Part shown: positions 1 through 64,000 of the stretch, piece by piece | Layout: every line of letters begins with the position of its first letter | Position numbering within the stretch: the first letter of the stretch is position 1 | Source: Escherichia coli | GTDB lineage: Bacteria > Pseudomonadota > Gammaproteobacteria > Enterobacterales > Enterobacteriaceae | Direction: 5' to 3' (one strand) | Assembly (NCBI RefSeq): GCF_001677475.2 | Contig: NZ_CP015229.1 | DNA: 64,000 nt | Program-made: the position numbers and the translations under genes | The notes under the pieces: generated by a model | Told to the model about the DNA's origin: nothing | The model's database searches: none | The model's input: only the letters and a program-made list of their open reading frames with translations

Positions 1-1333
1 TCCTGTCGATATCGACGGAGCTTTGCCCTCTTTCATTCACCGCATGAACATTTGCAAGAGACAGTAGTGTTTCTTTTTTCGCCATATAAACGCCGCGAAC
101 GTCTTTGCGCATGTCAAAGTTCATGCTCAATGCTGGTCCAACAGAGGATTCCTGCATCACTTTGATATTACGCATAAAAAGGTGTTGCGGCTTGTTGTGT
201 AGCTCCAGCGAGGCACGCTTCATCTCAATGTTAGTCAGTGCCACAAAGGAGACGGCATTCCCGGCTGAGATTTGGATACCGCGCAATTTATAAACAAGGT
301 GGGTGTTATCCAGTTGAATATTATTCACTCGGAAATTTTGTGGTATCGAGAGATATTTGCCTTTAATTACCCCATAGCCGATTAACATCCCGGCACTATT
401 AATCATTTCAATATTATCAATCACGAAATTATCACAACCGTAAATAGCGACTGTCGCGTTATCAATACCTGCTTTCTTACTGAAATCCGGCGTGATATTG
501 CGGGCTTTGATATTACGGATAACAAAATGTTTACCATTTTCAACATGGATCAACTGCCGACAATCCGATCCCGTGATATTCGCCACGACAAAGTTTTTCA
601 CTGCCTGGTCTTCCGGGTAATTATTATCATAAGTGCTTCCCGCAAGACCTATGCCAATGCCCCAGTTGATTTTGCCGTTAGTACAGTTGATGCGCTCGAT
701 GATGTGGTCGGAGATCAAAATATCACTGTCGTTAATCGCCACGTTCCATTCAATAGCGTCCCCCTGTAAGTCGCTGAACTTACAATTGGTGATGTTGGCA
801 CCGATAATCTGGTTATGAAATCCCTGGCGTAAGATGGCGTAATTAGCGTGGCTGACAGTGAGGTTATCGATGGTCAGGTTGCGCATGACCCGTTTGTTTT
901 TGCCGCCGATATAAATCTGCGTTACCGGGCCAAAGCCGCTCATCACCAGCCCTTTGATGGAGCAGTCAGAACCGCGCACATCCAGGGTGATGTTATGCAT
1001 ACTGCCGCCCTCCTCCCCTGTCACCTGGCTGCCGTCCTGTAAGACAAATCGCCCTCTGCCGTTGCCGCGCAGGCTTCCAAGGATGTGTAACGTTTTACCG
1101 GGAGGGATAAAGATGCCGGTGTTGATATTGTCACAAACCAATCCGGCAGGCACGACGACCGTTTGCCCTTCGCTGAAGGCTTGTTTAAATGAGGCGATCC
1201 AGTCGTGAGGGTTGTAGTCGTTAATGTTAACGCTTTGTCGGGCGGGAAGCGCGCGGGCGAAAGGGGTATGGAGGAAGGCAAGCGCCGAGCTTGCCGTCAG
1301 GAAGGTGCGTCGGGAGAGTGTTTTAAATGGCAT
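1..1333 (-). CDS. wcaM: Colanic acid biosynthesis protein WcaM, 3' end truncated by window edge
   Basis: Minus-strand ATG at 1331-1333 (reverse complement of ggagaacgtATGccatttaaa) gives MPFK... N-terminus; open frame runs to window start; last gene of the wca cluster by synteny. Not in ORF track because no stop in window. Confidence 0.8.
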
Positions 1334-1343
1334 ACGTTCTCCT

Positions 1344-2564
1344 CTATAAAGCCTGCAGCAGGCTGGCGAGTTCTCGATTGATCACCTGCTGGTTAAAATC
1401 GTGTTCGACTTTTTCGCGAGCACGTTTGATAACCGGAGCCAGTTCGTCAGTGTCCAGTTGGCTAAATGCCGCCAGGCGTTGCGCCAGTGCGCGAGCATCG
1501 TTCTCAGGCACCAGCCAGCCGGATTTATCGGCCTCCACCAGTTCCGGTATTCCGCTATGCAGAGTAGAAACCACCGGAATGCCGACCGCCATCGCTTCCA
1601 TCAGCGCTACCGGAATGCCTTCCATATCGCCATCCGCGCCCGTTACCGATGGCAACAGGAAGACATCCGCGTCGTCGAGCATCGCTTTCACTTCGTGGCT
1701 CGGTTTAAAGCCCGGCATCTCTACCACATCTTCCAGTTGATATTGTTCGATGAGGGTACGCAGGCGTCGTTCCCACGGGCCAATGCCGAGGATGCGATAG
1801 CGAAATGCCATGCCCTGCTCTTTCAACTGACGGCAGGCTTCGATCGCCACATGCAGGCCTTTTTTCTCGGTTAAGCGTGCGACGGAAATGATTTCCAGCG
1901 GCGTTGCGGGCGCTTTCACCGGACGCGGGCTAAAGCGCGTCATGTCCACGCCCATACGCGATACGGCAATTTTTTCCCTCGGGCAGCCCATTTTTTGCAG
2001 CCTTCCGGCCCACAGATCGCTTATTGGTAACATCAGGTCGCCACGGCGAAACAGTTGTTGATATTCGGGAGTGTAGTGGTTGAGCACTTCCCGACTGGAG
2101 ATATCAATACCGTGGAAGATGGTGGCAATTTTGCCGCGAATGACACCCAGTTCGCGTAGTTTTGCTGCGGTTACCCCCGCAGGGCCAAAATGAGCGATAA
2201 AGACATCGGCATAAAATGGTGTTGCGACCTGGCCGCAAATGGCAGACAAAATCAGGTTCCGCGACTCGGCACCATAGCGTTTGAGGTTAAGCGCCTGCCA
2301 GGTATTTTTGCGATGAATGCCGCGTAAGGTCTGGCTGGCGCGGTGGCGCAGCTTCGCCACTTTGCCCGTAGGTTCGTCCTGTAACCAACGGGTTCTGGCG
2401 GCAAGGTTGTATTTCGTCCATGCCGCGTGGGTGTTCTGGGTGTCGCCTTTTTGCAGCGCAACAATCTCCACTTCAAAGCCCATATCAATAAACGCGGTAA
2501 TTTGATTGAGGACGAAGGTTTCTGACGACAGCGGAAATTTCAATAAGAAGAAGCCGACCTTCAT
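1344..2564 (-). CDS. wcaL: Colanic acid biosynthesis glycosyltransferase WcaL (GT4 family)
   Basis: 406-aa [25 protein letters not shown]...; length and synteny match WcaL; 4-bp overlap with wcaK. Confidence 0.9.
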
Positions 2565-3841
2565 TTCGCCTCCCCGATGCGCTCAAGCACAGACTGCACC
2601 ATCTGCATTCCCGTCTGACGTTCGCGACTGACGGCTTCGTTAAGTCGAGCGTTCAGCACCGGAAGCTGGCCTAAGGTATCCGCAACCATCGTTTGCAGGC
2701 TGCCGTCTAATAAATGACGGATATCAATCGCCATCTCTGGCAGTCCCAGCTGCTGCATAATCCCGGCGGATTTATGTTCATAGTTGATGGCAATCGCCGG
2801 AGTGGCAAAGTTCATTGAGATAATGGCGGAGTGCAGGCGCGTACCGACGGTGAGTTCACAGGCCCCCAGAATTTTGCCCATTTCCAGATCGTTAAGTTCA
2901 TCCATCACTACGTGATAACGGGCAGGATCGCTGATGTGCTGGCGCAGGTTGAGCGCCACCATGCGGTCGTCTTTGTTATAGCTGTCGATGCCCGTACAGG
3001 TGGAGAGCGCAATGACCTGATAGCCTTCGTCGAGAATGCGATTGACCACCCCGGCAAAGGCTTTTTCATACGCTTGTTGGGTGGTGCCGAGACGTTTGTC
3101 GAACGGTGCCAGTTCGCGCAGGGTAATTGCCACCGCTTTCTGTTGTGCGGCAACATCCAGCCAGTGTTGAACAGCATAGCTGGCGGTGAAGTCTTCAATG
3201 TGGTGATCGACCAGCCACGCGGTATCGACGCCATGTTCCACTTTTGCAGTGGTGATATTGCTGCGTTTCATCAGATCAAGGCTGACCGATTCGCGCAGGA
3301 TCAGCGCGTCACAGTGACCAAAAACGTAGTTCGCCAGTTGGTTAAATTGCTCATCCTGGAAGGGACCGACGCTGTGACCAATCATAAACAGCGGCTTTTT
3401 CGCCATAAACGTGCAAAGTGCATGTTCAAACTGCGGCACGCCGTAGAGATCGACAAAAAACGATCCGCCGACCTGAATAATGGCGTCGTAACCTGACAGC
3501 AAGCGCACGAAGTCGGTGAATCCCTGGGCGATGGCGATATTACGCAGCTTGCCAGTGTCGGTGACGCGTGAGAGCAATACCTGATGTTGGTAGCGGCGAC
3601 GGAGGACTTTTTTAACGCGCCCGACAACGCCCGCCGCGCTGTTGTGTTGTTTCATTTGCAGGAACAACGGATCGCCCATTACCGGGCGGTTGAGCAGCCA
3701 GGAAGAACTGACCGGATAGCGGCTCATCACGTCCACTTCGGCATGTGGATTGAGGATGTTGATGGCATCAAGTAAGCCGCGCAAGATGGCGCTGTCGCCG
3801 CGATTGCCGCAAGTATGGTTGCCAAGAATAAGTAATTTCAT
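2561..3841 (-). CDS. wcaK: Colanic acid biosynthesis pyruvyl transferase WcaK
   Basis: 426-aa ORF MKLLILGNHTCGNRGDSAILRGLL...; polysaccharide pyruvyl transferase signature; synteny. Confidence 0.9.
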   Translation of the reverse strand: MKLLILGNHTCGNRGDSAILRGLLDAINILNPHAEVDVMSRYPVSSSWLLNRPVMGDPLFLQMKQHNSAAGVVGRVKKVLRRRYQHQVLLSRVTDTGKLRNIAIAQGFTDFVRLLSGYDAIIQVGGSFFVDLYGVPQFEHALCTFMAKKPLFMIGHSVGPFQDEQFNQLANYVFGHCDALILRESVSLDLMKRSNITTAKVEHGVDTAWLVDHHIEDFTASYAVQHWLDVAAQQKAVAITLRELAPFDKRLGTTQQAYEKAFAGVVNRILDEGYQVIALSTCTGIDSYNKDDRMVALNLRQHISDPARYHVVMDELNDLEMGKILGACELTVGTRLHSAIISMNFATPAIAINYEHKSAGIMQQLGLPEMAIDIRHLLDGSLQTMVADTLGQLPVLNARLNEAVSRERQTGMQMVQSVLERIGEAK

Positions 3842-3902
3842 TTTTTCCTCATAAATTTGATGCCAGGTGAGGCTGTGTTTGTTTTGTTCGTTGCCGCTTT
3901 TT

Positions 3903-4089
3903 GCCTGATGCGACGCTGGCGCGTCTTATCAGGCCTACAAGACCCGAGCACAGAACCGTAGGCCGGATAAGGCGTTCACGCCGCATCCGGCATTCAGTGC
4001 CTGATGCGACGCTGACGCGTCTTATCAGGCCTACAGGTCCCGAGCACAGAACCGTAGGACGGATAAGGCGTTTTACGCCGCATCCGGCA
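3903..4089. repeat. REP/BIME cluster (two inverted REP units)
   Basis: Two copies of gcctgatgcgacgctg.cgcgtcttatcaggcctaca ... ccgtaggncggataaggcgtt.acgccgcatccggca between wcaK and wzxC. Confidence 0.8.
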
Positions 4090-4116
4090 ACCATTGCCGG
4101 AACCGAAAACAACAAC

Positions 4117-5595
4117 TCACCCCGCCCGTAAAAACATTTTCATTTTTTCGCTGCGACAAAACTGACGCTTCACTTCCACCACCAGCGGATGGCGCGACAG
4201 CACAATCATCACCACAAACGCCAGCACGCCCGCGGCTATTTGCACCGCCAGCAGCATCCCCAGCGCCAGTTGCCCTTTCAGTACAATGCCCAGTGCATAA
4301 CTGACCACCAGCGTCGGCAGCGAGAGATAAAACGGTAGCCACAAACTCAGGATGTACTGGCGATAACTGGAACCGAGCACCGGTTTAATCATCACGAAAT
4401 AGCTCAGAATGGTGTTGATAATCTGCACCAGCAGGAAACCGAGCGTGACGCCGATTGCGCCCGCCATCTGCCCACCAATGATGATTGCCGGAATAAACAG
4501 AAATGTTTTGAATACGTTGAATTTAAAGCTGATATCCACCCGCGCTTTCGCCATCAGCAGCGAACCAATCGGGTTACCCACTGAGCGCAGTAGCCCCACC
4601 ACACACAGCAATTGCAGCACCGGAATAATGCTGTTCCACTTTTCGCCAAATACCAGCGGTACAAAGTTATTCGACACCACCATTAGCCCCAGCAGCGCCG
4701 GAAAGTTGATAATCCCCACTACCGACAGCAGCTTGTAGAAGTTGACGCGCAGCTTTTCGGTGTCGTCCTGAATTTTGGCAAATGCCGGAAACAACACGCG
4801 GGTGATGATTGGGTTCAGCTTCATCGGCGGCACAACTGCCACGTTGTACGCCAGGTTGTATCCCCCTGCCACGCCCGCGCCGAGAATACGCGCCAGCACC
4901 AGCGTTGAAAGGTTGGTGTTGAGATAGTTGATGATGCTGTCCGCCGTCAGCCAGGCACCAAAGCGTAAGTTCGGTGCCACCGACGCCAGCGAGAAATGCA
5001 GACCGGGGCGATAAATTTTGCGGCCAAAGTAGCCAAACAGCAGCGTTCTTACCGCACTATTGACCAGATAACCGAGGATCGCGGTCATCGCCAGCGGCCA
5101 GAAATGGGCGCTAACCACCGTAAAAGTAAAGCCCGCCAGCACCGCGCTGGTTTCGATCATGCCGATTTTGTTGAACTCCAGCTCTTTTTGCATCAACGCG
5201 CGGAACTGCTGCCCGTGGGGGATCACCACAAACGCCAGTGACAATGTTTTAATCAACGGTGCCAGGTCCGGGTTATTCAGCACGTCGCCGATGAGATCAC
5301 TCAACAAAAACACTGCCACGCACACTACAATCCCCAGCCCGACGTTCAGCCAGTACAGCGTGGTGAGTTCCAGGTGGCTGATTTCTTTTCGCTGAATAAT
5401 CGAGTTAGCGATACCGAAGTCAGAAAGCGTATCTGCCAGCGCGATGATCACCAGCGACACGGTAAGCAAACCGAACTGGTGGTTGTCAATAATCCGCGCC
5501 AGCACGGTCATCTGTACCAGCCCGAGGCCGATGATGATCACCGTAGCAATCGCCGACCACTTCGCGCCGCTGATGGTTTTTTCACGTAAGCTCAT
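4117..5595 (-). CDS. wzxC: Colanic acid repeat-unit flippase WzxC
   Basis: 492-aa polytopic membrane ORF MSLREKTISGAKWSAIATVIIIGLG...; Wzx/MOP-type flippase; synteny. Confidence 0.9.
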   Translation of the reverse strand: MSLREKTISGAKWSAIATVIIIGLGLVQMTVLARIIDNHQFGLLTVSLVIIALADTLSDFGIANSIIQRKEISHLELTTLYWLNVGLGIVVCVAVFLLSDLIGDVLNNPDLAPLIKTLSLAFVVIPHGQQFRALMQKELEFNKIGMIETSAVLAGFTFTVVSAHFWPLAMTAILGYLVNSAVRTLLFGYFGRKIYRPGLHFSLASVAPNLRFGAWLTADSIINYLNTNLSTLVLARILGAGVAGGYNLAYNVAVVPPMKLNPIITRVLFPAFAKIQDDTEKLRVNFYKLLSVVGIINFPALLGLMVVSNNFVPLVFGEKWNSIIPVLQLLCVVGLLRSVGNPIGSLLMAKARVDISFKFNVFKTFLFIPAIIIGGQMAGAIGVTLGFLLVQIINTILSYFVMIKPVLGSSYRQYILSLWLPFYLSLPTLVVSYALGIVLKGQLALGMLLAVQIAAGVLAFVVMIVLSRHPLVVEVKRQFCRSEKMKMFLRAG

Positions 5596-5596
5596 A

Positions 5597-6991
5597 TCAA
5601 TATGCCGCTTTGTTAACGAAACCTTTGAATACCGTCAGGAAAACGATTTTGATATCGAACCAGACGCTCCATTCGCGGATGTACTCAAGGTCGAACTCGA
5701 CGCGTTTTTCCATTTTCTCCAGCGTGTCGGTTTCGCCGCGCCAGCCGTTAATCTGCGCCCAGCCAGTAATGCCCGGTTTCACTTTATGGCGCAGCATGTA
5801 GCCTTCAATGAGCTGTCGATACTGTTCGTTATGCGCCACTGCGTGCGGACGTGGCCCGACAATCGACATCCCACCAGTCAGCACATTGATAAACTGCGGC
5901 AATTCGTCCAGCGAGGTGCGGCGCAGAAAGTTCCCCACTTTGGTAACGCGCGGATCGTTCTGCGTCGCCTGGGTCACCACTTTGTCGTTCTCCATCACTT
6001 TCATGGAACGGAACTTCCACACTTTGATCGGTTTGCCATCCATGCCATAGCGAGTCTGGCGGAAAATAACCGGCCCTGGTGAACTGAGTTTCACCGCCAG
6101 CGCAATACAGCACAGCACCGGGGAGATCAGCAGCAGAATAAGCGTCGCCAGCACAATGTCTTCCGCACGTTTGAGCAGGCGGTTTACCCCGGAAAGCGGC
6201 GTATCGTACAGCGGTACCACCGGTACGCCGTTCATCTCTTCGATACGGGAATGGAGAATGTTGAAGGTAAAGACATCGGGGATCAGCAGCACCGAACAGG
6301 TGGTGTCCGCCAGTTGATGGACCAGTTTTTTCACGCGCGCGCCGTCGCACATTTGCATCGCGATATAGACGTTATGAATCTTGCCCGCTTTCGCATCCTC
6401 GACCAGTTGTTGCAGATTACCCGCCCAGTCGTTAGAAACGCCGCCCGGTTTTGGGTCGTGGTATACGCCCACCACTTCAAACCCTAACCACGGCTGATTA
6501 CGGAAGCTCTCCATCAGCATTTGTCCGGCGGCTAAATCCCCCGCTACGGCGACCATACGCTTGTTATAGCCATGATTACGCAGCCAGCCCGCCCCAATGC
6601 GAATACATGAACGGCAAACCACCAGTCCGATGCTGGTCAGCCCATACCACGCCAGCCAGATTTTCAGTTGCGTGTCGAAATCATTGTTGAACGCCACCAG
6701 ACCGGCGCTGAAAATCACGCTTAAGGTCCAGTTTTGTAGCAACAGGGCAAATTCTGTCGCTGCCCGAACACCGCGCCATGAGCGATAAAAATCGGTGATG
6801 CCGCCCAGCATCTGGAACACCACCAGCGTAATCAGCGCCACCAACAGGTGCATGTAGAGGAATGACAGTCCGCTCACTTCGCAAACCAGCCATAACCCGG
6901 CAAACATGATGGTGATATCTGAAAAGCGTTGCACCATAGAGATTAACGATGCATTGGTTTTCGCTCGCTCGCGCTTTTTTAGATTTGTCAT
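5597..6991 (-). CDS. wcaJ: Undecaprenyl-phosphate glucose-1-phosphate transferase WcaJ (initiating sugar transferase)
   Basis: 464-aa ORF with N-terminal TM helices and C-terminal bacterial sugar transferase domain (...PGITGWAQINGWRGETDT...). Confidence 0.9.
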   Translation of the reverse strand: MTNLKKRERAKTNASLISMVQRFSDITIMFAGLWLVCEVSGLSFLYMHLLVALITLVVFQMLGGITDFYRSWRGVRAATEFALLLQNWTLSVIFSAGLVAFNNDFDTQLKIWLAWYGLTSIGLVVCRSCIRIGAGWLRNHGYNKRMVAVAGDLAAGQMLMESFRNQPWLGFEVVGVYHDPKPGGVSNDWAGNLQQLVEDAKAGKIHNVYIAMQMCDGARVKKLVHQLADTTCSVLLIPDVFTFNILHSRIEEMNGVPVVPLYDTPLSGVNRLLKRAEDIVLATLILLLISPVLCCIALAVKLSSPGPVIFRQTRYGMDGKPIKVWKFRSMKVMENDKVVTQATQNDPRVTKVGNFLRRTSLDELPQFINVLTGGMSIVGPRPHAVAHNEQYRQLIEGYMLRHKVKPGITGWAQINGWRGETDTLEKMEKRVEFDLEYIREWSVWFDIKIVFLTVFKGFVNKAAY

Positions 6992-7011
6992 CGTTGTTCC
7001 TGTTCTATTGT

Positions 7012-7118
7012 CGCCTCGCCCCTCACCCCGGCCCTCTCCCCAAAGGGGCGAGGGGGAGAAGAAAGTTCCGTGCTCACTTCTCTCCGCAGGCAGTAGAGCG
7101 TCAGGGTGAGGGGGAAAG
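7012..7118. repeat. BoxC-like GC-rich palindromic intergenic element
   Basis: cgcccctcaccccggccctctcccc...ggggcgagggggag ... gggtgaggggg; nested inverted repeats between wcaJ start and cpsG stop; resembles the E. coli BoxC repeat (reverse complement gggagagggccggggtgagggg) as I recall it. Confidence 0.45.
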
Positions 7119-7126
7119 TAATGACA

Positions 7127-8497
7127 TTACTCGTTCAGCAACGTCAGCAGAGTTCGCGTTCGCGCTTCCATCAGCGGCACATCACCGCGCGATTCCACAT
7201 TCAGGCGCACCACCGGTTCGGTGTTGGAGGAGCGCAGGTTAAAGCGCCAGTCGGCAAAGGTCATGCTGATGCCATCGGTGCGATCCACCGCCAGCGCCTC
7301 ACGGCTAAAATGCTGTTCCACGCGGTTAATCGCCTCAACGGGATGCGCCAGTTTGCTGTTGATCTCACCGCTTGCCGGAAACGCCGCCATCCGGTCGCGT
7401 ACCAGTTCGCCCAGCGTTTTCTCTTTCAGGCACACCAGTTCGGCGACCAGCAGCCACGGGATCATGCCGCTGTCGCAGTAAGCGAAATCACGGAAGTAAT
7501 GGTGGGCGCTCATTTCGCCACCGTAGATGGCGTCTTCCTTGCGCATCCGTTCTTTAATAAAGGCGTGTCCGGTTTTCGACATCACCGGAGTGCCGCCCGC
7601 GGCAGTCACCACATCAACGGTGTTCCAGGAGAGACGTGGATCGTGGATGATCTTCGCGCCGGGATTTTTTTCGAGGAACGCTTCTGCCAGTAGGCCGACA
7701 ATGTAGTAGCCCTCAATAAACTGCCCTTTTTCGTCAAACAGGAAACAGCGGTCAAAATCGCCATCAAAGGCAATGCCCATATCCGCGCCGTGTTTGATGA
7801 CCGCATTGCGGGTGTCATCGCGGCATTCCGGCAGCAGCGGGTTAGGAATACCGTTGGGGAAATTGCCGTCCGGCGTGTTGTGCACTTTGATCAATTCCAC
7901 CGGTGCGCCGAGGGCGTTAAAGCGGGCTTCGATAGCGTCCACCACCGGCCCCGCTGCGCCGTTCCCGGAGTTGATTACCAGCTTGAGCGGCGTGAGGTTT
8001 TTGACGTTGATATAACCGAACAGGTGATCAACGTAAGCGTCACGCAGATTGATTTGCTGATAGCGACCGCGTTTTGTTTCATCAACGGGAGGAAAGTCGT
8101 TGGCTTCTGCCAGACGCTGGACGTCGCGCAGTCCGGTATCACCGCTGATCGGGCGGGCCCCTTCGCGCACCAGCTTCATGCCGTTGTAATCCATCGGGTT
8201 ATGGCTGGCGGTAACTTCGATGCCGCCATCCACGCCGAGATGGAACGTGGCGAAATAGATCTCTTCGGTGCCGGACATGCCAATATCCAGCACATCGACG
8301 CCCGCATCCTGTAAACCTTTCGCCAGCGCCAGTTTTAAGGTTTCGCTGGTGAGGCGGACATCACCGCCTAACACAATGGTTTTCGGTTTGAGAAATTCGC
8401 CATAGGCACGCCCAATACGCCAGGCAATATCTTCATTCAGTTCTTCGCCTAATTTCCCGCGAATATCGTAGGCTTTAAAGCAGGTTAATTTTTTCAT
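7127..8497 (-). CDS. cpsG: Phosphomannomutase CpsG (ManB)
   Basis: ORF 7127..8545; start trimmed to [19 protein letters not shown]... (456 aa); phosphohexomutase active-site motif TASHNP present. Confidence 0.9.
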
Positions 8498-8587
8498 GTC
8501 GTTACCCTTTTTCAGGCAATAGTTGGCCCTGACCGAAGCGGCCAATTTTGTTTTTGTCGTTATTTACATCGCGGTTCGGCATTCATT

Positions 8588-8689
<102 letters not shown>

Positions 8690-8699
<10 letters not shown>

Positions 8700-10126
8700 C
8701 CGTAGCGATCCGCGAAGCGCACCACATCATCCTCTTCGAGATAAGAGCCGGAGCGCACTTCAATTAAATCGAGCGGAATTTTCCCCGGGTTTTCCAGGCA
8801 GTGCTTCGCCCCCAGCGGAATATAAATGGACTCGTTTTCACCAAGCAGTTTGATATCACCGTCAATAGTGACTTTTGCCGTTCCCGCGACAACCACCCAG
8901 TGTTCCGCCCGGTGATGGTGCATCTGTACCGACAAGCCTTCGCCCGGTTTCACGGTGATGCGTTTCACCTGGTAGCGGTCGCCCGCGTCGATAGAGTCAT
9001 ATTTGCCCCACGGGCGATAGACTTCGCGATGTACCCGATGCTCATGGCGACCATCGGCTTTGATCTGCTCGACCACTTTTTTCACATCCTGCACCGCATT
9101 GCGGTCGGCAATCAGCACCGCATCTTTGGTCTGCACTACCACCAAATCTTTCACCCCGACGGTGGTGACCAGGCCAGATTCGGCATACACATAGCTGTTT
9201 TCAGTTTTGTGATTAATCACATCGCCATGGCAAACGTTGCCCTCGGCGGTGTGGGCGCTGATCTCCCATAAAGAGGACCAGGAGCCGACATCGCTCCAGC
9301 CCGCATCCATCGGCACCACAACAGCATCTGCCGTGCGTTCCATAACTGCGTAATCCACCGACTCTTCCGGGCAGGCCAGAAACGCTTCTTCATCCACACG
9401 AATAAAATCGAGATCCGGATCGACGGCGCTCATCGCTTTTTCACAGGCGTTGAGGATGTCCGGGCGATATTTTTTCAGTTCTTCGAGATAGCGTCCGGCG
9501 CGGAACAGGAACATGCCGCTGTTCCAGTAATATTCGCCGCTTGCCACATAGGCCTGGGCGGTTTCCAGATTCGGTTTTTCGACAAACTGCGCCACTTCAA
9601 AGGCCACCGTATCCTGCTCACCCGCCGACACTTCACCGCGACGAATATAGCCATAACCGGTTTCTGGTAGATCCGGCACAATGCCGAAGGTCACCAGCTT
9701 ACCTGCTTCGGCATATGGCATGGCATTACGCACGGCGGCACGGAACGCGTCTTCATCGGCAATCACATGATCCGCCGCCAATACCAGCATTAACGGGTCG
9801 CTCTCCGGGCTATGACGTTTTGCCGCCAGCGCCGCCAGTGCAATGGCAGGTGCAGTGTTACGCCCTGCCGGTTCGAGAATAATGTTCTCGGTGAGTTTGT
9901 TCAGTTGACGCAGCTGTTCCGCGACAATAAAGCGGTGCTGCTCATTACAAATCACCACCGGGCTTTCGCACTCCACGCCGTTCAGGCGACAGATGGTGGT
10001 TTGCAGCATGGTGAGATCGCCTTTCAGGCATAAAAACTGCTTGGGGTAAAGTACGCGGGAAAGCGGCCATAAGCGGCTCCCGGAGCCACCTGCCATCACA
10101 ACTGGATAGAGTTTCGACTGCGCCAT
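8690..10126 (-). CDS. cpsB: Mannose-1-phosphate guanylyltransferase CpsB (ManC)
   Basis: 478-aa [27 protein letters not shown]... with C-terminal cupin/mannose-6-P isomerase-like domain. Confidence 0.9.
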
Positions 10127-10128
10127 AA

Positions 10129-11352
10129 TTATCCCCGAATATCATTTATAAATTGACGTAACACGTTCTCTTTATCGAGCGTGCGTTCGGCATATTCACG
10201 TGCCACCGTGTTGTGTTTGGGCAGCAGGAGCGCCTGACGGATCCCCGCCACCAGTGCCTCGACCGATTCCGGTTCTACGCAAACCGCAATGCCCGGAAAG
10301 GTTTCGCAAAGCTGCCCCAGTTCGGTGTGGGCTTCTGCGGTAATCACCGCGTTACCACCTACCGCCAGAATATTGGTCAGTTTCGACGGCAATACGGCAT
10401 CTGCCGCGCCGCGTTTTTGCACTACCAGATGGCAATCGCCCATCTTCAGCAGTGCGGGTAAAGCGTCATACGATTGCAGTGGAAAAAATTGCATGTTGCG
10501 CAGTCCACGCTGCTGCGCCATTTTTTCCAGCCGCGCTTTGCCGCCGCCCTGCCCGACAATGGCAAAAATCAGCGGTTCATCGCGCAGGCGATCGGCAGCT
10601 TCAATAACGTTTTCCAGCCCTTGCTTTTCACCAATATTGCCGGAGTAAAGAATGATTTTTTTGTTATCCGGCAGGCCAAGCTGGTTACGAAGGGCATCAA
10701 CATCGGCGTCTGCAACATATTGAAAACGGGCGATTTCCGACCAATTGGGGAAGAAGATGACGTTTTCCGCCGCCACGCCTTTTTCGATGGCTTTATTCAT
10801 CATCGAACGCGAAATCGTGGAGACGTTATCGACGTTATGCAGTCCGCTACGTTCGAACGCCGTCGCCAGCTGTGCCACTTTGCCGCCTTTGCCTTTTCCG
10901 GCAAGGCCCAGCCCCAGCATGGCGTCCACTTCGTAATCCTGAATATGCAGCACCGTGCGCGCACCAGAAAGTTTCGCCAGCAGGCGCATTCCCGGCGTGC
11001 AAAACAGCGTTGGCACTACGCCAATAATGCGCTCCGGCTTCCAGCGACGTTGCGCCATCAGCGGGAAAAAACTGCTGACGGCAAAACTGCCGAGATGCAA
11101 CAGGCGTTTCAGGGTGCTCGGCTGTTTTGGCACATACAGCGGGCAGCGCCACACCGTGGCGGCCCCCTCTTCCCGTTTGTACCGCCAGGCGGAATAGTTC
11201 TCACCCACCTGCCACTGCGGGTAGTAAGGCGGTGCGGTAATGACCCGCACCTCATGACCTTGTGCCGCAAGCCATTCCACCATCTCTCCGGTGTATTTGC
11301 CGATGCCGGTTAACTCCGGCGAGTAGTTAATGCCGTAGACCAGTATTTTCAT
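10129..11352 (-). CDS. wcaI: Colanic acid biosynthesis glycosyltransferase WcaI
   Basis: 407-aa [27 protein letters not shown]...; GT4 family; synteny. Confidence 0.9.
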
Positions 11353-11828
11353 AATCCGGGTACTCCGGCACGCTTCTCAGCGAGAAAATAGGCGCGGCTG
11401 TTAGCGTGAACATTGTCACTGGCGAGCAGCGCGTCCGGCGTCAGCCAGCGGTAATCGTCATGCTGCTCATCCGGCAGTAACAGCTCTTCTTCCACTACTC
11501 TGAAGCGAAAACCGAGCACCACATAGTGAGTGGAGAAATCCGTGCCGGAGAAGTTATCGTCATAAAAGTGCTGCCAGACACCGTAAAACTGGCCTGCTGT
11601 TATCGGCAGACGCAGCCCCAGTTCCGCCATCGTCAGCCGCTCAAATGCGGCTTCCAGCGTTTCGTCTTTCTGCACGCGCCCTCCCGGCACAAACCAGTAA
11701 CCCTGCGCCGGGCGGTTGGTTCTTTTGCCAAGCAGAAACTCGCCGCGACTGTTCTCGACAATAAAGTCGAGAGAGACAAGCGGGGTGGAGCGCACTACCG
11801 TGGCAAAGTCTTCCTGACGTAAAAACAT
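11349..11828 (-). CDS. gmm: GDP-mannose mannosyl hydrolase (Nudix) Gmm/WcaH
   Basis: [26 protein letters not shown]...; Nudix fold; start taken at second Met (159 aa); overlaps wcaI by 4 bp. Confidence 0.85.
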
Positions 11829-11830
11829 CA

Positions 11831-12796
11831 TTACCCCCGAAAGCGGTCTTGATTCTCAAGGAACCACTGGTAAGTGCTGGCAAGCCCCGCTTCCAGTGAG
11901 ATTTCGTGATACCAGCCAAGCTGATGCAGGCGCGTCACATCCAGCAGTTTGCGCGGCGTACCATCCGGTTTACTGGCATCAAAAACCACCCGACCTTTGT
12001 AACCCACCACTTTGGCGATGGTTTGCGCCAGCTCGCGGATAGTGCAGTCAACGCCCGTGCCGACGTTAATGTGTGACAGCATCGGCTGGGTGTTTTCCAG
12101 CCAGACTTCGTGCGCCAGCTCCATCACATGAATGCTCGCCGCTGCCATATCATCGACGTGCAGAAATTCACGCATCGGTGTACCGCTGCCCCATACCACC
12201 ACGTCCGGTGCATTCTGTGCCGTCGTCTCGTGGAAGCGACGCAGCAATGCAGGTATCACATGCGAATTACTCGGATGGAAGTTGTCGTGTGGCCCGTACA
12301 GGTTGGTCGGCATGACCGAGCGGTAATCGCGTCCATACTGGCGGTTGTAAGATTCGCACAGTTTGATCCCGGCGATTTTGGCAATGGCGTAAGGCTCGTT
12401 GGTCGGCTCCAGCGTACCCTGCAATAACTCGCTTTCGGCCATCGGCTGTTTTGCCAGTTTCGGGTAGATGCAGGACGATCCGAGAAACAGCAGTTTGTTC
12501 ACGTCGTTCTGATGCGCAGCGTGAATGATGTTGCTCTCAATCATCATGTTCTGGTAGATGAAATCCGCCGGATAGGTGTTATTGGCAACAATGCCGCCCA
12601 CTTTCGCTGCCGCCAGATAAACCTGGTCAATGCGCTCGCTGGCAAAGAAATCATGCACCGCACGGCTATCCAGAAGGCTCAGCTCGTCGCGGGTGCGTAA
12701 TACCAGTTCCACATCACCGCGCTGTTCGAGCTGCCGCCTGATGGCGGAACCGACCATCCCGCGATGGCCAGCGATAAAAATGCGTTGTTTACTCAT
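11831..12796 (-). CDS. fcl: GDP-L-fucose synthase Fcl
   Basis: 321-aa [26 protein letters not shown]...; NAD(P)-binding GxxGxxG motif; synteny with gmd. Confidence 0.9.
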
Positions 12797-12798
12797 GC

Positions 12799-13920
12799 TT
12801 ATGACTCCAGCGCGATCGCCACGTCGTAGCCGTGAGATTTCAGCAGAGAGTGTTTTTTCGCCGCTTCGAGGTCATTAGCCACCATTTCAGACACCATCTC
12901 TCTGAGGGTGATTTCCGGTTTCCAGCCCAGTTTTTCGTGCGCTTTGGTCGGGTCGCCAAGCAGCGTTTCAACTTCAGCCGGACGGAAGTAACGCGGGTCA
13001 ACGGCGATAATCACATCACCCGGTTTAACGCCCGGCGCGTCATGCCCGGTGACGGAAACCACAATGCCCTTCTCTTCAACACCCGTGCCTTCAAAGCGCA
13101 GTTTGATGCCCAACTGTGCTGCCGCCATTTCCACGAACTGACGTACGGAGTACTGAACGCCGGTCGCGATAACGAAATCTTCTGGCTGTTCCTGTTGCAG
13201 CATCATCCACTGCATTTTTACGTAGTCTTTGGCATGGCCCCAGTCACGCAGGGAATCCATATTGCCGAGGTACAGGCACGACTCCAGCCCCTGGGCGATG
13301 TTGGCGATTGCGCGGGTAATTTTGCGGGTAACGAAGGTTTCGCCGCGGCGCGGGGATTCATGGTTGAAGAGAATACCGTTACAGGCGTACATGCCGTAGG
13401 ATTCGCGGTAGTTAACGGTGATCCAGTAGGCGTACAGTTTGGCGACCGCATACGGAGAGCGTGGGTAGAACGGCGTGGTTTCTTTCTGCGGAATTTCCTG
13501 CACCAGACCGTACAGTTCAGAAGTGGAAGCCTGATAGAAACGAGTTTTCTTTTCCAGACCGAGGAAGCGGATCGCCTCCAGCAGGCGCAGCGTACCCATC
13601 GCATCAACGTCTGCGGTATATTCCGGTGACTCAAAAGAGACCGCAACGTGGCTCATTGCGCCCAGGTTGTAAACTTCATCCGGCTGCACTTCACGCAAAA
13701 TGCGCGTCAGGTTGGAGGTATCACTCAGGTCGCCATAATGCAGATGGAATTTCGGGTTGCAGGTGTGCGGATCCTGATAAATGTGATCCACGCGCTCGGT
13801 GTTGAATGACGATGCACGACGCTTAATACCATGCACCTCATAACCTTTTTCCAGCAGAAACTCTGCCAGGTAAGAACCGTCTTGTCCGGTTACACCGGTG
13901 ATGAGAGCGACTTTTGACAT
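12799..13920 (-). CDS. gmd: GDP-mannose 4,6-dehydratase Gmd
   Basis: 373-aa [34 protein letters not shown]...; SDR-family dehydratase. Confidence 0.9.
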
Positions 13921-13946
13921 GTCTTATTCCTCTGTATTTTTTGAAT

Positions 13947-14495
13947 TTATTCAGTTTCAACGCGTTCGCGTATCACCACTGCGGGATTCCCCCGGCAAAC
14001 CACATTTGCCGGAAGCGATTTAAAAACACTGCTTCGCGCACCCACGACGGTGCCGTCGCCGATCGTTACGCCAGGGGCAACAAAGACATCGGTTGCCAGC
14101 CAGCATTTCTCGCCAATCACAATAGGTGTGGCGTTAATGGTGAAATGTTGACTTGCATGGTCGTGGCTACCGGTGCATAAATAACTTTTTTGCGATATCA
14201 CCGAATTTGCGCCAATGGTTATTTCACCGAGGGTATATAAATTGACCTCATCGCCGACCCACACGTAATCACCTAAGGTTAATTTCCACGGATAGGTAAT
14301 TTTTACTGACGGACGAATAACTACGTTTTTTCCTATTTTTGCGCCGAATAAACGTAATAAAAATTCCCGCCAGCGATACAATACTTGTGGCGACCAGGCA
14401 AATAATGTTGCCTGTACTGCCCACCACAATTGCACTTTAATAGCGTTGCCGCCCCGGAACCCTTTCGGCACCGAGAAACCACTTAAATCCTGCAT
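13947..14495 (-). CDS. wcaF: Colanic acid acetyltransferase WcaF (hexapeptide-repeat)
   Basis: 182-aa ORF with left-handed beta-helix hexapeptide repeats (...IGANSVISQKSYLCTGSHD...). Confidence 0.85.
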   Translation of the reverse strand: MQDLSGFSVPKGFRGGNAIKVQLWWAVQATLFAWSPQVLYRWREFLLRLFGAKIGKNVVIRPSVKITYPWKLTLGDYVWVGDEVNLYTLGEITIGANSVISQKSYLCTGSHDHASQHFTINATPIVIGEKCWLATDVFVAPGVTIGDGTVVGARSSVFKSLPANVVCRGNPAVVIRERVETE

Positions 14496-14510
14496 CGTTT
14501 TCCCTTATAT

Positions 14511-15257
14511 TCAGCTTTTGTTATATAAGGCTTTCGTCTTTGAGGTAGTACGTTGGCGTAAATGCCAGGATAATTCTGCCCAGAAGCCAGGCACATGTAA
14601 TATCTGCCGTTGGACTTTTTTGGCGTCAGCACACAATTCCATATTATTGGTGGTAGATACTCCACCCATAGAAAATTCAGACACCAGGCCATTGAGTTTT
14701 CTAAATGCATAACCAGCTTTATACATTTTGGCTGCCAGCGCGTAATCGGAAGAAACTTTATATTCCAGGTCATAACGCCATTTTTTCAAACCGGATACCG
14801 GGAAAAATATCGCCTGATGACTGGCGGGCAGGCTGTGATAAATATACCAGCCCGGTTTGGCGCTACGTTTAATTTTATGCCCGTCGCCAAAATCCAGCAG
14901 CGCATCGCCGGTGATCATCACGTTATCTTTTTGCATTTTTAACTTACGGACAAAAATTGCGGCATCCTGATGAAAAATATCGCCCGAGTTGAGAAACAAC
15001 GCGAACTTGCCTTGTGCCATCGCAATGCCCTTGTTCATGGCGTCGTAGATACCGTTATCTGGCTCGCTGACAAAGCGTAGGTTATAGATACCATTGAGGT
15101 TTTCCAGATACTCACGGGTGCCGTCGTTGGAACCGCCATCGACAACAATCCATTCGAAGCTGATATCGTCAGCCTGCGCCAGATGCGCCAGCGAGGCATG
15201 TGTTTTGACTATCCCTTCGAGGTTACGAAACGCGACAGTGATTATGCTAAGCAACAT
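14511..15257 (-). CDS. wcaE: Colanic acid glycosyltransferase WcaE (GT2 family)
   Basis: 248-aa [26 protein letters not shown]...; GT2 DxD-type fold; AT-richer than neighbours. Confidence 0.85.
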
Positions 15258-15267
15258 GTTCTTATTC

Positions 15268-16485
15268 TTACCTCGTAATATTTAACGCTTTTCGCAAAAT
15301 AAACGGACAGACGATTAAAAAAGCATATTCCGGGCTAAATATCGAACCGGTAAAAAACAGCGATACCGGAGTGAAAAGATATAATTGCACGCGAAAATTG
15401 CGATTATCACCAAAAGCGTTGATCATCATTTTTATCACTTTTCCCATGTACCACAGCGATAAAAACACTGCGAACCAGGAAAAATAAATAATCAGCAGAT
15501 ACAAACCATTGTCTATGGTTTTTCCGACATCCGCACCGTTAAATATTCCGAATGATGCGACATATTCATAAAGTGAGCCAAATCTGACTACACCGTCAAT
15601 ATGGGTCAAAGAATAACCGACCATCACCAGCGGACCGACAATACGATAATACGATGACGATCCTTCCGTACCTAAATCACCCAGACGGGTGGAAATATAA
15701 GGAAACGCGATTACCACACCAACCAGGAATACAGCCAGAGAAATCAATGCTAACGGTAACTTTTTCTTAATCGCCTCTTTATTCAGATATTGAAATACCC
15801 ACTCCAGCAAATAAAAAAGGATAAAGGTCATAACCCCTGAAAACGATCCGGATAATATTATCCCTGCGAGAATCATAGCATCTGTTTTAGGCGTTTTGAT
15901 ACCAAACTGTTTGATGCTGAGCCAAATTGAGATTAATGCCAGAGCGAAAAATGCCGGTTCGAAATAAAGTGCTGTCGTGCGCTTGCCACCGAATTTAATG
16001 AAATTCAGTACATAGCTGTTGCTGTAAATCAGATATTTCGAAATCGACTCCATAATACTGCTGCCGCCGGTGAGGATAATTTGCGCCATCTCCACCGCCG
16101 CCAGCGCCACCACCAACCCGACCACCAGATAAAAAAAGCGTAATATCTTGCGGTGGTTGTGGGGCGAAATCGTTTTAAAGCGAATACTCCACACCATGCC
16201 AATAATGATCACAATATAGACAAACAGCATGGTTGAAGTGACGTATTTACTGGCATCCAACGACTGACCAAACAGGTAGTTAAACGCCGTGAGTCCCGCA
16301 CCAATCCCTAAGGCAATCATCAATTTTTTAACGCTGATGCGCTCTAAAAACAGCAGTAACAAGACAGGTAAAAAAGTGACGATGGTGATGGGAAAACTTT
16401 CGCCAAGCTGGGCGATTTTGACGTTAACCAGCAGGTAGATCAGCGGCAGCAGCAGGTAGCTACAGATTCTGATAGAAGTTGACAT
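15268..16485 (-). CDS. wcaD: Colanic acid polymerase WcaD (Wzy-like)
   Basis: Polytopic membrane ORF; start trimmed to [21 protein letters not shown]... (405 aa); overlaps 3' end of wcaC by 26 bp; AT-rich. Confidence 0.8.
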
Positions 16486-17677
16486 ACTCCTCCAGCATCT
16501 GTTGTCCACTGTAGGCGGCACGGCTGCGTTGGCTGAACTCAGCCAGCGTGGTACCAAATACCGCCTGCGCGATTTCCGGTTTGCTTAACTGGACCAGTTG
16601 CAGCACCTCTTCTTCGCTGACGGTTTTACCGCCGGATTTTTGCAACACTTCACGCGCCGCGTCGCTATGGGTGGCAATCACCGGCACGCCAATTGATAAC
16701 GCCTCACACAAAATCAGTGGGTAGTTATCGACACGAGAACTGAACACCAGCGCATCCATCTGATTGAGCGCGCTCATCAGCTTACGTTTGTCGGTTTCAA
16801 AGCCGTGATTGACCACGTTGCCAGCGGTGAACGGCGAGAACTTACCAAAGGTATGCAGTTCGATTTTGTCGTCCAGCGCCATCATCTCGCGCACCAGTTG
16901 CTGGTTAGTTTTGCCGTCGTAACGCAGGTCATGCGCTACCACCGCGATTTTCGGCTTGCCCTGAGTTTCGCGCACCGGAGGCAGATCCGCCAGAATCGCT
17001 TCGGTTGCCATATCAATACCGTTATTGATAATCCGGCAACGCCCTGGGCCATACAGGCTATTGAAAGCGTCAGCCACATGCTGGCTGGGGGAAATAAACT
17101 GACAGCCCAGTGCCAGCATCTCACGGAATAACTGGCGTTTGCCCGCCACCAGCTGGCGCGCGCGATCAATCTTCACCGGCGGATAATTATTTAAGGTCGG
17201 GCATTTCTGGCAGCTCGTTTTCCAGCCTTCGCAACCGTCGGTAAAGGCGCAGCGTCCGGTAACGCTCCAGTGGTCGTGCAGCGTCCAGACCAGTGTGATA
17301 TCCGGTTTATGGTTTTTCACTTTTTCGCAAAAGCGCACCACGCTCTTAAGATTCAACCAATAGCTGTGCAGCACATGAAAATGCAGAACCAGCGGACCCG
17401 GTGTGCGAGTAATGGTGCGATATAACTCATTGAAATTACCGAACAGATCGCGATTAAACAGACGAAACAACGCAATGTTCGCCATCGCGGTCATCCGCGG
17501 CGTATGTTTGATGACCTGCGGGTAGTTCTGATGGCTGACGCTCTCTTTGCCGCCTTTGCCGTAGCCGTAGACAAAATGTGACGCCAGCCCCTGTTGCAGC
17601 GCGCGCTGGTGGAGATCTAACGCCACACCTGCCGCCCCGCCTTCCGCCAGTCGCACATTAAATTGCAGAATATTCAT
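16460..17677 (-). CDS. wcaC: Colanic acid glycosyltransferase WcaC (GT4 family)
   Basis: 405-aa ORF MNILQFNVRLAEGGAAGVALDLHQ... Confidence 0.9.
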   Translation of the reverse strand: MNILQFNVRLAEGGAAGVALDLHQRALQQGLASHFVYGYGKGGKESVSHQNYPQVIKHTPRMTAMANIALFRLFNRDLFGNFNELYRTITRTPGPLVLHFHVLHSYWLNLKSVVRFCEKVKNHKPDITLVWTLHDHWSVTGRCAFTDGCEGWKTSCQKCPTLNNYPPVKIDRARQLVAGKRQLFREMLALGCQFISPSQHVADAFNSLYGPGRCRIINNGIDMATEAILADLPPVRETQGKPKIAVVAHDLRYDGKTNQQLVREMMALDDKIELHTFGKFSPFTAGNVVNHGFETDKRKLMSALNQMDALVFSSRVDNYPLILCEALSIGVPVIATHSDAAREVLQKSGGKTVSEEEVLQLVQLSKPEIAQAVFGTTLAEFSQRSRAAYSGQQMLEEYVNFYQNL

Positions 17678-18162
17678 TTAATTACCTTCACTCGCGCTTT
17701 TTCTCCCACCACCAGCGCGTTGTCCGGGACAGAGTCGAGCACCACGCTGCCCGCGCCCACGGTGACGTTGTTACCAAGCGTGATATCACCAAGAATAATG
17801 ACGTTGGCACCGAGTTCGACACCGTTACCAATGTGTGGACATGCCATGTTATCGGCACCCCGATTGCCGATAGTGACGCCGTGGCGAATGGTGAAATCAT
17901 CCCCCGCGACCACGTTTTTATTGATCACTACGGCGTAACCGTGATGGATAGTAAAGCGTCGGCCAATGGTCGCGGCGGCCTGGATTTCATAACCGAAAAA
18001 GCATTCGGTGATAATGCGATACAGCACCAGCAGCGGGGCCGCCCACAGATTGTTGAGGACGTTCTTTTTGCGCCACACCGAACAAAAATGAGCAACGCGA
18101 TAGGCAAGAACCATGCAGCACGGGCGTAAACTCCAGCTGTTGGCGCGCAGATCTTCCAGCAT
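17674..18162 (-). CDS. wcaB: Colanic acid acetyltransferase WcaB (serine acetyltransferase-like)
   Basis: 162-aa ORF with hexapeptide repeats (...IGNRGADNMACPHIGNGVELGANVIILGDITLG...). Confidence 0.9.
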   Translation of the reverse strand: MLEDLRANSWSLRPCCMVLAYRVAHFCSVWRKKNVLNNLWAAPLLVLYRIITECFFGYEIQAAATIGRRFTIHHGYAVVINKNVVAGDDFTIRHGVTIGNRGADNMACPHIGNGVELGANVIILGDITLGNNVTVGAGSVVLDSVPDNALVVGEKARVKVIK

Positions 18163-18164
18163 CC

Positions 18165-19004
18165 TTAACGCCCCCGTATTCCATCAGCCAGACGTTTGCC
18201 GTTACGCACCGACAGTAGCGTCAACAAAGTCCGCCAGGTCATGCGTTTATTGCGGATCTGGTAGAGGGTAAACAATTGATATTTTTTGCTGGCGCGGTCA
18301 AATTTGTCTTTGTGCTTGCGGTAAAAGTGGAAGTATCCGGAGAATTTTTTCGGTGACGAGGTGATCTGCATTTCACCGTGATTGATATGCAGGATCTGCG
18401 TCGCTTCTTCCACTTTCCACGGTTCGCCATACTCCACCACCATCCGCAGGAAGATGTCGTAATCCTGTGCCGCTTTCAGTTCGGTATCGAACAAACACTC
18501 TTTGAAACGCCACGCCCAGGTAAAGACCTGATTGCCAATGATATTGCGTTTATAGAACAGGCGGCGTGAATAGGGTGATTTGGGATACAGCGGCAAACTT
18601 GCTGGTTGGGAATAGACTTCGCCCTGGCAAACGTAGTCGTTGGCGTACAAAAAGGCGTGAGTGACCAGTTGCTGCTTATGGGCGAGGAAGACGCTCAGGC
18701 GGTTGGGCGTCCATTCATCATCGTCATCGATCCCGGTGATGTATTCCCCTTGCGCCCGCATAATTGCCTGGTTACGTACCGCGCACGCTCCGCTGTTAAT
18801 ATCGTTGTGAATGTAAGTAATACGCGGATCGTTGAGGGCGGTGACGTACTGTTGCAGTTGTTCCCAGGAGGTGGAGCAATCATCCACGATGATCATCTCC
18901 CAGTTACTGTAGTCCTGGCGCAGGACCGATTTTATCGCCCGAATCGCCAGTTGTTGGCGGTTCCAGGTCGGCATATAGATTGAGATCAGCGGATTTTCTT
19001 TCAT
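18165..19004 (-). CDS. wcaA: Colanic acid glycosyltransferase WcaA (GT2 family)
   Basis: 279-aa ORF MKENPLISIYMPTWNRQQLAIRAIKSVLRQ... with DDD motif (GIDDDDEW). Confidence 0.9.
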   Translation of the reverse strand: MKENPLISIYMPTWNRQQLAIRAIKSVLRQDYSNWEMIIVDDCSTSWEQLQQYVTALNDPRITYIHNDINSGACAVRNQAIMRAQGEYITGIDDDDEWTPNRLSVFLAHKQQLVTHAFLYANDYVCQGEVYSQPASLPLYPKSPYSRRLFYKRNIIGNQVFTWAWRFKECLFDTELKAAQDYDIFLRMVVEYGEPWKVEEATQILHINHGEMQITSSPKKFSGYFHFYRKHKDKFDRASKKYQLFTLYQIRNKRMTWRTLLTLLSVRNGKRLADGIRGR

Positions 19005-19035
19005 AGGTTGTTCTCCCGACTTATGAGCTGGTTTG

Positions 19036-19078
19036 CTTGCCGGATGCGGCGTGAACGCCTTATCCGGCCTACGGGGCG
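19036..19078. repeat. REP element
   Basis: gcttgccggatgcggcgtgaacgccttatccggcctacgggg between wzc stop and wcaA start. Confidence 0.75.
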
Positions 19079-19096
19079 GTGCGAATGCAGGTGTCG

Positions 19097-21259
19097 TTAT
19101 TTCGCGTCCGACTTATATTCGTATTCGTAATAGCCATAATCCTGATACGCGCTGGCGCGGCGGAAGATGGAGTTCAGAATCACCCCTTTCACCGGAATAC
19201 CGTTTTGCTCAAAGCGGCTCAGACTGGTTTCCACTTCTTTCAATGTGTTGACCGCATAACGCGCCACCATTAACGTGGTTCCAACATGACGACCAACAAT
19301 TGCCGCATCGGTCACTGCCAGAATCGGCGGCGTATCAATCAACACCAGGTCGTAGTTTTTACTCGCCCAGTTCACCAGTTCGGCAAAGCGTTCGCTCATC
19401 AACAGTTCAGAAGGATTTGGCGGTACCTGACCGCGCGGGATCAGGTCAAATTTGGCAATAGAGGTCGGTTTAGCAGCGGTAGTAATATCGCCCTGACCAA
19501 TCAGAATTTCCGACAGGCCATTGACGTTATTGGTGCCCAACAGCTCGTGGGTGTAGCCTTTGCGCATATCGCAGTCGATCAACAACACCCGTTTATTGGT
19601 CTGACTGATCACCGCCGCCAGGTTAGCGCAGACAAAGGTTTTACCGATTGACGGGCTAACCCCGGTCATCATCAACACATTGTTCTGCGCCTGCATCATC
19701 GCGAAGTGCAGACTGGTACGCAGACTGCGGATGGCTTCAATCGCCAGATCGGTTGGATTCCCCACCGCCAGTAGCTGGCTCTGTTTATAGCGTTTAATCC
19801 CTTTGATGGTTTTGACGCTATCGCGCGCTTTCTGCCATTCCGACAGCGGGATGCTGGCATAGACGCTGATACCGTGTTCTTCCAGCACCTGCGGGCTTTC
19901 GATGCCACGATTAAACAACGAGCGCAGCAGTACACCCACGATAGAGAGCATCAGGCCGAGGATAATCGCCCCGAGGATAATCAGCCCTTTCTTCGGTTTC
20001 AGCACACCAGGCTGGGTGATTGCCGGGTCAACAATGCGCACATCGCCGACGGTGCTGGCTTCGGTGATTTTCAGCTCCTGTTCTTTATTCAGCAGTTGCA
20101 TATAGACCTGCTGACCAGACTCGACATCGCGGGTCAGACGGACAATTTCCTGCTGGGTTTTCGGCATCGCCGTTACGCGCCCGTTAAGTTTGGCTTTTTC
20201 GTCTTCCAGCGCCTGCCGTTTCTCCAGCAGCGTGCGGTACGCCGGATGAACTTTGGTGAACAGCTTGGAGATTTCCGCCTCTTTAAAGGTCAGTTCGTTC
20301 AGCTGCGCGTCGATGTTCACCATCGAATCGAGCACCGCTTTCGCTTCCAGCGGCAGATCAACAGAATCTTTATCCTGACGGAAGGCATTCAGTTTGTTTT
20401 CGGCAACATCGAGGCGGCTACGTACTTCCGGTAACTGTTGCGCGAGGAAAGCGAGGCTTTTCGACGCTTCCGCCGATTTGCGCTCAATATTTTGTTCCTG
20501 ATAGTTACGGGCGATGCTGTTAAGAATGTCGCGGATCTGTTCGCGATCTTCACCGGTATAAGTCAGGCTCAGTACGCCTGCGTCTTTGCCGTTCTCCGTT
20601 ACCGTCAGGCTGTTTTGCAGTTGGTTGATCATCCCCAGCGTGGAGTATTTGGTGATGGTAAACTCACTGCCCGGGCTAGCGTGAATAGCTTCAACCATCA
20701 GCGTGACGCCTTCTTTTGTCAGCATCTGGCCCGCTTGCCCACGGGCGCTAAAGCCGCCATCGCTGCTCAGAGTGTAGTTTTTATCGTCCAGCACATTAAG
20801 CGTAAACACCTGATCCGCCATCTCTTTCGGACGGTTAAAGGTGGTCACTTTCACCGTTTCGTTCTGACTTCCCATCAGGCGATCCCAGCCCGCACCGAAA
20901 ATCGGGAACGTGTTTTTGCTCACCGCAATATCGAGGTCGAGATCGTCCACCGTTTTACCAAGCACCAGGCGCGAACGAATCAACTGGATCTCGGCGTCCG
21001 ATGCAGGCGGTTTGTTGGCTAACGCCGATCCGATATCCTGCACTAACGAATTGCCGCTGCTTTGCTCGATTTGTACCAGTGCGTCGGCACTATAAATCGG
21101 CGTGGCGAAGAAGGTGTAAACCACGGCACAGAGGGCGAATACGGTGGTGATGCCAATCACCCACCAGCGCGCTTCAATGACGGTGCCGACCAGGCGACCA
21201 ATATCGATTTCATCACTGCCCGTTACCGGAGCGGCATGTTGTTTTACTTTTTCTGTCAT
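19097..21259 (-). CDS. wzc: Tyrosine autokinase Wzc (polysaccharide co-polymerase)
   Basis: ORF 19097..21295 trimmed to MTEKVKQHAAPVTGSDEIDIG... (720 aa); Walker A (GVSPSIGKT) and C-terminal Tyr-rich tail YGYYEYEYKSDAK. Confidence 0.9.
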   Translation of the reverse strand: MTEKVKQHAAPVTGSDEIDIGRLVGTVIEARWWVIGITTVFALCAVVYTFFATPIYSADALVQIEQSSGNSLVQDIGSALANKPPASDAEIQLIRSRLVLGKTVDDLDLDIAVSKNTFPIFGAGWDRLMGSQNETVKVTTFNRPKEMADQVFTLNVLDDKNYTLSSDGGFSARGQAGQMLTKEGVTLMVEAIHASPGSEFTITKYSTLGMINQLQNSLTVTENGKDAGVLSLTYTGEDREQIRDILNSIARNYQEQNIERKSAEASKSLAFLAQQLPEVRSRLDVAENKLNAFRQDKDSVDLPLEAKAVLDSMVNIDAQLNELTFKEAEISKLFTKVHPAYRTLLEKRQALEDEKAKLNGRVTAMPKTQQEIVRLTRDVESGQQVYMQLLNKEQELKITEASTVGDVRIVDPAITQPGVLKPKKGLIILGAIILGLMLSIVGVLLRSLFNRGIESPQVLEEHGISVYASIPLSEWQKARDSVKTIKGIKRYKQSQLLAVGNPTDLAIEAIRSLRTSLHFAMMQAQNNVLMMTGVSPSIGKTFVCANLAAVISQTNKRVLLIDCDMRKGYTHELLGTNNVNGLSEILIGQGDITTAAKPTSIAKFDLIPRGQVPPNPSELLMSERFAELVNWASKNYDLVLIDTPPILAVTDAAIVGRHVGTTLMVARYAVNTLKEVETSLSRFEQNGIPVKGVILNSIFRRASAYQDYGYYEYEYKSDAK

Positions 21260-21261
21260 TC

Positions 21262-21705
21262 TTATACCTGCTCTGCGTTCAATGCCTGCGCCCACTGGCG
21301 GGCAGACCGTTCAAGTAATGTGTACACCGCTGCAAACGTTTCCCGGCTTTTGCGATACGGATCGGGGATTTCACATTCGTTATCCCAGTGACCAAACAGC
21401 ATCACTTTGCCGCGCATCTCAGGTGCCATCTCGCATAAGCGTTCGATATGGCGCTTTTCCATGGTCAAAATCAGGTCATAGTTGCGACACAGACGGCGGC
21501 TGATTTGCCGTGCACAGTGACCTTCCAGAGACAGTTGATGTTCTGCGGCGACGCTGATAGCGGTAGGATCAGCGCCCTTACCGACCAGCGCGCCGAGTCC
21601 AGCGGACTCCACTTTCAGCTCCGGGTGATAACGTTGCAGTAAGCGTTCCGCCGTCGGGGAACGGCAAATATTGCCGACACAGACAACTAAGATGTTGTTA
21701 AACAT
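21262..21705 (-). CDS. wzb: Low-molecular-weight protein-tyrosine phosphatase Wzb
   Basis: 147-aa ORF MFNNILVVCVGNICRSPTAERLL... with CX5R P-loop. Confidence 0.9.
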   Translation of the reverse strand: MFNNILVVCVGNICRSPTAERLLQRYHPELKVESAGLGALVGKGADPTAISVAAEHQLSLEGHCARQISRRLCRNYDLILTMEKRHIERLCEMAPEMRGKVMLFGHWDNECEIPDPYRKSRETFAAVYTLLERSARQWAQALNAEQV

Positions 21706-21710
21706 GACGA

Positions 21711-22850
21711 TTACCAGTTATGAATGTCGCTGGCTGTATCCGTCATGTAACGGACACCGCTAATAGTTGGCAGCAACTGATTGATCAGACGGTTCCAGCG
21801 GGAAACCGGGGCGGTGGTGACATACACCACGTCATAAGGTTGCAGGCGGAATTCTGTCGCCATCACCAGCGACGTCGCATCGGACATATCCAGCTGGTAG
21901 ATATTGGCAATCTTGCCGTTACGCCCGCCCTCGCCTTTCAGCGGACGAATGACAAAGATGCCGCTGGCGTTGGAGGTGGTCATGTCGATACCTTCGGCAT
22001 TGCCCAGAGCTTCAGTCAGGGTCATGCCGCTAAAGTCCATTTTCAGGGTGCTCTGTTTCTTCACTTCACCCATCACAAATACTTTCAGATCATCATTACG
22101 CGGCACGTAGAGAATATCGCCGGGATAAAGCAGTCGGTTCTGATTGAGGTCGCCGTTTTGCATCAGCGCCTGCAAAGAAATGCGTTCTTCACGACCATTG
22201 TGTGTTAGCACCACGTTGCGCCAGTCAGCGGTGTCGGTCAGGCCACCTGCGGCGTTGATGGCATCGAGAATGGTCAGTGGCACGTTGGTGATCGCCTGTT
22301 GACCGGATTTATTCACCTGACCGGAGATATAGGCCTTTTGCGAGCGGAAGGCGGCGATATTAACGTCCACCTGCGGGTCAGCGATGTACGTCGCTAAGCG
22401 CCCGGTAATATCACTGCGGATTTCAGCGAGCGTTTTCCCCACGACGTGAACCTTGCCGATATACGGGTAGAACATAGTGCCGTCAGGCTGTACCCAGTTG
22501 CCGGTGTCGCTGGAGCTGCGGTACTGACCGGCTGGCGTGGTGAGTTCCGGGTGATCCCAGACGGTGACATTAAGAACGTCCCCCGGCCCGACGCGATACT
22601 GGTAATTCGCGATCTCACTTTCCAGCGTCATATTGGGGCGCGCTACATTCGGGCGTGGGCGTAATTGGTCAATCAGGCGCGGGGTCAGCGGATAAACATT
22701 CACCATTTTGTCGAGATCGAAATCAGCGTCCTGCTGTTTGATGACGTCTTTCCCCATCGTCGACATATTGCTGCCCGGAAGTACTGTGCAACCGCTTATC
22801 AAGGTTACTGACACCAATAATGGCATCAATTTCATTTTGGATTTCATCAT
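21711..22850 (-). CDS. wza: Outer-membrane polysaccharide export lipoprotein Wza
   Basis: 379-aa ORF with lipoprotein signal (...[10 protein letters not shown]...); first gene of the cps operon. Confidence 0.9.
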
Positions 22851-23028
22851 TGTTTATTTATCACTTTGGCAGAGTAATTATCCTGTGCACTATTAATAGC
22901 AATGTCGCCATGCACATTTACCTTGCAGTTAATTGAATAAAAATTTAACTGGCATCAGTCCTAAAAAAATTGATTTCATCCGCAGGCTATTGACAGAATA
23001 ATTCAGACTGGTCTTTCAGGCATCCAGA

Positions 23029-23040
23029 CACGCTACCGCC
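23029..23040 (-). promoter_or_regulatory. ops element (GGCGGTAGCGTG) inside the JUMPstart of the cps leader; RfaH recruitment site
   Basis: Plus strand reads cacgctaccgcc, so the minus (cps-sense) strand reads ggcggtagcgtg, about 180 nt upstream of the wza ATG in the untranslated leader. Confidence 0.7.
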
Positions 23041-23252
23041 CCTGGCTTTTAGCTACCAATACACTGATTTAGCTTAATTTTTAAAACCCTCTCAACATAC
23101 AGTCGTTGATGAGAAAGGGTTATTGCGGAAATTAACTTCCGAATATAAGGTGACATTATGGTAATTGAATATTGGCTCTCCAATAATGCAGGAGGAAGTG
23201 TTACAGCTAACGGAATAGCAGGCAAGGTAACAATTCGGCAATTGGCTATTTT

Positions 23253-23266
23253 TAAGAATTATATTA
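23253..23266. promoter_or_regulatory. Candidate RcsAB box upstream of the cps promoter
   Basis: taagaattatatta resembles RcsAB consensus TaAGaatatTCctA (partial match); AT-rich region upstream of the ops-containing leader. Confidence 0.3.
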
Positions 23267-33712: not shown

Positions 33713-35065
33713 GTGTTTATTGGTTTTGATTACGGTACAGCAAACTGTTCAGTGGCGGTCATGCGCGACGGTAAGCCGCAATTACTGAAAATGGAAAACG
33801 ACAGCACGCTGCTGCCTTCAATGCTTTGCGCGCCAACGCGTGAAGCGGTAAGCGAATGGCTGTACCGCCATCATGATGTTCCGGCAGACGACGATGAAAC
33901 GCAGGCGCTGTTGCGTCGGGCGATTCGTTATAACCGCGAAGAAGATATCGATGTTACGGCGAAAAGCGTGCAGTTCGGTCTTTCCTCACTGGCACAGTAC
34001 ATTGATGATCCAGAAGAAGTGTGGTTTGTGAAATCACCAAAATCGTTCCTCGGTGCCAGCGGCTTAAAACCGCAGCAGGTAGCGCTGTTTGAGGATCTGG
34101 TCTGCGCAATGATGTTACACATTCGCCAACAGGCGCAGGCGCAGCTGCCGGAGGCAATTACTCAGGCGGTGATTGGTCGCCCGATCAACTTCCAGGGGCT
34201 GGGCGGTGATGAAGCAAACACCCAGGCGCAAGGGATTCTGGAACGCGCGGCGAAGCGTGCCGGGTTTAAGGATGTGGTATTCCAGTACGAGCCGGTCGCG
34301 GCCGGGCTGGATTACGAAGCCACCTTACAGGAAGAAAAACGGGTGCTGGTGGTGGATATCGGCGGTGGTACGACTGACTGTTCATTGCTGCTGATGGGGC
34401 CGCAGTGGCGTTCGCGTCTCGATCGTGAAGCCAGCCTGCTGGGTCACAGTGGTTGCCGTATTGGCGGTAACGATCTGGATATCGCACTGGCGTTTAAAAA
34501 CCTGATGCCGTTACTGGGCATGGGTGGCGAAACCGAAAAAGGCATCGCCCTGCCGATTCTGCCGTGGTGGAATGCGGTTGCCATCAACGACGTACCTGCG
34601 CAAAGTGATTTCTACAGTAGTGCCAACGGTCGTCTGCTTAACGATCTGGTACGCGATGCCCGCGAACCGGATAAAGTGGCCCTGTTACAGAAAGTCTGGC
34701 GTCAGCGTTTAAGCTATCGCCTGGTACGTAGCGCAGAAGAGAGCAAAATTGCGCTTTCAAGCGTAGCGGAAACCCGCGCCTCACTGCCGTTTATCAGCGA
34801 TGAACTGGCTACGCTGATTAGCCAGCAAGGGCTGGAAAGCGCCCTCAACCAGCCACTGGCGCGGATTCTGGAACAGGTGCAACTGGCGCTGGATAACGCC
34901 CAGGAAAAACCGGATGTTATCTATCTGACCGGCGGTAGCGCCCGTTCACCGCTGATTAAAAAAGCGCTGACAGAACAGTTGCCGGGCATTCCGATTGCAG
35001 GTGGCGATGACTTTGGCTCCGTCACCGCCGGGCTGGCACGCTGGGCGGAAGTGGTGTTTCGTTAA
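33713..35065 (+). CDS. yegD: Hsp70-family (actin-like ATPase) protein YegD
   Basis: ORF 33650..35065; likely GTG start giving MFIGFDYGTANCSVAVMRDGKP... (450 aa); DnaK-like phosphate-1 motif. Confidence 0.85.
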   Translation: MFIGFDYGTANCSVAVMRDGKPQLLKMENDSTLLPSMLCAPTREAVSEWLYRHHDVPADDDETQALLRRAIRYNREEDIDVTAKSVQFGLSSLAQYIDDPEEVWFVKSPKSFLGASGLKPQQVALFEDLVCAMMLHIRQQAQAQLPEAITQAVIGRPINFQGLGGDEANTQAQGILERAAKRAGFKDVVFQYEPVAAGLDYEATLQEEKRVLVVDIGGGTTDCSLLLMGPQWRSRLDREASLLGHSGCRIGGNDLDIALAFKNLMPLLGMGGETEKGIALPILPWWNAVAINDVPAQSDFYSSANGRLLNDLVRDAREPDKVALLQKVWRQRLSYRLVRSAEESKIALSSVAETRASLPFISDELATLISQQGLESALNQPLARILEQVQLALDNAQEKPDVIYLTGGSARSPLIKKALTEQLPGIPIAGGDDFGSVTAGLARWAEVVFR

Positions 35066-35072
35066 TTGAAAA

Positions 35073-35118
35073 CTGGCTCAGCAGCGGCTTAAATCAGCCT
35101 GCGCCTGAGCCAGTTTTT
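35073..35118 (+). terminator. Candidate yegD terminator lying in the 3' end of the convergent yegI
   Basis: ctggctcag-(23 nt)-ctgagccag followed by ttttt. Confidence 0.35.
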
Positions 35119-37018
35119 CTGCCGCCTGACGTAACGGTTCCATCAACGGCATGGTCCGTGCTGGAGCATGAAGGCGGAATCGCTGCAACTCTGTCGCGCC
35201 GACTGTCAACGCCGATTCCAGCCGATGTCGTTTGGCGGCCATTTTTGCCATTACCGCTTGTCTGTCTGCAGGCGTTATCGCTTCATTCGGCCTGAACACA
35301 AAACGGCGTTCACAGCTCGCTTTCCAGTCGATAACCGCCTGGGTCAGATGGTCGCCAAACCCTTTCACTTGCTTAACACCACGACGGGTAACATCCGCTG
35401 CTGTTTCAATACCAAAGGACCGTAACGCCGCTTTACGCGCAGGGCCAACGCCGGGAATAGAGGCAACATCAATAAAAAATCCCTCCAGAAACTTCTGCTT
35501 CTGCCGTTCCCTTGCAGTGTCATGAAGTGCTGCCAGAGCGCGTTTCTCTTCTTCCGGTAACCCGAGAATTTCGTTCTTCATTTTTTCGAGCATCGTCCGT
35601 TTGGCGATAAAACCTTCCAGCCCGCCCAACTGTTGGATCTGGCTGACTAAATGGTCATAGTCCATTTTTGCGCGATTAAAAGCCTCTCTTCGTCGCTGGA
35701 CTTCTGCTTTGTACGCTTTGCTTGTCAGGCTGCCAATAATCCAGATAGCCGCCAGCACGGGAACCAAAATGATATAACGCGGTTCTACCTGAAGGCCGCA
35801 AAGCAGCAGCGATAATGCTGACAGTGCGATCTCAATCAGAATGATGTATTCACGCCGTAACAGGCCTAAAGGAAGCGGCCTGCCAGTCGGTTGGAAATGA
35901 TCGGGTAATGGTAATTGCAATGCTGGCGGTGCTACTGACGCCATCACCATCGCCCAGACTTTCGCCAGCACAAAATCACCACTGGTGGTAATGACCTCTT
36001 CGCCGAGATCAATAAAATAGATAACGCCTTGATTATCCAGCGCACACCACGGGCAGTCAGTCAAATGACCGGGGTAAACATGCATTGCCGAAACGGTACA
36101 TTTCTTTAACTGTTGGCGTAGTAAATCAAGTGCCGCTACCCACGCTTTTGCCGTCGGACGCGCGGTTGCCACGCCACTTTCCGTGAATGCCTGCTGAAAC
36201 ATGGCTTCAACATCGCCCGGTAACATCGACAGCGGAATAGATCGTGGCGGCGGTTTTAAACCACGCCGCTGATTATCTGACGCGTAGGCATAACGGAAAT
36301 GAGCAATATCCGTCTCCAGCGCATTCCCCGCATCAGAGATAAGCGGTACACCGGAATAAGGATGCCGACCACCAAACAAGACGTGAAAAATCAGCAACGC
36401 AAGGCCAAAATTATCGTGATTCGCGGTGCGTTCAAAGCCGACAAATGATGGCAATGTTTGCAGCTCTGGCGGCGTAAAATGCGACACGCCGACTTCGCAT
36501 AAATGCAGCGTGCCATTGGCGTTAATCTGAAAGGAGTCGCTATCAATCAACACCACTTTGCTGTCGCGACCTACCATAAAGCTGTTCTGGTTTACGTCCC
36601 CCACGACGTGCCCGTGCTCGTGAACCGTAGCAAAAGATGAAGCAATATTGCGCGCAACATAGAGTAGAAAATCCCACGCACAATGAGGGTAACTCTGGCG
36701 ACGATGTGCCGGGCTATAGATCATATGAATCGGTTCTTTACCAGAAACTTTTGGCATCATAAAACCGATAACTTTTCCGCCTCGTCCACCGTGAAGCGTT
36801 GCCTGCGGCCAGGCGACATAATTCAGCAACTGCGCGTCAGCTGTCGCAGCCATAAAGGCAAGTTTGTCCTGTTTTAATGCGGGTGGCGGCGTGTGATAAA
36901 TCTTGGCGACGCTATCGACAAACTCCTCGATATCATAAACCGCGCCTTCGCCACCTTTGCCCAGTTCACGGCCTGGCGTAACGCACTCACCAGTAGCAGT
37001 ATATAAAGTGTGTTTCAT
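35078..37018 (-). CDS. yegI: Ser/Thr protein kinase-like protein YegI
   Basis: ORF 35078..37027; ATG at 37016-37018 ([11 protein letters not shown]...) overlaps the pphC stop as ATGA; protein-kinase-like N-terminal half, internal TM segment. Confidence 0.8.
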   Translation of the reverse strand: MKHTLYTATGECVTPGRELGKGGEGAVYDIEEFVDSVAKIYHTPPPALKQDKLAFMAATADAQLLNYVAWPQATLHGGRGGKVIGFMMPKVSGKEPIHMIYSPAHRRQSYPHCAWDFLLYVARNIASSFATVHEHGHVVGDVNQNSFMVGRDSKVVLIDSDSFQINANGTLHLCEVGVSHFTPPELQTLPSFVGFERTANHDNFGLALLIFHVLFGGRHPYSGVPLISDAGNALETDIAHFRYAYASDNQRRGLKPPPRSIPLSMLPGDVEAMFQQAFTESGVATARPTAKAWVAALDLLRQQLKKCTVSAMHVYPGHLTDCPWCALDNQGVIYFIDLGEEVITTSGDFVLAKVWAMVMASVAPPALQLPLPDHFQPTGRPLPLGLLRREYIILIEIALSALSLLLCGLQVEPRYIILVPVLAAIWIIGSLTSKAYKAEVQRRREAFNRAKMDYDHLVSQIQQLGGLEGFIAKRTMLEKMKNEILGLPEEEKRALAALHDTARERQKQKFLEGFFIDVASIPGVGPARKAALRSFGIETAADVTRRGVKQVKGFGDHLTQAVIDWKASCERRFVFRPNEAITPADRQAVMAKMAAKRHRLESALTVGATELQRFRLHAPARTMPLMEPLRQAAEKLAQAQADLSRC

Positions 37019-37776
37019 GGTAACCACAGCGCCAGTGCCAACGTTTTATCATCATCGGTACGCTCGTTTACCGCCGGGCTGGACAAAAACTGCTTTAACA
37101 ATTCAGGTAATAAATCGAGTTGTTCCTGCGTTGCTGACACCAGCCCATTGAAAAACGGGGTAAAGAAAGGCACATGGGGAGAATTATCCAGCATATTTAA
37201 CGCCAGCCGCTGGATACCATCCGTAAATGCTGCAACTTTGTGCGCACGCTCAGTGCTGGTGAAAGTTTCCAGTCTGGAAACCGCATCTTCATCGGTAATG
37301 AAGTGCGTCATGTTGGCATATTCACCCACCATCGGCGTGAGCGGCAGTTGCAGACCGTGCCCCAAATCTACCACCACACCGCCGTCGCCAATCTGCATAA
37401 TCAGGGTGCCATTAGCTGATGAAATCAATCCCAGAAACGTGCAGGCAAAATCGCGAACAGCTAATTCTTTGGCTTCCGCCTCGGCAAAAAGTCGCTGACG
37501 AACGGTCAGCACAATATCCGTTGCGAGGACATCATTGAGCCCCAATTCCCCGCCCTGCACTTTTTGCATCATATAAGCCATCGCTTCATTGACGGCGAGC
37601 ATCGCGCCTTCGCCACCCTGCGAGACGCTACCTGCGCCATCGGCGACAAATACCGACAATAATGGCTGCTGGTCATTTAGCCAGGCAACCTGCATCTGGC
37701 AGGCATCCTGGCAAGGCAAGTCCGCGCTGATGTGCGACGTTCCAACGGTTGATGCATAGACCAGACGCCAGCTCAC
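37015..37776 (-). CDS. pphC: PP2C-family Ser/Thr phosphatase PphC (YegK)
   Basis: 253-aa [30 protein letters not shown]...[12 protein letters not shown]...; start overlaps the yegL stop by 4 bp. Confidence 0.85.
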
Positions 37777-38432
37777 ACTGACGTCCAGCCTTTTGGCGCT
37801 TCCAGCACAACTTCCGTTCCCGGCGTGGAGCGGGAAACCGAACGCAGCGAACTGGATAACCAGCTAAACAGTTCACGGAATTGTAATCCCTGCAGTGGCA
37901 AAGGCTGACGAACGCTGATTTGTGCCAGCGTCTTCATATCCGCCCCCTGAACGCCGATGGCAAAGAAGGCAAACTTCTTACCTTCTTCCCCCTGAAACAC
38001 TTTGTTGGCGGCTGCCTGCCACTCATCGGTTGGTGCACCATCAGTGATCATGAAAATCCACGGACGATAATAGGAAATACCATTGGCGCGATACTCACGT
38101 TTGCGCTCCTCAACCATATCCAGGGCTTTGGTAATGGCGGCCCCCATTGGTGTATCGCCCTGGGCAAACAGGATGGGCGGGAAAAAGTTAGCGGCGCTGG
38201 TAAAGGGTTGTTCCACATGCACTGGGCCGAACGTCACAATACCAAGTTCCACTCTTTTTAAGGCCAGCGGGTCGGCAAGCAGCTCATCGCGAAAGGTAAC
38301 CAATCCGGCGTTAAGTTCATTAATGGGTCTACCGTTCATCGAACCAGAAACATCCAGCAGCAAAATGCAGGGGCAACGTGGTTCCGGGTTACTGGCAAAA
38401 TCGCTGGTGGCAAACGTGATTTGTTCGCTCAT
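37773..38432 (-). CDS. yegL: von Willebrand factor A domain protein YegL
   Basis: 219-aa ORF with vWA MIDAS motif (LLLDVSGSM). Confidence 0.85.
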
Positions 38433-38613
38433 AAGAAATCCTTTCTTAGAGAATTATTGAGGTCCGGTATCATACCGATTGCAATAATGAAATAAGAGCA
38501 AACGAAGAAACTTTCAGAATTAGTCCCGGCGGCGCAGAAAATTTTGCTATTCGCCTCGCAAGAACGGAGAGCCGTCGATTGACACTAAGGGCGGAGTGAC
38601 ATAATTTCAGGAG

Positions 38614-38763
38614 TGAGGGTTAGGGAGAGGTTTCCCCCTCCCCCTGGTGTTCTTAGTAAGCCTGGAAGCTAATCACTAAGAGTATCACCAGTATGATGAC
38701 GTGCTTCATCATAACCCTTTCCTTATTAAAAGCCCTCTTCTCCGGGAGAGGCTTTCCCGTTTC
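38614..38763 (+). ncRNA. sibA: Sib antitoxin sRNA, copy 1 (SibA-like); ends approximate
   Basis: Promoter ttgaca (38579-84), 17-bp spacer, taattt; antisense to the whole ibs ORF; terminator hairpin agccctcttctccgggagaggct plus tttcccgttt. Confidence 0.6.
38653..38712 (-). CDS. ibsA: Ibs type I toxin peptide, 19 aa (MMKHVIILVILLVISFQAY)
   Basis: Minus-strand atgatgaagcacgtcatcatactggtgatactcttagtgattagcttccaggcttactaa; hydrophobic Ibs-family peptide fully overlapped by the antisense Sib. Confidence 0.8.
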   Translation of the reverse strand: MMKHVIILVILLVISFQAY

Positions 38764-38948
38764 AGCGTCCCGCTGAAATCGTCGGCTTACCTCCTTTCGC
38801 CCTGAATGCAGTCTATCGCTAACGCGTGAACAAAATAGTTTCCTCTGTGATTATTGCGTAACGACTCGCAAAGAATATTTGCTGGCAGGATCGCAGACTG
38901 CAAAGCCTGCAGATTGACAATCTTATCGTGAAGGCATACTTTCAGGAG

Positions 38949-39090
38949 TGAGGGTAGAGCGGGGGTTCCCCCGCCCTGGTAGTCTTAGTAAGCCGGGAAG
39001 CTTATGACTAAGAGCACCACGATGATGATCCACTTCATCATGACCCTTTCCTTATTTAAGGCCCCTTCCTCGGGAGGGGCTTTCCCGTTT
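38949..39090 (+). ncRNA. sibB: Sib antitoxin sRNA, copy 2; ends approximate
   Basis: Promoter ttgaca (38914-19), N17, tacttt (38937-42); terminator gccccttcctcgggaggggc plus tttcccgttt. Confidence 0.6.
38985..39041 (-). CDS. ibsB: Ibs type I toxin peptide, 18 aa (MMKWIIIVVLLVISFPAY)
   Basis: Minus-strand atgatgaagtggatcatcatcgtggtgctcttagtcataagcttcccggcttactaa. Confidence 0.8.
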   Translation of the reverse strand: MMKWIIIVVLLVISFPAY

Positions 39091-39276
39091 CAGCGTCCCG
39101 CTGAAATCATCGGCTTACCTCCTTTCGCCCTGAATGCAGTCTATCGCTGACTTGCGGATAAAATAGTTTCACATGTGATTATTGCGTAGCGTCTCGCAAA
39201 GAATATTTGCTGGCAGGATCGCAGACTGCAAAGCCTGCAGATTGACAATCTTATCGTGAAGGCATACTTTCAGGAG

Positions 39277-39418
39277 TGAGGGTAGAGCGGGGTTTCCCCC
39301 GCCCTGGTAGTCTTAGTAAGCTGGCCAGCTAATGACTAAGAGCACCACGATGATGAGTATCTTCATCATGACCCTTTCCTTATTTAAGACCCCTTCCTCG
39401 GGAGGGGCTTTCCCGTTT
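39277..39418 (+). ncRNA. Sib antitoxin sRNA, copy 3; ends approximate
   Basis: Promoter ttgaca (39242-47), N17, tacttt (39265-70); terminator hairpin 39388-39408 plus T-run. Confidence 0.6.
39313..39369 (-). CDS. Ibs type I toxin peptide, 18 aa (MMKILIIVVLLVISWPAY)
   Basis: Minus-strand atgatgaagatactcatcatcgtggtgctcttagtcattagctggccagcttactaa. Confidence 0.75.
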   Translation of the reverse strand: MMKILIIVVLLVISWPAY

Positions 39419-39576
39419 CAGCGTCCCGCTGAAATCGTCGGCTTACCTCCTTTCGCCATGCAAGCAGTCTATCGCTAACGCGTAGATAAAATAGTTTCAT
39501 GTGTTATTACTGGATGCGTGCTCGCAAATGTGCCCGTCATTCAGACGATTCCCGACAGTGTTTCATAATTCCTCCA

Positions 39577-39594
39577 TTTTTCTCCCTTATTGGC
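39577..39594 (+). promoter_or_regulatory. BaeR box upstream of mdtA
   Basis: ttttTCTCCCTTATTGGC versus published BaeR consensus TTTTTCTCCATDATTGGC (one mismatch), about 55 bp upstream of the mdtA ATG. Confidence 0.65.
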
Positions 39595-39647
39595 TGGCTA
39601 CACTAGTATCATTCCGCGAAACGTTTCAGGAAGAGAAACTCTTAACG

Positions 39648-40895
39648 ATGAAAGGCAGTTATAAATCCCGTTGGGTAATCGTAATCGTGGTGGTTATCGC
39701 CGCCATCGCCGCATTCTGGTTCTGGCAAGGCCGCAATGACTCCCGGAGTGCAGCCCCAGGGGCGACGAAACAAGCGCAGCAATCGCCAGCGGGTGGTCGC
39801 CGTGGTATGCGTTCCGGCCCATTAGCCCCGGTTCAGGCGGCGACCGCCGTAGAACAGGCAGTTCCGCGTTACCTCACCGGGCTTGGCACCATTACCGCCG
39901 CTAATACTGTTACGGTGCGCAGCCGCGTGGACGGTCAACTGATGGCGTTGCATTTCCAGGAAGGCCAGCAGGTCAAAGCAGGCGATTTATTGGCAGAAAT
40001 TGACCCCAGCCAGTTCAAAGTTGCATTAGCACAAGCCCAGGGCCAACTGGCAAAAGATAAAGCCACGCTTGCCAACGCCCGCCGTGACCTGGCGCGTTAT
40101 CAACAACTGGTAAAAACCAATCTCGTCTCCCGCCAGGAGCTGGATGCCCAACAAGCGCTGGTCAGTGAAACCGAAGGCACCATTAAGGCTGATGAAGCAA
40201 GCGTCGCCAGCGCACAGCTGCAACTCGACTGGAGCCGTATTACCGCACCAGTCGATGGTCGCGTTGGTCTCAAGCAGGTTGATGTTGGTAACCAAATCTC
40301 CAGTGGTGATACCACCGGGATTGTGGTGATCACCCAGACGCATCCTATCGATTTGCTCTTTACCCTGCCGGAAAGCGATATCGCTACCGTCGTGCAGGCG
40401 CAAAAAGCCGGGAAACCGCTGGTGGTAGAAGCCTGGGATCGCACCAATTCAAAGAAATTAAGCGAAGGCACGCTGTTAAGTCTCGATAACCAAATCGATG
40501 CCACAACCGGTACGATTAAAGTGAAAGCACGCTTTAATAATCAGGATGATGCGCTGTTTCCCAATCAGTTTGTTAACGCGCGCATGTTAGTCGACACCGA
40601 ACAAAACGCCGTAGTGATCCCAACAGCCGCCCTGCAAATGGGCAATGAAGGCCATTTTGTCTGGGTGCTGAATAGCGAAAACAAGGTCAGCAAACATCTG
40701 GTGACGCCGGGCATTCAGGACAGTCAGAAAGTGGTGATCCGTGCAGGTATTTCTGCGGGCGATCGCGTGGTGACAGACGGCATTGATCGCCTGACCGAAG
40801 GGGCGAAAGTGGAAGTGGTGGAAGCCCAGAGCGCCACTACTCCGGAAGAGAAAGCCACCAGCCGCGAATACGCGAAAAAAGGAGCACGCTCCTGA
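39648..40895 (+). CDS. mdtA: RND efflux membrane-fusion (periplasmic adaptor) protein MdtA
   Basis: ORF 39501..40895 trimmed to [28 protein letters not shown]... (415 aa). Confidence 0.9.
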
Positions 40896-43800
40896 TGCAG
40901 GTGTTACCCCCGAGCAGCACAGGCGGCCCGTCGCGCCTGTTTATTATGCGTCCTGTCGCCACCACGCTGCTGATGGTGGCGATCTTACTCGCCGGGATTA
41001 TCGGTTATCGCGCCCTGCCCGTTTCGGCGCTGCCGGAAGTGGACTATCCGACCATTCAGGTGGTCACGCTCTACCCAGGTGCCAGCCCGGATGTCATGAC
41101 CTCTGCCGTTACCGCGCCGCTCGAACGCCAGTTCGGGCAGATGTCCGGCCTGAAACAGATGTCGTCGCAAAGTTCCGGCGGTGCGTCAGTTATCACTTTG
41201 CAGTTCCAGCTAACATTACCGCTCGATGTCGCCGAGCAGGAAGTGCAGGCCGCGATTAACGCTGCGACCAACTTGTTGCCGAGCGATCTGCCTAACCCGC
41301 CGGTTTACAGCAAAGTGAACCCGGCAGATCCGCCGATCATGACGCTCGCCGTCACCTCAACCGCCATGCCGATGACGCAAGTGGAAGATATGGTGGAAAC
41401 CCGCGTCGCGCAGAAAATCTCGCAGATTTCCGGTGTCGGCCTGGTGACGCTTTCCGGCGGGCAGCGTCCGGCTGTTCGCGTCAAACTTAACGCTCAGGCG
41501 ATTGCCGCCCTCGGCCTGACCAGCGAAACCGTGCGCACCGCCATTACCGGCGCTAACGTCAACTCGGCAAAAGGTAGCCTCGACGGCCCTTCCCGTGCGG
41601 TCACGCTTTCCGCGAACGACCAGATGCAATCCGCCGAAGAGTATCGCCAGCTGATCATCGCCTACCAGAACGGCGCACCGATTCGTCTGGGCGATGTCGC
41701 AACTGTAGAGCAAGGTGCAGAAAACAGCTGGCTCGGCGCGTGGGCGAACAAAGAACAGGCCATTGTGATGAATGTTCAGCGCCAGCCCAGTGCTAACATT
41801 ATCTCCACCGCCGACAGCATCCGGCAGATGCTGCCACAGCTCACCGAAAGTCTGCCGAAATCGGTGAAGGTAACGGTACTTTCTGACCGCACCACCAATA
41901 TTCGCGCATCCGTCGATGATACTCAGTTTGAATTGATGATGGCTATCGCGCTGGTAGTCATGATTATCTACCTGTTTTTACGCAATATTCCGGCGACCAT
42001 CATTCCCGGTGTTGCCGTGCCGCTGTCGTTAATCGGCACTTTTGCGGTTATGGTGTTTCTCGATTTTTCAATCAATAACCTGACGCTGATGGCGTTAACT
42101 ATCGCCACCGGATTCGTGGTCGATGACGCCATCGTGGTGATCGAAAACATTTCCCGCTATATCGAAAAAGGCGAAAAACCGCTGGCGGCGGCGCTCAAAG
42201 GCGCGGGTGAGATCGGCTTTACCATTATCTCGCTGACCTTCTCGCTGATTGCGGTGTTGATCCCACTGCTGTTTATGGGCGATATCGTCGGGCGATTGTT
42301 CCGCGAATTTGCTATTACTCTGGCGGTAGCGATTTTGATCTCAGCGGTGGTGTCGCTGACCCTGACACCGATGATGTGCGCGCGGATGCTCAGCCAGGAG
42401 TCGTTGCGTAAACAGAACCGCTTCTCCCGTGCCTCGGAAAAAATGTTCGACAGGATAATCGCCGCCTATGGTCGTGGACTGGCGAAAGTGCTGAATCATC
42501 CGTGGCTGACCTTAAGCGTGGCGCTCAGCACGCTGCTGCTTAGCGTACTGCTGTGGGTGTTCATTCCGAAAGGTTTCTTCCCGGTACAGGACAACGGCAT
42601 TATTCAGGGCACCTTGCAGGCACCGCAATCCAGCTCCTTTGCCAATATGGCCCAGCGGCAACGCCAGGTCGCGGATGTGATTTTACAAGATCCGGCAGTG
42701 CAAAGCCTGACCTCATTTGTTGGCGTTGATGGCACTAACCCGTCGCTGAACAGTGCGCGTTTACAGATCAACCTCAAACCGTTGGATGAACGTGATGATC
42801 GGGTGCAAAAAGTCATCACCCGTCTGCAAACGGCGGTGGATAAAGTGCCGGGCGTCGATCTCTTCTTGCAACCAACGCAGGACCTGACCATCGATACTCA
42901 GGTCAGCCGCACCCAGTACCAGTTTACCTTGCAGGCCACGTCACTGGATGCGCTCAGTACCTGGGTGCCGCAGCTCATGGAAAAACTCCAGCAATTGCCA
43001 CAGCTTTCTGATGTCTCCAGCGACTGGCAGGACAAAGGGCTGGTGGCGTATGTCAATGTTGATCGCGACAGCGCCAGCCGTCTGGGGATCAGCATGGCGG
43101 ATGTCGATAACGCCCTGTACAACGCGTTTGGTCAGCGACTGATTTCCACTATTTATACTCAGGCTAACCAGTATCGCGTGGTGCTGGAACACAACACCGA
43201 AAATACCCCAGGCCTCGCGGCGCTGGATACCATTCGCCTGACCAGCAGCGACGGTGGCGTGGTGCCGTTAAGCTCAATTGCCAAAATTGAGCAGCGTTTT
43301 GCGCCACTTTCCATCAACCATCTGGATCAGTTCCCGGTAACGACCATCTCCTTTAACGTGCCGGATAACTATTCGCTGGGCGATGCGGTGCAGGCGATTA
43401 TGGACACCGAAAAGACGCTGAATCTACCGGTGGATATCACCACGCAGTTCCAGGGCAGCACCCTCGCCTTCCAGTCGGCGCTTGGCAGCACTGTCTGGCT
43501 GATTGTCGCGGCGGTGGTGGCGATGTATATCGTGCTCGGCATTCTGTACGAGAGCTTTATTCACCCGATCACCATTCTCTCGACGCTACCCACCGCAGGG
43601 GTCGGCGCGCTGCTGGCATTAATGATTGCCGGTAGCGAACTGGATGTGATTGCGATTATCGGCATTATTTTGCTGATCGGTATCGTGAAGAAGAACGCCA
43701 TCATGATGATCGACTTCGCGCTGGCTGCTGAGCGTGAGCAAGGCATGTCGCCGCGCGATGCAATCTACCAGGCTTGTCTGTTGCGTTTTCGTCCGATCCT

Positions 43801-44017
43801 GATGACCACTCTGGCGGCACTGCTTGGCGCGCTGCCGCTGATGTTGAGTACCGGGGTCGGCGCGGAACTGCGTCGTCCGTTAGGTATCGGCATGGTCGGC
43901 GGTCTGATTGTCAGCCAGGTGCTGACGCTGTTTACCACGCCGGTGATTTATTTGCTGTTCGACCGCCTGGCATTGTGGACCAAAAGCCGCTTTGCCCGTC
44001 ATGAAGAGGAGGCGTAA
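40895..44017 (+). CDS. mdtB: RND multidrug efflux transporter MdtB
   Basis: 1040-aa [37 protein letters not shown]...; AcrB/RND superfamily; start overlaps the mdtA stop (TGATG). Confidence 0.9.
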
Positions 44018-47000
44018 GTGAAGTTTTTTGCCCTCTTCATTTACCGCCCGGTGGCGACGATTTTACTGTCGGTCGCCATTACCCTTTGCGGCATACTGGG
44101 CTTCCGTATGCTGCCGGTCGCCCCGCTGCCGCAGGTCGATTTTCCGGTGATTATGGTCAGCGCCTCGCTGCCCGGTGCGTCACCTGAAACAATGGCGTCT
44201 TCCGTTGCCACGCCGCTGGAGCGCTCACTTGGGCGCATTGCCGGAGTCAGCGAAATGACCTCCAGCAGTTCGCTCGGCAGCACGCGGATTATTTTGCAGT
44301 TTGATTTTGACCGGGATATCAACGGCGCAGCGCGTGATGTGCAGGCGGCGATCAACGCTGCACAAAGTTTGCTGCCCAGCGGGATGCCAAGCCGTCCGAC
44401 CTATCGCAAAGCGAACCCGTCGGATGCGCCAATTATGATCCTGACGCTAACCTCCGATACTTATTCGCAAGGTGAACTGTACGATTTCGCCTCAACACAG
44501 CTTGCCCCGACGATTGCGCAAATCGACGGTGTCGGTGATGTCGATGTTGGCGGCAGCTCGCTGCCCGCCGTGCGCGTCGGGCTGAATCCGCAGGCGCTGT
44601 TTAATCAGGGCGTATCGCTGGACGACGTACGCACTGCCATCAGCAATGCCAACGTGCGTAAACCGCAGGGGGCGCTGGAAGATGGCACTCACCGCTGGCA
44701 GATCCAGACCAATGATGAGCTAAAAACCGCCGCTGAATATCAGCCGTTGATTATTCATTACAACAACGGCGGCGCGGTTCGTCTGGGTGATGTGGCGACG
44801 GTGACAGACTCGGTGCAGGATGTGCGCAACGCCGGGATGACCAACGCCAAACCGGCTATTTTGCTGATGATCCGCAAGCTGCCGGAAGCCAATATTATCC
44901 AGACGGTTGACAGCATCCGGGCAAAATTACCGGAGTTGCAGGAGACCATTCCGGCGGCGATTGATCTGCAAATTGCCCAGGATCGCTCCCCCACCATTCG
45001 CGCCTCGCTGGAAGAAGTCGAGCAAACGCTGATTATCTCGGTGGCGCTGGTGATTCTGGTGGTGTTTTTATTCCTGCGCTCGGGTCGCGCCACTATTATT
45101 CCCGCCGTTGCGGTGCCGGTTTCGCTGATTGGTACGTTTGCGGCGATGTACCTGTGCGGTTTCAGTCTCAATAATCTTTCGTTAATGGCGCTCACCATCG
45201 CTACTGGTTTCGTGGTGGATGACGCCATCGTAGTGCTGGAAAACATTGCCCGTCATCTGGAAGCGGGGATGAAACCGCTACAGGCCGCGCTGCAAGGCAC
45301 CCGTGAAGTCGGATTTACGGTGCTGTCGATGAGTCTGTCACTGGTGGCGGTGTTCCTGCCGCTGCTGTTGATGGGCGGATTGCCGGGCCGACTGTTACGC
45401 GAATTTGCCGTGACGCTTTCAGTCGCCATTGGGATTTCGTTGCTGGTTTCCCTCACGCTAACGCCGATGATGTGCGGCTGGATGCTAAAAGCCAGCAAGC
45501 CGCGCGAGCAAAAGCGACTGCGTGGTTTTGGTCGCATGTTGGTAGCCCTGCAACAAGGCTATGGCAAGTCGCTGAAATGGGTGCTCAATCATACCCGTCT
45601 GGTTGGCGTGGTGCTGCTTGGCACCATTGCGCTGAATATCTGGCTATATATCTCGATCCCGAAAACCTTCTTCCCGGAGCAGGACACCGGCGTGTTGATG
45701 GGCGGGATACAGGCGGATCAGAGTATTTCGTTTCAGGCAATGCGCGGCAAATTGCAGGATTTCATGAAAATTATCCGTGACGATCCGGCAGTGGATAATG
45801 TCACCGGATTTACCGGCGGTTCGCGAGTGAACAGCGGGATGATGTTTATCACCCTCAAGCCACGCGACGAACGCAGCGAAACGGCGCAGCAAATTATCGA
45901 CCGTCTGCGGGTGAAGCTGGCGAAAGAACCGGGGGCGAATCTGTTCCTGATGGCGGTACAGGATATTCGCGTTGGTGGGCGTCAGTCGAACGCCAGCTAC
46001 CAGTACACGTTGTTATCCGACGACCTGGCGGCACTGCGCGAATGGGAGCCGAAAATCCGCAAAAAACTGGCGACGTTGCCAGAATTGGCGGACGTGAACT
46101 CCGATCAGCAGGATAACGGCGCGGAGATGAATCTGGTTTACGATCGCGACACCATGGCGCGGCTGGGAATCGACGTGCAGGCCGCCAACAGCCTGTTAAA
46201 TAACGCCTTCGGTCAGCGGCAAATCTCGACCATTTACCAGCCGATGAACCAGTACAAAGTGGTGATGGAAGTGGATCCGCGCTATACCCAGGACATCAGC
46301 GCGCTGGAAAAAATGTTCGTTATCAATAACGAAGGAAAAGCGATCCCACTGTCGTATTTCGCTAAATGGCAACCGGCGAATGCCCCGCTGTCGGTGAATC
46401 ATCAGGGATTATCGGCGGCCTCGACCATCTCGTTCAACCTGCCGACCGGAAAATCGCTCTCGGACGCCAGTGCGGCGATCGATCGCGCAATGACCCAGCT
46501 TGGTGTGCCTTCGACGGTGCGCGGCAGTTTTGCCGGAACAGCGCAGGTGTTCCAGGAGACGATGAACTCACAGGTGATCCTGATTATCGCCGCCATCGCC
46601 ACGGTCTATATCGTGCTGGGTATCCTTTACGAGAGTTACGTACATCCGTTGACGATTCTCTCCACCCTGCCCTCGGCGGGCGTTGGGGCGCTGTTGGCGC
46701 TGGAGCTGTTCAATGCCCCGTTCAGCCTAATCGCCCTAATAGGGATCATGCTATTAATCGGCATCGTGAAGAAAAACGCCATTATGATGGTCGATTTTGC
46801 GCTTGAAGCCCAACGGCACGGTAACCTCACGCCGCAGGAAGCTATTTTCCAGGCCTGTCTGCTGCGTTTTCGCCCGATTATGATGACTACCCTGGCGGCG
46901 CTGTTTGGCGCGCTGCCGCTGGTATTGTCGGGCGGTGACGGTTCGGAGCTGCGGCAACCCCTGGGGATCACCATTGTCGGCGGTCTGGTAATGAGCCAGC

Positions 47001-47095
47001 TTCTGACGCTGTATACCACACCGGTGGTGTATCTCTTTTTCGACCGTCTGCGGCTGCGTTTTTCGCGTAAACCTAAACAAACGGTAACCGAGTAA
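44018..47095 (+). CDS. mdtC: RND multidrug efflux transporter MdtC
   Basis: 1025-aa [46 protein letters not shown]... Confidence 0.9.
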
Positions 47096-48511
47096 ATGAC
47101 AGATCTTCCCGACAGCACCCGCTGGCAATTGTGGATTGTGGCTTTCGGCTTCTTTATGCAGTCGCTGGACACCACCATCGTAAACACTGCCCTTCCCTCA
47201 ATGGCACAAAGCCTCGGGGAAAGTCCGTTGCATATGCACATGGTCATTGTCTCTTATGTACTGACCGTGGCGGTGATGCTGCCCGCCAGCGGCTGGCTGG
47301 CGGACAAAGTCGGCGTGCGCAATATTTTCTTTACCGCCATCGTGCTGTTTACTCTCGGTTCACTGTTTTGCGCGCTTTCCGGCACGCTGAACGAACTGTT
47401 GCTGGCACGCGCGTTACAGGGCGTTGGCGGTGCGATGATGGTGCCGGTCGGCAGGTTAACGGTGATGAAAATCGTACCGCGCGAGCAATATATGGCGGCA
47501 ATGACCTTTGTCACGTTACCCGGTCAGGTCGGTCCGCTGCTCGGTCCGGCGCTCGGCGGTCTGCTGGTGGAATACGCGTCGTGGCACTGGATCTTTTTGA
47601 TCAACATTCCGGTGGGAATTATCGGTGCGATCGCCACATTGATGTTAATGCCGAACTACACCATGCAGACGCGGCGCTTTGATCTTTCCGGCTTTTTATT
47701 GCTGGCGGTTGGCATGGCGGTATTAACCCTGGCGCTGGACGGCAGTAAAGGTACAGGTTTATCGCCGCTGGCGATTGCTGGCCTGGTCGCAGTTGGCGTG
47801 GTGGCACTGGTGCTTTATCTGCTGCACGCCAGAAATAACAACCGCGCCCTGTTCAGTCTGAAACTGTTCCGTACTCGTTCCTTTTCGCTGGGCCTGGCGG
47901 GGAGTTTTGCCGGACGTATTGGCAGTGGCATGTTGCCCTTTATGACACCGGTTTTCCTGCAAATTGGCCTTGGCTTCTCACCGTTTCATGCCGGACTGAT
48001 GATGATCCCGATGGTGCTTGGCAGCATGGGAATGAAGCGAATTGTTGTTCAGGTGGTGAATCGCTTTGGCTACCGTCGGGTACTGGTAGCGACCACGCTG
48101 GGTCTGTCGCTGGTCACCCTGTTGTTTATGACTACCGCTCTGTTGGGCTGGTACTACGTTTTGCCGTTCGTCCTGTTTTTACAAGGGATGGTCAACTCGA
48201 CCCGTTTCTCCTCCATGAACACCCTGACGCTGAAAGATCTCCCGGACAATCTGGCGAGCAGCGGCAACAGTCTGCTGTCGATGATTATGCAATTGTCGAT
48301 GAGTATCGGCGTCACAATCGCCGGGCTGTTGCTGGGACTTTTTGGTTCGCAGCATGTCAGCGTCGACAGCGGCACCACACAAACCGTCTTTATGTACACC
48401 TGGCTTAGCATGGCGTTTATCATCGCCCTTCCGGCGTTCATCTTTGCCAGAGTGCCGAACGATACGCATCAAAATGTAGCTATTTCGCGGCGAAAAAGGA
48501 GCGCGCAATGA
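47096..48511 (+). CDS. mdtD: MFS transporter MdtD
   Basis: 471-aa [44 protein letters not shown]...; 14-TM MFS. Confidence 0.9.
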
Positions 48512-49911
48512 AGTTTTGGCGACCCGGTATTACCGGCAAACTGTTTCTGGCGATTTTCGCCACCTGCATTGTCTTGCTGATCAGTATGCACTGGGCGGTG
48601 CGTATCAGTTTTGAGCGTGGCTTTATTGATTACATCAAGCATGGTAATGAACAGCGATTACAACTGTTAAGTGATGCGCTTGGCGAGCAGTATGCGCAAC
48701 ATGGCAACTGGCGCTTCCTGCGCAACAATGATCGCTTTGTCTTTCAGATCCTGCGTTCATTTGAACACGATAATTCGGAAGATAAACCCGGCCCGGGTAT
48801 GCCACCACACGGCTGGCGTACTCAGTTCTGGGTGGTTGATCAAAACAACAAAGTGCTGGTTGGTCCGCGAGCGCCGATTCCACCTGACGGTACACGGCGA
48901 CCCATTCTGGTCAACGGTGCGGAAGTGGGCGCGGTGATTGCCTCCCCCGTTGAGCGGCTGACCCGCAATACTGATATCAATTTCGATAAACAACAACGGC
49001 AAACCAGCTGGCTGATTGTCGCCCTGGCAACGTTACTCGCGGCACTCGCCACTTTTCTGCTGGCGCGCGGTTTGCTGGCACCGGTAAAACGACTTGTCGA
49101 TGGCACGCACAAACTGGCGGCAGGCGATTTCACTACCCGCGTAACGCCCACCAGTGAAGATGAACTGGGCAAACTGGCGCAAGACTTCAACCAGCTTGCC
49201 AGCACGCTGGAGAAAAACCAGCAAATGCGGCGCGATTTTATGGCCGATATTTCTCACGAACTGCGTACGCCATTAGCGGTGCTGCGCGGTGAACTGGAAG
49301 CCATTCAGGATGGCGTGCGCAAATTCACGCCGGAGACGGTGGCGTCTTTACAGGCGGAGGTCGGTACACTGACCAAACTGGTTGACGATCTTCATCAGTT
49401 GTCGATGTCTGATGAAGGCGCTCTCGCCTATCAAAAAGCACCGGTAGATTTGATCCCACTGCTGGAAGTGGCGGGCGGCGCATTTCGCGAACGATTTGCC
49501 AGCCGTGGCCTGAAACTGCAATTTTCCCTGCCAGACAGTATCACCGTATTTGGCGATCGCGACCGTTTAATGCAGTTATTCAATAACTTACTTGAAAACA
49601 GCCTGCGCTACACTGACAGCGGCGGCAGCCTGAAAATCTCTGCCGAGCAGCACGACAAAACGGTGCGCCTGACCTTTGCCGACAGTGCGCCAGGTGTCAG
49701 TGACGATCAGCTACAAAAATTGTTTGAACGTTTTTATCGCACCGAAGGTTCCCGCAACCGCGCCAGCGGCGGTTCCGGGCTGGGGCTGGCGATTTGCCTG
49801 AACATTGTTGAAGCACATAATGGCCGCATTATTGCTGCCCATTCGCCTTTTGGCGGGGTAAGCATTACAGTAGAGTTACCGCTGGAACGGGATTTACAGA
49901 GAGAAGTATGA
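48508..49911 (+). CDS. baeS: Envelope-stress sensor histidine kinase BaeS
   Basis: 467-aa ORF with HAMP, H-box (ISHELRTPL) and HATPase_c ([10 protein letters not shown]) motifs. Confidence 0.9.
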
Positions 49912-50630
49912 CCGAGTTACCAATCGACGAAAACACACCGCGTATTTTGATCGTGGAAGATGAACCGAAGCTGGGGCAGTTGCTCATTGATTATCTGCGT
50001 GCTGCGAGCTATGCGCCGACGCTTATCAGCCACGGCGATCAGGTACTGCCGTATGTGCGCCAGACACCACCGGATCTGATCCTGTTGGATCTGATGCTCC
50101 CTGGCACCGATGGCTTGACGCTGTGCCGGGAAATTCGTCGTTTTTCTGACATTCCTATCGTGATGGTGACGGCAAAAATCGAAGAGATCGACCGCCTGCT
50201 CGGACTGGAGATTGGCGCAGATGATTATATCTGTAAGCCGTACAGCCCACGGGAAGTGGTAGCGCGCGTCAAAACCATTTTGCGCCGTTGCAAACCGCAG
50301 CGCGAGTTGCAGCAACAGGATGCTGAAAGCCCGTTGATTATCGACGAAGGTCGTTTTCAGGCTTCATGGCGTGGTAAAATGCTTGACCTGACGCCTGCGG
50401 AATTTCGTCTGCTGAAAACGCTCTCTCATGAACCAGGAAAAGTGTTCTCCCGCGAGCAATTGCTCAATCATCTTTATGACGACTACCGCGTAGTAACCGA
50501 CCGCACCATCGACAGCCACATTAAAAACCTGCGCCGCAAGCTGGAATCTCTCGACGCCGAACAGTCATTTATCCGCGCCGTTTACGGCGTTGGTTACCGC
50601 TGGGAAGCCGACGCCTGCCGCATCGTTTAG
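49908..50630 (+). CDS. baeR: OmpR-family response regulator BaeR
   Basis: 240-aa [33 protein letters not shown]...; REC plus winged-helix domains; overlaps baeS by 4 bp. Confidence 0.9.
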
Positions 50631-50820
50631 TTTTAGCGACATTACTTTGTTAGCCGGAGATGGCGTTCAGACCAGATCCGGCAACATTATCCCACGCATG
50701 GTCAGCAAACTGACATTATCTCTCCGCCCTGGCAGGTATCAGAAAATCGCTCATACTTTAATCGGTAAACAGCACCTTTAGATGCTGTTTTCGATACGCA
50801 ATTTCAATCAAGGAGTCATT

Positions 50821-51153
50821 ATGGCTGGTTGGTTTGAACTCAGTAAGAGCAGTGATAATCAGTTCCGGTTTGTGCTAAAAGCGGGCAATGGTGAGACTAT
50901 CCTCACCAGCGAGCTGTATACCTCAAAAGCCTCTGCGGAAAAGGGCATTGCGTCGGTGCGTAGCAACAGCCCGCAAGAAGAACGCTATGAGAAAAAAACG
51001 GCAAGCAACGGCAAATTCTATTTCAATCTGAAAGCCGCCAATCATCAAATTATCGGCTCCAGCCAGATGTACGCCACCGCGCAATCTCGTGAAACCGGAA
51101 TTGCCTCCGTTAAAGCCAATGGCACAAGCCAGACGGTGAAAGACAATACGTAA
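50821..51153 (+). CDS. yegP: UPF0339 (tandem DUF1508) protein YegP
   Basis: ORF 50782..51153 trimmed to MAGWFELSKSSDNQFRFVLKAGNGETILTSELY... (110 aa) with RBS aaggag; two internal repeats (FRFVLKA.., FYFNLKA..). Confidence 0.85.
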   Translation: MAGWFELSKSSDNQFRFVLKAGNGETILTSELYTSKASAEKGIASVRSNSPQEERYEKKTASNGKFYFNLKAANHQIIGSSQMYATAQSRETGIASVKANGTSQTVKDNT

Positions 51154-51299
51154 TTACGATGCCGGGCGTGGGTTGTTGGCGTCCGGCGCTTTACCAGATA
51201 CCCCCACAGCGCTACAATGCCCGCCCTTAAAGTGGGGGCACTCCCCTAACCGCTTCATCAGGTGAAGCGGATCTGACCTGTCATCAGAACGAGAGAATT

Positions 51300-52661
51300 A
51301 TGTTTAAACCGGAACTCCTTTCCCCGGCGGGAACGCTGAAAAATATGCGTTACGCTTTCGCTTATGGCGCAGATGCTGTTTATGCGGGCCAGCCGCGTTA
51401 CTCCCTGCGTGTGCGCAACAACGAATTCAACCACGAAAATCTTCAGCTCGGCATCAATGAAGCCCACGCGCTGGGGAAAAAGTTTTATGTCGTGGTCAAC
51501 ATTGCACCGCACAACGCCAAGCTGAAAACTTTTATCCGTGACCTGAAACCGGTGGTGGAAATGGGGCCGGATGCGCTGATTATGTCCGATCCAGGGCTGA
51601 TTATGCTGGTGCGTGAGCACTTCCCTGAAATGCCGATCCATCTCTCGGTACAGGCTAACGCCGTGAACTGGGCGACGGTGAAATTCTGGCAGCAAATGGG
51701 CCTGACCCGCGTGATCCTCTCTCGCGAGCTGTCGCTGGAAGAGATTGAAGAGATCCGCAATCAGGTGCCAGATATGGAGATCGAAATCTTCGTTCACGGC
51801 GCGCTGTGCATGGCCTACTCCGGTCGCTGCCTGCTCTCTGGCTATATCAACAAGCGCGACCCGAACCAGGGCACCTGCACCAACGCCTGCCGCTGGGAGT
51901 ACAACGTCCAGGAAGGGAAAGAAGATGACGTTGGCAACATCGTACACAAGTACGAGCCGATTCCGGTGCAAAATGTTGAGCCGACGCTGGGTATCGGCGC
52001 GCCAACCGACAAAGTGTTTATGATCGAAGAAGCCCAGCGTCCGGGCGAGTATATGACCGCGTTTGAAGATGAGCACGGCACTTACATCATGAACTCGAAA
52101 GATCTGCGCGCCATCGCCCATGTAGAACGCCTGACCAAAATGGGCGTGCATTCGCTGAAAATCGAAGGTCGTACCAAATCTTTCTACTATTGCGCACGCA
52201 CCGCGCAGGTTTACCGTAAAGCTATCGATGACGCCGCTGCGGGCAAACCGTTCGATACCAGCCTGCTGGAAACTCTGGAAGGTCTGGCGCATCGTGGCTA
52301 TACCGAAGGTTTCCTGCGTCGTCATACTCACGACGATTATCAGAACTACGAATACGGTTATTCAGTTTCTGACCGCCAGCAGTTTGTTGGTGAGTTTACC
52401 GGTGAGCGCAAGGGGGACCTCGCGGCGGTAGCGGTGAAAAATAAATTCTCCGTTGGCGACAGCCTGGAGCTGATGACGCCGCAAGGCAACATTAACTTTA
52501 CCCTTGAGCACATGGAAAACGCCAAAGGCGAAGCTATGCCGGTAGCACCAGGCGATGGTTATACTGTGTGGCTCCCGGTGCCGCAGGATCTTGAGCTAAA
52601 TTACGCGCTGCTGATGCGTAATTTCTCCGGGGAAACCACGCGTAACCCCCACGGTAAGTGA
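51300..52661 (+). CDS. trhP: Peptidase U32-family protein YegQ / TrhP (tRNA 5-hydroxyuridine synthesis)
   Basis: 453-aa ORF MFKPELLSPAGTLKNMRYAFAYGADAVYAGQPRYSLR...; U32 family. Confidence 0.85.
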   Translation: MFKPELLSPAGTLKNMRYAFAYGADAVYAGQPRYSLRVRNNEFNHENLQLGINEAHALGKKFYVVVNIAPHNAKLKTFIRDLKPVVEMGPDALIMSDPGLIMLVREHFPEMPIHLSVQANAVNWATVKFWQQMGLTRVILSRELSLEEIEEIRNQVPDMEIEIFVHGALCMAYSGRCLLSGYINKRDPNQGTCTNACRWEYNVQEGKEDDVGNIVHKYEPIPVQNVEPTLGIGAPTDKVFMIEEAQRPGEYMTAFEDEHGTYIMNSKDLRAIAHVERLTKMGVHSLKIEGRTKSFYYCARTAQVYRKAIDDAAAGKPFDTSLLETLEGLAHRGYTEGFLRRHTHDDYQNYEYGYSVSDRQQFVGEFTGERKGDLAAVAVKNKFSVGDSLELMTPQGNINFTLEHMENAKGEAMPVAPGDGYTVWLPVPQDLELNYALLMRNFSGETTRNPHGK

Positions 52662-52691
52662 TTAATTTCGATTATTTTTCCCGGATGGAAA

Positions 52692-52713
52692 ATTCTTAGA
52701 AACCGATCACATA
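52692..52713 (+). promoter_or_regulatory. Candidate CRP site of the cyaR promoter
   Basis: One good half-site TCACA (52707-11) with a weak partner ttaga; centred about 43 bp upstream of the cyaR 5' end; -10-like tatcat at 52733-38. Confidence 0.35.
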
Positions 52714-52745
52714 CAGCTGCATTTATTAAGGTTATCATCCGTTTC

Positions 52746-52832
52746 GCTGAAAAACATAACCCATAAAATGCTAGCTGTACCAGGAACCACCTCCTTAGCC
52801 TGTGTAATCTCCCTTACACGGGCTTATTTTTT
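52746..52832 (+). ncRNA. cyaR: CyaR (RyeE) Hfq-dependent sRNA
   Basis: gctgaaaaacataacccataaaatgctagctgtaccaggaaccacctccttagcctgtgtaatctcccttacacgggcttatttttt matches my memory of CyaR and ends in a terminator hairpin (gtgtaa...ttacac) plus T6. Confidence 0.85.
52806..52832. other. Phage P2-type attachment core, apparently unoccupied attB, at the cyaR 3' end
   Basis: aatctcccttacacgggcttatttttt is the reverse complement of the P2 att core AAAAAATAAGCCCGTGTAAGGGAGATT (from memory); no ogr-like or other phage ORF follows. Confidence 0.55.
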
Positions 52833-53160
52833 ATGCATAAGCCCTATCCCTGATAACCGTCTTCCATTGACCACATCGATAGAATCCCCCTTCATAGCAC
52901 GATGCCTTTCACTTAACGGCATCGTGCTCGCCCAGGTTCCGGCTACGCACGGCCAGAACGCGCATGTTTGACGCTTACCAAAAAATGAACCTAAAGCATT
53001 GGAATATTTTTGACATCATTTTCTGATGGCGGCATAGAATAAAAATTCTGCTTTAGTTTCATCTATCTGTTTGTCATTATTACTCACATTCAATAATGGT
53101 GTTGAAGAACATCTATCAGAGATAAAAATGAATGTGTCCATGGTAGTCTTGAATCTATTC

Positions 53161-53478
53161 TCACTCTCCACATTTGAATGTCAGACGAGCGACGCCATGT
53201 AATCCTGCACCTTCTGTCTTCAGGTCAACTATCTGCATTTTTTTGCCCTGAGTAACACAGAAATGGGCTGCATCATTTTTTACTATATTTTCTGCACCAG
53301 AAATTCTGCCCCTGGCTAAAGAAGCTTCGGCTTCGGTGTAGTATTGGTTATCGAGTTTACGCTGAATATTACTTTTATATGCAAGGCCAAATTTACCGAT
53401 ACTTGTCTCATCATTATGCACAGCACAACCAGACATAAGAAAAACACTAATTAATGATATAGCAGCTATCTTGTTCAC
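53161..53478 (-). CDS. yegR: Small putative lipoprotein, probably YegR
   Basis: ORF 53161..53538; probable GTG start giving (M)NKIAAISLISVFLMSGCAV... (105 aa) with lipobox LMSGC; position next to yegS. Confidence 0.55.
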   Translation of the reverse strand: MNKIAAISLISVFLMSGCAVHNDETSIGKFGLAYKSNIQRKLDNQYYTEAEASLARGRISGAENIVKNDAAHFCVTQGKKMQIVDLKTEGAGLHGVARLTFKCGE

Positions 53479-53894
53479 CTCACCTTCCCCCATTAAATAC
53501 CAACGACACTCTCTAGTGTTTAAATATAATAATGGCATGATTATTATAATTGAATAGGATTATAATAAATATTCTGTACAACATTTCCTACATAAGTAGG
53601 AATTACGGACATGGAGGCCCTTCCGGGTAACTCCATGGGGGGCTTTAATATATTTTGAATAGTATATTGAAGATGCCACTGTTTAGTTGAATTATTAGGT
53701 ATATGCTCTTTTTTGAAATTTATCGGTAGCTGCCGTTAGTATTCGCTGTCCCCATTGCAAGCTCCTGGTGGTAACCACTGAATCCTCCATACTTGAACTG
53801 ACTTTTTATCCTCCGACTTTCATCCTGTTCTGACTCCACCTTTTCTTTTCTGCTCTACACTATCTACAGACCAATCATAAAGGCACATACGATC

Positions 53895-54794
53895 ATGGCA
53901 GAATTTCCCGCCAGCTTACTGATTCTTAATGGCAAAAGTACTGACAATTTACCATTGCGCGAAGCAATTATGCTTTTGCGTGAGGAAGGAATGACGATCC
54001 ATGTGCGGGTCACCTGGGAGAAAGGTGATGCCGCACGATTTGTAGAGGAGGCCCGGAAGTTGGGCGTCGCAACGGTGATTGCCGGTGGTGGCGATGGCAC
54101 CATTAATGAAGTTTCTACGGCGTTGATTCAGTGTGAGGGGGATGACATACCCGCGCTGGGAATTTTGCCATTAGGAACCGCCAATGATTTTGCCACCAGT
54201 GTAGGGATTCCTGAGGCACTGGATAAGGCACTGAAACTGGCAATTGCCGGTAACGCCATTGCAATAGATATGGCGCAGGTCAACAAACAAACCTGTTTTA
54301 TTAATATGGCGACAGGCGGGTTTGGGACGCGTATTACCACAGAAACGCCGGAAAAATTAAAAGCCGCGCTGGGTGGCGTCTCTTACATCATTCATGGCTT
54401 AATGCGTATGGATACTCTGCAACCGGACCGTTGTGAAATCCGCGGTGAAAACTTTCACTGGCAAGGTGACGCCCTGGTCATTGGTATTGGTAACGGGCGT
54501 CAGGCCGGTGGCGGTCAACAATTGTGCCCGAACGCGTTAATTAACGATGGCTTGCTGCAACTGCGCATTTTTACCGGCGATGAAATTCTTCCGGCTCTCG
54601 TATCAACCTTAAAATCTGACGAAGATAACCCGAATATTATCGAAGGCGCTTCGTCGTGGTTTGATATACAAGCCCCACACGAAATCACTTTTAATCTTGA
54701 TGGCGAACCGTTGAGTGGGCAAAACTTCCATATTGAAATACTTCCGGCGGCGTTACGTTGTCGATTACCACCAGATTGTCCATTATTGCGTTAA
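53895..54794 (+). CDS. yegS: Lipid kinase YegS (DAGK_cat family)
   Basis: 299-aa [35 protein letters not shown]...GGDGTINEV... Confidence 0.9.
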
Positions 54795-54832
54795 TCAAAC
54801 TATTCTTTCTTGAACCAGGGAGAATCCGTAAT

Positions 54833-54866
54833 GCCGGATGCGGTGTAAACACCTTATCCGGCATAC
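54833..54866. repeat. REP element
   Basis: gccggatgcggtgtaaacaccttatccggcat between yegS and gatR. Confidence 0.7.
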
Positions 54867-54875
54867 AGAACAATA

Positions 54876-55655
54876 CTACACCGTAATTAATTTTACCCGT
54901 GTCTTCTGCAATGCCAGTTTATCCACCTCTGACACAGCATCATCGGTAATAATAATGTCGATTTTTTCGATTGGCAGTACCTGATTAAAACCACGACGGT
55001 TAAATTTCGATGAATCGAGAACGGCAATCACTTTATTAGCGGCGGTGACCATCGCCCCGCTAATCGAATAACCTTCATTAAAGGTCGTAATACCATTAAC
55101 CGCATCAATACCATCAGCACCGACAAACATTAAATCGGCATTAATATCCTGCAATGAACGCTCGGCAATGGAACCATGCATCGAGCGCGTTTTATGGCGG
55201 ACGGTGCCACCACAGACGACCAGAGTAATGTCTTTATTTTCGGAAAGGGCAAACGCTGCCGGGAGACTATTGGTAATCACCGTGATATTTTTGGCGGTCA
55301 TTAATCCTTCAGCGATAAGCATCGTCGTACTTCCGCTGTCGAGAATAACGGTCATCCCTTCGTGGATCATTTTGACTGCCGCCTGCGCTATTCTGTTTTT
55401 TGGCGCGCTGGCGAGCTGAAATCGCTCTTTAAACCCGACTTCCTGGGTCTCGATTTCACTATTACCAGACATTATTTTCGCCGCACCGCCATGAAAGCGC
55501 GTAACCACGCCTTTTTGTTCGAGAAAGCGCAAATCGGCACGGATTGTCGCTTCCGAGGCAGCAAATACTCCCGCCAGATCCTGAACAAGCACGGTTCCCT
55601 GTTCATTCACTAATTGGATGATCTTATTCCTTCGCTCGAATGAATTCATCGTCAT
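54876..55655 (-). CDS. gatR: DeoR-family galactitol operon repressor GatR, uninterrupted
   Basis: 259-aa ORF MTMNSFERRNKIIQLVNEQGTVLVQDLAGVFAASEATIRADLRFLEQKGVV...; continuous HTH plus sugar-binding domain; no IS sequence. Confidence 0.85.
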   Translation of the reverse strand: MTMNSFERRNKIIQLVNEQGTVLVQDLAGVFAASEATIRADLRFLEQKGVVTRFHGGAAKIMSGNSEIETQEVGFKERFQLASAPKNRIAQAAVKMIHEGMTVILDSGSTTMLIAEGLMTAKNITVITNSLPAAFALSENKDITLVVCGGTVRHKTRSMHGSIAERSLQDINADLMFVGADGIDAVNGITTFNEGYSISGAMVTAANKVIAVLDSSKFNRRGFNQVLPIEKIDIIITDDAVSEVDKLALQKTRVKLITV

Positions 55656-55714
55656 TTACCCATATTCAATTGTGGCTAGTGTAAACGAAGGGGGACCATT
55701 GGTGAATGATCTGT

Positions 55715-55750
55715 TTTGCACAATACCGGGCCAGCATCACGCTGGCCCGC
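55715..55750 (-). terminator. Candidate gat operon terminator
   Basis: cgggccagc-atcac-gctggcccg hairpin just downstream of the gatD stop; flanking U-run is weak. Confidence 0.3.
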
Positions 55751-55754
55751 GGTT

Positions 55755-64000: not shown

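Follow-up and report, generated by a model that had tools for sequence, protein, structure and literature searches.

A stem-loop without a U-run on the 3' side of yegR lies within a fossil P2-like prophage next to the small RNA gene cyaR of Escherichia coli

Stem-loops located on the 3' side of bacterial genes are known from several systems. Phage P2 possesses, beside the P arm of its attachment site and on the 3' side of a leftward gene, a G+C-rich stem-loop that is annotated in AF063097 as 'rho-independent terminator for ogr transcript and F operon'. The 3'-end protective stem-loops of Rho-terminated transcripts are stable structures that lack a U-tract and are located downstream of a gene (Dar and Sorek 2018, PMC6061677). 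REP/BIME elements are G+C-rich imperfect palindromes present in intergenic regions between convergent genes. Finally, the 3' end of cyaR is the attB site of P2, and in K-12 it is also the locus of the cryptic remnant PR-X (ogrK-yegZ). Here we analyze a palindrome located between cyaR and yegR in a window of E. coli DNA, by which we mean the whole stretch of 64,000 nucleotides that was studied, and this palindrome shares features with all these systems without being identical to any of them. Like the P2 terminator, it forms a G+C-rich stem-loop on the 3' side of a leftward gene and beside a P arm; in contrast to it, the palindrome has no U-run, has a loop of 11 nt, shows no sequence similarity with the P2 terminator, and is probably read through into yegZ/ogrK in K-12, as the data discussed below suggest. 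Like the stem-loops described by Dar and Sorek (PMC6061677), it is stable, free of a U-tract and positioned downstream of a gene, and it is situated in a region of mapped plus-strand Rho termination; unlike those stem-loops, no RNA 3' end has been mapped to its base under the published conditions searched. It resembles the REP/BIME elements in composition and in its intergenic position between convergent genes, but it exists in one copy only and lacks a match to the REP consensus. Lastly, although it belongs to the same locus as attB and PR-X, it lies outside both, and it is present whether the site is occupied by a prophage or remnant or is empty.

The order of the genes at the locus is yegQ/trhP, cyaR, the palindrome, yegR and yegS, and the coordinates of all features are given in Table 1. 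The palindrome reads AGCACGATGCC-TTTCACTTAAC-GGCATCGTGCT and is thus a perfect 11-bp inverted repeat, with 7 G-C and 4 A-T pairs in the stem and an 11-nt loop within which two inner A-U pairs are possible in some alleles only. A preliminary description, made from the sequence alone, had already reported the palindrome, at 52895-52927, which is off by one base. Its claims that the stem-loop is stable, that no U-run adjoins it and that it does not look like an intrinsic terminator are confirmed by our results. Firstly, the calculated folding energies are -21.3 kcal/mol for the plus strand (z -6.5) and -25.2 kcal/mol for the minus strand (z -5.2), and 0 of 200 shuffled sequences folded as strongly. 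Secondly, a U-run adjoining the palindrome is absent on both strands; past the stem, the next ten bases read CGCCCAGGTT (plus strand) and AUGAAGGGGG (minus strand). Thirdly, a terminator consensus scan of the region 52600-53950 detected the cyaR terminator only, for which the K-12 Term-seq 3' end at 2167199 provides a positive control, and nothing at the palindrome. Of the characteristics of intrinsic terminators, the palindrome therefore has the G+C-rich stem (of about 5-12 bp), but neither the 3' U-run nor the loop of 3-8 nt, and without a U-run it is not a canonical intrinsic terminator. Since a perfect palindrome is symmetric, its sequence reads alike for both strands and does not reveal on which of them it would act.

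Table 1. Positions of the features at the cyaR-yegR locus, numbered from the first base of the window.
Feature	Position	Strand	Basis or remark
yegQ/trhP	51300-52661		
cyaR small RNA gene	52744-52829	+	Rfam RF00112, 100.7 bits, E 3.9e-20
cyaR intrinsic terminator	stem 52797-52824, then T-run		Terminator scan
P2 attachment core AATCTCCCTTACACGGGCTTATTTTTT	52806-52832		Overlaps the cyaR terminator; 27/27 identical to the attP core in P2 AF063097
ogr-proximal attP arm relic	52833-52885		IHF-site region mostly deleted in E. coli
Palindrome	52896-52928 (left arm 52896-52906, loop 52907-52917, right arm 52918-52928)		
Neighbouring imperfect hairpin, GTTCCGGC...GGCCAGAAC	52936-52959	-	Folding
Lineage-specific 170-bp segment	52986-53155	-	Remains of the N-terminal part of a second lipoprotein gene, 3' of yegR
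yegR, small lipoprotein gene (Pfam PF27694)	53161-53481	-	ORF list, homologous-locus annotation
int-proximal arm relic (Cox-site side) and degenerate second att core	53745-53807		Right junction of the fossil
yegS	53895-54794		

The presence of a perfect inverted repeat does not necessarily point to a function. According to first-order Markov simulations, 0.28 perfect inverted repeats with arms of 11 bp or more and loops of 3-20 nt are expected in the 64-kb window, versus 2 that are observed, and a few dozen chance palindromes of such a size would be expected per whole genome. On the basis of these numbers, the palindrome is by itself no proof of function.

With respect to its distribution, a query of 511 bases across the spacer finds matches in 5423 of the 5426 complete E. 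coli genomes, and the segment around the palindrome has a median of one occurrence in each genome. In K-12 MG1655, the palindrome occupies 2,167,894-2,167,926, and both the ogrK-yegZ remnant and a second, partial copy of the core lie to its left. The flank with the palindrome is thus common to K-12 and almost all E. coli, and the earlier view that it lies in a segment replacing the K-12 prophage remnant was mistaken. The search for other genomic copies that the preliminary description had proposed showed that the palindrome is restricted to a single locus: no second copy of an arm beyond chance exists in the 64-kb window, the 79 matches of the exact-stem pattern in IMG/VR are all this locus, and the same applies to the metagenome matches (92/92). 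We considered whether the palindrome could be phage-borne, and rejected this since the 79 IMG/VR matches, as well as 2 matches in a phage collection, are records of P2-like prophages that overrun into the bacterial flank. Membership of the REP or another repeat family, which the preliminary description had named as a possible refutation, is likewise rejected on the grounds of the single locus per genome and the lack of a match to the REP consensus. An Rfam scan of 51000-55000 at E <= 1 returned CyaR and a weak REP-like hit (naRNA4) only, and nothing at the palindrome. The REP-like hairpin in the window is a different one; it is located at 54828-54866, between yegS and gatR, and is a partial naRNA4 match of 36 bits, which is below the gathering score.

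The site beside cyaR is the P2 attachment site, as follows from the identity of all 27 core bases with those of P2 attP. In the P2 literature, this site at the cyaR 3' end is called locI. The site is in current use by P2-like phages: prophage-bearing records split exactly at the core, and the order in lysogens is int, int-side arm, core, palindrome, yegR. The distance from the 27-bp core to the palindrome on its right is 64 nt. An 8-bp inverted repeat at 52820-52844 (GGGCTTAT and ATAAGCCC), which overlaps the 3' half and the T-run of the cyaR terminator, originated with the sequence that took the place of the phage's IHF site.

The entire cyaR-yegS spacer (52833-53807), including yegR, is the fossil of a very old P2-like prophage. 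Several lines of evidence support this. First, the ogr-proximal arm next to the core contains a relic of the Int P arm, in which 20 of 28 bases are kept, including an exact 15-mer (CATTGACCACATCGA) at 52865-52879; the local alignment of this side to P2 has a score of 30, which was reached by 0 of 1000 shuffles. In the multiple alignment to P2 attP, Escherichia sp. MOD1-EC7003 was included as an intermediate, as it keeps the IHF-site region that E. coli lost by a 16-nt deletion. Second, a degenerate second core is present at 53781-53807. It has 18 of the 27 bases, and among the 127,948 positions of the window there are only 2 matches of at least 18/27, the other being the core itself. The adjacent int-proximal arm is a weak relic, whose alignment to P2 has a score of 22 that was reached by 18 of 1000 shuffles. 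Third, in a strain labelled E. coli E69 and in Citrobacter koseri the site is empty, i.e., cyaR is directly followed by the yegS upstream region and positions 52833-53802 are absent. Fourth, at the right junction an E. albertii-like contig keeps both arm and core in good condition, following cdtABC, and together with the empty sites this places the junction independently. Finally, the spacer, which is 975 bp long, has a GC content of 39%, versus 49-54% in its neighbours. Based on this, the classical 'unoccupied' P2 site beside cyaR corresponds to the left junction of an older P2-like prophage and not to virgin chromosome. As far as we could find, the views of the 'empty' P2 site as a fossil junction and of yegR as domesticated prophage cargo are new, and they may be of modest interest to specialists of phages and of E. 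coli genomes.

Within this fossil, the start of the palindrome is 16 nt beyond the Int P-arm relic, and in P2 the ogr terminator starts 7 nt beyond the P arm. The comparison with att-proximal P2 sequences, a check already proposed in the preliminary description, proved to be the informative one. The suggestion that the palindrome is a remnant recombination site holds only as regards this proximity, because it aligns to none of the sites of P2 attP in AF063097 (core, Int arm, IHF and Cox).

The yegR stop codon is at 53161-53163, and the palindrome lies on the 3' side of the gene. Homologues of YegR were found only at identities of at least 64%, all of them in Escherichia-like genomes. YegR has a strong PHROG match (phrog_21109), which probably stems from prophage predictions extending into the bacterial flank; we discounted it because no phage record encodes YegR beyond two that bear this flank. 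In K-12-type strains, the yegR stop codon is 63 nt upstream of the palindrome. In our window, the two are separated by the lineage-specific 170-bp segment, and the palindrome is 88 nt past the relic stop of a second lipoprotein gene. This segment is deleted in K-12 and O26, and the full-length query including it is covered in 879 of the 5426 genomes. It overlaps a 51-aa ORF on the minus strand (53016-53171), whose homologous part (53046-53156) shares 41% identity over 37 aa (tblastn) with the product of a 110-aa gene that follows yegR on the metagenome contig L020; the corresponding DNA alignment has a score of 44, which was reached by 0 of 500 shuffles. On this contig and on two others (L021 and L028), which represent a different locus, the gene for the 110-aa lipoprotein starts 4 nt after yegR. 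The 170-bp segment is thus a relic of the second gene, and the palindrome accordingly falls into the 3' untranslated region of a unit that ancestrally comprised two genes. A possible C-terminal relic of the second gene at about 53016-53045 is suggestive only (2 of 500 shuffles). Aligning the stop-codon region with L020 and L028 revealed no significant homology (scores of 14-16, reached by 435-825 of 1000 shuffles), and the palindrome has no sequence similarity with the 3' region of the yegR-orf2 loci elsewhere. It should be noted that yegR has been lost twice independently. In E. coli FDAARGOS_1077, a deletion from about 52956 to about 53430 removes yegR and leaves the palindrome intact. In Escherichia sp. 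MOD1-EC7003, a rearrangement has left just an inverted 67-bp piece of yegR, and the palindrome stem has three uncompensated changes.

The explanation that we tentatively prefer, with a probability of about 0.45, is that the palindrome forms a stem-loop at the yegR unit's 3' end that does not terminate transcription and was inherited with the fossil P2-like prophage, and that it would act as a 3'-end barrier or pause site if it is still active. According to this model, a leftward unit that originally comprised yegR and the now decayed second lipoprotein gene would hold the palindrome in its 3' untranslated region. This unit would be the surviving cargo of the prophage that once integrated at the cyaR 3' end, and the palindrome would occupy the place that in P2 belongs to the terminator of ogr, the last leftward gene, near the relic of the Int P arm. 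As it has no U-run, the hairpin would be unable to terminate transcription alone. If still working, it would most likely form an RNA barrier to 3'-to-5' exonucleases, and it might also pause RNA polymerase; in this way it could set or stabilise the ends of transcripts within the short stretch over which yegR and cyaR are transcribed toward each other, with the actual termination being left to Rho or to read-through.

The grounds for preferring the yegR-unit stem-loop are the fold, the position past the yegR stop codon, the place equivalent to that of the P2 terminator, the status of the spacer as an island, and the presence in almost all complete genomes. Additional support comes from the variation in the stem. 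We analyzed 96 sequences, obtained from a metagenome scan with its anchor placed outside the palindrome and from retrieved loci. Six of the 22 stem positions vary among them, always by transitions and with minor alleles of at most 6%, and the six variants keep a G-U pair in four cases on the minus strand and in two on the plus strand. Of the 11 loop positions four vary, two of them near 50% frequency; in the loop and flank there are intermediate-frequency variants and transversions, a difference from the stem that is not significant. The rarity of the stem transitions, the G-U retention on the minus strand and the stem changes in MOD1-EC7003, where yegR is destroyed, agree with a role in the yegR transcript. 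The anatomy, the fossil-prophage context, the restriction to one locus and the position downstream of yegR are shown by the data, while the RNA-level role, the strand on which the palindrome would act and its maintenance by selection are inferred. Among the three natures that the preliminary description had suggested, 'structured RNA element' is the one that fits best, unproven as it is. Against this explanation speak the size of the loop, as 11 nt is large for a terminator-type hairpin, as well as the unsupported constraint, the lack of compensation, of a mapped 3' end and of similarity to the P2 terminator. In itself, the palindrome is of little significance, as yet another old but ordinary U-run-free stem-loop in a region between convergent genes.

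Published data on transcription in K-12 are in line with a hairpin that does not terminate. On the one hand, yegR-yegZ is listed as one H-NS-bound operon (PMC3946193), and on the other hand, yegR and ogrK are co-induced on exposure to glutathione (PMC5811628). Together, these observations suggest that transcription proceeds through the hairpin in K-12, which fits a non-terminating structure. The TERMITe supplements have no entry for the palindrome locus, and searches of the literature on yegR and on P2 attachment sites returned regulon and operon mentions only. As yegR is poorly expressed in LB and M63, a missing Term-seq end in these media says little. No 3' ends are reported there between K-12 positions 2167199 and 2171800 (Adams et al. 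2021, PMC7815308).

A second explanation, nearly as likely as the yegR-unit stem-loop, is that the palindrome is a vestige without a present function, being either a decayed terminator or an accidental palindrome in the fossil prophage. The stem would still be perfect in most strains since the divergence among E. coli lineages is too small for 22 positions to have decayed. Several observations are consistent with this. Within E. coli, 4 of the 22 stem sites are polymorphic versus 24 of 70 in the flank (p = 0.19), and toward MOD1-EC7003, in which yegR is destroyed, stem and flank diverge alike (14% versus 17%, p = 1.0); selective constraint on the stem is thus statistically unsupported. There is no covariation either, as neither the palindrome nor the neighbouring hairpin has compensatory double changes among the 96 sequences. 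Given these p values and the lack of compensation, the stem does not display the pattern of a structured RNA under selection. The palindrome has remained intact in FDAARGOS_1077 despite the loss of yegR, the chance expectation is about 0.28 such palindromes per 64 kb, and no RNA 3' end is mapped. The neighbouring hairpin, in which a C.A mismatch on the plus strand is a G-U pair on the minus strand, is freely and highly polymorphic, with one haplotype combining 52943T with 52952G and another 52952A with 52943C. What the vestige explanation leaves to be accounted for is the origin of the perfect or near-perfect 11-bp stem that the common ancestor already had, and it is also at odds with the rare transitions in the stem versus the variants in loop and flank, a contrast that, as mentioned, is not significant.

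It is less probable still that the palindrome functions on the plus strand, as a pause site or a 3'-end-protecting structure that is part of a Rho-dependent termination zone. Such a zone would keep transcripts that run past the very highly expressed cyaR, or past int of a resident P2-like prophage, from going antisense into yegR. Rho terminates transcription of untranslated C-rich RNA and does not require a hairpin, which speaks against this possibility. The 55 nt upstream of the palindrome on the plus strand (52841-52895) contain 38% C and 11% G and thus resemble a rut site, and int in lysogens is transcribed toward the palindrome. Some direct support is provided by bicyclomycin data, in which a plus-strand region of Rho termination coincides with this stretch in K-12; it peaks at 2167873, 21 nt ahead of the palindrome (Rho score 3.19, p = 1.2e-6; PMC7815308, supplementary file 2). 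However, the Rho score was computed in 800-nt windows (PMC7815308), so that the position of the peak is coarse, and the peak is located upstream of the hairpin and not at its 3' base. Furthermore, there is no plus-strand Term-seq 3' end after 2167199, and four of the six stem variants break the pairing on the plus strand yet keep a G-U pair on the minus strand.

Another role that we consider improbable is that of a working insulator between the convergent genes yegR and cyaR. The gene yegR has been placed within the acid-resistance network controlled by EvgA (PMC5811628). When acid-responsive EvgA turns on yegR, minus-strand transcription would head to cyaR, 160-330 nt away, and the hairpin might govern the amount of antisense RNA that arrives at CyaR. 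If true, acid stress would be coupled, through a fossil phage terminator, to a small RNA controlled by cAMP-CRP.

The possibility that the palindrome is a site at the DNA level, either the operator of a dimeric regulator or a recombination site, is more remote than the previous ones. Its perfect dyad symmetry, the arms that vary less than the spacer between them, and the relics of Int and IHF sites close by would be compatible with such a site. However, the palindrome does not match the Int, IHF or Cox sites of P2 attP, no other copy of the half-site exists in the window beyond chance, and in viral contigs the exact stem is found at this locus only. We know of no nameable motif that fits 11-bp arms whose centres are 22 bp apart. 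In addition, the palindrome is located between two convergent 3' ends, away from promoters. Nothing in our analysis thus supports the 'protein-binding palindrome' of the preliminary description. A candidate sigma-54 promoter over the right arm (GGCA-N7-TCGC) was rejected, as its -12 base, G52930, is C in 40 of the 96 sequences.

Finally, it is very unlikely that the palindrome belongs to a small protein-coding gene, or to what once encoded the C terminus of the second lipoprotein: there is an ATG in both arms, and a 32-aa ORF (52824-52922, minus strand) and a 67-aa ORF (52768-52971, plus strand) are open in the window, but neither ORF matches a Pfam or PHROG family, loop variants freely alter residues 2 and 3 of the 32-aa ORF (L-S, I-S, L-R and L-C), and an alignment of the last 72 residues of the 110-aa protein gives no match across the palindrome that clearly exceeds shuffled controls, the best stretch (53023-52997, reached by 3 of 300 shuffles) being away from it.

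The att core at the cyaR 3' end is also associated with other DNA elsewhere. In Salmonella it is accompanied by an sseK/cesT effector island, and at four Kluyvera loci by about 800 bp of unrelated DNA. The cargo at this position thus varies from cdtABC, sseK/cesT or unrelated DNA to nothing at all, which indicates that the terminator of a small RNA has been repeatedly reused as an integration hot spot. On the other side of yegQ, the O26 strain RM8426 contains a parDE toxin-antitoxin system between yegP and yegQ (444-1038 of locus L003), which is absent from the corresponding region of the window (51154-51299). The longest perfect inverted repeat in the window has arms of 13 bp and is located at 25098-25130 (ATCAAATGCGCAG / GTTCAAA / CTGCGCATTTGAT).

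Follow-up and report, generated by a model that had tools for sequence, protein, structure and literature searches.

An uninterrupted gatR gene in Escherichia coli contig NZ_CP015229.1 predicts a repressible gat operon

Introduction

In Escherichia coli K-12 MG1655, gatR (b4498) is annotated as a two-piece pseudogene arranged around an IS3E element of 1258 bp at record positions 2170171-2171428 (RefSeq NC_000913). Joined, the two fragments form a CDS of 774 nt in which IS3E follows nt 299, its insertion having duplicated 3 bp (GTC), and splits the gene between its HTH and sensor domains. Nobelmann and Lengeler (1996) are credited with the original description of the gatR::IS allele of K-12. 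The insertion inactivates gatR and leads to constitutive gat expression (PMC5850726), for which further support is found in PMC9189660, and gat is over-expressed in MG1655 relative both to REL606, in which gatR is intact (PMC3446290), and to NCM3722, which was reported to be without the gatR disruption (PMC3045373). The insertion has been given more than one name: one passage of Sousa et al. 2017 (PMC5850726) calls it 'IS1', while RefSeq annotation and a 2026 CRISPRi preprint name it IS3E, and 1258 bp is the RefSeq length of IS3E.

Intact alleles have been studied in other strains. When the gatR allele of strain HS was put in place of the MG1655 pseudogene, gat regulation was restored, and in mice the restored gene was inactivated once more by fresh IS insertions that gave rise to constitutive mutants; selection in the mouse gut has in this sense repeatedly acted on gat regulation (PMC5850726). 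When the intact gatR of LF82 and CFT073 was silenced by CRISPRi, fitness was strongly affected, and in MG1655 the silencing produced no signal; in CFT073 the silencing was strongly beneficial, which was read as repression (bioRxiv 10.64898/2026.01.05.697630). In Salmonella Typhimurium, deletion of the HTH of GatR abolishes repression, and over-production of the protein inhibits growth on tagatose (PMC7972205). Galactitol-1-phosphate, tagatose-6-phosphate and tagatose-1,6-bisphosphate have been predicted to act as GatR effectors; we found only these predictions, and no experimentally determined GatR inducer, in the literature (PMC5540944).

Here we examine gatR and its surroundings in a stretch of 64,000 nucleotides of E. 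coli DNA (assembly GCF_001677475.2, contig NZ_CP015229.1), referred to below as the window. An earlier note on this DNA, made from its letters alone, had proposed that gatR is intact and that the gat operon should be repressible.

Results

Reading frame and domain content of gatR

The window contains, at 54876..55655 (-), a single uninterrupted ORF that encodes 259 aa when read from its first ATG, the end coordinate including the stop codon (Table 1). The true GatR product is probably 257 aa long and begins at the second ATG, at 55649, since this is the start chosen by RefSeq/PGAP in MB53, HS, CFT073 and K-12, MNSFERRNK forms the N-terminus in 25/25 aligned GatR orthologues, and the first ATG is not conserved: Enterobacter, Kosakonia and Phytobacter read ATCAAT at this point. 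The earlier note had described a continuous ORF of 259 aa; its continuity stands, without gap, frameshift or stop, and its length should likely be shortened by two residues.

Both of the domains that the note had assigned to this ORF, an HTH and an effector domain, were recovered by Pfam. HTH_DeoR (PF08220) scored 60.5 bits (cut-off 21), DeoRC (PF00455) scored 174.2 bits (cut-off 31.8), and the E values of the two matches exclude chance (Table 1). The HTH stretch is 100% identical to that of K-12 and HS GatR, and the protein also matches the C-terminal domain of the solved E. coli DeoR structure 7l6l (E=1.9e-11). With both an HTH and a DeoRC domain present, the gene is a member of the DeoR/GlpR family of transcription regulators.

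The best NCBIfam matches were to AgaR (NF040755, 232.7 bits) and SrlR (NF007753, 225.9 bits). Neither identity was accepted, because the scores fall below the respective curated equivalog cut-offs of 260 and 350; the protein is thus neither AgaR nor SrlR. It is instead identical at 256 of 257 residues to both the GatR reconstructed from K-12 and that of HS and is encoded directly after gatYZABCD, in agreement with the name gatR that the note had given to the gene.

The gene lies on the same strand as gatYZABCD, with yegS convergent on its other side, in the order fbaB-gatY-Z-A-B-C-D-gatR-yegS that is common to K-12, HS, CFT073 and MB53. All six genes of gatYZABCD (55755..61124) are equal in length to their counterparts in MB53 and contain zero internal stops. 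In Enterobacter, Kosakonia and Phytobacter, gatYZABCD-gatR is found between garD and rsmI and not between fbaB and yegS (positions 4260-10774).

Table 1. Features of the gat locus in the window, with positions counted from its first nucleotide.
Feature	Position	Strand	Remarks
REP-like palindromic element, between convergent yegS and gatR ends	54826..54870	.	Read from the sequence; identical in HS
gatR CDS	54876..55649	-	257 aa plus stop (probable start); maximal ORF 6 nt longer, to 55655 (259 aa)
DeoRC sensor (effector-binding) domain	54942..55403	-	PF00455, residues 85-238 of the 259-aa ORF, E=2.6e-51
Site equivalent to MG1655 IS3E insertion (GTC)	55351..55353	-	Uninterrupted in the window
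Codon 66 (257-aa numbering)	55452..55454	-	ATC (Ile); ACC (Thr) in K-12, HS, CFT073 and MB53
DeoR-type HTH DNA-binding domain	55476..55634	-	PF08220 HTH_DeoR, residues 8-60 of the 259-aa ORF, E=1.3e-16
gatD-gatR intergenic region, 105 bp	55650..55754	-	100% identical to K-12 and HS
Putative gatR promoter	TTCACC 55701-55706, 17-nt spacer, TACACT 55678-55683	-	Inspection and cross-genus conservation
G+C-rich stem-loop just past the gatD stop, no T-run	55727..55749	-	RNA fold, 9-bp stem
gatD	55755-56795	-	Intact
gatC	56843-58198	-	Intact; MG1655 gatC is a frameshifted pseudogene
gatB	58202-58486	-	Intact
gatA	58517-58969	-	Intact
gatZ	58979-60241	-	Intact
gatY	60270-61124	-	Intact
gatY promoter/operator region (candidate operator)	61125..61244	-	TTTCR/YGAAA pentamers, -10-like TATGTT, TGTGA CRP-like half-site

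Comparison with the K-12 and HS alleles

The realignment with K-12 that had been suggested as a check revealed no frameshift or stop in the window gatR. An alignment of 1001 columns, running from the end of gatD to the end of yegS in the window, HS and GCA_033745465.1, likewise contained zero gaps, frameshifts and internal stops. Relative to the reconstructed K-12 CDS, 13 of 774 nt differ, 12 of them synonymously and one changing Thr66 to Ile, and the gapless comparison with HS gatR also gives 13 substitutions, 12 synonymous; at the protein level HS GatR (WP_001295426.1) and reconstructed K-12 GatR are identical. That 12 of the 13 differences are synonymous indicates that gatR is under purifying selection.

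The note had also stated that gatR of K-12 is disrupted by an IS element and that gat is consequently constitutive. The disruption is accurate for MG1655, with its IS3E pseudogene, and does not extend to every K-12 derivative, as NCM3722 illustrates (PMC3045373); the constitutive expression that follows from the insertion is a matter of published experiment in MG1655 (PMC5850726).

To place the two states of the gene among complete E. coli genomes, we searched 5426 of them. The gatR query was matched in 5109, and in 4756 at least 80% of the gene was found in one place. A 120-bp probe across the K-12 IS3E site was contiguous in 4759/5426 (87.7%), a proportion that measures contiguity at the K-12 site and not the reading frame, and was partial in 348 and absent in 319. 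In the partial matches listed (3/3) the break coincides with the insertion point, and they include CETR3G40, named a K-12 strain. Among complete E. coli genomes an intact gatR is the norm (~88%), with MG1655 the exception.

Other disruptions of the locus were also encountered. In the BL21-derived T7Express_LysY an IS1A insertion splits gatR (locus positions 307-1856), and in the seawater isolate PCP06238 an IS1-bounded deletion has removed fbaB, gatYZABCD and most of gatR (locus positions 3288-4082). These are independent IS1 events and fit the published recurrent selection on the locus.

Intergenic elements and candidate operators

A scan of 54700-55900 for consensus promoters and terminators recovered neither element for gatR. 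The TTCACC and TACACT hexamers of the putative gatR promoter are kept in Enterobacter, Kosakonia and Phytobacter together with a CCTTCGnTTACACTA block. The stem-loop past gatD is also kept in these three genera, its two arms differing there from those of E. coli (GGGCCAGC/GCTGGCCC versus GAGCCAGC/GCTGGCTC).

Upstream of gatY, and counted from its ATG, TTTCR/YGAAA pentamers begin at -95, -44, -31, -25 and -5. This amounts to five pentamers per 120 bp, compared with a mean of 0.75, and five or more occur in just 0.09% of 120-bp windows. Four of the five flank the -10-like element or stand upstream of the TGTGA CRP-like half-site, and the orthologous upstream regions of Enterobacter, Kosakonia and Phytobacter carry 9 or 10 pentamers at gatY and 2 or 3 at gatR, at conserved positions. 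No E. coli GatR operator mapped by experiment came up in our literature search, and we propose the TTTCR pentamers as candidate GatR half-sites. The presence of pentamers upstream of both gatY and gatR suggests that GatR may be autoregulated in Enterobacter, Kosakonia and Phytobacter; in the region upstream of the window gatR, which equals that of K-12 and HS, no TTTCR pentamer was found, and a CCTTCGTTTACACTA block alone is retained.

Codon 66, the gatY promoter and the mosaic structure of the locus

T66I is the sole amino-acid difference between the window GatR and the experimentally validated HS allele, and it lies in the linker between the two Pfam domains. In two-domain repressors, linkers can carry the allosteric signal, and the change from Thr to Ile replaces a polar side chain with a bulky hydrophobic one. 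We aligned GatR with 24 further sequences, of which the HS allele is nearest, at one substitution, and the most distant orthologues are 71% identical; at column 66 these have T, A, S, N or G, and Ile in none. On these grounds the ORF could be intact and T66I nonetheless weaken the repressor or render GatR non-inducible, so that gat would not be normally regulated. We consider this highly improbable. Column 66 is among the most variable of GatR and falls within the least conserved stretch of the alignment, and in an AlphaFold2 model with a mean pLDDT of 77.7, residues 61-81 have a pLDDT <50 and residues 61-72 are without secondary structure. The exact Ile66 protein is moreover encoded on public contigs named E. 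coli, 48 for the 257-aa form and 36 for the 259-aa form, and occurs in at least five distinct assemblies with complete and otherwise intact gat loci. One draft assembly, GCA_033745465.1, reproduces window positions 47000-63649 at 100% identity. For the Citrobacter amalonaticus orthologue in the comparison, our public contig search found no encoding contig. Apart from T66I, the window gatR departs from HS by 12 synonymous differences, as purifying selection predicts, and we infer that T66I is a neutral natural polymorphism.

A second explanation would place the change in cis. The window gatY promoter is ~91% identical to that of K-12 and HS, compared with 98.3% for gatR: ~13 of 146 positions differ and 2 bp are deleted, the -10-like element reads TATGTT in place of TATATT, one upstream CTTTCA pentamer is lost, and the right half of the CRP-like site is weaker. 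Such divergence might alter basal or induced expression, or occupancy by GatR, and leave the operon leaky or poorly inducible; the suggestion that the CFT073 and LF82 operon does not de-repress in the mouse gut (bioRxiv 10.64898/2026.01.05.697630) also points in this direction. Against it, the promoter haplotype is a natural one, matched at 95-99% in 327 complete genomes, 042 included, and the pentamers at -95, -44, -31 and -25 are retained, with those nearest the -10 and the start unaltered. CFT073, whose promoter has the distinguishing features of this haplotype, also shows the strong effect on gatR silencing, from which it follows that repression works on this type of gatY promoter. We accordingly judge a cis defect to be very unlikely, and T66I and the gatY promoter haplotype would together be expected to leave regulation unchanged.

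The gat locus of the window (55755-61290), when compared with those of K-12, HS and CFT073, proves to be mosaic with respect to K-12. Identity to K-12 at the nucleotide level is 98.3% for gatR, 98.2% for gatD, 97.9% for gatC, 96.1% for gatB, 98.9% for gatA, 94.3% for gatZ and 93.7% for gatY, and over window positions 52600-64000 the best complete E. coli genome is 96.8% identical. An origin of the window outside E. coli, which this figure might suggest, was rejected in view of the complete identity of GCA_033745465.1 to positions 47000-63649 and of the public E. coli contigs that encode the exact GatR protein. It is conceivable that this recombinant mosaic, which joins gatR and gatD at ~98% to gatY, gatZ and their promoter at ~91-94%, acts together with the lineage-specific T66I to give tighter repression or poor inducibility. 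We lend this idea very little credence; were it true, an altered combination of regulator and operator would have a bearing on the known, recurrent selection that gat regulation undergoes in the gut.

Elements elsewhere in the window

Several further elements were recorded on either side of the gat locus. The intergenic region between fbaB and gatY carries a REP/BIME cluster (~61290-61440), with an Rfam naRNA4 match at 61341-61411 (-) and a 12-bp length difference relative to K-12; in CFT073 the same region holds IS200C. The CyaR sRNA is located at 52744-52829 (+). The P2-remnant genes ogrK and yegZ (cryptic prophage PR-X), which follow cyaR in K-12, are missing from window positions 52662-53160, and another genome with the Ile66 GatR allele has a P2-like prophage at the cyaR-adjacent spot.

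Rfam further identified three tandem copies of the Sib antitoxin RNA at 38579-38727, 38914-39056 and 39242-39384 (+), each scoring 137-150 bits; at the corresponding position, CFT073 carries two genes annotated as Ibs toxins. Rfam also placed a JUMPstart element at 23029-23066 (-) and an algC RNA motif at 8502-8551 (-), and these suggest that polysaccharide gene clusters lie within the window's first third.

Discussion

The window gatR is very probably a wild-type, functional allele of the repressor of gatYZABCD, the operon for the galactitol PTS and galactitol catabolism, and gat should be inducible in this strain, as in most natural E. coli. This prediction of a repressible operon, which the earlier note had also made, draws on the complete ORF, the presence of both domains, the near-identity to the validated HS allele and the intact gatYZABCD genes. 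According to published work, intact GatR holds gat transcription low when galactitol is absent. In the mechanism that we envisage from the sequence, its N-terminal winged HTH would bind repeated TTTCR-type half-sites overlapping the gatY promoter, GatR on these half-sites would occlude or loop the promoter, and binding of a phosphorylated pathway intermediate by the C-terminal DeoRC domain would release the repressor.

That natural E. coli have an intact gatR is already known biology and, beyond correct annotation, the intact gene described here matters little. Its relevance lies in the contrast with the reference strain. K-12 MG1655 is atypical at gat: its operon is constitutive owing to gatR::IS3E, and the reference gatC carries a frameshift as well. 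Natural isolates are expected to regulate gat, which is relevant when expression or gut-colonisation results obtained in MG1655 are extended to wild strains.

Among known regulators, AgaR, the repressor of the N-acetylgalactosamine/galactosamine regulon, and SrlR/GutR resemble the window protein in length and two-domain architecture, and differ in that the gene described here is linked to gat and not to aga or srl genes. The operators of AgaR, a paralogue of GatR, consist of CTTTC-type repeats, which the TTTCR pentamers upstream of gatY resemble. The GatR of Salmonella Typhimurium is, by its description, also a DeoR-type repressor of gat promoters (PMC7972205), although it belongs to another species in which the gat cluster is organised differently.

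Within E. coli, b4498 of MG1655 occupies the same locus, and its CDS is 13 of 774 nt apart from the window gatR; the two strains differ in that MG1655 combines gatR::IS3E with a frameshifted gatC pseudogene, and the window has neither defect. The HS allele, with its restored regulation, offers the closest comparison: it shares with the window gatR the position after gatD, the length of 257 aa, a gapless DNA alignment and an identical upstream intergenic region. The window differs from HS by T66I and 12 synonymous changes in gatR, and by a gatY promoter and gatYZ genes that belong to another natural haplotype.
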